Origin: a virus
Virus record (IMG/VR): IMGVR_UViG_3300045988_036701
Reading direction: 5' to 3' (one strand)
DNA length: 37,611 bases
Notes under the pieces: generated by a model
The model's database searches: none
Told to the model about the DNA's origin: nothing
What the model saw: the letters and a program-made list of their open reading frames with translations, nothing else
In this document: in pieces, positions 1 to 37,611 of the stretch
Numbering within the stretch: the stretch's first letter is position 1
Layout of the letters: each line of letters begins with the position of its first letter
Position numbers and translations under genes: made by a program

Positions 1-55
1 GGGATAAGACCGGGCTCCATGTGTTGTTAGGTGTAATTGAAGGCAGTACGATCAA
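1..55. repeat. Terminal overlap, identical to 37557-37611 (circular assembly closure)
   Basis: GGGATAAGACCGGGCTCCATGTGTTGTTAGGTGTAATTGAAGGCAGTACGATCAA is present at both ends. It lies inside a continuous ORF. Confidence 0.9.
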
Positions 56-470
56 AGGGTCTAAGATTATCGGCGGTTCCATAAATATCGGTGATGGCAC
101 TTTTGAGGTGGACAGCGACGGATCAGTGATTATCAATTCCGGCGAAATCAACATAGGAAACGTGATGATTACACAGAATTATACATGGCTGGGCGATTTT
201 GGAATATCCAGTACAGGAGATGGTTTGTTTTATAGTCGTGATTCCGGACACTCAGTACAAATCTATTCTATATCTTACCCTGATATGAATGGCCCTGCAA
301 TCGTATTAACTAACGGAAATTATACAACACGTTTGGGATATGGAAGTCTTGATACTTATGATATTACATTACAGGCATTATATGATGAATACGGGCCATC
401 ATGGATAAGCGTATCAGATAATATTATTGAATTATGGAATCGCTTAATAGCACTTGAAAATTCAATTTAG
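1..470 (+). CDS. C-terminal part of the tail-associated lysin / minor structural protein (continuation of 36026..37611 across the circular junction)
   Basis: Same reading frame as 36026..37611 once the 55-bp overlap is collapsed. Stop at 468-470. Joined length is 666 aa. Confidence 0.8.
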   Translation, partial: DKTGLHVLLGVIEGSTIKGSKIIGGSINIGDGTFEVDSDGSVIINSGEINIGNVMITQNYTWLGDFGISSTGDGLFYSRDSGHSVQIYSISYPDMNGPAIVLTNGNYTTRLGYGSLDTYDITLQALYDEYGPSWISVSDNIIELWNRLIALENSI

Positions 471-482
471 AATTGAGGAGGG

Positions 483-511
483 TTGAACTGATGAATAAAA
501 TAGAATATAAT
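483..511 (+). promoter_or_regulatory. Sigma70-type promoter of the moron gene (TTGAAC-17 nt-TATAAT)
   Basis: TTGAAC at 483-488, a 17-nt spacer, and TATAAT at 506-511. It is followed by GGAGG at 521-525 and ATG at 534. Confidence 0.55.
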
Positions 512-533
512 GTAGATAAAGGAGGTGATAAGT

Positions 534-1115
534 ATGTTTATAAAACGACGGTTATTTCTTTTATCTATGTTATTTTCACTATTTTTTTCTATCAATATAT
601 ATGCTATGCCAAAAAACTTAAATACTAAAGAACCTATTTCACCAACACCATTAAATGATAGCAGTTTTCAAGATGGTAATCGATGGACATGGGTGAATGA
701 TAATTTATGTGTACAGTTTCGGACTGGAGGTCCGGTTAATACCGCTATTACTAGGGAACAATTACAAAAAAGATACGATCTTGGCTTATTAAATCACTGG
801 TACGAAGATGGGAAAATAAAAGAGCGTGAAACATATTCCGGTAAATGGTCACAGGACGAAGACGGTATATGGTCATTTGTATTTGATGATAACACAATTC
901 CAGCTGAAATAACTAAGATTGACGATGTTTATTATGCTTTTAATAATTATGGAGAACTACGAGAGGGTGTAGTGTATTATGGAAAAGCGAAAACGCCCTA
1001 TGATAACACTGGAACCCTGACAACCGGAGCCGACGGAGTAGTTAATTCAGACGATCCGGAGTTTCTGGCTTGGCTGGAAACGCAGTACGTACCGGCGTGC
1101 ACGAGTCACGAATAA
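534..1115 (+). CDS. Secreted protein of unknown function with cell-wall-binding-repeat-like segment (moron)
   Basis: ATG 534 sits 8 nt after GGAGG. The N-terminus MFIKRRLFLLSMLFSLFFSINIYA looks like a signal peptide. The segment DDVYYAFNNYGELREGVVYYG resembles a cell-wall-binding repeat. The region is strongly AT-rich and carries its own promoter and terminator. Confidence 0.75.
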   Translation: MFIKRRLFLLSMLFSLFFSINIYAMPKNLNTKEPISPTPLNDSSFQDGNRWTWVNDNLCVQFRTGGPVNTAITREQLQKRYDLGLLNHWYEDGKIKERETYSGKWSQDEDGIWSFVFDDNTIPAEITKIDDVYYAFNNYGELREGVVYYGKAKTPYDNTGTLTTGADGVVNSDDPEFLAWLETQYVPACTSHE

Positions 1116-1131
1116 ATAAGATACTGAACAC

Positions 1132-1161
1132 AGAGCGAGGAATAACTTCCCCGCTCTTTTT
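1132..1161 (+). terminator. Rho-independent terminator after the moron gene
   Basis: AGAGCGAGG-AATAACTT-CCCCGCTCT stem-loop with one mismatch, followed by a T run. Confidence 0.6.
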
Positions 1162-1187
1162 GTATGCCTAAAAAGTGAGGTGATTAT

Positions 1188-1574
1188 ATGGCAGATATTA
1201 GCAAAGAAATACAGGCTTTTCAGGACGCGGAATATGGCGAGGAAGTCCGCGGGTCTATGATATCCCTGGCTGAGAAAGTTAATGACGAAGTTGTAAAAGG
1301 TACTGTTGATGCTAAAGCAGCGGCTCAAAATGCAAATAAGGCGGCAGCTGATGCAGATGCCATACGGCAGGATCTTCAGTACAAAAAGGAAACCGATTAT
1401 TGGAGAGGAAGGCCAGGAGAAAGTGGAATCACTGCTTTAGCTTCTGGAATGTTTACACTGGCACTCGACCCGACGACGTATGACTTGTATGCATATTATC
1501 CGGATGCAGATAATCCCCCCGCATTTGAATATGAGAAAGCGACCGGAAACCTATACTATCTGATCGATGATTAA
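1188..1574 (+). CDS. Tail fibre-associated protein (N-terminal ..AEYGEEVRGSMI.. motif; C-terminal PPAFEYEKxTGNLYY tag)
   Basis: RBS AAAAGTGAGGTG. Position is in the fibre module. The C-terminal tag is shared with the 3167..3388 product. Confidence 0.7.
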   Translation: MADISKEIQAFQDAEYGEEVRGSMISLAEKVNDEVVKGTVDAKAAAQNANKAAADADAIRQDLQYKKETDYWRGRPGESGITALASGMFTLALDPTTYDLYAYYPDADNPPAFEYEKATGNLYYLIDD

Positions 1575-1588
1575 AAGTGAGGTGCAAT

Positions 1589-2062
1589 ATGATAGTAGCG
1601 AAGTTTACAAGCGGCTGCACAACAACGGCTCATGGATTAACTCAGTGGGATTACGGTCAGGAACTTGTACTTGAATGTGCAGGGCTGGAAATACCTGACG
1701 GCACAGAGATCAATTACTATCAGGGGAAATTGTCCAGTATAGCATACATGAAAAGCAATCATGTAATGATTCCCGATATAATGTTGCAAAGTGCTGACGA
1801 CATAACCGCATATGTGTATATCCGATCTCCGGCCAGCGGTGAAACTGTTTTATCTGTCAAACTACCTGTACGGGAGCGGCCGCAACCTGATAATTATGTG
1901 CTTCCAGAGTATAAAGATTATACAAGGCTCCTTCCCCCAGGCGGGGACGCAGGTCAGGCACTTATAAAAGCGACGGATCAGGACTTTGATACACAATGGG
2001 TTGATGATGCAGGCATGGAGGAAATGACAGATGCCGAAATCGATGCAATGTTTTTAAATTAA
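1589..2062 (+). CDS. Tail/baseplate structural protein (BppU-like N-terminus, tentative)
   Basis: ATG 1589 follows the same AAAAGTGAGGTG RBS as the 1188 gene. The motif HGLTQWDYGQELVLE is present. The C-terminal TDAEIDAMF tag is shared with the 2073 gene. Confidence 0.65.
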   Translation: MIVAKFTSGCTTTAHGLTQWDYGQELVLECAGLEIPDGTEINYYQGKLSSIAYMKSNHVMIPDIMLQSADDITAYVYIRSPASGETVLSVKLPVRERPQPDNYVLPEYKDYTRLLPPGGDAGQALIKATDQDFDTQWVDDAGMEEMTDAEIDAMFLN

Positions 2063-2072
2063 GGAGGACCAA

Positions 2073-3152
2073 ATGGGAAAATATTTTTCTTCTGAAAATG
2101 CTATAAGGTATTGGAATAATACAAAGAACTGGGTCATGGATCTTTTTGTGGCTAAGGTTGACGGGAAAGGACTGTCTACAGAGGATTATACTACTGCTGA
2201 GAAAAACAAGCTGGCTGATTTGCATAATACTACTGTAGATAGCGCGTTATCCAGCACATCAACAAATCCGGTACAGAATAAGGCAATCAATACAGCTTTA
2301 GCCGGTAAGGTACCGACAACTCGTAAGGTTAATAACAAGGCACTTTCCGCAGACATTAACCTTACGGCGGCTGATGTGGCAGCGATCCCGGCAGCACAGA
2401 AAGGCGCGGCCAGCGGAGTGGCGGAGCTTGACGCATCCGGGAAGGTTCCCGCAGCGCAGCTTCCCAGTTATGTAGACGATGTTTTAGAATATCCTGCAAA
2501 AAGTAACTTCCCAGCAACGGGAGAAACCGGAAAAATATATGTGTCTACGAACGATAATAAAACCTATCGTTGGAGCGGAAGCGCTTATGTCGAAATAAGT
2601 GCCAGTATTGCATTGGGAGAGACCGCCAGCACGGCTTATCCTGGCAATAAAGGAAAGATAGCTTACGATCACAGCCAGGCGGCACATGCTCCGGCAAATG
2701 CCGAACAGAATGTTCAGTCTGATTGGAGTGTGACAGATACATCATCTGATGCCTATATCAAAGGGAAACCGACCTCCATGCCTGCCAATGGTGGTAATGC
2801 GGCTACGGTTGGAGGACATACCGTAGGGATTGACGTTCCGGCAAATGCAATATTTACAGATACGAAACCCGTTGCCATGAAGGGCGCGACTGCTTCGGCA
2901 GCTGGTGCAGCTGGCTACGTTCCCACTCCGCCAGCTGGATCACAGACAAAGTTTTTGAGGGCTGACGGAACTTATCAAACACCTGCGAACACAACGTATT
3001 CTGCGTTTAAAGGAGCAACCGCCAGCGCTGCGGGTAGCTCCGGTTTGGTTCCGGCCCCTGCTGCTGGAAAGCAGGATAGTATATTATGTGCAGACGGAAC
3101 GTGGGCGGAGCCTTTAACTGACGCTGAAATTGATGCTATATGTGTTGTGTAA
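2073..3152 (+). CDS. Tail fibre protein
   Basis: Fibre-typical motifs are present: STNPVQNKAINTAL, GVAELDASGKVPAAQLPSYVDDV, GETGKIYV and LGETASTAYPGNKG. There are two tandem repeats of the form FKGATASAAG..GxVPxPxAG....ADGTW. RBS is GGAGG. Confidence 0.85.
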   Translation: MGKYFSSENAIRYWNNTKNWVMDLFVAKVDGKGLSTEDYTTAEKNKLADLHNTTVDSALSSTSTNPVQNKAINTALAGKVPTTRKVNNKALSADINLTAADVAAIPAAQKGAASGVAELDASGKVPAAQLPSYVDDVLEYPAKSNFPATGETGKIYVSTNDNKTYRWSGSAYVEISASIALGETASTAYPGNKGKIAYDHSQAAHAPANAEQNVQSDWSVTDTSSDAYIKGKPTSMPANGGNAATVGGHTVGIDVPANAIFTDTKPVAMKGATASAAGAAGYVPTPPAGSQTKFLRADGTYQTPANTTYSAFKGATASAAGSSGLVPAPAAGKQDSILCADGTWAEPLTDAEIDAICVV

Positions 3153-3166
3153 CGAGGTGAGGTCGC

Positions 3167-3388
3167 ATGGGAAAATTTATTAGCAAAGCTAATTTAGAAC
3201 GCATATGGAAAAAAACAAAGGCTTACACAGACAGAAAGTTCGATGATGTTAATCCTATAGGACTGTTTAATTTGCAGTATGATGCTGCAACTGGAAATCT
3301 GTACGCGGTTTATCCTGACGGATCACCGCCGCCTGCATTTGAATATGAAAAGGATACCGGGAACTTATACTATATAACGAGTGATTAA
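3167..3388 (+). CDS. Small fibre-module protein, mosaic of the 2073-type N-terminus and the 1188-type C-terminal tag
   Basis: MGKFISKANLERIWKKTK resembles MGKYFSSENAIRYWNNTK. PPPAFEYEKDTGNLYYITSD resembles NPPAFEYEKATGNLYYLIDD. RBS is GAGGTGAGG. Confidence 0.65.
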   Translation: MGKFISKANLERIWKKTKAYTDRKFDDVNPIGLFNLQYDAATGNLYAVYPDGSPPPAFEYEKDTGNLYYITSD

Positions 3389-3403
3389 GGAGGACTTTAT
3401 AAA

Positions 3404-3886
3404 ATGGCAAGAATTTTAATTGGAAATATAAAACCAACTTTAGTAAACAATGCCCTTACTACACAGGCAGGATTGTACGCCTTAGACGCGGCCATGGGAT
3501 ATACGCTTGACGATAAAATAGGCAAGGTAAGTAGTGATTTAGGTGCGTTAGAAACTAACCTTGCAATATCAAATTACACATATTATCCAGTTACTTCCAG
3601 CACTACTTCCAATGCAGCAACTATTAAAGGTACTGGTAAAGTTATCAGTATTGATGGAGCCTTAACTGCTAAAGCTGGATTATCCATCGAAAAGTGGGGG
3701 AAAACCCTCGTGGGGTGGGTCCCAGAGGGGACAGTCCCAACAAATGATGTGTACTGCTATATGCAAGATAACATGTACATCTTAATTGATACTCAGCGTC
3801 AGGTATGGCTATGCAATAGGACTGCGGCCACTAAAGATGTATCGAATGTCAGCTACCTATATTCGTGCACTTATTTAATACAATAA
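3404..3886 (+). CDS. Receptor-binding tail protein: constant N-terminus (aa 1-46) fused to the currently expressed C-terminal cassette a
   Basis: Strong RBS TAAGGAGG. The N-terminus NNALTTQAGLYALDAAMGYTLDDKIGK is typical of fibre/RBP shoulders. Recombination-site copy A lies at codons 43-46. Confidence 0.75.
   Translation: MARILIGNIKPTLVNNALTTQAGLYALDAAMGYTLDDKIGKVSSDLGALETNLAISNYTYYPVTSSTTSNAATIKGTGKVISIDGALTAKAGLSIEKWGKTLVGWVPEGTVPTNDVYCYMQDNMYILIDTQRQVWLCNRTAATKDVSNVSYLYSCTYLIQ
3529..3543 (+). repeat. Crossover-site copy A (AAGTAGTGATTTAGg)
   Basis: Read as (V)-S-S-D-L-(G) inside CDS 3404..3886. Confidence 0.7.
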
Positions 3887-3890
3887 TCAA

Positions 3891-4167
3891 TTAGACAAAC
3901 TTGAAAATTGCACCTAACTGGATTGAGCCGCTGAACGTACGATCAAAATATACCCGTAACACACCGTTTACAAAGGCTGTGCCGAGTACCTGCACTTGGT
4001 TTACTTGATAGTTGGTATTAAAAACTGATAGTACTCCACCAGACACTTGATCAGATTTGATTGACGACCAGTCCACATAGTTTGCATTATTTACCTGTGC
4101 TATGTAAGCTGCAAATTGTATCTTACTAATTTTAGACTGAGCATCTGATAAATCAGTTCGCACCTCT
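3891..4167 (-). other. Silent alternative C-terminal cassette b (92 codons, no independent ATG or RBS)
   Basis: The minus-strand frame is open from site B to the stop at 3891-3893. The first start-like codon is GTG 4163 with no Shine-Dalgarno sequence. It is convergent with cassette a, with stops 4 nt apart. Confidence 0.6.
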
Positions 4168-4182
4168 GCTAAATCACTACTT
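4168..4182 (-). repeat. Crossover-site copy B (AAGTAGTGATTTAGC on the minus strand)
   Basis: The plus strand reads GCTAAATCACTACTT. On the minus strand it is read E-S-S-D-L-A, in frame with cassette b. Confidence 0.7.
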
Positions 4183-4259
4183 TCACAATTAAGAAACTTG
4201 TTAATCAGAGCTGAAAGGCTCTTATTTTTATACCCGAAAAGGGAGAAAGGAGTCCGTAC

Positions 4260-4640
4260 ATGAAGGACACTATGATCTTAAAAAATGGAACTATTATTGA
4301 ACTGGAGGCAGGCGCAAGCCTGGGAGCCTTACAGGTGGTGGCGACTGATCGGGCGGCCATGGTGGCAACATGGGAGGTATTGACACCAGATAATCTTGCA
4401 GCAGTGCAGATCAAAAACGGAGATGGAATTGTAATCGGAAATTATACTGACCTCGTGTTAGCTTCTGAAACGTCCACGGTATCCGCTGATGGCGCTGTCC
4501 TTACAACGTATAGCCTGCGCGAGAAAACGGACATAGAGAAGCGCCTGGACGCTGTAGAGGAAGGTCAGGCGGTGCAGGATGGGGCAATCGGTGATCTCGG
4601 TGAAGCGGTTGGTACACTGGCGGAAGGAGGTATAGCATAA
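4260..4640 (+). CDS. XkdW-like phage protein (pre-lysis module)
   Basis: RBS GGGAGAAAGGAG. Size and position match the PBSX-type order XkdW-XkdX-XhlA-holin-lysin. Confidence 0.6.
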   Translation: MKDTMILKNGTIIELEAGASLGALQVVATDRAAMVATWEVLTPDNLAAVQIKNGDGIVIGNYTDLVLASETSTVSADGAVLTTYSLREKTDIEKRLDAVEEGQAVQDGAIGDLGEAVGTLAEGGIA

Positions 4641-4750
4641 TGGGGGCATTTTACGGAACACGGATCAGGCGCGGTATTATTACGATTAATGAGGTGCCGA
4701 AGTTTTGGAAAACAAAGACAGAAAAATGGCTGGAAGAGAATCCGGAATAA
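4640..4750 (+). CDS. XkdX-like small protein (36 aa), not in the supplied ORF track
   Basis: TAATG overlap with the previous gene. The product is MGAFYGTRIRRGIITINEVPKFWKTKTEKWLEENPE, which is typical of the short protein preceding holins in Firmicutes phages. Confidence 0.5.
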   Translation: MGAFYGTRIRRGIITINEVPKFWKTKTEKWLEENPE

Positions 4751-4769
4751 CTGACAGGAGGGCTTACAT

Positions 4770-5009
4770 ATGCCTACAGAGATAATGGTGGCTCTGATCG
4801 GGCTGGGAGGCAGTGCAATCGGTACATTCGCCGGCGTGTTTGCGTCGGCGAAACTGACCGCCTACCGGCTAGAGCAGCTGGAGAAGAAAGTGGATAAGCA
4901 TAACACAGTTATTGAGCGGACCTTTAAATTAGAGGAGGCTCAGGCGGTTATGCAGGAGCAGATAAAGGTTGTTAATCACAGGATCAGTGATCTGGAAAGA
5001 GAGGAATAA
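4770..5009 (+). CDS. Membrane-anchored coiled-coil lysis-cassette protein (XhlA-like role)
   Basis: One N-terminal transmembrane segment (VALIGLGGSAIGTFAGVFASA) followed by a coiled coil. RBS is GGAGGG. It lies immediately upstream of the holin. Confidence 0.7.
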   Translation: MPTEIMVALIGLGGSAIGTFAGVFASAKLTAYRLEQLEKKVDKHNTVIERTFKLEEAQAVMQEQIKVVNHRISDLEREE

Positions 5010-5011
5010 TT

Positions 5012-5278
5012 ATGGATTTTGGAATTGCGAGTGTTGCAGGTATCACAGCGCTGTGCTATTTAGCCGCTATGGCGGTTAAGGCAACGACAGTAGACAACAA
5101 ATGGCTGCCGGTAATCTGCGGAGTTATCGGGGCATTACTGGGCGTTGCGGGTATGTATACAATGCCGGATTTCCCGGCAGTGGATATAATCAACGCAGCG
5201 GCGGTTGGAACTGTATCGGGGCTTGCGGCTACCGGTATCAACCAGATTTATAAACAACTTAAGGGTGGCGGCCAGTAA
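5012..5278 (+). CDS. Holin (phi LC3 / Hol44-like)
   Basis: Multiple transmembrane segments, the motif GLAATGINQIYKQLKGG near the C-terminus, and a position before the endolysin. Confidence 0.8.
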   Translation: MDFGIASVAGITALCYLAAMAVKATTVDNKWLPVICGVIGALLGVAGMYTMPDFPAVDIINAAAVGTVSGLAATGINQIYKQLKGGGQ

Positions 5279-5345
5279 CGCTGGAGGTGATCCGCTAATC
5301 TCCCAGCTGGCAGGGTTAGAGCCGGAGCTGTTGCGATCTCGCAAC

Positions 5346-5368
5346 AGTTGTGACGTCACAACTTTTTA
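5346..5368 (+). terminator. 18-nt perfect palindrome AGTTGTGACGTCACAACT followed by TTTTT (terminator-like or protein-binding site)
   Basis: Seen directly, between the holin stop and the endolysin start. Confidence 0.4.
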
Positions 5369-5369
5369 T

Positions 5370-5395
5370 GGGCCTGGGATTCCGGGCCCTTTTTT
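5370..5395 (+). terminator. Rho-independent terminator between holin and endolysin
   Basis: GGGCCTGG-GATT-CCGGGCCC forms an 8-bp stem with one G-U pair, followed by TTTTTT. Confidence 0.55.
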
Positions 5396-5416
5396 AATGA
5401 AAGGATAGGTAAAATT

Positions 5417-6160
5417 ATGAGAGATATTACATTATGCCATCCGCGGCTTCAGGCACTGGCGGGGCGACTCGTGGAGGAGTGCAATAAGCAGGGACTTAAA
5501 ATTAAGATCGGCGAGACGCTGCGGACCGTGGCAGAGCAGGACGCGCTTTACGCTCAGGGCCGAACAAAGCCTGGGCCTATTGTGACCAATGCGCCGGGAA
5601 GTAACTTCAGCTCCTACCACCAGTGGGGGACCGCGTTTGACTTTTTCCGCAACGACGGCTCCGGGGCCTACAACGAGAGTGGCCGCTTTTTTGAGCGCGT
5701 CGGAGCTATTGGAGTCGCCCTGGGGCTGGAATGGGGCGGCAACTGGAAAAGTCCGGTAGACAAACCACACTTCCAGCTTTCAGACTGGGGTAGCACTACG
5801 GCCGGTATTAAGCGGTTGTACCGCAATCCGGATGAGTTTATGCACACCTGGGAGCCGGTGGAAGACCGGATCGGCTGGATCAGTACGCCCAATGGCTGGT
5901 GGTATCGCAGGCCAGACGGGACGTATCCGACGAACAAGTGGGAAGTTATCAATCACCACTGGTACCTGTTTAACGGTGACGGATACATGTGTACGAGCTG
6001 GCACCGGTGGAACGGCAGTGTATGCGATCCGGAAGATGGTTCTGGGGACTGGTACTATTTCGATCCGACCACAGGCGGAGCGTATGAGGGCGCGTGCTGG
6101 CGGAGTCGAGATAATGGAGCCATGGAAATATGGTTTGTAGATCAGGCAGATAGTATATAG
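5417..6160 (+). CDS. Endolysin: peptidase M15 (VanY/L-Ala-D-Glu peptidase-like) domain with C-terminal cell-wall-binding repeats
   Basis: Catalytic-domain motifs TLRTVAEQDALYAQGRT, SYHQWGTAFDF and LEWGGNW..DKPHFQ. The C-terminus carries the repeats WWYRRPDGTY, HHWYLFNGDGYM and DWYYFDPTTGGAY. Confidence 0.9.
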   Translation: MRDITLCHPRLQALAGRLVEECNKQGLKIKIGETLRTVAEQDALYAQGRTKPGPIVTNAPGSNFSSYHQWGTAFDFFRNDGSGAYNESGRFFERVGAIGVALGLEWGGNWKSPVDKPHFQLSDWGSTTAGIKRLYRNPDEFMHTWEPVEDRIGWISTPNGWWYRRPDGTYPTNKWEVINHHWYLFNGDGYMCTSWHRWNGSVCDPEDGSGDWYYFDPTTGGAYEGACWRSRDNGAMEIWFVDQADSI

Positions 6161-6183
6161 TTTTCGTACTTAAGAGCGAAAAA

Positions 6184-6208
6184 GGGGGATGATAATCCAT
6201 CCCCCTTT
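6184..6208. terminator. Bidirectional-looking terminator after the endolysin
   Basis: AAAAA-GGGGGATG-ATAATC-CATCCCCC-TTT. It abuts site copy C. Confidence 0.65.
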
Positions 6209-6209
6209 C

Positions 6210-6224
6210 AAGTAGTGATTTAGC
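6210..6224 (+). repeat. Crossover-site copy C (AAGTAGTGATTTAGC)
   Basis: Read S-S-S-D-L-A, in frame with cassette c. The frame opens only at 6196, directly after a stop. Confidence 0.7.
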
Positions 6225-6759
6225 GGCGGAATATGCTCTTGCCGGTACTACTTTTGTTACTGATTTTAATAATGCCTCCATGCCGGGGCGCTATCGAGTC
6301 TATAACGCCTCAGGGACCGCTGCACATGGTCCATATGCTGGATCAGTTGGTGGTTATGTAGATATCCTTACAGATGGAGATACTGCTGTAACAGGAACTA
6401 AAGTATATCAAGAACTACACGATCACAACGGAGACACATATACGCGGATTAATATAGCAGGCACATCATATGGTGCGTGGGAGCACTATACACAAGACTC
6501 CGATTTGGGAGGCAATCTGCAGCTCCGTTCAAAATTGTACACCGGTTCCGCTGCATCAGGAATTGTCGTTACCAGCCGAAACAATCCCATATCACTGGAA
6601 AATGTCAGTGGACAAATTCTTGCTCATGTAGATAGCAACCAGATCGGGTATGTATCGACATGTCCAACCAACCCGGTCACTTTTACGGTCGCAAATGGCC
6701 GTGTAAAAATGTATGTCGATAATACATTCATGGGGTTTATTACCACCACTACCACTTAA
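6225..6759 (+). other. Silent alternative C-terminal cassette c (178 codons; pyocin/tail-fibre knob-like domain)
   Basis: TDFNNASMPGRYRVYNASG..HGPYAGSVGGYVDIL..YQELHDHNGDTYTRINIAGTSYGAWEHY matches the knob-domain pattern. The internal ATG 6280 is preceded by CCTCC rather than an RBS. Confidence 0.6.
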
Positions 6760-6764
6760 TATGA

Positions 6765-7032
6765 TCATATTGCGGTCCACTGGCTCCATGCGTCAGTACC
6801 ACGGTCATAGTACGTTTTATACATTTTGCCATTTGCGTCGATGGATATCCAAAATTGATTATTTTCTGACACGCGGCCGCCTATTTGGATACCTGCGGAA
6901 ACACTTGTTAAATTCTGTTTATATGGTGTTCCCAGAGTGTTGGCTCCCCAAAGTGCAAAATGTATACCATTTGCCGCCTGCCATGATTTGGAGTCTGTAA
7001 GCACAGTGAGATTTTCCAGTCCGGAAAGGTTC
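6765..7032 (-). other. Silent alternative C-terminal cassette d (89 codons; knob-like tip)
   Basis: The minus-strand frame is open from site D (the stop TAG lies just upstream of it). QFWISIDANGKMYKTYYDRGTDAWSQWTAI is knob-like. The only start-like codon is GTG 7004, with no RBS. It is convergent with cassette c, with stops 5 nt apart. Confidence 0.6.
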
Positions 7033-7047
7033 GCTAAATCACTATTA
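7033..7047 (-). repeat. Crossover-site copy D (TAATAGTGATTTAGC on the minus strand, 13/15 match)
   Basis: The plus strand reads GCTAAATCACTATTA. On the minus strand it is read L-N-S-D-L-A, in frame with cassette d. Confidence 0.6.
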
Positions 7048-7347
7048 AGCTATCTCAAACCTTTGTTAATTGTTTGTCATACGCCGTTTTTCGCCGTTAT
7101 TCTGAGCTGAAAAAAAATATTGGTAGTATCAAACTAATATCATTATTTTTTAGCGGTACGCGAGAACCCTTGATTTTACAGGGAAATCCAAAAAATGCTT
7201 GCGAAATTCGACATTCTGTGAGAAAAGAAATTCACCCTTGAAATACGCTGCGATTTTAGAAGAATAACGTTTTTACAAGGGTTTAGAGGATTTACTTAAA
7301 GTGGTAAAATGATGAAAAAAAGTATAAATAGTATCATAATAGTATCA
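7048..7347. other. Non-coding AT-rich region, candidate attP with arm-type repeats
   Basis: TAGTATCA occurs at 7124-7131, 7329-7336 and 7340-7347. ACCCTTG occurs twice directly, and there is one inverted near-copy (ACAAGGGT). The position between the lysis genes and the integrase is the classic attP location. Confidence 0.4.
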
Positions 7348-8556
7348 TCACTTTATTTTATTAATTTCTTTTAGGTACCACTCCAGGGACATATGGGTAT
7401 AAACAGAATCAGTAACGTCTTTGATCTTGTGGCCGAGGAACATTCTGCGGGCATATTCATCTACTTTATAACGCTTTGCAAGTGTTGAAAAAGTGTGCCT
7501 GGTGTCGTGCGGCCTGTGATCCGGATCGAGTCCGAGTGCATCTACAACCTGGCCGAAGCGATAATGATAGGCTTTGTAATCGACAGCTTTGCCGCCAATG
7601 ACAAATAAGGTGGTACTTCTGGCAGCCTTCGCTTTCTCATAACTTTCTTTTACTATATCATAGATTTTTGGGTGTATGGGAACAATTCTGTTTTTTGACG
7701 ATTCTGTTTTATTACCTCCGGAGAAACTACGATTTTTTAAATCTATATTCTCCAGCAGTAAATGGCATAACTCATCTGGCCGCCAACCACTATAAATTCC
7801 GATGTACATTATGTTGGCTCCGGGAATAGTGAGATTCTTTGATAGCAATTCTATCTCCGCATCTGTAAAGATGATATGTGGTTTCTTAACGTCGGTATCT
7901 AAAGTCAGTTCAAAGGAACGGGCATAGTTTTTCTGTATAATATCTAATTCTCCAAATGCATAGTCATACATTAAATTCAACAGCGATTTTATAAGTCCCT
8001 TGATGTTGTCAGTAGCAGTTACTGTTTTGGTCTTTCTTACTGCACAGGCATTATTTATACAATGCTTTAATTGTGGCACCTTTGTATTTATTACCTTTTT
8101 ATCATATAGCGCCGAACAATATGACCATGCTAATTCAATATTTTGTTTACGGCTATCTGAAAGATCTGGAAAACGTTCTTTCGTAAAGGCTTCGTAGAGC
8201 TGCTGTAAAGTCATATTGTACGATGCGATATCATAAGGATCATCATGGTACTTTATGATTGAACTCATTGCTTTTCCTCTATCTTCATAATAACCGATCC
8301 AATCATAATCATAATGGGATTTCTTTGTTTTTTCGTTTAACACAAGCCGCGGATTCACTCCGGCCAGATATGGCTTACGGCGATTTCCACTTATTTTCCT
8401 GATTGTGCCATATCCATTGGGGAGGCGTTTTACGCCACGAGGTCTATTAAGCTTTTTGGAAAAAGGAGCGGAAGACAGAGGACATCCGCAATGTGGACAA
8501 GAAAACGCCTTATCACTTACTCTTCCTGCGCACTCTGGACATTGCATAAGTGCCAT
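7348..8556 (-). CDS. int: Tyrosine integrase with N-terminal zinc ribbon and arm-binding-type domain
   Basis: Zinc ribbon CPECAGRVSDKAFSCPHCGC. LPNGYGTIRKISGNRRKPY resembles an arm-DNA-binding domain. The catalytic region contains GWRPDEL..., HDTRHTF, LGH and VYTH. Confidence 0.9.
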   Translation of the reverse strand: MALMQCPECAGRVSDKAFSCPHCGCPLSSAPFSKKLNRPRGVKRLPNGYGTIRKISGNRRKPYLAGVNPRLVLNEKTKKSHYDYDWIGYYEDRGKAMSSIIKYHDDPYDIASYNMTLQQLYEAFTKERFPDLSDSRKQNIELAWSYCSALYDKKVINTKVPQLKHCINNACAVRKTKTVTATDNIKGLIKSLLNLMYDYAFGELDIIQKNYARSFELTLDTDVKKPHIIFTDAEIELLSKNLTIPGANIMYIGIYSGWRPDELCHLLLENIDLKNRSFSGGNKTESSKNRIVPIHPKIYDIVKESYEKAKAARSTTLFVIGGKAVDYKAYHYRFGQVVDALGLDPDHRPHDTRHTFSTLAKRYKVDEYARRMFLGHKIKDVTDSVYTHMSLEWYLKEINKIK

Positions 8557-8763
8557 ATTGTATCACTTCCTTTCTCTTGATTGGACGGAGTTCGTCCAGT
8601 TTCGACAGTCGAAACTATTTTTGAGTATAAAAAATACGCCCTCTTGCGTCGGCGCTTCGGAAATGATATAATTCAAGTGTCGATTGGATTATATCTTCCG
8701 GGGCGACCCAGTAAGAGAAAATCTGCATTAAGCCGTTCGGTGTTACCAGCACCGGGCGGTTTA

Positions 8764-9240
8764 TTATTTAAAGTCAAAATATTTTATTATGGCATAACAC
8801 GGCTCAAACATAATAGCATAGTTATCCAATATCACATAGACACCATATTTAGAATGATAACATTCTATTGCTTCCATCAAATACTTTTCTGTTATATTTA
8901 AGTAATCTGCAATTTCTTCAGCGGTAAATTTTCGGGCTTCATAAGCTCGTATAAGTCCATTCAATCCGATTTTGTTGTTGTATCCCCATAAGCGTGCTTT
9001 ATATTCCTGTTTCTGATTTTCTTGAATAGATAAATCTAAAATATTTCCTGCACTGGTATGGAAATGGCCTCTTTCTTCGGCAAGAGCACAGGTTTTTTCT
9101 TTTTCGGTAGATGCAGCCCGTGTATTTATTGCAACTTTATTATCTGAAATTAGAGCTGTTGCATTTGATTTAAGCACTTTTTCTTTTACGTCTAATCCCT
9201 CATCATAGGCAGCCTGCAAATCTTCTTCATAATTAGTCAT
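8764..9240 (-). CDS. ImmA/IrrE-like (DUF955-type) protein with non-canonical AEERGH in place of HExxH
   Basis: ATG 9240 follows AGGTGG. The layout GLDV..(L)..VAIN...EKEKTCALAEERGHFH...E.KARLW mirrors the ImmA family. It lies downstream of the XRE repressor in the same operon. Confidence 0.5.
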   Translation of the reverse strand: MTNYEEDLQAAYDEGLDVKEKVLKSNATALISDNKVAINTRAASTEKEKTCALAEERGHFHTSAGNILDLSIQENQKQEYKARLWGYNNKIGLNGLIRAYEARKFTAEEIADYLNITEKYLMEAIECYHSKYGVYVILDNYAIMFEPCYAIIKYFDFK

Positions 9241-9275
9241 GCCTATCACCCACCTGTCTTTCGTCTACTGTCAAA

Positions 9276-9914
9276 TTACCAGTTGTCTTCCATATCCTGC
9301 AAATCGGCTTTCATAAGCTTCTGCTGCTCCGGATCGGCAGCATTATCATTGTGGGCTGCTTTTAGTCCGGAGAAAAGATAAAATTGTGATTGCTTCCATA
9401 AATCCCGTAATCGTTTAGTAAAAAAGGTCTCAGAATCATTTATAAATTTTTTGTAGTCTTCCCATGATATGCGGAATGAAGTCTCGTCCTTTTTCAGCAG
9501 ATAATAAGATTCGTCGTTCTCTTCGTCCTGCCTATCATCTATGTGATTGCATGACCAACCTAATACTTTAAGCTGATGAAGAAACGCTTTTTCTTTTACC
9601 TGGAACTGAGACATCTCTTCGTTAAATTTATCCGCCTCGGCGTCCCATGCTTCATCCGTCGTAATTTTGGAATCCATAGGTACGTCATAGCCCATGAGCC
9701 AGGCTTCGCTGACATGTAGGGCCATGCCCAGAATAACAAGTTTGTCTTGACTAGGTTCTACTTTTCCAGAAACATACTGGCTTATATCTGATTTATTCAT
9801 TTTTACATTATACTTTTCGCAAAATGGCAGCGTAAGCGTTAAAATATCAACTTGTCTAAGGTTTCTTTCTTGCATTATTTTTTTTAAGCGTAAAGCTGTA
9901 TTTTCTTCTTTCAT
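9276..9914 (-). CDS. XRE/CI-type (ImmR-like) phage repressor
   Basis: ATG 9914 follows AAAGGAGG. HTH_3 motif LRLKKIMQERNLRQVDILTLT...SDISQYVSGKVEPSQDKLVILGMALHVSEAWLMG. There is no S24 peptidase domain. Confidence 0.85.
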   Translation of the reverse strand: MKEENTALRLKKIMQERNLRQVDILTLTLPFCEKYNVKMNKSDISQYVSGKVEPSQDKLVILGMALHVSEAWLMGYDVPMDSKITTDEAWDAEADKFNEEMSQFQVKEKAFLHQLKVLGWSCNHIDDRQDEENDESYYLLKKDETSFRISWEDYKKFINDSETFFTKRLRDLWKQSQFYLFSGLKAAHNDNAADPEQQKLMKADLQDMEDNW

Positions 9915-9934
9915 TTGAAAACCTCCTTTTTTAT

Positions 9935-9963
9935 AATATATCATACTTTGAATATAAATTCAA
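9935..9963 (-). promoter_or_regulatory. Candidate repressor promoter (TTGAAT-17 nt-TATATT on the minus strand)
   Basis: Read from the reverse complement. It lies just upstream of the repressor RBS. Confidence 0.4.
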
Positions 9964-9997
9964 TATATATAAACAAAAGTTCTAAACACAAAACTAA

Positions 9998-10074
9998 AGT
10001 TAAAAAGTTTTGATTTGTGTATTGACTTTGGTACGTGAATTGTGTATGATGAAGTAGGTTCAAAACTTTTAACT
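9998..10074. promoter_or_regulatory. Operator-like inverted repeat flanking the early promoter
   Basis: AGTTAAAAAGTTTTGA (9998-10013) pairs with TCAAAACTTTTAACT (10060-10074). Confidence 0.45.
10022..10050 (+). promoter_or_regulatory. Early lytic promoter (TTGACT-17 nt-TATGAT)
   Basis: Seen directly, 50 nt upstream of the cro-like gene. Confidence 0.55.
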
Positions 10075-10100
10075 TCATTTGCAAAGAGAGGAGGTATATA

Positions 10101-10325
10101 ATGGCTTTCGATTATAGTAGATTACGCGGCCGTATTGTTGAGAAGTATAAAAATCAAATTGAGTTTGCAAGACGTATGCAGTGGTCGGAACGAACACTTT
10201 CCTTAAAGCTAAATGGGAAAGTTGCGTGGAAACAGCCTGAGATATGTAAGGCGATTGAATTACTCGGACTTAAAGACGATGATATTCTGGCATATTTTTT
10301 TATGAAAAAAGTTCAAGATATTTAA
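10101..10325 (+). CDS. Cro-like regulator (DUF739 family)
   Basis: FDYSRLRGRIVEKYKNQIEFARRMQWSERTLSLKLNGKVAWKQPEI is the DUF739 pattern. It is divergent from the repressor. Confidence 0.8.
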   Translation: MAFDYSRLRGRIVEKYKNQIEFARRMQWSERTLSLKLNGKVAWKQPEICKAIELLGLKDDDILAYFFMKKVQDI

Positions 10326-10340
10326 CTTAAAGGAGGACGC

Positions 10341-10862
10341 ATGAACGATTTAACAAGAACAACCATCACATCAATGGAAGCCGCTGAGTGGTGCGGTAAA
10401 GATCATTCAAAATTGCTGAGGGATATTCGCAATTATATAACTCAGTTAGGAGAAGCCAAAATTGGATTCACCGATTTTTTTAAGGAAGCCACCTACATAA
10501 CAGACCAGAACAAAACCCTTCCTTGTTACCTGGTTACTAAAAAGGGCTGTGAGTTTATCGCCCATAAAATGACAGGCCAGAAGGGGACCGAATTCACCGC
10601 GCGGTACATTAACCGCTTTCATGACATGGAAGAAGGAAAACTCCCTTGTCCCCTCAACCCAATCATTGCTTCCAGCGTTGCGGAACTGGGTCGCGTGACT
10701 GAACGCGTCATGACGAAGCAGGGATCGGCTCCATATAAGATCGCAGAAGCTTTTAAAATGGAGTGTGAGCAGTTCGGTATTCAGCTTCCAGACGACTTTG
10801 TAAAGGTTCCGGACGAAGTACAGATTTACGATCAGATGCATATGTCCAGTTTCCTTAAATAA
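10341..10862 (+). CDS. Rha-family phage regulatory protein / antirepressor
   Basis: ITSMEAAEWCGKDHSKLLRDIRNY...CYLVTKKGCEFIAHKMTGQKGTEFTARYINRFHDME. Confidence 0.8.
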   Translation: MNDLTRTTITSMEAAEWCGKDHSKLLRDIRNYITQLGEAKIGFTDFFKEATYITDQNKTLPCYLVTKKGCEFIAHKMTGQKGTEFTARYINRFHDMEEGKLPCPLNPIIASSVAELGRVTERVMTKQGSAPYKIAEAFKMECEQFGIQLPDDFVKVPDEVQIYDQMHMSSFLK

Positions 10863-10877
10863 GGAGGTGCCGTTTCT

Positions 10878-11135
10878 ATGATAGGAAGAATACGGACTGC
10901 AACGGCCGCTAAGATCTGCGGAGTGTCAACTGGGTATCTGCTTGAGAAGATGCGAACAGGAGAGTACGATCTCGGGGACTACAACAAAAATGGTAAGAAA
11001 GCTTATGCCGTGATTCGTCCCGGGAAGCTGGCAGCGCATCTTCAGCGCAGTATCAGCGAGATTGACACAGCAGTGAGAGAGATTGAAGGAGAGGAGGGAC
11101 GTAAAACGACATGCAGAAGTACATTGACAATATAG
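10878..11135 (+). CDS. Small helix-turn-helix DNA-binding protein (possible excisionase)
   Basis: RBS GGAGGTG. TATAAKICGVSTGYLLEKMRTGE looks like a MerR/Xis-type helix-turn-helix. Confidence 0.45.
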   Translation: MIGRIRTATAAKICGVSTGYLLEKMRTGEYDLGDYNKNGKKAYAVIRPGKLAAHLQRSISEIDTAVREIEGEEGRKTTCRSTLTI

Positions 11136-11269
11136 ACGACTTCGAGGACGACAGCCGGCCGCCGATTGTAGACTGGGTGGAATGGCTGCTGGTTGGGATC
11201 TTTGATCTGGCCGGAGCAGCAGCCTGTGCCTACATAGGGTATCTACTATTACGGGCATGTGTGTTGTAA
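11111..11269 (+). CDS. Possible small membrane protein (52 aa), not in the ORF track
   Basis: MQKYIDNIDDFEDDSRPPIVDWVEWLLVGIFDLAGAAACAYIGYLLLRACVL has one C-terminal transmembrane segment. The RBS spacing is weak. Confidence 0.3.
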   Translation: MQKYIDNIDDFEDDSRPPIVDWVEWLLVGIFDLAGAAACAYIGYLLLRACVL

Positions 11270-11365
11270 AAAAGAAACCCAGACGGGTGGAGCCGTCCGG
11301 GAATCAAGGTAACTGATAATATATTCACGCCCTCATTATAACAGAGGGAGACAGGAGATTGCAAG

Positions 11366-11692
11366 ATGAAAATTATTATGGATTTAAATGGTATTAAAAT
11401 TGAAAAAGAAATTCCAGACGATTTACGGAAGCCGGCGCAGATCATCTTTAATAAAGTGGAAGGGATTGATACTGATCCAACGGTAACGTTAATGGGACCG
11501 AATAGCGGCATATATGCAGGATCATGTGCGATAGTAACCAGTGTTTTAAAAGAGCTGCATCCAGATAATAAAAAGATGCAGAAAGCAGTTTTAGACCTTT
11601 TGTACGCAAGCGTATCAGGAGATCTCGGTCTGAATACAGCTGATAAGCCGAGGAGTTACGGTCCGATCAGCCCGGACGATGTAGATTTCTAA
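11366..11692 (+). CDS. Hypothetical early protein
   Basis: ORF with RBS AGGAG. No recognisable motif. Confidence 0.55.
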   Translation: MKIIMDLNGIKIEKEIPDDLRKPAQIIFNKVEGIDTDPTVTLMGPNSGIYAGSCAIVTSVLKELHPDNKKMQKAVLDLLYASVSGDLGLNTADKPRSYGPISPDDVDF

Positions 11693-11711
11693 TTCAGAGG
11701 GAGGGCAAACC

Positions 11712-12365
11712 ATGCGTGAAGCTGTGAAACTCACCCCACTTACTCCAGAGGAACAGACCTTTGCAGAGGAGAATTACGAAGCTCTTGTCAAAGCAATGAG
11801 AACGCATCACCTGAGTAATGATATGTACGATGTGGCTGCTATGGGATTCTTACATGCTGTCAAGAAATGGTTTGCCCGCCCGGATCTTCGGCAGTGGTCC
11901 TTTCAGACTATTGTGAATAAAACTGTTTGGAGCAAATTAAGCGGCGAGCGGGAAAGAGAAAAACGCCGTATTCAGACAGTGAGTCTTGATGAAGTTATAC
12001 CTGGAACTGACGGCTTAACCTATGGGACCATAATAACAGATGCAAATACCAGTTATTTAAGAAGAGAGGAAAGCAAGACAATGAAAATAAATTTTGATGT
12101 AAAAATACCGGAAGCTGCAAAAATGGGACGAGTCCCCAGCGTAGAGATAGAAACTGTTTTAGATTTCTTAGACTCGACCCATCGTACATTATGTTTCGAG
12201 TATGAAACAGCCAAAGATGCAACAAGGAAAGCGGGAGTTTTGAGATCTTGGAAAAAGAATCATAACAGGGCTGATATTAATATCTACAAAATGGCAGATA
12301 GAGTATTTATTGAAAAAATAGTAGCAAAGGGAAGGAGAAAAGCAAATGTCAATGAAGATAAATAA
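11712..12365 (+). CDS. Hypothetical protein with sigma-70 region-2-like N-terminus (tentative)
   Basis: RBS GGGAGGG. YDVAAMGFLHAVKKW resembles sigma region 2. Confidence 0.5.
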   Translation: MREAVKLTPLTPEEQTFAEENYEALVKAMRTHHLSNDMYDVAAMGFLHAVKKWFARPDLRQWSFQTIVNKTVWSKLSGEREREKRRIQTVSLDEVIPGTDGLTYGTIITDANTSYLRREESKTMKINFDVKIPEAAKMGRVPSVEIETVLDFLDSTHRTLCFEYETAKDATRKAGVLRSWKKNHNRADINIYKMADRVFIEKIVAKGRRKANVNEDK

Positions 12366-13623
12366 GCTTGAGATCGAGAACGTCAAACGCGTGAAGGCGG
12401 TTAAAATCGAACCAACTTCTGATGGCCTTACTATCATTGGAGGAAAGAATAATCAGGGTAAGACCTCCGTGTTGGACGCGATTGCGTGGACACTGGGCGG
12501 CGAGCGGTACCGGCCAGTGGCAGCCACCCGGGAAGGCTCCGTAATCCCACCAATCTTAAAAATTGTCATGAATAACGGTCTGGTCGTTGAACGTAAAGGA
12601 AAAAACAGCAGCCTTAAGGTGACGGATCCCAGCGGCCAGAAGGGTGGTCAGCAGCTCCTGGACAGCTTTGTGGAACAGCTTGCCCTCGATCTCCCGAAGT
12701 TTATGGAAGCGTCGGACAAGGAGAAAGCAAACATTCTTCTGAAGATCATCGGCGTCGGCCCTCAACTGGCAGAGATGGAGCAGAAGGAAAAAGAACTGTA
12801 TAACGAGCGGCTGTATGTCGGACGGACCGCAGATCAGAAAGAGAAGTACGCAAAGGAGCAGCCTTATTATCCGGATGCACCACAGGAGCTTGTTTCCCCA
12901 TCCGAGCTGATCCGGAAACAGCAGGATATACTCGTCCAGAATGGTGAGAACCAGAGAAAGCGTGAGAATCTGCACCAGCTGGAACAGGAATACCAGCGCG
13001 TTACCGAACAGATTCAGGAACTGCTGAAGGAGCAGACCAGGCTTACGGAAAGTTTAAAAATTGCCCGTACATCGGCCGCCGATCTGGTGGATCAGTCCAC
13101 AGAGGAACTGGAGCGGAATATTACTGATATCGAAGAGATTAACAGGAAGGTGAGGGCTAACTTAGATAAGGACAAGGCCGAAGAGGACGCCAAAGACTAT
13201 AAGGAACGGTACACGCAGCTTACTACGGAGATTGAGGGCATCCGGACTCAGAAAACAGACCTGCTGAAGAATGCAGACCTTCCGCTTCCCGGTCTTACTG
13301 TAGAAGATGGGGATTTGCTGTACAACGGGCATAAGTGGGATGATATGTCCGGATCGGATCAGCTGAGAGTGGCGACGGCCATCGTCCGGAAACTGAATCC
13401 GAACTGCGGGTTTGTACTCCTGGACAAGTTGGAGCAGATGGACCTCGACACGCTGACAGAGTTTGGTAAGTGGCTGGAGCAGGAAGGGCTTCAGGCGATT
13501 GCAACCCGTGTAAGTACCGGGGGAGAGTGCAGCATTATTATTGATGATGGTTATGTGGTAGGGCAGGAAGTGACAGAGCCTGAACCGCCTAAGAAAACAG
13601 AATGGAAGGCAGGTGCATTTTAA
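12346..13623 (+). CDS. SMC/SbcC-like AAA ATPase (recombination module)
   Basis: N-terminal Walker A GGKNNQGKTSVLDAI, a long central coiled coil, and a C-terminal VLLDKLEQMD (Walker B/D-loop-like). Confidence 0.8.
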   Translation: MSMKINKLEIENVKRVKAVKIEPTSDGLTIIGGKNNQGKTSVLDAIAWTLGGERYRPVAATREGSVIPPILKIVMNNGLVVERKGKNSSLKVTDPSGQKGGQQLLDSFVEQLALDLPKFMEASDKEKANILLKIIGVGPQLAEMEQKEKELYNERLYVGRTADQKEKYAKEQPYYPDAPQELVSPSELIRKQQDILVQNGENQRKRENLHQLEQEYQRVTEQIQELLKEQTRLTESLKIARTSAADLVDQSTEELERNITDIEEINRKVRANLDKDKAEEDAKDYKERYTQLTTEIEGIRTQKTDLLKNADLPLPGLTVEDGDLLYNGHKWDDMSGSDQLRVATAIVRKLNPNCGFVLLDKLEQMDLDTLTEFGKWLEQEGLQAIATRVSTGGECSIIIDDGYVVGQEVTEPEPPKKTEWKAGAF

Positions 13624-14744
13624 TGCAGATTATCAGAGGGAAAATCCCCTGTGCAAAGAAAACGGTGATTTACGGGCCTGAAGGGATTGGAAAATCTACA
13701 CTGGCTGCCCGTTTTCCGGATCCTGTATTTATAGATACGGAGGGGAGTACAAAAGATATGGACGTTGCGAGGACTCCGGCCCCCAGCAGCTGGCCGATGC
13801 TGATGGAACAGGTGAAATACTTCATCACACATCCGGATGAGCTTAAAACACTTATTATTGATACGGCCGACTGGGCGGAACAGCTGTGCGTAACTGATAT
13901 CTGCTCACGCTTCCAGAAGGCCGGAATTGAAGACTTCGGGTATGGAAAAGGCTATACATATTTGCAAGAAGAGTTTGGGCGGCTTTTAAATCTGTTGACC
14001 GAACTTGTAGAGCAGAAGGGTGTCAATGTAGTACTGACGGCCCATGCGAAGATGCGCAAATTTGAGCAGCCGGACGAGTTGGGCGCTTACGACCGATGGG
14101 AGATGAAACTGACAAAACAGGTGGCCCCAATGGTTAAGGAATGGGCTGATATGGTCCTTTTCGCAAACTACAAAACGATAGTATATAACGTGGACGGTCA
14201 GGGCGCGCAGAAGGGTAAAAACAAGGTTCAGGGCGGCAAGCGGGTAATCTATACCACCCATCATCCGTGTTGGGATGCAAAGAATCGTTACGGCCTTCCG
14301 GATGAGATCCCCATGGATTATAACGAGATCCGCCACGTCATTGAGGATCAGGCCGTGAAGGCAGACCAGACACCGCCAAAGGACAAGAAGGCCCCTGTTA
14401 AGCAGAGCGCACCGGAGTCAGCAGAGCCCGACAAAAGCCACCAGGAGCCTGCAAAAGAAGAGAAAGCAACTCAGCCTATGGATCAGAAGCAGGAACCTGT
14501 AAACCCGCCAGATCCAAGGGTTGACGAACGGATTCCGAAAGCCCTGCGCGATCTGATGATTGCGAACGGTGTGGATGAATGGGATATTCAGAATGTAGTT
14601 GCAGCAAGGGGATATTTCCCGGCTGATATGGTAGTGGCAGATTACCCGGCAGATTTTGTATCGGGTGTGCTGGTGGGAGCATGGACGCAGGTCTATGCAA
14701 TGATTAAGGAAATGAAAGAGAAAGACAGTCTTGTATTTAATTAA
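13623..14744 (+). CDS. Sak4-like RecA-family ATPase (AAA_24) with low-complexity linker and C-terminal domain
   Basis: TAATG overlap start. IYGPEGIGKSTLAARFPDPVFIDTEGS and LIIDT are present. An alternative upstream start exists at 13602. Confidence 0.8.
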   Translation: MQIIRGKIPCAKKTVIYGPEGIGKSTLAARFPDPVFIDTEGSTKDMDVARTPAPSSWPMLMEQVKYFITHPDELKTLIIDTADWAEQLCVTDICSRFQKAGIEDFGYGKGYTYLQEEFGRLLNLLTELVEQKGVNVVLTAHAKMRKFEQPDELGAYDRWEMKLTKQVAPMVKEWADMVLFANYKTIVYNVDGQGAQKGKNKVQGGKRVIYTTHHPCWDAKNRYGLPDEIPMDYNEIRHVIEDQAVKADQTPPKDKKAPVKQSAPESAEPDKSHQEPAKEEKATQPMDQKQEPVNPPDPRVDERIPKALRDLMIANGVDEWDIQNVVAARGYFPADMVVADYPADFVSGVLVGAWTQVYAMIKEMKEKDSLVFN

Positions 14745-14759
14745 GGAGGATAAGCGTAT

Positions 14760-15206
14760 ATGGCAGAATATGAAGGAAGAGAATTAGGCTGGGACGAAGA
14801 AGTGGAAAAGGGGGAAGGCGGGGATTATATCCTCCTTCCTCCCGGAGATTATGATTTTACGGTGGAAACATTCGAGCGGGCAAGATTTGAGGGTAGTGCG
14901 AAAGCTCCGGCCTGCAATAAGGCGGTAATAAAATTAAGAGTTGAGGTCCCGGAAGGAAGCACGCTCATTACTGAGAGTCTGCTTCTCTATGACAAAATGC
15001 AGTGGAAGATTGCACAGTTTTTCGTATGCATTGGGGAAAAAGAGGTTGACGGCAAGGTGAAAATGAACTGGCCGGCGGTTCCCGGTGCAAAGGGAAGGGC
15101 TACCATAGAAGTGACCACAGACAGAAACGATGCATCAAAGAAATATAACCATGTGAAAAAGTATTTGCCTTATGAACCCAAAAAATTTGAGCCTGGGAGG
15201 TTTTAG
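14760..15206 (+). CDS. DUF669-family protein (ssDNA-binding-like partner of Sak4)
   Basis: The motif ILLPPGDYDFTVETFE, and synteny between the Sak4-like ATPase and the helicase. Confidence 0.7.
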   Translation: MAEYEGRELGWDEEVEKGEGGDYILLPPGDYDFTVETFERARFEGSAKAPACNKAVIKLRVEVPEGSTLITESLLLYDKMQWKIAQFFVCIGEKEVDGKVKMNWPAVPGAKGRATIEVTTDRNDASKKYNHVKKYLPYEPKKFEPGRF

Positions 15207-15208
15207 CC

Positions 15209-16789
15209 ATGGATTTAAGGCCATACCAGGAACAGGCAAAAACAGCCATCTTCGAGGAATGGGATAAGGGCGTCCGGCGGACGCTCCTCGTCCTCCCGAC
15301 AGGCTGCGGAAAGACGATTGTATTTGCAAAGACCGCAGAAGAGTGCGTCCGGCGCGGCGACAGAGTGTTAATCATGGCGCACCGCGGCGAGTTATTGGAT
15401 CAGGCTGCGGACAAAATCGGGAAGGCTACAGGGCTGGCCTGCGCGACTGAAAAAGCAGAGCAGTCCTGCCTTGGAAGCTGGTTCCGGATCACGGTGGGAT
15501 CCGTCCAGACTCTTATGCGTGAGAAGCGGCTGAATCAGTTTCCAAAGAATTATTTTAACACCATTATCATTGATGAGGCCCATCACAGCCTGTCAGACAG
15601 TTATCAGCGGGTACTGGAACACTTTTCGGACGCTCATGTGTTGGGAGTAACAGCAACGCCGGATCGTGGCGATATGCGGAATCTGGGTGATTATTTCGAG
15701 AGTCTGGCTTATCAGTACACGCTTCCGAAAGCGATTAAAGAAGGATATCTGTCTCCCATTAAGGCGCTGACGCTGCCGTTAAAACTGGATTTGTCTGGTG
15801 TGGGAGTACAGGCCGGGGACTTTAAAAATGGAGATATCGCGACGGCCTTAGACCCGTACCTGTACCAGATTGCGGAGGAGATGGCAAACTACTGCGCGGA
15901 CCGAAAGACGGTAGTGTTCCTTCCTCTGGTAAAAACCAGCCAGAAGTTCCGGGATATCCTGAATGAGAAAGGCTTTAAAGCCGCCGAAGTCAATGGTGAC
16001 AGTAAGGACCGGGCGGAAGTACTGGAAGCATTTGACCGGGGAGATTATAACGTCCTGTGCAACTCCATGCTTCTGACGGAGGGGTGGGACTGCCCCTCCG
16101 TGGATTGTATCGTGGTACTCCGGCCGACAAAGATCCGCAGCCTGTACAGTCAGATGGTGGGCCGCGGTACCAGACTTCACCCGGGAAAAGATCACTTGCT
16201 GTTGTTAGATTTCTTATGGCATACAGAGCGTCACGAACTCTGCCACCCGGCGAGTCTGATCTGTCAGGATGATAAGGTCGCGCAGAAAATGACGGAGAAT
16301 TTAGAAGCCGCTGCCGGGTGTCCGGTCGGCCTCGAAGAGGCAGAACAGAAGGCTTCTAAAGATGTCATATCTGAGCGGGAAGAAGCCCTTGCAAAGCAGC
16401 TTAAGGAAATGAAGAACCGACAAAAGAAACTGGTAGATCCGCTACAGTTTGAAATGAGTATTCAGGCGGAGGATCTGGCCGGGTATGTACCGTCATTCGG
16501 ATGGGAAATGGGGCCGGCTACTGAAAAACAGAAGAAGGAACTGGAGAGACGCGGGATTCTTCCCGATGCCATCGACAACGCAGGAAAGGCTAATCTGATG
16601 CTGACGCATCTTGACAAGCGCCGCCAGGAAGGACTCACGACTCCAAAACAGATCCGCTTTTTAGAAGGACGAGGATTCCAGCATGTCGGCACGTGGAATT
16701 TCGATGCAGCTAAAAATATGATCGACCGGTTTGCGGCTAATGGCTGGAAGACACCAGCGGGAGTGAGTCCCAGAGATTATACTCCATAG
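15209..16789 (+). CDS. DEAD/DEAH-box (SF2) helicase
   Basis: LPTGCGKT (motif I), IIIDEAHH (motif II), TATP (motif III) and QMVGRGTR (motif VI). Confidence 0.9.
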   Translation: MDLRPYQEQAKTAIFEEWDKGVRRTLLVLPTGCGKTIVFAKTAEECVRRGDRVLIMAHRGELLDQAADKIGKATGLACATEKAEQSCLGSWFRITVGSVQTLMREKRLNQFPKNYFNTIIIDEAHHSLSDSYQRVLEHFSDAHVLGVTATPDRGDMRNLGDYFESLAYQYTLPKAIKEGYLSPIKALTLPLKLDLSGVGVQAGDFKNGDIATALDPYLYQIAEEMANYCADRKTVVFLPLVKTSQKFRDILNEKGFKAAEVNGDSKDRAEVLEAFDRGDYNVLCNSMLLTEGWDCPSVDCIVVLRPTKIRSLYSQMVGRGTRLHPGKDHLLLLDFLWHTERHELCHPASLICQDDKVAQKMTENLEAAAGCPVGLEEAEQKASKDVISEREEALAKQLKEMKNRQKKLVDPLQFEMSIQAEDLAGYVPSFGWEMGPATEKQKKELERRGILPDAIDNAGKANLMLTHLDKRRQEGLTTPKQIRFLEGRGFQHVGTWNFDAAKNMIDRFAANGWKTPAGVSPRDYTP

Positions 16790-16801
16790 GGAGGTTAAGA
16801 C

Positions 16802-19048
16802 GTGATAGAGAATGGTTACGACCTTTTAGAAGTATTAGAGCATATCGATCCTTCTGATCTGAATTATCAGGAATGGGTCAATGTTGGCATGGCCTTGCAG
16901 CATGAAGGCTATGACGTTGATGTGTGGGATCGCTGGAGCATGAACGACAGAAGATACCACAGCGGCGAATGTGCGAGAAAATGGCGTGGCTTCCATGGAT
17001 CGGGTGAGCCGGTGACTGGCGGAACCATTGTCCAGCTTGCGCGTGAGCAGGGCTGGACGCCGCCATACGATCCGGGAACACCTCTGGATTGGGATGATAC
17101 CATATCCGCGGAAGGCGTCGTCGTAAATAAGAACTGGGTGGAAGGCAGGGAGATCTCAGAACCGCAGAATTGGGATCCCGTAGCCGAACTGATCCGGTAT
17201 CTGGAAACACTGTTCGAAGCCGGGGAGAATGTCGGGTACGTGGTTAAAAGCTATCAGCGAGATGATGGAGGCTGGAATCCAGCGAATAAAGGAGCATATG
17301 ACCGTACTGCCGGACAGCTGATCGAGCTGCTTACCAACTGCAAGGGAGACATCGGCGGTGTATTGGGAGATTATAACACAGATGCCGGCGCGTGGATCCG
17401 TTTTAATCCGCTGGACGGTGAAGGTGTAAGGGATACGAATGTGGCGGACTACCGGTACTCTCTCGTGGAATCTGACGGCATGGATCTGGAAAAGCAGCAC
17501 GCGATTATCAGGGAACTTGAATTGCCGGTGGCCTGTCTGGTGTATTCCGGAGGCAAGAGCCTGCACGCTATTGTACGGATTGATGCTGCGGACTTTACGG
17601 AATACCGGAAACGCGTAGACTATCTGTACGAAATCTGTAAAAAGAATGGTCTGGAGCTTGACCAGCAGAACCGGAACCCTTCCAGGCTGTCCAGAATGCC
17701 GGGTGTGATCCGAGGAGACCGGAAGCAGTATATCATTGATACGAACATTGGAAAAGCAAACTGGACGGAATGGAAGGAGTGGATCGAGAGTATTAATGAT
17801 GATCTTCCGGATCCGGAGAGCCTGGACGATGTGTGGAATAATCTTCCGGACCTGGCCCCTACTTTGATTGACGGAATATTGAGACAGGGGCACAAGATGC
17901 TGATTGCAGGTCCGTCAAAGGCCGGGAAATCGTTCCTCCAGATAGAAATGTGTATTGCTATCGCAGAGGGCAGAAAGTGGCTTAACTGGACCTGTACGCA
18001 AGGAAGGATCCTGTATGTGAACTTAGAACTGGACCGGGCCAGCTGCCTGCATCGTTTCCGTGATGTGTATCAGGCATTGGGCTGGGAGCCAAGGAATCTT
18101 AAGAATATAGATATCTGGAACCTCCGTGGTAAATCGCGGCCTATGGATAAGCTTGCGCCGATGCTGATCCGGCGGGCGGCCAAAAAGAATTATATCGCTA
18201 TTATTATTGATCCGATCTATAAGGTCATTACCGGCGACGAGAACAGCGCGGATCAGATGGCGAATTTCTGCAACCAGTTTGATAAGGTGTGTACCGAGCT
18301 GGGCGTGGCGGTGATCTACTGCCATCATCACAGCAAAGGAAGCCAGGGCGGTAAAAAATCCATGGACCGAGCCAGCGGCTCCGGCGTGTTCGCCCGTGAT
18401 CCGGATGCGCTTCTCGATCTGATCGAACTGGAAACGACCGAGGAGTTGATGAAACAGCAGGAAAATAAAGCTGTGTGTGAAGCTTGCAGGCAATATTTAG
18501 ATGCACATTATAAGTGGGAGGACGAACTCTCACAAGACGATCTGCTGAGTTCTTACCAGATGCTTAACTACTGTGAGAACAAGCTGGAGAAAGGGCAATT
18601 TGAGGCATTACAGCGCACCACAGAGGCCGTGAAGAAGAGAGCACAGTCAATGACTGCATGGAGGATCGAGGGTACGCTGAGAGAGTTCCAGAAGTTTTCA
18701 CCGGTCAATATGTGGTTTGATTATCCGATACATACAGTCGATGCTTCCGGAGTGCTGGGAGATATTCAGCCGGAGGCAGAATTGCCGCCATGGAAAAAAG
18801 CCTCTTCAGCAAAGAAGAAAAGTGATAGTAAAAGGAAGAAAAACAATGAATTAAAGTTCATTGAAGCAATTGAAAGCTGCAATATGGGAGAGCTGCCTAC
18901 AGCTAAAATGGTAGCGGAATACTTGAGTACAGCAGACAAAGAATTCCCGATTAGAACTGTGCGTGATTGGGCCAAACGGTATGGATATGACTTCCAGACC
19001 GGTAAGTGGAGTACTGAAAGTGTGACAGAAGCAAAAGAAGAGGAGTAG
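16802..19048 (+). CDS. DNA primase/helicase (PriCT-2-like N-terminus with RepA/AAA_25-type ATPase)
   Basis: GTG start 7 nt after GGAGG. YQEWVNVGMALQHEGYDVDVWDRWS...ECARKWRGF resembles PriCT-2. Walker A is IAGPSKAGKSF. Confidence 0.8.
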   Translation: MIENGYDLLEVLEHIDPSDLNYQEWVNVGMALQHEGYDVDVWDRWSMNDRRYHSGECARKWRGFHGSGEPVTGGTIVQLAREQGWTPPYDPGTPLDWDDTISAEGVVVNKNWVEGREISEPQNWDPVAELIRYLETLFEAGENVGYVVKSYQRDDGGWNPANKGAYDRTAGQLIELLTNCKGDIGGVLGDYNTDAGAWIRFNPLDGEGVRDTNVADYRYSLVESDGMDLEKQHAIIRELELPVACLVYSGGKSLHAIVRIDAADFTEYRKRVDYLYEICKKNGLELDQQNRNPSRLSRMPGVIRGDRKQYIIDTNIGKANWTEWKEWIESINDDLPDPESLDDVWNNLPDLAPTLIDGILRQGHKMLIAGPSKAGKSFLQIEMCIAIAEGRKWLNWTCTQGRILYVNLELDRASCLHRFRDVYQALGWEPRNLKNIDIWNLRGKSRPMDKLAPMLIRRAAKKNYIAIIIDPIYKVITGDENSADQMANFCNQFDKVCTELGVAVIYCHHHSKGSQGGKKSMDRASGSGVFARDPDALLDLIELETTEELMKQQENKAVCEACRQYLDAHYKWEDELSQDDLLSSYQMLNYCENKLEKGQFEALQRTTEAVKKRAQSMTAWRIEGTLREFQKFSPVNMWFDYPIHTVDASGVLGDIQPEAELPPWKKASSAKKKSDSKRKKNNELKFIEAIESCNMGELPTAKMVAEYLSTADKEFPIRTVRDWAKRYGYDFQTGKWSTESVTEAKEEE

Positions 19049-19238
19049 CGGCAACGGCGGCGGATATCATAAAACAAGGAAAATGATAACTGCCCGAAGA
19101 GAGCGGCGGATGTCATTAAATAAGGTAATTGCCGTAAATGCTGTAACGGCGGCGGATATTAGAAAAATATGGTAATCGCCGTGCCGCGGCAACGGCGGCG
19201 AACACCACTATATATAATATATATTTTATTGCCGCCGC
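19048..19238. repeat. Iteron cluster plus AT-rich stretch: candidate replication origin
   Basis: GCGGCAACGGCGGCG occurs at 19048-19062 and 19186-19200. AACGGCGGCGGATAT occurs at 19053-19067 and 19145-19159. GCGGCGGAT occurs at 19103-19111. An AT-only run spans 19208-19230 and is followed by an inverted GCCGCCGC. Confidence 0.5.
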
Positions 19239-19365
19239 TTACGCGTGGTCACGGGGGTAGGATAGGACGGGCTATAGCGCTGCCCGCCCTGTCCCCTCCC
19301 CCTCCCCGTTGACAAGGCCATTTCAAAAATGAATAAAAATTTAAAACTTTAAAGAGGTGAAGTAA

Positions 19366-19761
19366 ATGGAGACGGATTTTTTTCTATCAATGCAACCCCC
19401 GACCGTGACGCATCAAGAGAAGCAGGTACACGTAGTAAATGGTAAGCCTGTCTTTTATGAGCCGGCGGAGCTGAAGGCGGCCAGAGCGAAGCTGAGAGCG
19501 CACCTGGGGAGGCACATACCAGATGAACGAATGACTGGCCCGCTTCGGCTGACTACATGGTGGTGCTTCCCGATTAAAGGGAAACATAAGGACGGCGAGT
19601 ACAAGACCAGCCGGCCGGACACAGACAATCTGGTGAAGCTGCTCAAAGACGTAATGACGGAACTGCATTTCTGGGGAGACGACGCCCAGGTGGCTTGTGA
19701 GGTGATCTGTAAGTACTGGGCGGAGCGTCCGGGAATTTACGTAAAGGTGGAAAGCTTATGA
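19366..19761 (+). CDS. rusA: RusA-family Holliday junction resolvase
   Basis: RPDTDNLVKLLKDVMT..FWGDDAQV...K is the RusA signature. Confidence 0.85.
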   Translation: METDFFLSMQPPTVTHQEKQVHVVNGKPVFYEPAELKAARAKLRAHLGRHIPDERMTGPLRLTTWWCFPIKGKHKDGEYKTSRPDTDNLVKLLKDVMTELHFWGDDAQVACEVICKYWAERPGIYVKVESL

Positions 19762-20000
19762 CGGATCGGGAAGTAGCAGGTGGGTTCCAGGAGGTGTACA
19801 ACGATTTCTGGCTTCGGTATCGGGACAGGCAGCCGCGAGAAGCTTCTCCCGAATGGGAACGAATGCATACGCAGGCGGTTGTCTTGAAACGTAAGTATCC
19901 GTTACTGGAAGAGGCTATCAACCGTATGGTAACGGAACTAATAGAACGGGCCAGAGGCCGAGGAAGAAAAGAAAAAGACTTTCACCGGCCGCCGAGGTAA
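19758..20000 (+). CDS. Hypothetical protein
   Basis: ATGA overlap with rusA, consistent with translational coupling. Confidence 0.55.
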   Translation: MTDREVAGGFQEVYNDFWLRYRDRQPREASPEWERMHTQAVVLKRKYPLLEEAINRMVTELIERARGRGRKEKDFHRPPR

Positions 20001-20011
20001 GGGAATAAAAA

Positions 20012-20407
20012 ATGAATAGAAAACCTGAAGTAGGAACGAAGATGTATGCCGTAAAAGAGCATAGATACTACGTAAAGGACAAACCCGCTCCGCTGCTGGA
20101 ATATTGTGTATGCGAAATGGAAGTGACTGGTTTTTATAAAGGCGGATACGTGGAGATTTGTTTGACGGGTATCTCACCGGAAGGTTACAGGACCCCGTAT
20201 CGGTATGCTTTAAGTGATATTGGGTTGCAGGTATTTTACACAGTTCATGATGCAGCGCGGCTGGCTCTGGAAATGACAGAAAAATACGAGCAAACATGGT
20301 CATGGACCGGCGATCCTCCAATGAGAAGAACGTGGGAGTGTTATCTGATCGACACCAGAAAATGCGATATGGAGGGTCAGATCAGTATATTTGATCTTTA
20401 TAATTGA
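20012..20407 (+). CDS. Hypothetical protein
   Basis: ORF in the same-strand gene array. Confidence 0.55.
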   Translation: MNRKPEVGTKMYAVKEHRYYVKDKPAPLLEYCVCEMEVTGFYKGGYVEICLTGISPEGYRTPYRYALSDIGLQVFYTVHDAARLALEMTEKYEQTWSWTGDPPMRRTWECYLIDTRKCDMEGQISIFDLYN

Positions 20408-20428
20408 TGTAGCGAGGTGAAAAGAATA

Positions 20429-20659
20429 ATGAACAGTAAGCCACTCACTCAAAAGGAATTATCGGAAATAGCGGGAAAGCCTGTATACTGTCCAGAAATA
20501 GAATCGTATGGAATTGTCAAATGCGAAACCATAGGGACATGGGCGGGAGTGCCGTTTCTGGTTGGAGTTTGGCATCGCGATGGTGTTGCAGTCAATTTTG
20601 AATACAACATTGTGAAGCGAGAACTGAAATGTTATGGAATCAATGAAACTGAAAATTAA
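20429..20659 (+). CDS. Hypothetical protein
   Basis: ATG 20429 follows GAGGTG. The track start GTG 20417 overlaps the RBS. Confidence 0.5.
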   Translation: MNSKPLTQKELSEIAGKPVYCPEIESYGIVKCETIGTWAGVPFLVGVWHRDGVAVNFEYNIVKRELKCYGINETEN

Positions 20660-20678
20660 GATTTAACGGAGGAAGCGG

Positions 20679-20945
20679 ATGATTAAAGTAGGCGATACAG
20701 TGACCTGGGAGAGCCAGGCGGGCGGCAACTGGGTGCGCAAGACCGGAGAAGTGATTGCGGTTGTGCCTCCGGGAGAAAGTGCTCTGAGCTGGGTGCCGGT
20801 GGAAGCTAAGAAAAGCCATATCAAGTTTGAGGCGGACATCTACATGAAGGGGGACCGGGCGGTTGTGGCGGTACCAGCGGGAGCATATGGCGGGCTGACG
20901 CATTATTATGCGCCGAGACTGTTGGTGTTGGAGAAGCTGAATTAA
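20679..20945 (+). CDS. Hypothetical protein
   Basis: RBS GGAGGAAG. Confidence 0.55.
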   Translation: MIKVGDTVTWESQAGGNWVRKTGEVIAVVPPGESALSWVPVEAKKSHIKFEADIYMKGDRAVVAVPAGAYGGLTHYYAPRLLVLEKLN

Positions 20946-20978
20946 TAGGGATAATTAATATTTAGAGGTGGTGATGTG

Positions 20979-21176
20979 ATGAATTTGAAAAGAGGACATA
21001 TAAAATGTCCATACTGTAGCATAACTCCGATATCAATAGCAAAAGACGAGGTTGTAGATATAAGATTTGACGGAAAACAGTTGAAAATGGATATTCAAAC
21101 ATCTGATTCTGCGGCAACATATGAGTGGATTCCATTAAATTTTTGCCCGATATGTGGCAGAGACTTGGATAAGTAA
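20979..21176 (+). CDS. Small zinc-ribbon protein
   Basis: CPYC...CPIC pairs. RBS AGAGGTGGTG. Confidence 0.5.
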   Translation: MNLKRGHIKCPYCSITPISIAKDEVVDIRFDGKQLKMDIQTSDSAATYEWIPLNFCPICGRDLDK

Positions 21177-21210
21177 ACTGATAATTACTGAACGAAGGGA
21201 GAATAAAACA

Positions 21211-21399
21211 TTGAGAAGAAAAAACGGCGAAGGGTATCCGGATCCGACAGCAGCGGAAGCAATCGACGAAGCAGATCGGATCCCGGAGCGTATTACATGG
21301 TTTATAAAAACGGTTAAAAGCATAGCGGCTTTGGTTGACTTAGAGGTTATCAGCAGGATTCAGATCAGGGACAAGTCTACTGGACGGAAATATCTGTAA
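21211..21399 (+). CDS. Small conserved phage protein (GYPDPTAAEAI motif)
   Basis: TTG start 8-9 nt after AAGGGAG. The track's ATG 21154 would overlap the previous gene by 23 nt. Confidence 0.4.
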   Translation: MRRKNGEGYPDPTAAEAIDEADRIPERITWFIKTVKSIAALVDLEVISRIQIRDKSTGRKYL

Positions 21400-21409
21400 G
21401 GAGGGAGCC

Positions 21410-21676
21410 ATGGCGCGTAAAAAGATTTTTGCTGTATATGAAGGTGATACATATATGGGAGATTATACAGCTGTAGAAGCGGCGCCGTTGCTAGGTATTG
21501 CCTGCGCGACAGTATCGGCCTATGCGAATTCCGGCGCCAGACTGCGGGGCCGTTACAGAATTGAAGTAGTGGGAAACACAGAAATAGATACGGAACGATG
21601 GGCCAGTGAGTGGGATCAGGTGCGGATCGAGAAACTGGCATGGTTGAAAAACAGAAAAAATAAGCCGGGCGATTAA
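21410..21676 (+). CDS. Hypothetical protein (helix-turn-helix-like)
   Basis: RBS AAGGAGGGAG. A GCCGGGC/GCCCGGC hairpin lies at its 3' end. Confidence 0.55.
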   Translation: MARKKIFAVYEGDTYMGDYTAVEAAPLLGIACATVSAYANSGARLRGRYRIEVVGNTEIDTERWASEWDQVRIEKLAWLKNRKNKPGD

Positions 21677-21840
21677 GCCCGGCAAATAAAAACCCAAAGG
21701 AAGAACGTATGTGCGATCATAAAAAGAAGCCCCATTGCTTGGCGGCTGTCAGGGCTTCTTATATCTTATTCAGATGAGGCCATTATACCTTATCTGAACA
21801 TGAAAATCAATTTATTCAAGAAAGGATTAGGTGGAAAATA

Positions 21841-22863
21841 ATGGCAGAACAGATGAGTATAGATAACGTGGTAATCAATATAATGAATGGGCTTATGCCG
21901 GTAATCGAAGAAGAGAAGCGCTTAAAGGATGCAGAACAGGTATTATACATGACTCTGGCAAACCTCCAGATCTTTAAGGAGGAAACAGCATTGTCAACAG
22001 AGCTGGACCGGACAAATGAATATCTGATGCAGTATCTGCTGAATATGAGGCTTACAGGCTGTACTGACGGCAGTATCCAAAATTACCGCAACACTCTACG
22101 GAATATGCTGGCCTATGTCAACAAGAATGTTGTAGACATAGAGTATGCAGACCTTAAGAAGTATCTGGCATACGGGAAGTTGGTCAGGGCGTGGAAAGAT
22201 CGTACATATAACAGCAAGTTAATTACAATCCGTAGTTTCTTCGCATGGCTGTATGAGGAGGACATGCTCCCAAACAATCCAGCAAAGAAGTTAAAAGAAA
22301 CTAAGGTGGAGCGCCGGATCGGGCCGACACTGAAGCCGGAGCAGCGCGAAGAAGTCCGGTGCGCGTGTATCGACGAACTGGAATTATCGCTTTGTGATCT
22401 GCTTTATACGTCTGGTGTCCGTGTCTCGGAGCTATGCCGGTTAGATATTGCAGATATAGATTTTAGTAACATGAGGGCCATCGTTTACGGTAAAGGCCGC
22501 AAGGAACGCGAAGTCTATTTCACAGGACAGGCGAAACATCATCTGGAAAAGTATCTTGAATCGAGAGATGATGATAACCCGGCGCTGTTCGTCAGTCGGA
22601 GGAAACCACATAAGCGAATGCAGCCGGGAACAGTGCGCGATATCATGAAAGACATTAAAGAACGAGATCCGGCGCTTGCAAATGTAAAACTGACGCCGCA
22701 TGTCTTCAGGCGGACAGTTGGAACAGACATGATTAACAAAGGGGCTCCGCTGGAGTTGGTGGCTGAGAAGCTGGGTCACGTACAACTCGATACAACGAAA
22801 CAGTGTTATGCAGCCATTGCCAGATCGACGGTTCAGCAGGCCCATAACCGCTATGTAGGATAG
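21841..22863 (+). CDS. Xer-like tyrosine recombinase (no arm-binding domain); candidate invertase for the tail-tip switch
   Basis: SAM-like N-terminal domain (NYRNTLRNMLAY...IRSFFAWLYEEDMLPNNPA). The catalytic residues are in GVRVSEL, KGRKEREVYF, HVFRRT, LGH and QCY. Confidence 0.85.
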   Translation: MAEQMSIDNVVINIMNGLMPVIEEEKRLKDAEQVLYMTLANLQIFKEETALSTELDRTNEYLMQYLLNMRLTGCTDGSIQNYRNTLRNMLAYVNKNVVDIEYADLKKYLAYGKLVRAWKDRTYNSKLITIRSFFAWLYEEDMLPNNPAKKLKETKVERRIGPTLKPEQREEVRCACIDELELSLCDLLYTSGVRVSELCRLDIADIDFSNMRAIVYGKGRKEREVYFTGQAKHHLEKYLESRDDDNPALFVSRRKPHKRMQPGTVRDIMKDIKERDPALANVKLTPHVFRRTVGTDMINKGAPLELVAEKLGHVQLDTTKQCYAAIARSTVQQAHNRYVG

Positions 22864-22871
22864 GAGGATCT

Positions 22872-23297
22872 ATGAATAAGGGAGTATTAGAACAGTATAT
22901 TGATGCCTGTGAACTGATTAAGGAAACAGAAGCAGACATCCGGAGGGTCAAAAAGCAGCGTAAGACGATAATTCAGGATTCGGTAAAAGGATCTATGCAT
23001 GATTTCCCATATGCTGCACAGAATTTCAAAGTACAGGGCATGGTATACGCTGCTGTAAGAGAGCCGGGAGCACTGGCAGCTTATGAGCAGCTTCTGGAGG
23101 AGCGCAAGGCCAGGGCGGAGGAAATCAAAATACAGGTTGAGGCATGGCTGAATACGATTCCACAGCGGATGCAAAGGATAATAAGATTTAGATTCTTTGA
23201 GAATTTATCATGGGGAGAAACGGCCTCGAGAATCGGGAGAAAGGCTACTGCGGACAGTATACGAATGGAATTTACAAATTTCATGAAAGTAGCATAA
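22872..23297 (+). CDS. Late-gene regulator candidate (DUF1492 / sigma-70 region-4-like)
   Basis: N-terminal coiled coil. The C-terminus IPQRMQRIIRFRFFENLSWGETASRIGRKATADSIRMEF resembles sigma region 4. It lies immediately upstream of the packaging operon. Confidence 0.6.
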   Translation: MNKGVLEQYIDACELIKETEADIRRVKKQRKTIIQDSVKGSMHDFPYAAQNFKVQGMVYAAVREPGALAAYEQLLEERKARAEEIKIQVEAWLNTIPQRMQRIIRFRFFENLSWGETASRIGRKATADSIRMEFTNFMKVA

Positions 23298-23334
23298 AGT
23301 TATTTCGTTTATTTCACATTTTTCGTTTTGGAAA

Positions 23335-23343
23335 TGTTATAGT
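23335..23343 (+). promoter_or_regulatory. Extended -10 promoter element TGTTATAGT (candidate late promoter)
   Basis: TGn plus TATAGT. It is the only promoter-like element between the 22872 gene and terS. Confidence 0.4.
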
Positions 23344-23466
23344 ATAGACTGGAATCACTGAAATGTGCTTCTACCTCCCCCAATTGATGGCCGCTGGTAA
23401 TAGCTGGCGGCCGTGCTTATGTGGAACATACCATTAATGGCAGATGGACAGGGTCGCGCCCTGGGT

Positions 23467-23491
23467 TCCGGTTCGATTCCGGGTATTCCGC
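23467..23491 (+). other. tRNA-like T-arm plus 3' acceptor strand (not a complete tRNA)
   Basis: TCCGG-TTCGATT-CCGGG is a canonical GGTTCGATTCC T-loop, followed by TATTCCG. I could not build D or anticodon arms. Confidence 0.5.
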
Positions 23492-23518
23492 TTTCATTCT
23501 TTTTTCTCCTTTTTGAAG

Positions 23519-23545
23519 CACCTGTCGAAAGGCAGGTGTTTTTCT
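23519..23545 (+). terminator. Strong rho-independent terminator directly upstream of terS
   Basis: CACCTGTC-GAAA-GGCAGGTG forms an 8-bp stem with a GAAA tetraloop, followed by TTTTTCTTTT. Confidence 0.7.
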
Positions 23546-23579
23546 TTTACAAAAAACAGCCAGATAGGAAGGTGAGGTG

Positions 23580-24089
23580 ATGGCAAACAATGAAAACTTA
23601 GTACGTTTAACCCCGACTGAAGCACGAGAGTATGGACGGCGTGGAGGAAAAGCTTCCGGGGAATCGCGCCGAAGAAAAGCAGACTTCCGCAGGACCTTAA
23701 ATGCGCTTCTTACCGCAGAGATAGAAAGTGAGGAATGGACTCCAATACTAAAGGCAATGGGGCTTGACAACACCGTTGAAGCGGCCGTAAACGCAGCTAT
23801 GATTAAAAAAGCATTAGCGGGCGACGTGAAAGCCTTTGAGGCCATAGCTAAATATTCCGGACAATCTGACCAGACTGACGCCGACTTAGAAGAACAAGCC
23901 ATTCGAACGGATCGGGCGCGGCGGGCCAGAGATCAGGAGGTTGGAAACACAGACAATACAGATGGAATTCAATCATTCTTAAAAGCCATGAATCCAACGG
24001 CGGAGGATCTGGATTCGATATTCATAGACAAGGAAGAAGAGAAGGAGGACAGCGATGCCAAAGAAACAGAAGAAGCCGGCGACGTTTAA
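23580..24089 (+). CDS. terS: Terminase small subunit
   Basis: The motif GRRGGKASGESRRRK, an acidic C-terminus, and an overlap with terL. Confidence 0.75.
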   Translation: MANNENLVRLTPTEAREYGRRGGKASGESRRRKADFRRTLNALLTAEIESEEWTPILKAMGLDNTVEAAVNAAMIKKALAGDVKAFEAIAKYSGQSDQTDADLEEQAIRTDRARRARDQEVGNTDNTDGIQSFLKAMNPTAEDLDSIFIDKEEEKEDSDAKETEEAGDV

Positions 24090-25374
24090 CTTTTTGCCTT
24101 TTTCAGATCAGCAAAAGCGGCTTATGCACTGGTGGAGACCGGGACTTAAGTCAGCAGAGTGTGATTATGTAATTGCAGATGGATCTATCCGATCAGGAAA
24201 GACAATCGCCTGCATTATCGGTTTTTTGACGTGGTCGCAGACTATGTTTCAGGGTGAGTCTTTTATTCTGGCAGGAAAGACGATGGGAGCGCTCAAGAAG
24301 AATGTCATTAAGCCTATGTTGCAGATCATGGAGGCATGGGGCTGGCCGTATGAGTATGTACGATCCGGATCGGAACCGCATATTGACATAGGCAGTAATA
24401 CGTATTATCTTTTTGGCGCGAACACGGATGCTGCACAGGATTCCCTTCAGGGTTTGACAGCAGCTGGAGCCTATGCAGACGAGGCGGCGCTTTTTCCACA
24501 GTCCTTTATAGATCAGATGATTGGACGCTGTTCGGTTTATGGCCGGAAAATCTGGCTGAACTGTAACCCGCAGGGGCCGCACCACTATATTTACGAGGAA
24601 TATATCCAACCGAAAGCAGCCAGGAAAAAGGGCGTTTATCATCTGCACTTTACCATGGATGACAATTTGTCTCTGCATCCGAAGATTAAAGCAGGATACA
24701 AGCGAGCCTGGTCGCCGGGGAGCGTATTCTACAAGCGTTTTGTTCTTGGCTTATGGGTAGCAGCTGACGGTTTGATCTATCAGCAGTTTGCAGATAATGT
24801 GAGAGATTACCTGATCGGTCCCGACTGGCTGGAAGAGAATCAGATTATGTATGCAGTAATCGGCGTTGACTTTGGAGGCACGAAGTCAGCGCATTCTTTT
24901 ACGCTTACGGGATTCTCGAAAGGGTTCAAGCAGGTTGTTGTCTTGGATGAGTATTATCGCAAGAAGCGGATTAATCCGAAACAGCTTCAAGACGACTTCG
25001 TGGACTTCGTAAAACGCGCACAAGCCAGGTTTAAGGTCTATGAGGCATACTGTGACAGCGCAGAGCAGACGCTAATCAGCGGGCTTGAAATGGCCTGTAT
25101 TCAAGCTCATGTGGCAATCGACATTAAGAACGCTATAAAGGGGCCGATCAATGACCGGATCGCTTTCTACAACTCATTGATTGCACAAGGTCGCTGGAAG
25201 GTGATGCGGCATTGTAAACATATCATAGAGGCATTCGAACAGGCAGTTTACGACGACAAAAAGCCTAATCAAGATATACGGCTGGACGACGGCCTGATGA
25301 ACGTGGACAGCTTAGACAGCACGGAATACAGCACAGAGAGTATACAGGACGAGATCTTGTATATAGCAGCATAG
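24055..25374 (+). CDS. terL: Terminase large subunit (PBSX/Terminase_3-like)
   Basis: Walker A DGSIRSGKT, and ADEAALF (Walker B-like). Confidence 0.9.
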   Translation: MPKKQKKPATFNFLPFSDQQKRLMHWWRPGLKSAECDYVIADGSIRSGKTIACIIGFLTWSQTMFQGESFILAGKTMGALKKNVIKPMLQIMEAWGWPYEYVRSGSEPHIDIGSNTYYLFGANTDAAQDSLQGLTAAGAYADEAALFPQSFIDQMIGRCSVYGRKIWLNCNPQGPHHYIYEEYIQPKAARKKGVYHLHFTMDDNLSLHPKIKAGYKRAWSPGSVFYKRFVLGLWVAADGLIYQQFADNVRDYLIGPDWLEENQIMYAVIGVDFGGTKSAHSFTLTGFSKGFKQVVVLDEYYRKKRINPKQLQDDFVDFVKRAQARFKVYEAYCDSAEQTLISGLEMACIQAHVAIDIKNAIKGPINDRIAFYNSLIAQGRWKVMRHCKHIIEAFEQAVYDDKKPNQDIRLDDGLMNVDSLDSTEYSTESIQDEILYIAA

Positions 25375-25385
25375 GAGGTGATGGC

Positions 25386-26876
25386 GTGGGAGTAATTCAG
25401 ACGTATTTGCAGAAGAAACGGAAGTTTGGCGGCGTTTCGGACGCCACTTACAATCATATCGATGAGTGGCTGGCCTGGTACCAAAACAGCGTTCGTAAGT
25501 TTCATATCTACTGGATCTATGACGGAATCAAAAGTAAGAAATGTGAACGGTACAAACTGGGAATGGCGAAGAAGGTTTGCGAGGACTGGGCGAATCTCCT
25601 GTTGAATGAAAAAGTTGCAATGAAAGCCGGAACATTCGATAAACGCCTGAAGGAGATCCTGGAAAGGAATAATTTTCAGGTACGCGCTAATCAGTTGATT
25701 GAGATTGCATATGCGCTTGGTACCGGGGCATTCGTGGAATATCTGGACGCTTCCGGGGGGCCGGTGATCGATTATATCAGGGCCAATATGATTTATCCCT
25801 TGTCTTGGGATAATGGAGACATTACCGAATGTGCCTTTGGATCTGTACGAGCGATCGATGAAAAGGAACGGATCTATTTACAGATTCACCGCAGGGGGAT
25901 TGTGACTGACGGAGAAAATCCGGATTTGTATTACATTGAAAATAAGTATCTGGATTCTGAATCAGGTGACGAGGTAGCGCTTCCGGAGGACATCGAAGCA
26001 GTTATATCGACGGGCTATGATAAACCGCTCTTTCAGATCATCACCCCAAACATTTGTAATAATGTAGATCTGGACAGCCCTATGGGGATTTCCGTATTCG
26101 CGAATGCCATTGACCAGGTGAAAGGTTGTGATTTGGTCTATGACTCTTACATGAATGAGTATGTATTGGGACGGAAACGGATCTTGGTGCCATATTCTCA
26201 GGCAAAGATCATGATGGAAAAAGACGGGACAGCACAACCGATATTTGACCCGAATGATTCCGTGTATTTTATGATGCCAGCTGACCGAGAAAACGATATG
26301 AAACTAACTGAGGTAGACATGACGATCCGGGCCAGTGAGCATGAGGAAGGATTGAACAAATCACTGGATCTCATGTCGTTAAAATGTGGTATGGGTACCG
26401 GTCGGTATAAGTTTGAAAGCAGCGGAGTAAAAACGGCCACGGAGGTTATCAGCGATAAGTCTGATTTATACCAGAACCTTCAGAAAAATAAAACGCCAAT
26501 TAAGGCTGCACTGATAGCTATGGTTAAAGCGCTGGCCTTTTTAGCATCCGGGAACGATCAGTTAGAAGTCAATGTCGATTTTGATGACTCCATCATTGAG
26601 GACACTAATACCACAGTGGACCGAAACATCAAACTGGTACAGGGTGGCCTTCGGTCAAAGCTGACCGCAATTATGGAGATCAACAAATGTAGTGAGGCAG
26701 AAGCTAAAAAAGAACTTGAACGGATCGGCCAGGACGGACAGATCACAGGGCAGGATATAGACTGGACACAGGAGGACAAAGACGAGGAGGAAGAGGAAAG
26801 AGATACGGAAAAGAATCACGTAGGATTCCGAAAGGGTGAAGAAAATGAACCTGATAGAAAATCAACGGACCGCTGA
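25386..26876 (+). CDS. Portal protein (SPP1 Gp6-like)
   Basis: GTG start after AGGAGGTG. Size, acidic C-terminus and synteny after terL all fit. Confidence 0.85.
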   Translation: MGVIQTYLQKKRKFGGVSDATYNHIDEWLAWYQNSVRKFHIYWIYDGIKSKKCERYKLGMAKKVCEDWANLLLNEKVAMKAGTFDKRLKEILERNNFQVRANQLIEIAYALGTGAFVEYLDASGGPVIDYIRANMIYPLSWDNGDITECAFGSVRAIDEKERIYLQIHRRGIVTDGENPDLYYIENKYLDSESGDEVALPEDIEAVISTGYDKPLFQIITPNICNNVDLDSPMGISVFANAIDQVKGCDLVYDSYMNEYVLGRKRILVPYSQAKIMMEKDGTAQPIFDPNDSVYFMMPADRENDMKLTEVDMTIRASEHEEGLNKSLDLMSLKCGMGTGRYKFESSGVKTATEVISDKSDLYQNLQKNKTPIKAALIAMVKALAFLASGNDQLEVNVDFDDSIIEDTNTTVDRNIKLVQGGLRSKLTAIMEINKCSEAEAKKELERIGQDGQITGQDIDWTQEDKDEEEEERDTEKNHVGFRKGEENEPDRKSTDR

Positions 26877-28062
26877 TGGGCCTACAGGGTTGTATCAGGA
26901 TCTTGAGGAAATACTGATGAAAAACATCGTCAGGCATATCCGGAATTACGATCAGCCAATTCCTACTGATGAATGGTTAATGCAAAAGCTTGCGGAGATC
27001 GGAAAACTGAATAAGGAGAATATCCGGCTTATCAGCGAGATGGCCGGAATCAGTAATACCGCAGCGCAACGTATGTTGGAGGAGATGGCAGAACAAGTGA
27101 CAAATGAACTTGAGCCGGGTTTTCAGTATCTTTCCCGTCAGGGGATTATCGATGAAGCTGTGAAGGCTACGAAGAGCCGTAATGTTTTGCAGGTCATGAA
27201 GACATTGAGGAAACAGGCGAAGGACACTTTAAACCTGTGTAATACCACAATGCTGTATAAAGCCAGGGACGCATACAAAGCACTGGTAACAGATATTGCA
27301 CGGGCTGCCGGTGAGATGGAAACAAAACAATCTTTTCTCGATCTTCTGAATACAGAAGCAACAGCTTCTGTTATGGGGGCAGAATCACGAACACAGGCAC
27401 TCAGGAGGTGCATTCAGCGCTTTAACGAAAAGGGAATTCCTGCATTTGTAGATACTGCCGGGAGAGAATGGACACCGGAAGCATATGTCAATATGGCTAT
27501 GCGGACCACTTCCGGAAATGTAGCACATGAAATTCAGATGGCACGCTGCGAGGATTATGGTGTGGATCTGATTGAAGTTGACAGCCATGCCGGCGCCCGT
27601 CCGAAATGCGCCAGAGATCAGGGGAAAATATTTGATCGGGCCAATAAGTCTAATAAATATCCTCATTGGAATACTTCCAGCTATGGAGAACCTGATGGAA
27701 TACTCGGTATTAATTGCCGACACCATATTTATCCGTATATCGAGGGCGTGTCTGTTAGAAGACACTTCCCCACTGACGATATGGACGCAAACGATAAATT
27801 GTACCAGGAAACACAGAAGCAGCGGGCGCTTGAACGGTCCGTCAGAAAACAAAAAAGGGAGTGTATGCTATATGACGAGTTGGGAGATAAAGAAGCCTTT
27901 GAGGCAGCCGCCATAAAGCTGAAGGAAAAAGAGAAGCGGCTTAAGCAATACGTAGATAAGAATGACAAGCTGCACCGGCGGACAGACCGGGAACAGGTTG
28001 TTGGATTCGATAAGCGGACCAGTGCCGAGGCCAGAGGAGCCGCGGTAAAGAAAAAGAAATAA
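26845..28062 (+). CDS. Minor head / head morphogenesis protein (SPP1 gp7 / Mu F-like)
   Basis: PKCARDQGKIFD and GINCRHHIYPY. Synteny after the portal gene. Confidence 0.8.
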   Translation: MNLIENQRTADGPTGLYQDLEEILMKNIVRHIRNYDQPIPTDEWLMQKLAEIGKLNKENIRLISEMAGISNTAAQRMLEEMAEQVTNELEPGFQYLSRQGIIDEAVKATKSRNVLQVMKTLRKQAKDTLNLCNTTMLYKARDAYKALVTDIARAAGEMETKQSFLDLLNTEATASVMGAESRTQALRRCIQRFNEKGIPAFVDTAGREWTPEAYVNMAMRTTSGNVAHEIQMARCEDYGVDLIEVDSHAGARPKCARDQGKIFDRANKSNKYPHWNTSSYGEPDGILGINCRHHIYPYIEGVSVRRHFPTDDMDANDKLYQETQKQRALERSVRKQKRECMLYDELGDKEAFEAAAIKLKEKEKRLKQYVDKNDKLHRRTDREQVVGFDKRTSAEARGAAVKKKK

Positions 28063-28160
28063 AATGAGTTGCTACGGCGGTAACAATGGTGTAGAACAAC
28101 GCCTGTTTTAATTGCCGGAAATCTGCCGACGGGCGTTAAACGGTGAGAGGAGAAATAACA

Positions 28161-28790
28161 ATGTATAAATTTTTAAACAATCCATATTTACACGGTCCTT
28201 ACATGGAAGCAGATAAGGGCGGAGGAGCTGGGGGCTCTGAAAAGGACGGCGAAGAGGCCGGAGGTGACGACCAGGCCGGAGATGATTCGGACGAAGACGG
28301 AAACGAAGACGATAACCAGGAGGATAAGCAGTACACACAGAAGGATATCGACGATGCTGTAAAAAAGCGTCTGGCCCGTGAAAAACGGAAATGGCAGAGG
28401 GAACAGCAGAAGGCTGGAGACGGAGCCGCCAAAGAAGATAAGGGCCAGGAAGACGGGGAAAGCGAGGCCGATCAGAAAGCAAAGAAAGCCGAAGAGAAAG
28501 CTGCTGCTCTGGAAATGAAATGGACCTGTCTTGAGCATGAGGTCAAAAAGGATTGTGTGGATGATGTTCTGGCTCTTGCCAAAGTGCATATGGCAAAAGA
28601 TGAGGGTATGGATATTGAAGATGCAATTGACGAAGTACTGAAAAAGTACCCTCAGTTCAAAGACGGATATGAAGATTCTGACGAAGAAAATGGTCAGGAT
28701 AAAAAAGGCTGGGGGCAGCGCCACGGGAAAGCCCAGCCGAAATCAACAACCGTGGAAGATGAAATCAGGAAACAGTTATTTGGAAAATAA
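28161..28790 (+). CDS. Scaffolding protein (DUF4355-like)
   Basis: Acidic low-complexity region, then YTQKDIDDAVKKRLAREKRKW. It precedes the major capsid gene. Confidence 0.75.
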   Translation: MYKFLNNPYLHGPYMEADKGGGAGGSEKDGEEAGGDDQAGDDSDEDGNEDDNQEDKQYTQKDIDDAVKKRLAREKRKWQREQQKAGDGAAKEDKGQEDGESEADQKAKKAEEKAAALEMKWTCLEHEVKKDCVDDVLALAKVHMAKDEGMDIEDAIDEVLKKYPQFKDGYEDSDEENGQDKKGWGQRHGKAQPKSTTVEDEIRKQLFGK

Positions 28791-28809
28791 GAAAGGGTAA
28801 GGTGAAACT

Positions 28810-29790
28810 ATGGCAGCTTTTACTTTAGCACAGGCAAAAAATTTAAGTCAGGATAAACTGACAAACTTTGTAATTGATGAGTTTAGAAAGTCTCCGCTTC
28901 TGGACGCAATGGTATTTGATGATACCGTAAAGCCGCAGGGTGGCACTACTATGACGTATGTCTATAACCGGGTTAAGACGATGGCAACAGCAGCCGGAAG
29001 AGCGCTGAACGCAGAATATACTCCTCAGCAGGCAGATACTGAGCAGGTTACTGTTAATCTTAAGGTATTTGGTGGTTCTTTTAGTATTGACCGTGTAATT
29101 GCCAATTATGAAAAACAGGTTCTCGATCTGGTACAGTTTCAGCTTCAGCAGAAGACAACGGCAGTACGGTCACTGTTCCAGGACTGGATGATCAATGGAG
29201 ACAGCTCCAAAGACAGCGGTATTGCCTTTGATGGATTATCAAAGATCCTTAAAGGAACCAGTACAGAAGTAACCCTTGACAGTGCAGCGCTCCTTGATCT
29301 TTCAACAGCAGCAAACGTAAAAGCAAACTGGCAGTCCTTCCTCTACGAGCTCCGGCAGGTAGAGAAGCTGCTTGATGGAGAGCCGGGGGTGATCCTGGTA
29401 AATAATGATCTGTTCGCAGTCTTCCAGTCCGTGGCGGATTTGTCCACGCAGTTTCAGCAGACGAAAAACGATCTTGGAACACAGATTGTAAAATACGGTA
29501 ATGCAATCATTATGAAGATGGGAGATAAGCCGGGAACATCAACACCAATTATTTCGACGGATGCGGAAAAGGGAACGACAGACATGTATCTGTTCAGGAT
29601 CGGACTGGACGCTGTTCACGGAGTAACGCCAGAGGGAACAAAAGAACCGAAGATTTACCTGCCGGATATGACCAGGCCCGGAGCAGTGAAAACCGGAGAA
29701 GTTGAGATGGTGGCGGCCATGGCGGTTAAGGCAACGAAATCCGCGGCTGTTCTTCATGGTATCCAGGTTGCGCCGGCGCAAGGAGCATAA
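28810..29790 (+). CDS. Major capsid protein
   Basis: Size and position after the scaffold gene. Strong RBS. Confidence 0.8.
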   Translation: MAAFTLAQAKNLSQDKLTNFVIDEFRKSPLLDAMVFDDTVKPQGGTTMTYVYNRVKTMATAAGRALNAEYTPQQADTEQVTVNLKVFGGSFSIDRVIANYEKQVLDLVQFQLQQKTTAVRSLFQDWMINGDSSKDSGIAFDGLSKILKGTSTEVTLDSAALLDLSTAANVKANWQSFLYELRQVEKLLDGEPGVILVNNDLFAVFQSVADLSTQFQQTKNDLGTQIVKYGNAIIMKMGDKPGTSTPIISTDAEKGTTDMYLFRIGLDAVHGVTPEGTKEPKIYLPDMTRPGAVKTGEVEMVAAMAVKATKSAAVLHGIQVAPAQGA

Positions 29791-29807
29791 AGAACGGAGG
29801 CGGTAAA

Positions 29808-30194
29808 GTGCCATACGTAGATGATAACTATTACTTAAATACATTCCACGGGGAGCCGGTAGATCCCGCCGACTTCCCGTCACTCTCTATGAGGGCGGAG
29901 GAACTGGTGGAAGAAATGACCATGTACCGTCTGAATGCATCAACGTTTCAGGCAATGTCAGAAGATATGCAGCAGCGTGTAAAGAATGCGGTATGTGCTC
30001 AAATCGAATACCTTGACGCAAACGGCGGTAGTGACATGGACAATGGAGCAGAGCTTCAGAGCGCAGGTCTGGGAAAGTTTAACTATTCCATGGCTGCCAG
30101 TTCAAATGGGAGTACAACCCAGTCAGTATATGCTCCGCGAGCTTTGCGCGTCCTGATGCCTACTGGCTTGTTGTACAGAGGAGGTGGCGGCTAG
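29808..30194 (+). CDS. Head-tail connector/adaptor protein
   Basis: Synteny and size. GTG start after GGAGG. Confidence 0.55.
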   Translation: MPYVDDNYYLNTFHGEPVDPADFPSLSMRAEELVEEMTMYRLNASTFQAMSEDMQQRVKNAVCAQIEYLDANGGSDMDNGAELQSAGLGKFNYSMAASSNGSTTQSVYAPRALRVLMPTGLLYRGGGG

Positions 30195-30535
30195 TGAAAC
30201 CGATACCGAAAAGCCTATTAATCCATAAGGTTCAGATACAGACTGTTACCGGTAAGGATGAATGGGGATCTGAAACGTTTTCTGATCCGGTTCCTGTAAG
30301 GTATGTAAGGCTGGAGCCGTCAACAAAATATGTGAAAGATAAACAGAATGAAGAGATCCAGCTTGCGGCAGTCCTGTTCTATGACTGCCACAACAGCCGG
30401 CCGCGGGGAATGGCATTCCATGACGGCCAGATGATCGTCTTTCATGGCGAAATGTACCGGATTCAACTGGTAGAACCATTGTATGATGGGAGAAAGCTGC
30501 ATCATTTTGAAGTGGGGCTGATTCGCAATGCCTAA
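30194..30535 (+). CDS. Head closure / head-tail joining protein
   Basis: TAGTG overlap. The C-terminal ..KLHHFEVGL.. motif is typical of head-tail joining proteins. Confidence 0.55.
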   Translation: MKPIPKSLLIHKVQIQTVTGKDEWGSETFSDPVPVRYVRLEPSTKYVKDKQNEEIQLAAVLFYDCHNSRPRGMAFHDGQMIVFHGEMYRIQLVEPLYDGRKLHHFEVGLIRNA

Positions 30536-30923
30536 AATACAGACAAGGGTTACGATTAATAAATCATCGATCCGGATGCGGATCAAAGCAGCGGAGCAAG
30601 GCGCGCTTAATACGGTATCCATGCAGGCGCTTAAAGATGCGAACCTATATTGTCCGGAAGATCAAGAGAATCTGGTAAACAGCAGTCTTACGAATAGTGA
30701 GCCAGAAAGGGGAGTTCTGCGCTGGGCTACGGTATATGCGCGTATGCAGTACTATGGTGTTGTGATGGAGGGGCGTCCCCCCAAAGTGGCTACGGACCGG
30801 CCACTGAAATATACGAAGCCGGGTGCACAAAAAATGTGGGCGCATTATGCCAGGGCAAAGCATGGAAATGAATGGAAAAAGATATATCAGGCAGAACTAA
30901 GGAGGCTGATGAGGAATGATTGA
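30528..30923 (+). CDS. Minor capsid / tail-completion (HK97 gp10-like) protein
   Basis: Synteny. The motif YARMQYYG....KMWAHYA. Confidence 0.55.
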   Translation: MPKIQTRVTINKSSIRMRIKAAEQGALNTVSMQALKDANLYCPEDQENLVNSSLTNSEPERGVLRWATVYARMQYYGVVMEGRPPKVATDRPLKYTKPGAQKMWAHYARAKHGNEWKKIYQAELRRLMRND

Positions 30924-31302
30924 ACCACAGGTTGAATTACTGGATCTGATTTCAACAACCGTGAAGGAAAATTTCGGAATCCATGTAAGCCTTGACGGGA
31001 CGCCAAAGCGCGGCGGCGTCAGTGCAGAGCTGGGGGCTGGGTATAGTGACGCGCTCTATTATGACAAGAGTGCCACACGTATCATACCGGTCTTATTTTT
31101 GAGTAAGGATGCTAATCAGCAGCTTGCATTAAGCCGGTTATGCCAGATATGCAACTATTTCCAACGGCTGAAGGTATACCCAGTCGCCGAAAGTTTTTCC
31201 TGGCTTGATGCTGTTACGACCACAGAGCCGAACAAAGTAGGATTACAGGAAGACCGGCAGTATATTTATTCAGCTATTATTAACATGTCAATCTATTTTT
31301 GA
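30916..31302 (+). CDS. Tail terminator-like protein
   Basis: Synteny immediately upstream of the major tail gene. Confidence 0.5.
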   Translation: MIEPQVELLDLISTTVKENFGIHVSLDGTPKRGGVSAELGAGYSDALYYDKSATRIIPVLFLSKDANQQLALSRLCQICNYFQRLKVYPVAESFSWLDAVTTTEPNKVGLQEDRQYIYSAIINMSIYF

Positions 31303-31313
31303 GAGGTGAGAAG

Positions 31314-31808
31314 ATGAAGAAAATGAATCTGCAATTCTTTGCGGAGCCGGCCCTTCCGAAAAATACGGAGACACCGGAAATTAACTATGAGACAGAGGCG
31401 TTCTTGAACACGGCTCCGGACGGTGATACACCTATGTGGGCCAGTATGGCGAAGCTGATGAAAAACATGTCACAGGCGCTTAATGAGGTACTGTATCAGG
31501 CAAGTTATTACGCTGATAAGGGCTGGGGCAGTTCTGAGGTAACGGGCGCACAGCTTACCCTTACAATCACGGGTGATGTTAAGCCGGAAGATCCGGCGGC
31601 GGTTTATCTGCTTTCTGATAAGGTGCTTTATGGGCTTGCAAATGCCAGAAAGACACACCTGAAGCTTGAAAAGGGTGAGAAGGTTATTATCTGGCCCGTG
31701 ACGCTGGCAAACATTACCCCAGCTTATGGAGACAGTAACCAGCCGAACGCATTGACAGTGACGATCCATGGGAACGGCAGGCCAACGATTGGAACAAAGA
31801 CAGCATAA
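31314..31808 (+). CDS. Major tail protein
   Basis: ATG follows GAGAGGTGAG. The N-terminus is MKKMNLQFFAE. It is followed by a strong terminator and the chaperone genes. Confidence 0.7.
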   Translation: MKKMNLQFFAEPALPKNTETPEINYETEAFLNTAPDGDTPMWASMAKLMKNMSQALNEVLYQASYYADKGWGSSEVTGAQLTLTITGDVKPEDPAAVYLLSDKVLYGLANARKTHLKLEKGEKVIIWPVTLANITPAYGDSNQPNALTVTIHGNGRPTIGTKTA

Positions 31809-31835
31809 AGAGAGACTTATTCGGTCTCTCTTTTT
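31809..31835 (+). terminator. Rho-independent terminator after the major tail gene
   Basis: AGAGAGAC-TTATTCG-GTCTCTCT followed by TTTT. Confidence 0.7.
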
Positions 31836-31853
31836 AATTGGAGGAAAAAAACT

Positions 31854-32288
31854 ATGGCATATCAGGCAAAAAGAAAACAGCTCTATACGGAAGATTTTGA
31901 ACTTACAGAGGAGAACGGAACTGTCGTACACAGACTGCATGTAGAACTCGATCCGGATAGCATGGCGGTCAGGCTATCAGAAAAGCATATGGATCTTGTA
32001 CGTGCGCTGGACGATGTAAAACGCTGCAACGGAAATACAACTACAGAGGACGGACTGGAAGTCGTAGGAAGGGCGGTTACGGATATCCTTGAAGCGGTAT
32101 TTGGCAGAGATAACGCGAAAATAATCGCTGAGTTCTATAATGGCCGTTACTTTGAAATGTGTCGGGAGGTAATGCCTTTTGTGACAGGTGTAGTAATACC
32201 AGAGATCCGCAAGATTGCTCAGGAGAACAAGAAAACTATAGCTGCCGGGTACAACAGGAAACAGCGGAGCATGTTCGGAAGGAAGTGA
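31854..32288 (+). CDS. Tail assembly chaperone (gpG-like)
   Basis: Position between the major tail and tape-measure genes. Confidence 0.6.
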   Translation: MAYQAKRKQLYTEDFELTEENGTVVHRLHVELDPDSMAVRLSEKHMDLVRALDDVKRCNGNTTTEDGLEVVGRAVTDILEAVFGRDNAKIIAEFYNGRYFEMCREVMPFVTGVVIPEIRKIAQENKKTIAAGYNRKQRSMFGRK

Positions 32289-32292
32289 TCTG

Positions 32293-32889
32293 GTGGGTTT
32301 CCTTACGGATTATGAAGATAGTTACCTCATATTTCAGGGGAGGCGATATAAGCTTGATCTGGCTTATGATACGGTTCTCAATGTGCAGCGCATGTTCCAG
32401 GAGAAAAAACTTGATGATTCTGACATGCTTATCGAGGCATTAAAGATATTCCATGTTCCGAAGCGATATATACGTTTGTTGACATGGCAGGAACGGTCAG
32501 ATCTGCTTCAGGCAATCTATGAGGAGAAGATACAAACCAGGTCACGGCCGCGGGTTGGAAAACAGCAAAAACTTTTCGATTTCGAGGACGACGGGGAATA
32601 TATTTACGCCTCTTTCATGCAGGATTATGGAATTGATCTTATTGAAGAACAGGGCCGTCTTCCGTGGAACCGTTTCATTGCATTGTTCCAGGGGCTTGGA
32701 GCAGATACAAAGATCAAAGAGGTTATGCGGTACCGGGGCATGGAAATCCCGAAGCCCAATAAGAGCAACCAGAAGGAAATTCAGGAGATTATGGAGCTGA
32801 AGACATATTACGCGCTTGGATACCAGGAAAACAACGGTGCTGAGGGGCTGGAGAAACTCTTTACGACTCTGGAGGGGATGGCTACATGA
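32293..32889 (+). CDS. Phage Gp15-family tail assembly protein
   Basis: YLIFQGRRYKLDLAYDTVLNVQRMFQEKKLDD resembles Phage_Gp15. Confidence 0.65.
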   Translation: MGFLTDYEDSYLIFQGRRYKLDLAYDTVLNVQRMFQEKKLDDSDMLIEALKIFHVPKRYIRLLTWQERSDLLQAIYEEKIQTRSRPRVGKQQKLFDFEDDGEYIYASFMQDYGIDLIEEQGRLPWNRFIALFQGLGADTKIKEVMRYRGMEIPKPNKSNQKEIQEIMELKTYYALGYQENNGAEGLEKLFTTLEGMAT

Positions 32890-33038
32890 AAACAGAAAAG
32901 GTAAAGTGTCCATACTGCGGACACGAACAGAATATTTTGTATGATAAGGAGAATGCCAGATGCCAGGGGATTTTCCTGCGCTGCAAAGCAAGACATTGCA
33001 GGAAAGATTTTGAACTTAAAATAAATAAAGACAAGTAG
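32886..33038 (+). CDS. Cys-rich zinc-ribbon mini-protein (50 aa, KTR-like), not in the ORF track
   Basis: ATGA overlap with the previous gene. KCPYCGHEQN....CKARHCRKDFELKI. Confidence 0.45.
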   Translation: MKTEKVKCPYCGHEQNILYDKENARCQGIFLRCKARHCRKDFELKINKDK

Positions 33039-33087
33039 TGCCGCTGTGCCGATGTCTGTCTGAAACAGATGAAGGCAGGTGGAATAA

Positions 33088-35340
33088 GTGGCCGGGAAAG
33101 ATGGCGAAGTTGTATTTGAAATCCGGGGCGATGACAGCAAACTGGAACAGGACCTTGATGGTGCAGCAAAGAAAGTAGAACAGTCTGCTAAGAAGGGCGC
33201 GGACAAAACCCAGCAGGTCGAGGAACAAACGTCTGAAGCATTAAAGCAGTCTAAAGAAGATGTTACCGAACATCATAAGCAGCAGAACGATGAACGCGTA
33301 AAAGACGATGAAGAGACTGGAAAACAGCGGGAAGAGACTGAACGTTCTACTGGTGACAAGATAAAAAGCATAGCCGGCGGGACCGCAAAGGCTATCGGAG
33401 CCGGAATGCTGGCCGCGGGTGCGGCCGCTGTGTCCATTGGAACCATGGCGGTAAACAGTGCTACGCAAATGGATCAGGCCATGAATCAGTTTATTTCCAG
33501 TACGGGAAAGGGTACGGAAGAAACAGAACGGTATCAGAAGGTTCTTGAAGATATCTATACAAATAATTATGGCGAGGATTTTAACGACATAGCTGCGGGT
33601 ATGGAGAGCGTTACAAAGTCACTCGGTGATATGTCGGATGATAAGCTTCAGGAGATCACGGAATCCGCCTTTGCATTGCGGGATACGTTCGGTTATGAAA
33701 TCCCGGAATCCACACGGGCCGCCAAAGCCATGATGGATAATTTCGGTATTTCCGGCGAGGACGCCATGGGGCTGATTGCCGCCGGAGCGCAGAACGGCCT
33801 TGATTATTCTGGGGAGCTGATCGACAGTATCAATGAATACTCTGTTCAATTTGGGAAACTCGGATTCAGTGCAGACGATATGTTCAAGATATTCCAATCC
33901 GGTGCAGAATCGGGGGCGTGGAATCTTGATAAGATCGGTGACGCTGTGAAAGAGTTCTCGATCCGCGCAATAGACGGATCTGATTCCACGATTGAAGGAT
34001 TTGAAAAGGTTGGGCTGAATGCGGATGAAATGGCGGCTAAGTTTGCCGCCGGTGGAGATACTGCAAAATCAGCATTTCAGGAAACCGTAAAAGCGCTGTC
34101 AGAAATGAAGGATCCACTGGAACAGAACATTGCCGGAACGGATCTGTTCGGAACCATGTGGGAAGACCTGGGGCCTGAAGCAACGGCTGCACTGGCAGAT
34201 ATTACGGACGGTGCTTATGATACAGCTGACGCCATGGGGAAGATTAAGGAAACGAAGTATGATGATATCGGTTCCATGTTTGAGGGACTGAAGCGCAGCC
34301 TGGAGATGCTGATTCTTCCCCTTGGTGAACAGTTAATTCCTTTACTTGATAATCTGATTCAAGCTGTATTACCGCTTCTCGAGGAAGCATTACCTCCTCT
34401 TGTCGATCTGATCGGGGCGGCGATCGAACAAGTGGTACCAGTGATAGAATCCATACTTCCCGTTTTACTTGATTTAATACAGTCACTTCTTCCCCCATTG
34501 TTAAGCCTGATAAGTTCGGTTCTTCCACCGCTGGCCTCAGTGATAAGTGCGCTTGTTCCAGTGTTCGGTACACTTTTGGAAGCATTAGCTCCACTGATTC
34601 AGGCATTTGTGGAGATGCTGGAGCCTATTCTCGTATTGATTGCGGAGGCAATGGGGCCACTTGTGGAGGCCATCGAGCCGCTTATACAGATCATTTCTGC
34701 GATTCTGATACCAGTTCTTAAGCTACTGATGGCGGCATTCGGGGAAGCTATGCAGGGAATCATTAAAGAAGTCACTCATCAAATTGAAAATATTACGAAA
34801 ATTTTTGATAACCTCATAGAGTTTATTAAGAATGTATTCACGGGTAACTGGAAAGGCGCTTGGGAGAATGTGAAAAACATTTTCAAAACAGTAGCGGACT
34901 CTCTGGCCGGAATATGGAAAACTCCGATCAATGCGATTATTGACCTCATAAACGGATTCCTTGGCGGACTTAGTAAAATAAAAATACCTGACTGGGTTCC
35001 GGTGATCGGCGGGAAAGGCTTTGATATTCCCAAAATACCACGTCTCAAAACCGGAATTGACTTTGTGCCTGGGGATTATTTCCCAGCATTTTTAGATTAC
35101 GGTGAAAGGGTACTGACGAGACAGGAGAATGTCAGGTACAACGCCATGGGAGGTATAGCCGGAATGGAGGCGGCACTGAGCCGGGGAAATTATAACCGGG
35201 ATCAGAAGATTGTTCTTGGTAAAGGCTGTATTGTTGTACAGTCGAATATTGACGGAAAGATGGCCGCGAAATCCATGGCTCCTTATGTCGATACGGAACT
35301 GGGGAAAGTGGATGAAGTAGCAGAGAGGGATGCGCAATGA
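33088..35340 (+). CDS. Tape measure protein
   Basis: 750 aa with a coiled-coil-rich N-terminus, a hydrophobic LxPLL-repeat core, and the expected synteny. Confidence 0.9.
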   Translation: MAGKDGEVVFEIRGDDSKLEQDLDGAAKKVEQSAKKGADKTQQVEEQTSEALKQSKEDVTEHHKQQNDERVKDDEETGKQREETERSTGDKIKSIAGGTAKAIGAGMLAAGAAAVSIGTMAVNSATQMDQAMNQFISSTGKGTEETERYQKVLEDIYTNNYGEDFNDIAAGMESVTKSLGDMSDDKLQEITESAFALRDTFGYEIPESTRAAKAMMDNFGISGEDAMGLIAAGAQNGLDYSGELIDSINEYSVQFGKLGFSADDMFKIFQSGAESGAWNLDKIGDAVKEFSIRAIDGSDSTIEGFEKVGLNADEMAAKFAAGGDTAKSAFQETVKALSEMKDPLEQNIAGTDLFGTMWEDLGPEATAALADITDGAYDTADAMGKIKETKYDDIGSMFEGLKRSLEMLILPLGEQLIPLLDNLIQAVLPLLEEALPPLVDLIGAAIEQVVPVIESILPVLLDLIQSLLPPLLSLISSVLPPLASVISALVPVFGTLLEALAPLIQAFVEMLEPILVLIAEAMGPLVEAIEPLIQIISAILIPVLKLLMAAFGEAMQGIIKEVTHQIENITKIFDNLIEFIKNVFTGNWKGAWENVKNIFKTVADSLAGIWKTPINAIIDLINGFLGGLSKIKIPDWVPVIGGKGFDIPKIPRLKTGIDFVPGDYFPAFLDYGERVLTRQENVRYNAMGGIAGMEAALSRGNYNRDQKIVLGKGCIVVQSNIDGKMAAKSMAPYVDTELGKVDEVAERDAQ

Positions 35341-36026
35341 ATGTGACAATAGGTGATAAGAAGACGTTTGACGACTGGGGACTGAAATTACAGTCCCTCG
35401 TCGTAGGATTGCCTGAAGCAAAAACGAATCCTGTCGATATCCCCGGAGCTGATGGCGTAATGGATCTGACACAGGCGCTTGGGCCTGTACGGTATAATAA
35501 CCGGGAAATACAAATGATTTTTGATGTTATGGCGGCTCCGGAGCGGTGGCATAGCTTAACAAGCGAGATAGCGAACTACCTTCATGGTCAGCGGCTTAAG
35601 GTGATTCTGGACAGTGATCCGGATTATTACTTTATCGGCCGGCTGGCCCTGAATTCCGAGAAGAGCGATTTCTACATGAACCACATCACGATCACCGGAG
35701 ACATGGAGCCATACAAATATGAAATGTATTCCGGTATCGATAAATGGAAGTGGGATTCTTTTAGTTTTAAAAACGGGATTATACGAAATTACAAAGATCT
35801 TGTTGTCGATGGGAACCGGACTGTACGTATAACAGGAAGGAAAAAGCAAATTGTTCCTACGTTCATCTGTTCGGCAGTTTTAGAGGTGGAGTGGCAGGGA
35901 ATAAAATATCCGCTGCCTGCCGGAGAAACGAAGATATATGCAATAGCGATACCAGAAGGAGAGAATAAACTGATCTTCTATGGAAATGGAACAGTGAGCA
36001 TTGATTATAGAGGAGGGATTCTTTAA
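35337..36026 (+). CDS. Distal tail protein (Dit)
   Basis: FDDWGLKL....LPEAKTNPVDIPGADGVMDLT is the Sipho_tail pattern. It follows the tape-measure gene. Confidence 0.8.
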   Translation: MNVTIGDKKTFDDWGLKLQSLVVGLPEAKTNPVDIPGADGVMDLTQALGPVRYNNREIQMIFDVMAAPERWHSLTSEIANYLHGQRLKVILDSDPDYYFIGRLALNSEKSDFYMNHITITGDMEPYKYEMYSGIDKWKWDSFSFKNGIIRNYKDLVVDGNRTVRITGRKKQIVPTFICSAVLEVEWQGIKYPLPAGETKIYAIAIPEGENKLIFYGNGTVSIDYRGGIL

Positions 36027-37611
36027 TGTACAGAGTAACCGTTATCACAGACGGTATAGAATACCCACTGCATGAGCCACGGGACAGTGATGGAGAGTTA
36101 CAGCTGATTGATCCGGTGGTCACTCCGGAGATGGGGAAAAATGGCAGCTTTACTTTTCGAATATCTCCGCTGCATCCTAACAAGGATAAGATTCAGGCAT
36201 TAAGAAGCGAGATTACAGTATACGATGATGAAGAAATCCTGTTCGCAGGGCGGCCGATCGGAGACGAGAGCGACTTCTATAACATAGGAAAAGCGACCTG
36301 TGAGGGGGAACTTGCCTATTTATTGGACAGCATTCAGCGTCCATATAAGTTTACCGGGAGCAGTGCGGCCTTCTTGCGGCAAGTGCTGGAGGTGCACAAC
36401 AGCCAGGTGGAAGAACGGAAGCGTTTTGAAGTGGGGAATATCACTGTCGCCGATATAGCGCCGGAAATACAGAGGTCAAATACTTCATGCGCCAATTCTC
36501 TGGAGACCCTGAAAACACAGCTTGTGGCAGTTAATGGCGGATATCTCAGGGTACGCAGAGCCGGCGGGAAGAAATACCTGGATTATGTCAGCGATTACGG
36601 AGGGATAAACAGCCAGCCAATCCGGTTTGGGGAGAATCTGCTTGATCTGACCCGGTATGTAAAGCCCACATCAATCATTACGGCTCTCATTCCGTATGGG
36701 GCGACGCTTGAAAGTAACAACACAGAAGAGGAAGAGAAACCTATTGATATCACGACGGTAAATGACGGAAAGGATTATATATACGATCAGGATGCAGTGA
36801 ATGCTTACGGCTGGATCTGGGGGACCCAGACGTTCGATGATCTAACAGATCCGGAGGCATTACTCAGCCGCGCGCGGGCTTACCTTACGGAGTGTGTAGC
36901 CTTGCCGGTTACATTGGAGCTCACGGCGGTTGACCTGGGGCTGATTGATGTTGATGTGCAGAAACTTAAAGTAGGATACTGGACGCAGGTAGAAAGCGTA
37001 CCGCATAAGATCAGTCGGCGGTTCATGCTGTCGAAAAAAGCGATCCATCTGGACAATCCGGGGAAAGACGAAGTGATCCTTGGACAGACGCTTCCCAGCT
37101 TTACAGGGGCCGTGAGCAAGGGGCAGATGGAGATATCAGACCGTATCAAACGTGTGGCGGCCAGTGCAAGCCGCGAGATCAACAGGAAGGTAGAGAATGC
37201 CACTCAGCTTATTACAGGCGGCAAGGGCGGCTATGTAGTGCTTGATGTAGACGATCCGGACACAGGGAAGCGGTCCCTTCCGTGGCGCATTCTTATCATG
37301 GACACGCCGGACAAAGAGACAGCAACCAGTGTGATCCAGCTTAACAAGAACGGGATCGGCTTCAGCCGGACGGGGATCAATGGACCATATGACAATGCCT
37401 GGACCATAGATGGGAATCTGGTAGCTGATTTTATCACAACGGGAACTATGCTTGCCGACCGGATCCGCGGCGGTATCCTTGAGGTGGGCGGCGCTGGCCT
37501 GGCGCGAGATGGTAGTATCGCGGTCAAGAATGTACAAGGCGAGATAATCGGTACCTGGGATAAGACCGGGCTCCATGTGTTGTTAGGTGTAATTGAAGGC
37601 AGTACGATCAA
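36026..37611 (+). CDS. Tail-associated lysin / prophage tail endopeptidase-family minor structural protein (N-terminal part; continues at 1..470)
   Basis: TAATG overlap with the Dit gene. There is no stop before the window end. GYLRVRRAGGKKYLDYVSDYGGINSQPIRFGENLLDL is present. Confidence 0.85.
   Translation, partial: MYRVTVITDGIEYPLHEPRDSDGELQLIDPVVTPEMGKNGSFTFRISPLHPNKDKIQALRSEITVYDDEEILFAGRPIGDESDFYNIGKATCEGELAYLLDSIQRPYKFTGSSAAFLRQVLEVHNSQVEERKRFEVGNITVADIAPEIQRSNTSCANSLETLKTQLVAVNGGYLRVRRAGGKKYLDYVSDYGGINSQPIRFGENLLDLTRYVKPTSIITALIPYGATLESNNTEEEEKPIDITTVNDGKDYIYDQDAVNAYGWIWGTQTFDDLTDPEALLSRARAYLTECVALPVTLELTAVDLGLIDVDVQKLKVGYWTQVESVPHKISRRFMLSKKAIHLDNPGKDEVILGQTLPSFTGAVSKGQMEISDRIKRVAASASREINRKVENATQLITGGKGGYVVLDVDDPDTGKRSLPWRILIMDTPDKETATSVIQLNKNGIGFSRTGINGPYDNAWTIDGNLVADFITTGTMLADRIRGGILEVGGAGLARDGSIAVKNVQGEIIGTWDKTGLHVLLGVIEGSTI
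37557..37611. repeat. Terminal overlap, identical to 1-55
   Basis: Exact 55-bp identity. Confidence 0.9.

Follow-up and report, generated by a model that had tools for sequence, protein, structure and literature searches.

A likely four-cassette inversion switch for the tip of a small tail protein in a temperate phage of gut Lachnospiraceae

The window, the whole 37,611-nt stretch of DNA analyzed here (IMG/VR record IMGVR_UViG_3300045988_036701), is a complete, circularly assembled temperate siphovirus-like phage of ~37.6 kb, and its host is a gut Lachnospiraceae bacterium. At 3404..3541 on the plus strand, an ATG with a GGAGG ribosome-binding site (3389-3406) opens a constant part (Rc) of 46 codons, MARILIGNIK...GKVSSDL, which is the sole expression slot (slot 1) and reads into the currently expressed cassette a (3542..3886, plus strand, 114 codons and stop). 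Three further cassettes are silent: b (3891..4169, minus strand, 92 codons and stop), convergent with a; c (6223..6759, plus strand, 178 codons and stop); and d (6765..7034, minus strand, 89 codons and stop), convergent with c. The two convergent pairs, a> <b and c> <d, enclose a lysis module. This central segment (4183..6209, plus strand) comprises a hairpin (4207-4222), a 126-aa gene (4260-4640), a small called gene (~4640-4750; 36 aa in the identical contig L161), an XhlA-like gene (4770-5009), a holin (5012-5278), an M15 endolysin (5417-6160), and the endolysin terminator hairpin (6184-6205), and is itself invertible because it is bounded by inverted sites, B and C. Beyond slot 4 and outside the switch lies the attP region (7048..7347), followed by the integrase gene int402 (7348..8556, minus strand), which adjoins the repressor module and encodes a tyrosine recombinase with an N-terminal zinc ribbon. 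The candidate shufflon invertase, rec340 (21841..22863, plus strand), is a 340-aa XerC/D/XerA-like tyrosine recombinase.

Each cassette is headed by a copy of a short site: A (slot 1, 3529..3543, plus strand, AAGTAGTGATTTAGG, one mismatch to the 15-mer AAGTAGTGATTTAGC), B (slot 2, 4168..4182, minus strand, exact), C (slot 3, 6210..6224, plus strand, exact and directly 3' of the endolysin terminator hairpin), and D (slot 4, 7033..7047, minus strand, TAATAGTGATTTAGC, two mismatches). Positions, strands, and the 13/15 match of the fourth copy agree with a first-pass annotation of this DNA, whose bracketed last base already covered the G that ends copy A. When the whole 37.6 kb was scanned, AAGTAGTGATTTAGC at ≤3 mismatches returned five matches against 0.87 expected (five were reached in 0 of 100 shuffles), and the 12-mer AGTAGTGATTTA at ≤1 mismatch occurred exactly four times, one copy carrying a mismatch. 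The only additional degenerate copy from this genome-wide search, at 8129-8143 within the integrase gene (three mismatches to the 15-mer), looks like chance. The common S-S-D-L or N-S-D-L frame of all four copies and the mutually unrelated flanks of the core, both claimed previously, were confirmed. Counted from the S, 118, 96, 182, and 93 codons are open at copies A, B, C, and D, which minus SSDL reproduces the cassette lengths originally assigned. The ATG with GGAGG was found at copy A only, bearing out the earlier view that b, c, and d have no ATG and Shine-Dalgarno sequence of their own; the frame upstream of copy C is closed after five codons and that of copy D after one, and 32 codons are open upstream of copy B.

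Recombinant junctions were observed directly in metagenome assemblies from other samples, the contigs compared being identical to the window over stretches of 0.3-3.6 kb; two of the junction-bearing contigs are only 97-99% identical to the window on at least one side. The constant part was joined to b (L246 and P0071, the latter an exact match to the in silico fusion), to c (P0017/L005), and to d (P0018, four samples), and all four fusion proteins occur as called genes elsewhere. The product of B x C, in which c is joined to the slot-2 flank, is present in L001 and L003, where window positions 1672-3542 continue into the reverse complement of 7044-6210 and then into 4168-5355 (99.9% identity in the middle block of L001, 99.0% in the left block of L003, and 100% in the rest). 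L004 joins 2572-3542 to the reverse complement of 7044-5705 at 100% identity, giving the constant part with d, then c, then an inverted endolysin. L246 joins 2438-3542 (98.9%) to the reverse complement of 4182-3873 (100%), and L005 joins 2020-3542 to 6210-6771 (97-98%). Every junction breaks within the repeat, inside TAGTGATTTA, with flanks that are mostly 100% identical, and neighboring blocks share an overlap of 11-15 nt containing TAGTGATTTA; at site A, the overlaps in L001-L005 and L246 confine the exchange to 3532-3541. Slot-side flanks are constant across arrangements while the cassette side changes, which places the exchange within 10 bp, and the AAT variant of site D stays with slot 4 whichever cassette follows (cassette b in L006 and L010). 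Assemblers work with k-mers longer than 15; hence, a repeat of just 12-15 bp cannot produce these joins as artefacts, although the phase seen in the short contigs (L001-L005, L164) could trace an assembly path across a mixed population. A k141 label is visible on contig L166. Found in independent public assemblies, the junctions support the original proposal that site-specific inversion can attach any of four tips in frame to the 46-aa N-terminus.

The pool of cassettes was likewise directly visible. An identical 46-aa stem is carried by ~20 unrelated C-terminal tips, and ~38 real tip families use this site (39 clusters, one of them spurious). The window backbone is matched in every aligned block by L006 (99.99-100%), L010 (99.95-100%), and L247 (100%); the a> <b pair occupies slots 3/4 of L006 and L010, whose slots 1/2 hold other pairs, and slot 1 of L247 has a different cassette. 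Cassette a was found silent in slot 3 of L006, L007, L010, and L011. Bounded by sites, the a/b pair also occurs at 99.4% nucleotide identity in L155, a contractile-tail prophage with a different stem. We consider the locus likely to be a shufflon of four cassettes, in which multiple inversions switch the C-terminal tip carried by a small distal tail protein. For the receptor-binding identity of that protein, searches gave no PDB or Pfam match, and AF2 run on it without an alignment gave a mean pLDDT of 34.

Inversion is most probably catalyzed by rec340, the Xer-like enzyme encoded at 21841-22863, acting on sites 15-18 kb away. All the catalytic residues of rec340 (R194, K218, H287, R290, H313, and Y323) are intact; the protein is complete and of Xer type, and it has a SAM-like core-binding domain but lacks an arm-binding one. 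Across 68 IMG/VR loci with homologues 33-45% identical to it, convergent in-frame repeat-headed cassette pairs occurred at 0.325/kb within 1.5 kb of the gene versus 0.009/kb elsewhere in the same loci, a ~37-fold difference; 31 of the 68 had such a pair, and 15 had pairs on both sides, the same four-slot topology as here. Beside homologues 56-79% identical (L177/L150, L130, L146-L148), pairs with the same or a near-same core were adjacent or nearby, and in L156 and L016 the family gene is located within an invertible fibre tip or next to one. Members of the family share a conserved site motif (TTAAATAGTAAT, TTAAGTAGCAA, TTAAATGGCAAAT). A subgroup of homologues is without a cassette pair nearby (e.g., L197-L199, L208-L215), so family membership alone is no proof of invertase function, and a 12-mer scan of the window found no site copies near rec340. 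The first-pass annotation had excluded a serine invertase, which holds: no Resolvase-domain protein was present among the ORFs scanned in the window, nor was the domain among the Pfam matches examined for called genes of L161 (window ~30960-37611 plus 1-13886). Its designation of the system as a shufflon stands, and its choice of a tyrosine recombinase, for which it put forward no particular gene, is supported indirectly.

That int402 performs both att integration and inversion at the four sites appears very unlikely. The gene ends 300 bp from site D, is conserved at 93-100% identity in the close relatives L008, L010, and L011, and encodes a bona fide tyrosine recombinase. However, comparison of the phage with an integrated copy (L160, a prophage in a 105-kb contig) showed homology stopping at ~7223, after ...TTCTGTGAGA, and this att core, ~175 bp from slot 4, bears no resemblance to TAGTGATTTA. 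Lineages with the same site (L049-L053, L155, L130, L177) had no int402 homologue in the parts examined, and L053, in which one copy of the same core site was found, has a large serine integrase in its examined part. Similarity between int402 and the recombinase within the L156 shufflon is weak and local (24% identity over 152 residues, E 0.002), and the association statistics favor the rec340 family. As a necessary enzyme, int402 is excluded by the unrelated att core, the serine integrase of L053, and the site-bounded a/b pair of L155. The distance of rec340 from the sites, unlike the arrangement in Rin and in most of its own relatives, could instead point to a host-encoded recombinase acting in trans, neither phage recombinase being involved. 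Trans-acting invertases have precedents, such as RecV in Clostridioides difficile and Mpi in Bacteroides. One was also proposed for a second bifidophage locus in the paper describing Rin (PMC6109161). We regard this as highly improbable, given that very different phages, probably with different hosts, carry the site motif together with the rec340 family, and that in most relatives a family gene is flanked by the cassette pairs or adjoins them.

Nor is it likely that programmed switching is absent and that the arrangements are fixed variants left by occasional inter-lineage recombination at a conserved coding motif (modular evolution). Cassette pairs have clearly been exchanged between different phages too (L155, L006, L010), and two isomers coexisting in one sample were not found among the contigs compared. 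Against this, arrangements differ on 99.95-100% identical backbones, aligned over 10-20 kb in L006, L010, and L247 and over 2-4 kb in several short contigs; arrangements thus change faster than substitutions accumulate. Breakpoints fall within 10 bp, which is too short for RecA-dependent exchange, many assemblies (L002, L005, L015, L163-L165, L246) end within ~120 bp of a site, and silent start-less in-frame cassettes together with a dedicated recombinase family are sensible only for a switch. Under the switch reading, inversion would still be under way within single populations.

Although the first-pass annotation could not place the system in a described family, this kind of switch has a precedent. 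The closest known system, the Rin shufflon, was described in prophages of Bifidobacterium breve/longum (Mavrich et al. 2018, PMC6109161) and has also been reported from Eggerthella lenta prophages (PMC8778435). Functionally, the present system is of the same kind; its layout is new. Both systems combine the constant N-terminus of a tail protein, receptor-binding in Rin and putatively so here, with several start-less, mutually dissimilar C-terminal cassettes, each preceded by a short asymmetric repeat (11 bp in Rin, 12-13 bp here), and inversions seen among prophage or virion sequences fall precisely on the repeats. Rin too, by description, is XerD-like, a tyrosine recombinase that lacks an arm-binding domain and is separate from the phage integrase. 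In contrast, the Rin hosts are Actinobacteria rather than Clostridia/Lachnospiraceae, the Rin site is TTCCCTAACCC rather than AGTAGTGATTTA, and its single cassette block is bounded by Rc and rin, whereas here the 2-kb lysis module lies between two convergent pairs and can thereby be inverted, 15-18 kb separate the recombinase gene from the sites, and the constant part is just 46 aa. The R64/IncI1 shufflon (Rci, sfx, PilV) shares multiple inversion, short asymmetric sites, tyrosine recombinase chemistry, and one constant N-terminus fused in frame to alternative adhesin C-termini; however, it serves a plasmid pilus adhesin rather than a phage tail protein, its sfx sites are 19 bp with a conserved arm against 12-13 conserved bp here, deletion between its direct sites is suppressed, and rci, unlike rec340, adjoins its own shufflon. 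Min (p15B), Gin (Mu), Cin (P1), and Pin (e14) also switch phage tail-fibre C-termini by inversion, Min with several crossover sites and many isomers, but their enzymes are serine invertases, which act at 26-bp sites and use an enhancer and Fis. The hsdS shufflons of type I restriction (e.g., pneumococcal SpnD39III/CreX-PsrA), compared by description, likewise use a tyrosine recombinase and short inverted repeats to bring silent half-genes into one expressed specificity gene, yet act on a cellular defence gene of another protein family with other repeats.

In the mechanism we propose, the single expression slot (ATG, ribosome-binding site, and 46 constant codons) ends in AGTAGTGATTTA, three further site copies each head one silent start-less cassette, and a tyrosine recombinase would exchange strands inside TAGTGATTTA. 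A x B or C x D would flip one pair, A x D the entire 3.5 kb, and B x C the lysis module; combined, these inversions could generate 16 isomers and four proteins. The lysis genes would be antisense in A x D and B x C products, which looks costly and counts against the switch model. Gene position and hypervariability suggest that the tips bind receptors and that switching them may change host range. With the site common to many phages and whole cassette pairs swapped between genomes, these phages would draw on a population-wide pool of tips.

The 15-mer AAGTAGTGATTTAGC occurs at 3529-3543 (plus strand, last base G), 4168-4182 (minus strand) and 6210-6224 (plus strand), while a fourth copy at 7033-7047 (minus strand) reads TAATAGTGATTTAGC. 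Allowing up to three mismatches, the 15-mer gave five matches in the window against 0.87 expected, a count reached in none of 100 shuffles. The 12-mer AGTAGTGATTTA, at up to one mismatch, was found in exactly four copies in 37.6 kb, every one heading a cassette (sites A to D, heading slots 1 to 4), and all four copies were read in the frame S/N-S-D-L with 114, 92, 178 and 89 open codons beyond them (cassettes a, b, c and d). The 12-mer and 15-mer scans, reading frames and codon counts thus agree with the first-pass annotation, which had described four in-frame site copies leading into long open cassettes; the genome-wide scan for degenerate copies added only the fifth match at 8129-8143, which has three mismatches, lies within the integrase gene and is probably due to chance. 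An ATG with a GGAGG element and 46 codons, encoding the constant stem, preceded copy A only, and the reading frame upstream of copies C and D was shut after five codons and one codon, respectively. The tail-protein locus has a single slot with an ATG and RBS; the other three cassettes are in frame, silent and start-less. Searches of the stem and cassettes against Pfam, PHROG and PDB sequences returned nothing informative (none in PDB; cassette c matched phrog_3971 alone, of unknown function), an AlphaFold2 model built without an alignment had a mean pLDDT of 34, too low for use, and window 3000-7400 gave zero megablast matches in GenBank phages.

The window is a complete circular phage genome of about 37,556 bp. 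Its ends (1-55 and 37557-37611) overlap by 55 bp, and relatives align across 30960-37611 and then onward from 1. The genes are ordered terminase, tape measure, Prophage_tail protein, fibre-like proteins and then the 160-aa stem-tip gene, followed by a 126-aa gene, XhlA, holin, M15 endolysin, silent cassettes c and d, attP, integrase and repressor. An integrated copy was present in a 105-kb contig (L160), and attP was placed in the interval from site D to the integrase gene because homology with the window ends there at about 7223. Given that a GuaA fragment in the host flank showed 88% identity to Lacrimispora sphenoides, and that the nearest genome match of the upstream fibre protein was Enterocloster lavalensis (77%), the host is placed in the Lachnospiraceae. 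Two further sequence features were noted. The 128-aa (1188-1574) and 73-aa (3167-3388) proteins have in common a C-terminal motif of about 20 residues (...NLY.YYPD...PPAFEYEK.TGNLYY...D), with 80% nucleotide identity across 60 bp (1515-1574 vs. 3329-3388), which may serve the fibre proteins as a common module for docking or assembly. At 7327-7348, two copies of AATAGTATCAT form a tandem direct repeat over the integrase stop codon that is kept in L008, L010 and L161; the repeat has AATAGT in common with site D and may either be a chance occurrence or act as an arm-type site for the integrase.

Searching proteins with the 160-aa product yielded about 25 whose first 46 residues were identical or nearly identical to those of the window and whose remainders were unrelated. 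Among these were the predicted fusions of the stem to c (P0017) and to d (P0018), and the in-silico fusion to b had an exact match, P0071. Contigs carrying such junctions could be resolved into blocks of the window. In L246, 2438-3542 (98.9%) is joined to the reverse complement of 4182-3873 (100%), fusing the stem to b (A x B), and in L004, 2572-3542 is joined to the reverse complement of 7044-5705, at 100%, giving the stem with d, behind which lie c and the endolysin gene in inverted orientation (A x D). L001 and L003 comprise 1672-3542, the reverse complement of 7044-6210, and 4168-5355, an A x D exchange plus B x C, with all blocks 100% identical to the window except the L001 middle block (99.9%) and the L003 left block (99.0%). 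L005 joins 2020-3542 (100%) to 6210-6771 (97-98%), fusing the stem to c. Neighbouring alignment blocks in these recombinant contigs share 11-15 nt containing TAGTGATTTA. Across the longer contigs, every aligned block of the window backbone was 99.99-100% (L006), 99.95-100% (L010) or 100% (L247) identical; slots 3 and 4 of L006 and L010 hold the convergent a/b pair and their slots 1 and 2 hold other pairs, and L247 has another cassette in slot 1. Relative to the window, alternative arrangements with breakpoints in the repeats were present in L001, L003, L004, L005, L246, L006 and L010. The slot-side flanks were constant over all loci (gcaaggta, attgtgaa, ccctttca and gatagctt, the last with an AAT variant) and the cassette side varied, which confines the exchange to TAGTGATTTA.

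Assemblers work with k-mers above 15 (the value was visible for L166 only, in a k141 label), and since the repeat of 12-15 bp is shorter than that, assembler-made joins are impossible and an assembly artefact was rejected as the origin of these junctions. In the short contigs, the phase could nevertheless represent a path through a mixed population. No two isomers were found within one sample among the contigs compared, and an exact-pattern scan of JGI metagenomes and IMG/VR for a 30-mer of stem plus site gave zero matches. The lysis module is itself invertible because sites B and C face in opposite directions; that B x C exchange took place is shown by the junction of c with the slot-2 flank that L001 and L003 carry. 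A promoter/terminator scan of 3000-7400 gave 12 promoter-like sites vs. 8.0 +/- 3.2 expected. In two contigs from other samples, L164 (3590-4052) and L166 (2278-2560), the order is stem-a, convergent b, slot-4 flank, attR and host, with window 4180-7032, where cassettes c and d and the lysis genes lie, missing. Either the stretch was deleted by recombination of sites B and D, which have the same orientation, or the assembly followed a chimeric path across a mixture of isomers; the two contigs were not accepted as proof of deletion, the junction of b with slot 4 occurring in legitimate isomers also and a chimeric path being possible. A B-D deletion, if real, would ground the prophage.

Two tyrosine recombinases are encoded in the window, int402 (7348-8556, beside slot 4) and rec340 (21841-22863). 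The serine-recombinase domain PF00239 was found in no scanned ORF, nor among the called genes listed for L161, a contig identical to the window, which cover about half of the genome. int402 sits where an integrase would be expected. It was judged unlikely to be the invertase, its att core being unrelated to the site and L053 having the same core site (one copy found) but, in the stretch of it covered, a large serine integrase. rec340 is a complete Xer-type enzyme with SAM-like and catalytic (PF00589) domains and top matches to XerA, XerC and XerD; it is armless, and the catalytic residues R194, K218, H287, R290, H313 and Y323 are conserved.

Relatives of rec340 are associated with fibre-tip cassettes. 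In L156, convergent cassettes with TAAATAGTAAT at their heads flank a co-linear homologue (33% identity), and in L016 a homologue (35%) is preceded by a fibre gene bearing a 22-nt inverted repeat. Convergent in-frame cassette pairs headed by a repeat were sought in 68 IMG/VR loci whose homologues are 33-45% identical. At distances of up to 1.5 kb from the recombinase gene, 59 pairs were found in 181.6 kb (0.325/kb), as against four in 451.2 kb elsewhere (0.009/kb); a pair was present in 31 of the 68 loci, and in 15 there was one on both sides of the gene. Closer homologues were likewise tied to cassette pairs in L146-L148 (56-60%), adjoined AAATAGTGATTTA in L130 (70%) and lay 3.9 kb from the identical core AAGTAGTGATTTAGG in L177 and L150 (79%). 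As judged from the sequences compared, the motif AARTRGYRAWTT is conserved throughout the rec340 family. Because its relatives are tied to cassettes, the motif is conserved, and the site and the a/b pair are shared with L053 and with L155, respectively, the latter a contractile-tail prophage bearing the pair on a different stem, rec340 probably catalyses the inversions. Loci carrying the site of the window (L049-L053) were not among the 80 loci retained of 556 rec340 relatives. The gene lies 14.8 kb from site D rather than flanking the cassette block, as it does in L130, L147, L148, L156, L187, L200 and others; in the four-slot layout of this phage, the lysis module took the central place of the recombinase gene, which is elsewhere. 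Directly 3' of rec340, before the terminase genes, 22872-23297 encodes a small sigma-70/ECF-like protein (region 4 match), so the candidate invertase may be co-expressed with a late-gene regulator. Genes resembling rec340, annotated as 'integrase', were also seen between the last tail gene and holin in the cultured Terrisporobacter phage TPELB_ph1 (L157, 4914-5909), which has a second integrase elsewhere in its genome, and in the cultured Clostridium perfringens phage phiCp-D (L158, 4989-5966). No convincing cassette pair was found in either, their AT-rich DNA yielding many chance inverted repeats; these 'integrases' may be mis-annotated fibre invertases.

The closest described counterpart is Rin, a phage-encoded tyrosine-invertase tail shufflon of Bifidobacterium prophages with an 11-bp rix site (TTCCCTAACCC) and a XerD-like enzyme beside the cassettes, for which inversions were observed in prophage and virion DNA (PMC6109161); it has been reported in Eggerthella too (PMC8778435). 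Like Rin, the window has an expressed constant N-terminus and silent, start-less C-terminal cassettes, the gene following Prophage_tail and fibre-like genes and preceding the lysis genes; a short asymmetric repeat, rare elsewhere and of sequence unlike rix, heads each cassette; alternative arrangements break within the repeats; and the XerD-like, armless tyrosine recombinase (here rec340) is separate from the integrase. Unlike Rin, the recombinase gene is unlinked and the cassette layout split, and the host phylum, the site sequence and the very short stem also differ. Among tblastn matches in GenBank phages, Bifidobacterium was absent from the ten organism names listed (there were 17 further names). 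In the R64 shufflon, the Rci gene is adjacent and the 19-bp sfx site has one conserved arm, whereas the site here is 12-13 bp with neither arm conserved and the recombinase is unlinked; rec340 had no NCBIfam match to the Rci-specific family. Unlike Gin, Cin, Pin and Min, no Resolvase-domain invertase was found beside the invertible segment. The system works like Rin and the R64 shufflon and is not a serine-invertase system. In the literature searched, whose coverage was incomplete, tyrosine-recombinase tail shufflons were described for Actinobacteria prophages only (Rin; PMC6109161, PMC8778435), and no description of one in Clostridia phages was found.

Across all sequences collected, the cassettes following the site formed 39 clusters, one of them spurious, leaving about 38 families. 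The site is common to many unrelated phages, siphovirus-like as well as contractile-tailed, with differing stems and integrases. L155, which has baseplate-J and sheath-initiator genes and a different, longer stem, carries the a/b pair (10340-10999 vs. window 3524-4183) at 99.4% nucleotide identity, with homology ending at both sites, and the otherwise identical genomes L006 and L010 differ in whole pairs. Both observations suggest that genomes, including those of unrelated phages, exchange cassette pairs as units at the sites. Each pair being bounded by inverted copies of a widely shared site, the recombinase could trade complete tip pairs among co-resident genomes, amounting to recombinase-mediated cassette exchange in nature. 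In this phage the same enzyme would also flip the lysis module and so link the switching of tips with the capacity for lysis, and direct-repeat deletion could now and then ground the prophage. That the four-slot, two-pair layout is an open standard for tip exchange combined with such coupling to lysis is a tentative and rather doubtful proposal; if true, the tip pool would span the whole community. In other phages found via the fibre-like protein (L055-L058, about 9262-13931; L062, L064 and L074, about 15979-20050), convergent in-frame pairs begin with repeats of other sequence, GTTAAATCAGAATTTA and ATTCCGTATCCCA, and probably represent additional kinds of shufflon, perhaps served by other recombinases. 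In the related phage L053, the tail-tip gene is directly followed by the gene (9644-11506) for a reverse transcriptase of 620 aa (RVT_1, group II intron-like), and since a single site copy was found there, an intron may have disrupted its shufflon.

The window and its relatives apparently constitute a large undescribed branch of tyrosine-recombinase tail shufflons in gut Clostridia phages, with a signature of a Xer-like recombinase of 330-340 aa, two convergent cassette pairs and the motif AARTRGYRAWTT, translated as L-N/S-S/G-x-L, together with a very short universal stem and dozens of tips pooled over phage types. Such recombinases are routinely annotated as 'integrase', and assembly of such phages from metagenomes will yield breaks or wrong phasing at the sites. 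The lysis genes inside the invertible span are a testable oddity. Tail-tip switching sets the host spectrum of a phage, and if the putative receptor-binding role of the tips holds, host-range prediction from a single assembly would fail for three tips out of four.

Follow-up and report, generated by a model that had tools for sequence, protein, structure and literature searches.

Shufflons of tail-fibre genes serve phages as a form of bet-hedging on host range. In plasmid R64 the recombination is strictly inversional and takes place at sfx, a 19-bp consensus repeat consisting of a 7-bp spacer and a conserved 12-bp arm. The Gin, Cin and Min systems of Mu, P1 and p15B employ a serine invertase, sites of approximately 26 bp and an enhancer, and invert DNA within one molecule only; in the Cre/lox and FLP/FRT cassette exchange, a segment between inverted identical sites either inverts or is swapped by two crossovers. 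Tail-fibre shufflons with tyrosine recombinases and 10-11-bp sites are known in other phages (PMC6109161; PMC13596623), among them the Rin shufflon of Bifidobacterium prophages (Mavrich et al. 2018, PMC6109161). Swapping of phage tail-fibre tips is thus known, whereas the nesting of lysis genes among the crossover sites is a layout not described before.

The window, that is, the whole stretch of 37,611 nucleotides analysed here, is the 37.6-kb genome of a temperate phage of the gut genus Hungatella, with a circular unit of 37,556 bp. It probably carries an active four-site tail-fibre shufflon, in which two cassette-pair slots flank a module extending from a 126-aa gene to the endolysin, and on which an Xer-like enzyme most likely acts.

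Crossover sites, tip cassettes and the enclosed lysis block

The motif A[G/A]TAGTGATTTAG occurs four times in 37.6 kb, starting at positions 3530 (+), 4169 (-), 6211 (+) and 7034 (-). Sites A, B and C are exact copies of the 13-mer AGTAGTGATTTAG, and site D has one mismatch to it; a scan of the 37.6 kb with this 13-mer, allowing up to two mismatches, found no fifth match. The chance expectation at up to one mismatch is 0.04 sites, and four sites were reached in none of 100 shuffles. With four short repeats bounding segments in alternating orientation (+ - + -), where three would suffice, the locus accords with a shufflon in the broad sense. The sites, the tip gene and its cassettes are arranged as follows:

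2073..3152, plus strand: tail fibre protein of 359 aa upstream of the tip gene, matching PHROG tail, tail-fibre and minor-tail families with E down to 1e-27
3404..3529, plus strand: constant N-terminus of the tip gene, 42 codons to the core and 46 aa through SSDL
3530..3542, plus strand: site A, AGTAGTGATTTAG, sequence match
3543..3886, plus strand: cassette a, the expressed state in the window, travelling as a unit with b
3891..4168, minus strand: cassette b, silent, with the SSDL frame open, headed by site B
4169..4181, minus strand: site B, AGTAGTGATTTAG, sequence match
6211..6223, plus strand: site C, AGTAGTGATTTAG, sequence match
6224..6759, plus strand: cassette c, silent in the window, headed by site C
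6765..7033, minus strand: cassette d, silent, headed by site D
7034..7046, minus strand: site D, AATAGTGATTTAG, whose variant base remains in the right-hand flank across all isoforms

Comparison of 26 site contexts reduced the invariant part of the core to the 11 bp TAGTGATTTAG, with a conserved arm on neither side; the core as a whole is asymmetric and spans 11-13 bp. Junction sequences place the strand exchange inside these 11 bp: the fixed flank retains the two variable 5' bases, and the cassette the first 3' base. Sites B and D share the motif ATTAACAA at a distance of 17-24 nt, but it is not conserved at the equivalent sites of relatives, and a role as an accessory site was rejected.

The tip gene as found in the window (3404-3886, N+a, 160 aa) contains site A internally (..KVSSDL|GALETN..), and all four sites read SSDL or NSDL in frame with an open tip cassette. 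Alternative C-termini are fused in frame to one N-terminus in public data as N+a, N+c and N+d. The N+c fusion, a 224-aa protein (P0017), is made in the commonest public isoform, and the N+d fusion (P0018) occurs on four contigs, so the second site pair is live rather than the dead remnant that would have refuted a preliminary description of this DNA. Among public proteins, about 20 distinct C-termini directly follow KVSSDL on an identical 46-aa N-terminus. No N+b fusion was found among 66 contigs carrying cassette b, all of which have it as a silent 90-aa ORF. Megablast with the region 3100-7400 and tblastn with the tip protein gave no match among cultured phages in 50,697 phage records, and exact scans for the N-flank-plus-core junction gave no match in IMG/VR or in the metagenome contig collection, so that counts of expressed cassettes are not an unbiased census.

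As noted in that description, sites B (-) and C (+) are inverted copies; exact matches show them bracketing the block 4182-6210, which comprises the following features:

4182..4259, plus strand: left end of the block ('Lx'), with the conserved leader AAACTTGTTAATCAG, a terminator-like hairpin at 4207-4222 with a T run behind it, and another small hairpin ahead of the ribosome-binding site
4260..4640, plus strand: 126-aa protein, position kept in related phages, no profile match
4641..4751, plus strand: 36-aa protein, no profile match, homologues of relatives 51-92% identical
4770..5009, plus strand: XhlA-like membrane protein, Pfam XhlA E 2.7e-6 (weak, below the curated cut-off), PHROG 1863 1e-15
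5012..5278, plus strand: holin of the Hol44 family, Pfam PF16079 1e-22, PHROG holin
5346..5389, plus strand: two terminator-like hairpins between holin and endolysin (5346-5363 and 5370-5389), each followed by a T run
5417..6160, plus strand: endolysin, M15 peptidase with choline-binding repeats
6182..6207, both strands: right-end hairpin ('Ly'), -22.7 kcal/mol, z -4.7 on the plus and -4.3 on the minus strand, terminator-like on both

A holin gene adjoined by a peptidoglycan hydrolase gene at the end of the late region constitutes a lysis cassette, and the profile matches bear out the XhlA-like, holin and endolysin assignments made earlier. The labels 'XkdW-like' and 'XkdX-like' given to the 126-aa and 36-aa proteins rest on gene position: Pfam returned no match at E <=10 and PDB nothing meaningful. 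In a related phage (L036), a 42-aa gene at the equivalent position matches PF09693 XkdX.

The hairpins reported at 4207-4230, 5346-5395 and 6184-6208 are all present. The hairpin at 4207-4222 is weak and has a T run after it, while the one at 6182-6207, read on the minus strand, is stable and followed by TTTTT; the data support the view that terminator-like hairpins insulate both ends of the block. Compensatory changes in the Lx hairpins of relatives were seen by eye, without a formal score; RNAalifold on a MAFFT alignment of the leaders gave a weak consensus, and Rfam gave sub-threshold matches only, on the terminator hairpins. A late-promoter motif common to the Lx leader and the rest of the genome was dismissed, its match count being not above chance.

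Arrangements in public metagenomes

We propose that a site-specific recombinase swaps strands inside the core, and that the constant N-terminus (3404-3529) would be joined there to whichever cassette adjoins it. Slot 1 (a/b) would be the expression slot and slot 3 (c/d), behind the lysis genes and beside attP, the storage slot. The inverted pairs A x B, C x D, B x C and A x D would yield inversions, and the direct pairs A x C and B x D excision with reinsertion, or deletion; sites on separate genomes would permit cassette exchange between phages. Because the lysis module is placed between sites B and C, it always lies within the rearranging span; it would be inverted by A x D or B x C and lost through direct-pair deletion.

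Public gut metagenomes contain at least six arrangements of this phage, with breakpoints exactly at the cores; arrangements taken from independent samples differ by 0 SNPs over 11-20 kb. In each of them the lysis block remains topologically nested. Isoform 1, N[a b]-L-[c d] (N, constant N-terminus; L, lysis block), is present in the window, in ZHAN20 and in others, and isoform 2, N[c d]-L-[a b], is the commonest. In addition, N[d c]-L was found on L021 and L023, and L-[d c]-post on L035. Contig L024 carries N[d c]-L with the block inverted, that is, N-d and c (-) are followed by the endolysin's 3' end in minus-strand orientation. Contigs L005 and L007 have N[a b]-post with the lysis block absent, and look like B x D deletion products.

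That the isoforms are assembly artefacts arising from short repeats is scarcely credible. Assemblers work with k-mers much longer than a 13-bp repeat; eight contigs of 51-184 kb, produced by different assemblers and in different studies, carry isoform 2, and contigs of 37-105 kb carry isoform 1; and the N+c and N+d fusion proteins recur in independent samples. What can be said for an artefact concerns the rare isoforms, which are found on short contigs crossing repeated modules. Each of these (the inverted L024 and L088, the deleted L005 and L007) could be a chimeric path, for which a 600-830-bp cassette pair repeated in a mixed population is a possible source; the samples are ERZ28594837 (L024), ERZ28577390 (L005), ERZ27264881 (L007), ERZ28584580 (L035) and IMG 3300022758 (L088).

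Most long contigs fall into two arrangements, and their assembly across the region implies that many samples are dominated by one state, as would be expected if a few old alleles, or a relic C/D pair, had spread clonally without ongoing recombination. This we regard as very improbable. The absence of SNPs over 11-20 kb holds between arrangements from unrelated samples, the six or more arrangements have their exact core breakpoints in common, and several backbones share cassette pairs. Moreover, cassette contigs are mostly very short, in keeping with an assembly graph that branches at the sites: for cassette b, 113 of 133 collection blocks lack any contig longer than 2 kb, compared with 60 of 593 for the recombinase gene.

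The orientation of the segments bears on the type of recombination. The preliminary description held that the system is necessarily biased towards inversion, like that of R64, with cassettes c and d reaching the expression site through A x D and further inversions, so that a flip of the lysis block would be obligatory and recombination of direct pairs forbidden. In favour of such a strict inversion-only shufflon, the + - + - pattern is kept in every isoform, and four inversion moves reach all possible states (16, rather than the eight arrangements first supposed). L024 is the exact product predicted for A x D, L021 and L023 fit the next intermediate, L035 displays a C x D inversion, and the core is asymmetric like the R64 sfx and Rin rix sites. 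On the other hand, the conversion of isoform 1 into isoform 2 takes four inversions, yet it is these two end states that prevail, with intermediates seldom seen. The orientation of silent cassette pairs is preserved at about 27:1, and the orientation [b a] was never seen among the contigs; frequent and neutral inversions of all four kinds would not be expected to produce such a bias, which is a prediction of an orientation-preserving swap via direct site pairs, by excision and reinsertion. The two N[a b]-post contigs resembling B x D deletions, together with the orientation-preserving slot swap, are direct-pair-like observations, although the contigs may be chimeric; and cassette pairs occurring across backbones need intermolecular recombination, which is foreign to a purely intramolecular invertase. 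We therefore consider strict inversion unlikely, and the inversion bias claimed by analogy with R64 is not established.

The flip of the lysis block predicted for access to c and d is borne out in part. L024 matches the prediction, but about 30 of 31 informative contigs have the block in forward orientation, including those of the N-c isoforms and of most N-d isoforms, where the a/b pair has moved behind it. No product of B x C alone was found among the contigs. In the mechanism proposed above, copies with a forward module would predominate, presumably because only those express the lysis genes from the late operon.

Candidate recombinase and probable exchange between phages

Translations of the ORFs in the window include two tyrosine recombinases and no serine recombinase, and the best tblastn match to a Gin-like serine invertase query had an E of 0.23. 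The relevant features are:

7215..7230, no strand assigned: attP crossover region, the phage/host junction in integrated copies, outside the shufflon and unlike the core
7348..8556, minus strand: integrase of 402 aa with an N-terminal zinc ribbon, unlikely to be the shufflon enzyme
21841..22863, plus strand: armless Xer-like tyrosine recombinase of 340 aa, candidate shufflon enzyme

The integrase is unlikely to act on the cores: its attP crossover near 7223 is unlike the core, and it bears no relation to the recombinases of L044, L100 and L092, relatives in which the enzyme is embedded between cassette pairs, inside the array. The 340-aa protein combines a SAM-like core-binding domain with a catalytic domain and lacks an arm-binding domain. 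It aligns with these embedded recombinases over the full length, including the N-terminal extension, at 31-34% identity, and six related contigs that bear shufflons encode orthologues, with 43-44% identity, some 17-19 kb upstream of the tip gene. This armless Xer-like protein is most likely the shufflon enzyme. The exact 340-aa recombinase occurs in this phage only, a fact that does not discriminate between the hypotheses.

The candidate lies 18.5 kb upstream of the array, and the neighbourhood of the sites contains no recombinase except the integrase beyond attP. The enzyme might instead come from elsewhere, a recombinase of the L044 or L100 type from a co-resident prophage or a host invertase acting in trans, and the 340-aa protein might have another job, e.g. 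multimer resolution. In line with this, L044 has an identical core, a/b cassettes and lysis block, so the two phages must meet in one host, and its own recombinase, located between the pairs, is only 31% identical to the 340-aa protein; bifidophages are known to have inverted loci without a flanking recombinase, for which supply in trans is presumed; and the 340-aa gene is not beside the sites and shows 31-34% identity to the embedded enzymes. We find a supply in trans rather doubtful, as all six related shufflon contigs without an embedded recombinase keep the 340-aa orthologue at the same relative position, the L100 contig, which has an embedded recombinase, is not among the contigs with an orthologue, and the alignment with the embedded enzymes is full-length.

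The split layout recurs in related Lachnospiraceae phages. The order + - [126-aa gene .. lysis] + - was also found in L077/L105, L113, L128, L130, L033 and L036, with the same or different cores, and L088, compared with the related phage L113, has the middle segment inverted. Two further phages were set aside as comparisons: phiCs5676-1 of C. scindens has a related leader and 126-aa gene, but one core-like site and an IS insertion, and TPELB_ph1 has an Xer-like gene between tail fibre and holin, but clear repeated sites were not found. A rearranging span that encloses genes essential for host lysis is thus conserved across related gut phages, which raises the testable question of how a phage tolerates or exploits recombination that is capable of inverting or removing its own lysis genes.

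Nearly identical copies of the cassette pairs and of the lysis block are found in other phage backbones, with ends at the cores. Four other phage contexts share region 6210-7046 of the window at 99.8% identity or more, again with boundaries at cores, and region 3532-5640 is 100% identical in L044, whose tail genes differ. Near-identical pairs ending at cores in other backbones require recombination between molecules. It is possible, and we suggest it tentatively, that the cores are general module junctions of the Lachnospiraceae phage community, at which a non-directional tyrosine recombinase performs natural cassette exchange. If so, a pair would move between the expression and storage slots across the lysis module without itself being inverted; tips, and even the whole lysis module, would be traded among unrelated backbones sharing one cell; and the orientation or presence of the lysis module would be a heritable switch giving non-lysing prophage variants.

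As cores bound both the shared cassette pairs and the lysis module, site-specific recombination may drive phage mosaicism in the gut. Such loci also break metagenome assemblies and can make one phage seem several, which affects host-range prediction and strain tracking.

Comparison with known systems

With the tail-fibre inversion systems Gin, Cin and Min the locus has in common the choice of tail-fibre C-termini by site-specific DNA rearrangement; a serine invertase gene of the Gin/Cin/Hin/Min type is absent from the window. The resemblance to R64 (IncI1, Rci/sfx) is greater, including segments between short asymmetric repeats in alternating orientation, one constant gene with alternative C-termini and, likely here, tyrosine-recombinase chemistry. 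R64, however, is a plasmid pilus-adhesin system rather than a phage tail fibre, its Rci is encoded beside the array, whereas no Rci-like neighbour is found here, and its array is not known to contain unrelated essential genes, whereas lysis genes are enclosed here. In place of the 19-bp sfx repeat, only 11 bp are invariant here and no arm is conserved, and in contrast to the inversion-only R64 shufflon, deletion-like and orientation-preserving swap products are seen on contigs that are possibly chimeric.

The shufflon of the BV01-like Phocaeicola phage is, like this one, an active multi-cassette tail-fibre shufflon of a gut phage, with 10-bp directional motifs and configurations that vary between samples, as here; it differs in occupying a compact 1.7-kb window with a flanking recombinase and no lysis genes enclosed (PMC13596623).

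The Rin shufflon also belongs to temperate phages of a gut Gram-positive host, and in both systems a constant N-terminus of the receptor-binding protein is followed by alternative C-terminal cassettes at a short asymmetric repeat (11 bp in Rin). As in Rin, an asymmetric site of about 11 bp lies upstream of every variable cassette; Rin is ascribed to an armless tyrosine recombinase of XerD type that is not the integrase, and the candidate here is similar. The cores are unrelated (TTCCCTAACCC in Rin versus TAGTGATTTAG here). The Rin recombinase flanks a contiguous array upstream of the lysis genes, whereas here the candidate is encoded at a distance of 18.5 kb, and the lysis module, inside the rearranging span, divides the array into two parts. 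Both systems pose the same question of how direct-site deletion is avoided. Finally, the engineered cassette exchange of Cre/lox and FLP/FRT matches the observation of shared cassette pairs that end at cores, and a phage enzyme may conceivably work in the same manner.

Crossover sites and the enclosed lysis block

The 13-base core AGTAGTGATTTAG occurs at positions 3530 (+), 4169 (-) and 6211 (+), referred to as sites A, B and C, and, with one mismatch, at 7034 (-), site D. No further copy was found in the whole window at up to two mismatches, and 0.04 matches are expected there by chance at up to one mismatch. All four sites read S/N-S-D-L in frame with an open tail-fibre tip cassette (a to d). 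The relevant features are as follows:

3404-3886, ORF containing site A; N, the constant N-terminal part of the tip gene, spans 3404-3529
3891-4168, minus strand, cassette b, headed by site B
6224-6759, cassette c, headed by site C
6765-7033, minus strand, cassette d, headed by site D
7348-8556, minus strand, integrase gene, adjoining attP
21841-22863, second tyrosine recombinase gene, between the replication and packaging/head genes

The site map and gene content bear out the preliminary description, according to which the oppositely oriented sites B (-) and C (+) bracket a lysis cassette. The block between them contains a 126-aa ORF, a 36-aa ORF, an XhlA-like gene (weak profile support), a Hol44 holin and an M15 endolysin with choline-binding repeats. 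The hairpins listed in that description are all present in the window, and its XkdW-like and XkdX-like labels for the 126-aa and 36-aa ORFs are without profile support.

The leader of the 126-aa gene (4182-4259) contains AAACYYGTWAAYCAG, a U-run hairpin, and a further hairpin immediately adjacent to the ribosome-binding site. It is conserved at the equivalent position in ten related loci (L077, L113, L117, L122, L089, L124, L125, L128, L091, and L096), with the stems maintained by different sequences. It has no match in Rfam and could be a terminator/antiterminator or other regulatory RNA. Given these conserved leader hairpins and a strong two-way hairpin at 6182-6207, the nested block appears to be transcriptionally insulated at both ends. 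The gap between the holin and endolysin genes (5280-5420) contains three hairpins in series, two of them followed by a T run, and thus the endolysin may be transcribed or regulated apart from the holin.

Bases 1-55 are repeated exactly at 37557-37611 and one tail gene spans the junction; therefore, the window represents a phage genome that was assembled as a circle of 37,556 bp. Its sequence is that of the ENA contig RAYM16-1_SAMEA3182083 scaffold_526, and SAYO22-1 scaffold_43 carries two tandem phage copies at a spacing of exactly 37,556 bp. Along the genome, the tail and then the tail-fibre genes are followed by the shufflon region, attP, integrase, repressor module, replication genes, second tyrosine recombinase, and packaging/head genes. 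In integrated copies host DNA starts near position 7223, and public sources name the host-flank and endolysin proteins Hungatella (Lachnospiraceae). Two 42-nt direct repeats (79% identical; 7108-7149 and 7313-7354) flank the attP crossover region (~7223), just upstream of the integrase gene, and may be arm-type integrase binding sites. The integrase N-terminus has a zinc-ribbon-like CxxC..CxxC segment in place of a recognised arm-binding domain, and an integrase with zinc-ribbon Pfam matches adjoins the host flank of this prophage in loci L016 and L019.

Arrangements in public copies

Many copies of the phage were found in unrelated gut metagenomes by exact-protein look-up, and segments of the window were then mapped onto the contigs: N, a, b, Lx (left end of the block), L (lysis block), Ly (right end), c, d, and post (flank right of site D).

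Arrangements of the shufflon region (L numbers are labels of public contigs or loci)
1: N[a b]Lx-L-Ly[c d]post; the window; complete on a 105-kb contig and matched by several partial ones
2: N[c d]Lx-L-Ly[a b]post; found on eight long contigs (51-184 kb) and numerous partial contigs
3: N[d c]Lx-L; L021, L023; encodes protein P0018, an N+d fusion
4: N[d c]Ly(-)L(-); L024; lysis block inverted
5: N[a b]post; L005, L007; integrated copies without L and c/d
6: L-Ly[d c]post-int; L035

Every breakpoint falls inside the core: in the junction sequences the variable bases 5' of TAGTGATTTAG remain attached to the fixed flank; the first 3' base travels with the cassette. The rare-arrangement contigs contain no scaffold gaps. 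Loci with arrangements 1 and 2 show no SNPs over 11-20 kb, and thus rearrangement is far faster than point mutation. The six arrangements clearly contradict a restriction to A x B isomers, which the preliminary description would have taken to mean that the second pair is a dead remnant; the second site pair is live.

A different cassette pair occupies slot 1, the expression slot next to N, in locus L034 (ERZ27238009 k111_4003, 2157-2570), with c/d still in slot 3 behind the lysis genes and the phage otherwise identical. Its slot-1 tip has 137 aa and is ~75% identical to part of c; copies therefore differ in cassette content as well as in arrangement. Public assemblies break systematically at the shufflon locus. 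Contigs with cassette b are, with few exceptions, very short: the longest is under 2 kb in 113 of 133 collection blocks. For the recombinase gene this applies to 60 of 593 blocks, and for the endolysin to 86 of 524.

Orientation was counted on distinct contigs joining a backbone end through a cassette pair to an end of L. The lysis block is forward in about 30 contigs and inverted in one. Among ~27 related loci that include the tip gene as well as the 126-aa gene, one (L088, versus its relative L113) has the whole middle segment inverted. The silent slot behind the lysis genes keeps the orientation of the window at about 27:1, and cassette b, silent on 66 contigs, was never found fused to the N-terminus. 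Frequent, neutral inversion at all four inverted pairs would give 16 states of equal frequency; the observed states are unequal.

Arrangement 1 could be converted to arrangement 2 by four inversions, via an L024-type and then an L021-type state. Alternatively, two direct-pair events would suffice: B x D would excise a circle (L with c/d), leaving N[a b]post, and the circle would reinsert through C into A, with every orientation kept. The predicted N[a b]post matches the look of L005 and L007, and intermediate-like contigs exist for both routes. These contigs may, however, be chimeric assemblies, as all of them are short and cross a 650-830-bp module repeated in mixed populations. The R64-like inversion bias proposed earlier is unproven. 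Overall, the preliminary observation is confirmed and its interpretation partly supported.

Probable exchange between phages and layout in relatives

The region from core C through core D (6210-7046) recurs at 99.8-100% identity in four phage contexts that otherwise differ (L033, L036, L037, and L039). Similarly, 3532-5640, from inside core A to the contig end, is 100% identical in L044, which has different tail genes. Since inter-phage identity ends at the cores, and ordinary homologous recombination needs more than 11-13 bp of identity, these comparisons point to site-specific recombination between co-resident genomes. Such exchange would resemble recombinase-mediated cassette exchange with inverted sites.

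Proteins of the tip family start with MARILIGNIK, often contain collagen-like repeats, and continue through ..ALDAAMGKTL.. and (L/V)(N/S)S(D/N)L into a hypervariable C-terminus. The exact N-terminus of the window occurs in fusion with about 20 different C-termini, and the genomes with this family are Lachnospiraceae. Two small proteins (1188-1574 and 3167-3388) share the C-terminal motif ..YPDxxxPPAFEYEKxTGNLYY..D; one or two such proteins are encoded just upstream of the variable tip gene in L077, L088, and L097. These proteins may act as connectors of the fibre or in its assembly.

Several relatives have the split layout, with a + - site pair on each side of a middle segment that holds the 126-aa gene, the lysis genes and sometimes additional genes. 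This segment measures 4 kb in L077/L105 and 5.3 kb in L113; L130, L033, and L036 also have the layout. L128 has it too, with another core, AAATCAGAATTT, and a second slot that is nearly empty and directly precedes the integrase. In this genome (IMGVR_UViG_3300045988_176298, locus 12321-12447) the second site pair is 114 bp apart with no cassette between; this is an "empty" storage slot or, alternatively, a landing pad. In L044, L100, and L092 the segment between the two cassette pairs carries an Xer-like recombinase instead, and this embedded gene has opposite orientations in L161 and L163.

Candidate recombinase and known systems

A search of the window revealed no serine invertase, and the attP crossover sequence of the integrase is unrelated to the shufflon core. 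The second tyrosine recombinase, of 340 aa, combines a SAM-like core-binding domain with a catalytic domain. It matches the XerA, XerC, and XerD profiles best, each time under the cut-off, and profile searches found no arm-binding domain; the recombinase described for Rin has the same architecture. It aligns end to end with the embedded recombinases at 31-34% identity (58-81% among themselves), and its orthologues (43-44% identity) are located ~17-19 kb upstream of the tip gene in six related shufflon contigs. We give this candidate a slightly better than even chance of being the shufflon recombinase. It is possible that the recombinase of a co-resident prophage acts in trans on the sites of the window, as L044 has an identical core, yet its recombinase is only 31% identical to the 340-aa protein.

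The embedded recombinases of L100 (IMGVR_UViG_3300045988_110401, locus 10195-12390) and L044 are 81% identical and serve two distinct though related cores, ATATAGGGATAT and TAGTGATTTAG, with seven of nine central bases in common; these pairs offer a natural series for studying the evolution of site specificity. Directly after the 340-aa gene, a 141-aa protein (22872-23297) with a weak sigma-70 region-4 match may be a late-gene regulator or small terminase subunit.

Tail-fibre shufflons with tyrosine recombinases are known from bifidophages (Rin, with 11-bp rix sites and the recombinase flanking the array; PMC6109161) and BV01-like Phocaeicola phages (PMC13596623), and programmed inversions of prophage tail fibres have already been catalogued. 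We found no report in the literature of lysis genes inside such a shufflon; hence, the novelty of this shufflon lies in its split array, the remote (or trans-acting) recombinase, the lysis module that it encloses, and the cores, which also mark boundaries of exchange between phages.

Follow-up and report, generated by a model that had tools for sequence, protein, structure and literature searches.

Genes, sites and tip cassettes between 3404 and 7046

The window, by which we mean the whole 37.6-kb stretch of viral DNA that was analysed (37,611 nucleotides), carries between positions 3404 and 7046 a small fibre gene, four fibre-tip cassettes and a lysis module, interspersed with four copies of a short core, TAGTGATTTAG (Table 1). 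When one mismatch was allowed, the core had four matches in the window, all exact and all in this locus, against a chance expectation of 0.45; none of 100 shuffles reached four. The cores S1 to S4 are oriented + - + -, and all four read S-D-L in the cassette frame, at the head of a, b, c and d, respectively. In the expressed gene, the crossover codons AGT AGT GAT TTA G encode S-S-D-L at the end of the constant 46 residues, and hairpins at 4207-4222 and 6181-6208 bound the lysis module.

Table 1. Features of the fibre and lysis locus and the two tyrosine recombinase genes of the window (positions in the window).
Feature	Coordinates	Strand	Remarks
Constant N-terminal segment, aa 1-46 ending S-S-D-L	3404..3541	+	strong Shine-Dalgarno (SD) AAGGAGG
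Crossover site S1 (AAGTAGTGATTTAG), position P1	3529..3542	+	inside expressed gene
Tip cassette a	3543..3886	+	expressed in this isomer; parked past endolysin in dominant isomer
Tip cassette b	3891..4168	-	silent here; constant part + b = exact protein P0099
Crossover site S2, position P2	4169..4182	-	deletion junction S2-left/S4-right in L007, L009
Lysis module M, flanked by inverted sites	4183..6209	+	moves between isomers as a single block
XkdW-like	4260..4640	+	in M
XkdX-like	4640..4750	+	in M
XhlA-like	4770..5009	+	in M
Holin	5012..5278	+	in M
M15 endolysin	5417..6160	+	in M
Crossover site S3, position P3	6210..6223	+	
Tip cassette c	6224..6759	+	silent here, expressed in most genomes; constant part + c = exact protein
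Tip cassette d	6765..7033	-	silent here; constant part + d = P0004 in L017-L020
Crossover site S4 (AATAGTGATTTAG on minus strand), position P4	7034..7046 (alternatively 7032-7046)	-	
attP crossover region	7215..7230	.	identity with integrated copy stops near 7224-7226
402-aa tyrosine integrase, N-terminal zinc ribbon, by attP	7348..8556	-	presumed prophage integrase
340-aa XerC/D-like tyrosine recombinase	21841..22863	+	candidate invertase in trans; core-binding and catalytic domains

A first-pass annotation had described c and d as an orphan convergent pair of fibre tips placed beyond the lysis cassette, and its account of the frames is accurate. The frame of c is open from 6196, preceded by TGA TAA at 6190-6195, to a stop at 6757-6759, and the hairpin said to precede it is indeed present and strong (6181-6208; dG -20.1 kcal/mol, z -5.1, 0/200 shuffles); the minus-strand frame of d is open from 7049, directly after a TAG at 7050-7052, to a stop at 6765-6767. 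The stops of c and d lie 5 nt from each other, which mirrors the geometry of a and b, whose stops (3884-3886 and 3891-3893) are separated by 4 nt. Cassette c lies 2.3 kb past the end of the 3404 gene, after the XkdW-like, XhlA, holin and M15 endolysin genes, and because comparison with an integrated copy (L003) places the attP crossover near 7224-7226, the c/d pair does sit between the endolysin and attP/int, as had been proposed. Internal starts occur in both frames (ATG at 6280 in c, GTG at 7004 in d); a Shine-Dalgarno sequence was sought before each and none was found, and the neighbouring 3404 and 4260 genes carry AAGGAGG and AAGGAG, respectively. Scans for promoters and terminators gave no enrichment over shuffles. 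Cassette c is bipartite, with c1 extending to about 6510 and a distal half, c2, that is also found by itself as a tip.

Searches of the tips against Pfam, PHROG functions and NCBIfam returned no match, and neither Foldseek against the PDB (best E-value 0.33) nor a PDB profile search gave a significant one. The AF2 model of c has a pLDDT of 65 and in BFVD mainly matches predicted tail-fibre proteins (E 1e-4 to 1e-2), at weak TM values of 0.3-0.4; the model of d is unusable (pLDDT 41). The likeness to pyocin or knob domains put forward in the first-pass annotation remains conjectural. The tips are also found fused to collagen-like and Phage_fiber_rpt scaffolds, and this context suggests that they are receptor-binding and set host range.

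Tip fusions and locus isomers in public assemblies

Assemblies of the same phage, approximately 100% identical, are present only in the ENA/Logan/NCBI protein-indexed collection. An exact DNA search with a 22-mer of the S1 junction found no matches in IMG/VR, GTDB representative genomes or JGI metagenomes; blastn of the locus against GenBank phages gave distant endolysin matches only, tblastn of the constant part plus c against phages gave no match, and a related-locus search with the 3404 product returned none. When the 46 constant residues were used by themselves as a protein query, only three truncated proteins came back and the 160-aa product of the window did not, so that absence from that search is not evidence of absence. 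The phage is common in human gut metagenomes; in the collection, 524 blocks have its endolysin in their index.

The chimeric junctions expected of a cassette store were found for all four tips. The constant part is joined exactly to c in 231 contigs (224 aa; WP_321007004.1, Hungatella sp.), to a in 10 contigs, to d in 4 contigs from 4 samples (residues 1-46 plus d; P0004, 135 aa) and to b in 1 contig (P0099, 138 aa), and every fusion junction falls within the shared core. Because the fusions are exact and their junctions lie inside the core, c and d are best described as tips without a promoter of their own that rearrangement brings to the expression site at 3404. The earlier proposal that they form a silent cassette store is borne out; the term "orphan" has to be dropped, as the pair is half of one four-site system in which c is the usual expressed tip and a and b are parked. 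In public data, the identical 46 residues precede not just a, b, c and d but at least 15 further tips; conversely, c is joined to at least five different N-terminal scaffolds, and the same d is also joined to the constant part of another phage (P0005, L021).

Whole-locus arrangements were compared in terms of three blocks, A (a and b), M and CD (c and d), with rc denoting the reverse complement. The order A-M-CD is found in the window, L003 and L029, and CD-M-A, the commonest, in L022-L028 and 13 similar contigs; in the latter, c is expressed and a and b lie beyond the endolysin, so the arrangement of the window is a minority state. The others are rcCD-M (L017, L019), rcCD-rcM (L020) and rcA (L055), and the breakpoints of these five arrangements and of one deletion are all inside the core. 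Contigs that are 100% identical upstream of S1 part ways exactly after base 3542; L055, for instance, equals the window up to 3542 joined to the reverse complement of 4182..3873. The blocks are 99.9-100% identical between isomers, with L019 and L055 at about 99% in the upstream tail-gene block. Four fixed left flanks are each met with 2-4 different cassettes, and exchange is limited to the 11-nt core. The isomers each come from different samples, and they record rearrangement of the locus at the DNA level.

The lysis module takes part in these events. In L007 and L009, integrated prophages from two samples, a precise site-to-site deletion has removed the lysis genes together with c and d. The two cores joined point the same way, being S2 and S4 or, if the deletion started from the dominant isomer, P1 and P3. 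The module is inverted in L020, one 2.3-kb contig of this phage, and in L021, from another phage type, a 50-nt flank runs in the same direction as the inverted module; both contigs cross the 835-bp CD segment, over which short-read mis-phasing is possible.

Beyond this phage, a 13-nt core consensus, A-R-T-A-G-T-R-A-T-T-T-A-G, accounts for 24 sites in 6 phage types (five besides this phage), all of which read x-S-D/N-L at cassette heads. L002 has a full-length fibre in which NSNL is followed by a c-like tip; close by is a silent cassette that resembles d. The c/d pair also occurs, 99.9% identical from core to core, in an otherwise unrelated phage.

We consider it highly likely that the locus is a four-site, three-segment shufflon that varies the putative receptor-binding tip on a small distal tail-fibre protein, in a temperate phage of Hungatella (Lachnospiraceae). 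This protein would keep its constant 46-residue N-terminus and exchange its tip, with a, b, c and d serving as promoterless, SD-less alternatives that are each headed by the same core in the same frame. The + - + - sites bound three segments, namely A (a> <b), M (XkdW/XkdX/XhlA/holin/endolysin) and CD (c> <d), and conservative site-specific recombination at opposed cores would flip A, M, CD or the whole 3.5-kb block, so that any of the four tips could be joined to the constant part. To bring in c or d by inversion would take the large S1xS4 event, which would turn the lysis module too, and a second S2xS3 inversion could put the module back. Recombination between directly oriented cores takes place as well; it deletes M+CD and may provide an excision/re-integration route for cassette exchange. 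Switching presumably continues during lysogeny.

The candidate recombinase and alternative readings

When 30 ORFs of the window were searched with Pfam for a resolvase or serine recombinase, none was found, and only two proteins of the Phage_integrase family were returned. A serine-invertase system was rejected, there being no such gene among the ORFs scanned. A diversity-generating retroelement (DGR) was likewise rejected, since the Pfam scans contained no reverse-transcriptase domain and the variation is a whole-cassette swap at a fixed site, not scattered substitutions. Terrisporobacter phage TPELB_ph1, in which a homologous recombinase lies between the fibre gene and the holin, showed no convincing inverted sites.

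Of the two tyrosine recombinases, the 340-aa protein is XerC/D-like over its full length, lacks an arm-binding domain and has conserved R194/H287/R290/Y323. It shares 31% identity (E 2e-42) with an enzyme that in L002 is sited between two cassette pairs; L053 has a two-site switch with an identical core and, 3.9 kb away, a 79% homologue, and homologues of about 30% adjoin site clusters in L117 and L121, against a background of 0.07 sites per 10 kb. Members of the family are thus found inside or beside clusters of AGT(A/G)ATTTAG sites in L002, L117, L121 and L053. This association points to the 340-aa protein as the candidate shufflon enzyme, which would act in trans, given that in this phage a distance of 15-19 kb separates its gene, near the terminase, from the sites. 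The integrase next to attP is probably not the shufflon enzyme; its match to the shufflon-embedded recombinase of L002 is marginal (E 8e-4).

It is rather unlikely, in our judgment, that the shufflon is real but is operated by the 402-aa integrase or a host invertase, with the 340-aa protein working elsewhere, for example in multimer resolution. The integrase gene lies only 300 nt from S4, compared with 15-19 kb for the 340-aa gene, which is upstream of the terminase; most 60-70% homologues of the latter have no core motif in their 6-10 kb flanks, and trans-acting invertases are known, as a passage of PMC6109161 citing Mpi indicates. However, the attP crossover sequence was searched for likeness to the shufflon core and none was found, the L002 enzyme matches the integrase at E 8e-4 versus 2e-42 for the 340-aa protein, and relatives of the 340-aa family stand beside the same core at three further loci.

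We regard it as very improbable that the arrangements are fixed strain differences, in which infrequent illegitimate or homologous exchange had acted at a conserved motif of the protein junction, with no programmed and continuing inversion and with c and d as evolutionary leftovers. The isomers were each seen in separate samples, and the SDL junction doubles as a boundary between protein modules that many fibres share; yet the isomers are 100% identical over about 7 kb and nevertheless rearranged, so rearrangement must be far faster than point mutation. Moreover, reciprocal junctions and all four fusions are present, cores of 11-14 nt are too short for RecA-dependent exchange, the orientation is strictly + - + -, a dedicated recombinase family co-occurs with the core, and many contigs end at or just past the sites.

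Still harder to sustain is the reading of c (6280..6759) and d (6765..7004) as free-standing accessory genes (morons) near the prophage end with signals of their own. In 24 contigs, gene callers did predict a 159-aa ORF for c, and the position next to attR commonly holds morons, but neither internal start has a Shine-Dalgarno sequence, both frames are open upstream through the core until a stop, and both tips are fused to fibre N-termini in hundreds of contigs, on five scaffolds that include collagen-like ones. That misassembly at a short repeat has created the isomers is scarcely credible: the assemblies are short-read throughout and typical inserts are shorter than the CD and A segments (0.65-0.84 kb), but a repeat of 11-14 nt is shorter than any assembler k-mer (one deletion contig is MEGAHIT k141), and the same junctions recur across assemblers, projects, NCBI genome assemblies and RefSeq proteins.

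Known shufflons and possible consequences for lysis and host range

Tail-fibre shufflons are a hedge of some temperate phages against variable host surfaces. Min (p15B), Gin (the Mu G segment) and Cin (the P1 C segment) are tail-fibre inversion systems, in which inversion places alternative Sv tips, the determinants of host range, onto a constant Sc part; Min works with six sites and several segments. The shufflon described here likewise joins a constant part to alternative tips by inversion. The recombinases of Min, Gin and Cin, however, are serine invertases, for which the ORFs scanned here hold no counterpart; their sites are 26 bp long, they depend on a Fis-dependent enhancer, and the inverted segments of these systems hold tips and tail-fibre assembly genes, not lysis genes. 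The R64/IncI shufflon (Rci/sfx, pilV) resembles the present locus in its tyrosine recombinase (here the 340-aa candidate), its multiple alternating sites, each with one conserved arm, and its many isomers, which offer a choice of adhesin C-termini; its target, however, is a conjugative-pilus adhesin, and Rci is adjacent to the sites. Rci is reported to promote inversion only, unlike the precise deletion between direct sites found here in L007 and L009.

The system most likely belongs with the Rin-like fibre shufflons, which depend on a tyrosine recombinase, and its split layout is new. In prophages of Bifidobacterium (and Eggerthella), the Rin shufflon (Mavrich et al. 2018, PMC6109161; PMC8778435), the isomers of which were described for prophage versus virion genomes (PMC6109161; PMC8778435), also combines a constant RBP N-terminus with promoterless variable C-terminal cassettes, each headed by a short asymmetric site (11-bp), and has a XerD-like tyrosine recombinase without an arm-binding domain that is separate from the integrase, a role for which the 340-aa protein is the candidate here. 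The core TAGTGATTTAG differs from the rix sequence TTCCCTAACCC quoted in PMC6109161. Rin cassettes form one contiguous block between Rc and the adjacent rin gene, whereas here two convergent pairs are parted by a lysis module that is itself invertible and deletable, the candidate recombinase is 15-19 kb off, by the terminase, and the host belongs to the Bacillota (Lachnospiraceae). A shufflon of a BV01-like Phocaeicola phage, also a temperate gut phage, acts by multi-cassette inversion at the 3' end of the tail-fibre gene through 10-bp directional motifs, with all configurations present in populations (PMC13596623, 2026 preprint); unlike the present locus, it is confined to 1.7 kb, has its recombinase gene at its flank and contains no essential genes, and its hosts and proteins are unrelated to those here.

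Three features of the present system have not been described for Rin, Min or BV01. Its cassettes are scattered over the genome and essential genes are caught between the sites; scans for compact inverted-repeat clusters beside a recombinase would miss or misread such loci. The same sites also yield lysis-gene deletions, which offers a simple route to lysis-defective, domesticated prophages. Finally, the in-frame x-S-D/N-L junction is common to several phage lineages of the same host group, and tips are swapped core to core between otherwise unrelated phages.

We speculate, as a tentative and somewhat doubtful extension, that the lysis cassette is a working segment of the shufflon, that tip choice is coupled to the orientation or loss of the holin-endolysin genes, and that excised circles re-integrate to maintain a community-wide tip pool. 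If so, lysis competence would be phase-variable, or prophages would become locked in their host; circles of M+CD or CD, excised at the shared core, would re-enter the same or unrelated co-resident prophages, creating an integron-like pool of fibre tips across the community. Such a pool would fit the observations that a single scaffold bears at least 15 different tips, that a single tip is found on at least five scaffolds and that an unrelated phage shares the CD segment at 99.9% from core to core. For measurements of host-range switching in Lachnospiraceae, the phage provides a natural system that lends itself to study, and its x-S-D/N-L junction is a ready modular joint for engineering receptor-binding tips.

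Cassette fusions and isomers of the locus

The first-pass annotation had described cassettes c and d as knob-type fibre tips that form a convergent pair between the endolysin and attP, cannot be translated where they lie and serve as a silent store. Public assemblies were queried via the phage proteins and then by exact-sequence look-up of all four possible fusions of the cassettes a, b, c and d to the constant N-terminus (residues 1-46) of the 3404 gene product. All four fusions are present in these assemblies: the window's own gene, which carries a, in 10 contigs; the 224-aa c fusion in 231; the 138-aa b fusion in 1; and the exact d fusion (P0004, 135 aa) in 4 contigs from 4 samples.

Features of the switching locus and of the recombinase genes
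Feature	Position	Strand	Remark
Tail genes	up to 3388		include a 359-aa fibre-like protein, 2073..3152
160-aa gene	3404..3886		strong SD
Site S1	3529-3542	+	(A)AGTAGTGATTTAG
Convergent 90-aa ORF	3891..4163	-	
Site S2	4169-4182	-	(A)AGTAGTGATTTAG
PBSX-like lysis block	4260..6160		XkdW-like, XkdX-like, XhlA-like, holin, M15 endolysin, in this order
Frame c	6196..6759	+	
Site S3	6210-6223	+	(A)AGTAGTGATTTAG
Frame d	6765..7049	-	
Site S4	7034-7046	-	AATAGTGATTTAG
attP	about 7224-7226		
402-aa tyrosine integrase	7348..8556	-	
340-aa recombinase	21841..22863		just upstream of sigma-like and terminase genes

The coordinates in the earlier description were all correct on checking in the sequence: frame c is open after TGA TAA and frame d directly after TAG (7050-7052), the stops are 5 nt apart in c/d and 4 nt apart in a/b, and the stable hairpin before c (6181-6208, dG -20.1 kcal/mol, z -5.1) abuts the frame. 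A ribosome-binding site is absent at both the internal ATG of c (6280) and the GTG of d (7004); the SD is AAGGAGG for the 3404 gene and AAGGAG for the 4260 gene. The window contains the 11-nt core of the sites, TAGTGATTTAG, exactly four times, each copy without mismatch and inside this locus (chance expectation, 0.45; four reached in 0/100 shuffles). Each copy encodes S-(S)-D-L when read in frame with the coding segment downstream of it, corresponding to residues 43-46 in the 3404 gene.

Contigs were mapped to the window as blocks L0 (up to 3542), A (a and b, 3529-4182), M (the lysis module, 4168-6223), CD (6210-7044) and R0 (7033 onwards), with 99.9-100% identity; in L019 and L055 the upstream tail-gene block is the exception, at about 99%.

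Block orders found in public contigs (rc, reverse complement)
Order	Contigs
L0 A M CD R0	window, L003/L026, L029
L0 CD M A R0	L022-L025, L027, L028 (plus 13 similar places), L030, L031
L0 rc(CD) M	L017, L019
L0 rc(CD) rc(M)	L020
L0 rc(A)	L055

Each fixed left flank (the constant part, the two ends of M and the attP side) is joined to 2-4 different cassettes. The switch point lies within the core in every junction tabulated, and an A/G difference two bases upstream of the core stays with the flank in every case. Most genomes carry c at the expressed position and a/b in the parked one, between the endolysin and attR; the arrangement in the window is a minority state. The original observation is confirmed, and its interpretation as a silent store is supported by the four fusions and the whole-locus isomers. 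In addition, five P0002 contigs from different samples (L013, L014 and three more) all end 41 nt past the S1 core, inside a c-like tip (EKQYALADTTYVTDF), which suggests either that a second cassette begins with the same 40 or so bases or that heterogeneous populations disrupt the assemblies.

The role of a-d as fibre tips is deduced from their genetic context, which is strong. None of the four had a match in the sequence libraries. An AlphaFold model of c is all-beta (pLDDT 65, 41-sequence alignment); it had no significant match in the PDB (best E 0.33) and matched predicted viral proteins weakly (E 1e-4 to 1e-2, TM 0.3-0.4), the named ones mostly tail fibres and many others unnamed or uncharacterised. 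The model of d was unusable (pLDDT 41). The pyocin or knob label is therefore tentative.

The phage and its recombinases

The window (source contig ENA ERZ28623050 scaffold_526) represents a temperate phage of 37.6 kb, assembled in circular form with ends that overlap by 55 nt. This phage also occurs as an integrated prophage in Hungatella contigs; one of its proteins matches the named entry WP_321007004.1 (Hungatella sp.), and H. hathewayi assemblies contain related contigs. In the 184-kb contig L023 (ERZ28619870 scaffold_43), the attP-int-repressor region comes straight after the dominant isomer. This order is that of the circular form, yet it lies within a long contig; a tandem copy, an episomal copy or a scaffolding artefact could account for it. 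Compared with window 10534-37611, L015 (H. hathewayi GCA_039751395.1, JBDMEG010000047.1) lacks 11053-28324 (replication genes, XerD-like recombinase, terminase and portal), 29022-29581 and 31664-34250, with 1-2 nt overlaps at the deletion junctions; it retains the tail and fibre genes with a different tip after S1, and may represent a prophage in decay or an element of the satellite or tailocin kind. Two fibre-like genes are each preceded by a small protein (128 aa, 1188..1574; 73 aa, 3167..3388); the two proteins share the C-terminal motif PPAFEYEK.TGNLYY, encoded by a 61-nt repeat (1515-1574 and 3329-3388, 80% identity), and may be paired fibre chaperone or adaptor modules.

Scanning 30 ORFs of the window revealed two tyrosine recombinases and no serine recombinase. 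The 340-aa protein is XerC/D/XerA-like over its full length and keeps the conserved R-H-R-Y residues. It shares 31% identity (E 2e-42) with the recombinase that lies between two cassette pairs in L002; a 79% homologue in L053 is 3.9 kb away from a fibre switch that has two sites with the identical core; and homologues of about 30% identity abut three-core clusters in L117 and L121 (background, 0.07 per 10 kb). These similarities and site clusters support the inference that the 340-aa enzyme acts in trans on the shufflon sites, which we consider fairly probable. The 402-aa integrase beside attP, or a host enzyme, is a possible alternative; the integrase-family matches of the former are confined to the catalytic domain, its att crossover sequence does not resemble the core, and it matches the L002 recombinase with only E 8e-4. 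The isolated Terrisporobacter phage TPELB_ph1 (PP197244.1) carries a 33%-identical XerD-like "integrase" (5914-6909) between a putative fibre gene and the holin, and a second, larger integrase after the endolysin; no convincing inverted sites were found near the XerD-like gene.

Tip exchange between phages

Other contigs join a 100% identical copy of the constant part to at least 15 other, unrelated tips (P0054-P0070), and L013-L015 are 100% identical to the window for 3.5 kb and diverge exactly past the last base of S1. At least five different N-terminal scaffolds carry tip c, collagen-like ones among them (Pfam matches Collagen and Phage_fiber_rpt), and it is always joined at (S/N)(S/N)(D/N)L. 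The 332-aa fibre of L002 bears a c-like tip after NSNL, with a d-like silent cassette 2 kb away. In L021, the CD segment is 99.9% identical from core to core in a phage otherwise unrelated over the 11 kb available. Across 24 sites from six phage types the consensus is A-R-T-A-G-T-R-A-T-T-T-A-G, the cassette side is not conserved, and the opposite side is conserved only in a genome-specific manner.

Cassette c is bipartite. A Q-D-S-D-L-G-G inside c (6494-6514) recalls the junction motif in protein sequence; its DNA, TCCGATTTGG, is not a core copy. The distal half, downstream of this point, occurs by itself in other phages (P0029, P0043, P0046), as the tip that follows SDL. A 94.5%-identical relative with a P0065-type tip (L016, ERZ24911352 NODE_771, 3855-3998) has a core ending in A, not G, and a GAG-to-TAG nonsense change two codons past it that truncates the fibre-tip gene to 47 aa.

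The lysis module and known shufflons

In two integrated-prophage contigs from different projects and assemblers (one a MEGAHIT k141 contig), the b side of S2 is joined straight to the attP side of S4 (...CCTCTGCTAAATCACTA followed by TTAAGC...), with the usual host flank thereafter. The lysis module and c/d have been deleted precisely, which is equivalent to a deletion between site positions 1 and 3 (P1 x P3) of the dominant isomer and leaves a prophage without holin or endolysin. The A/CD swap might proceed by excision of an [M+CD] circle that re-integrates at the last site, a route on which the deleted chromosome would be the expected intermediate, or solely by inversions (first S1 x S4, next S2 x S3 and finally single flips), a path that would necessarily pass through states with an inverted lysis module. 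In L020 the endolysin lies on the strand opposite to the tail genes, and in L021 the sequence that normally precedes the distal cassette pair follows c in reverse complement. Inversion of the module is likely but not proven: both contigs cross the 835-bp CD segment, so that short-read mis-phasing is possible. Hairpins just inside both bounding sites flank the module, one a terminator-like stem with a T-run (4207-4222, 25 nt inside S2) and the other (6181-6208, -20 kcal/mol) abutting S3; the module could be an orientation-independent transcription unit if it carries its own promoter.

Tail-fibre switching through inversion is classical in the serine invertase systems Gin/Mu, Cin/P1 and Min/p15B. 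Programmed inversions are generally enriched in tail fibres (PMC9881135), and tyrosine-recombinase versions include the shufflon of BV01-like Phocaeicola phages (PMC13596623) and the Rin shufflon of Bifidobacterium and Eggerthella prophages, in which an XerD-like Rin acts with 11-bp rix sites and an adjacent Rv cassette block (PMC6109161, PMC8778435). The present locus works in the same way as Rin, with four differences: its cassettes are divided between two convergent pairs, and the entire lysis module recombines as a third segment; the gene for the candidate recombinase lies far from the sites; sites in direct orientation give rise to precise deletions; and distinct phage lineages have the junction and even entire cassette pairs in common. 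Our literature search found no paper pairing a shufflon with enclosed lysis genes. The locus is of interest mainly for this split architecture and because phages exchange tips core to core, and further for a possible coupling of tip choice to the orientation or loss of the lysis genes.
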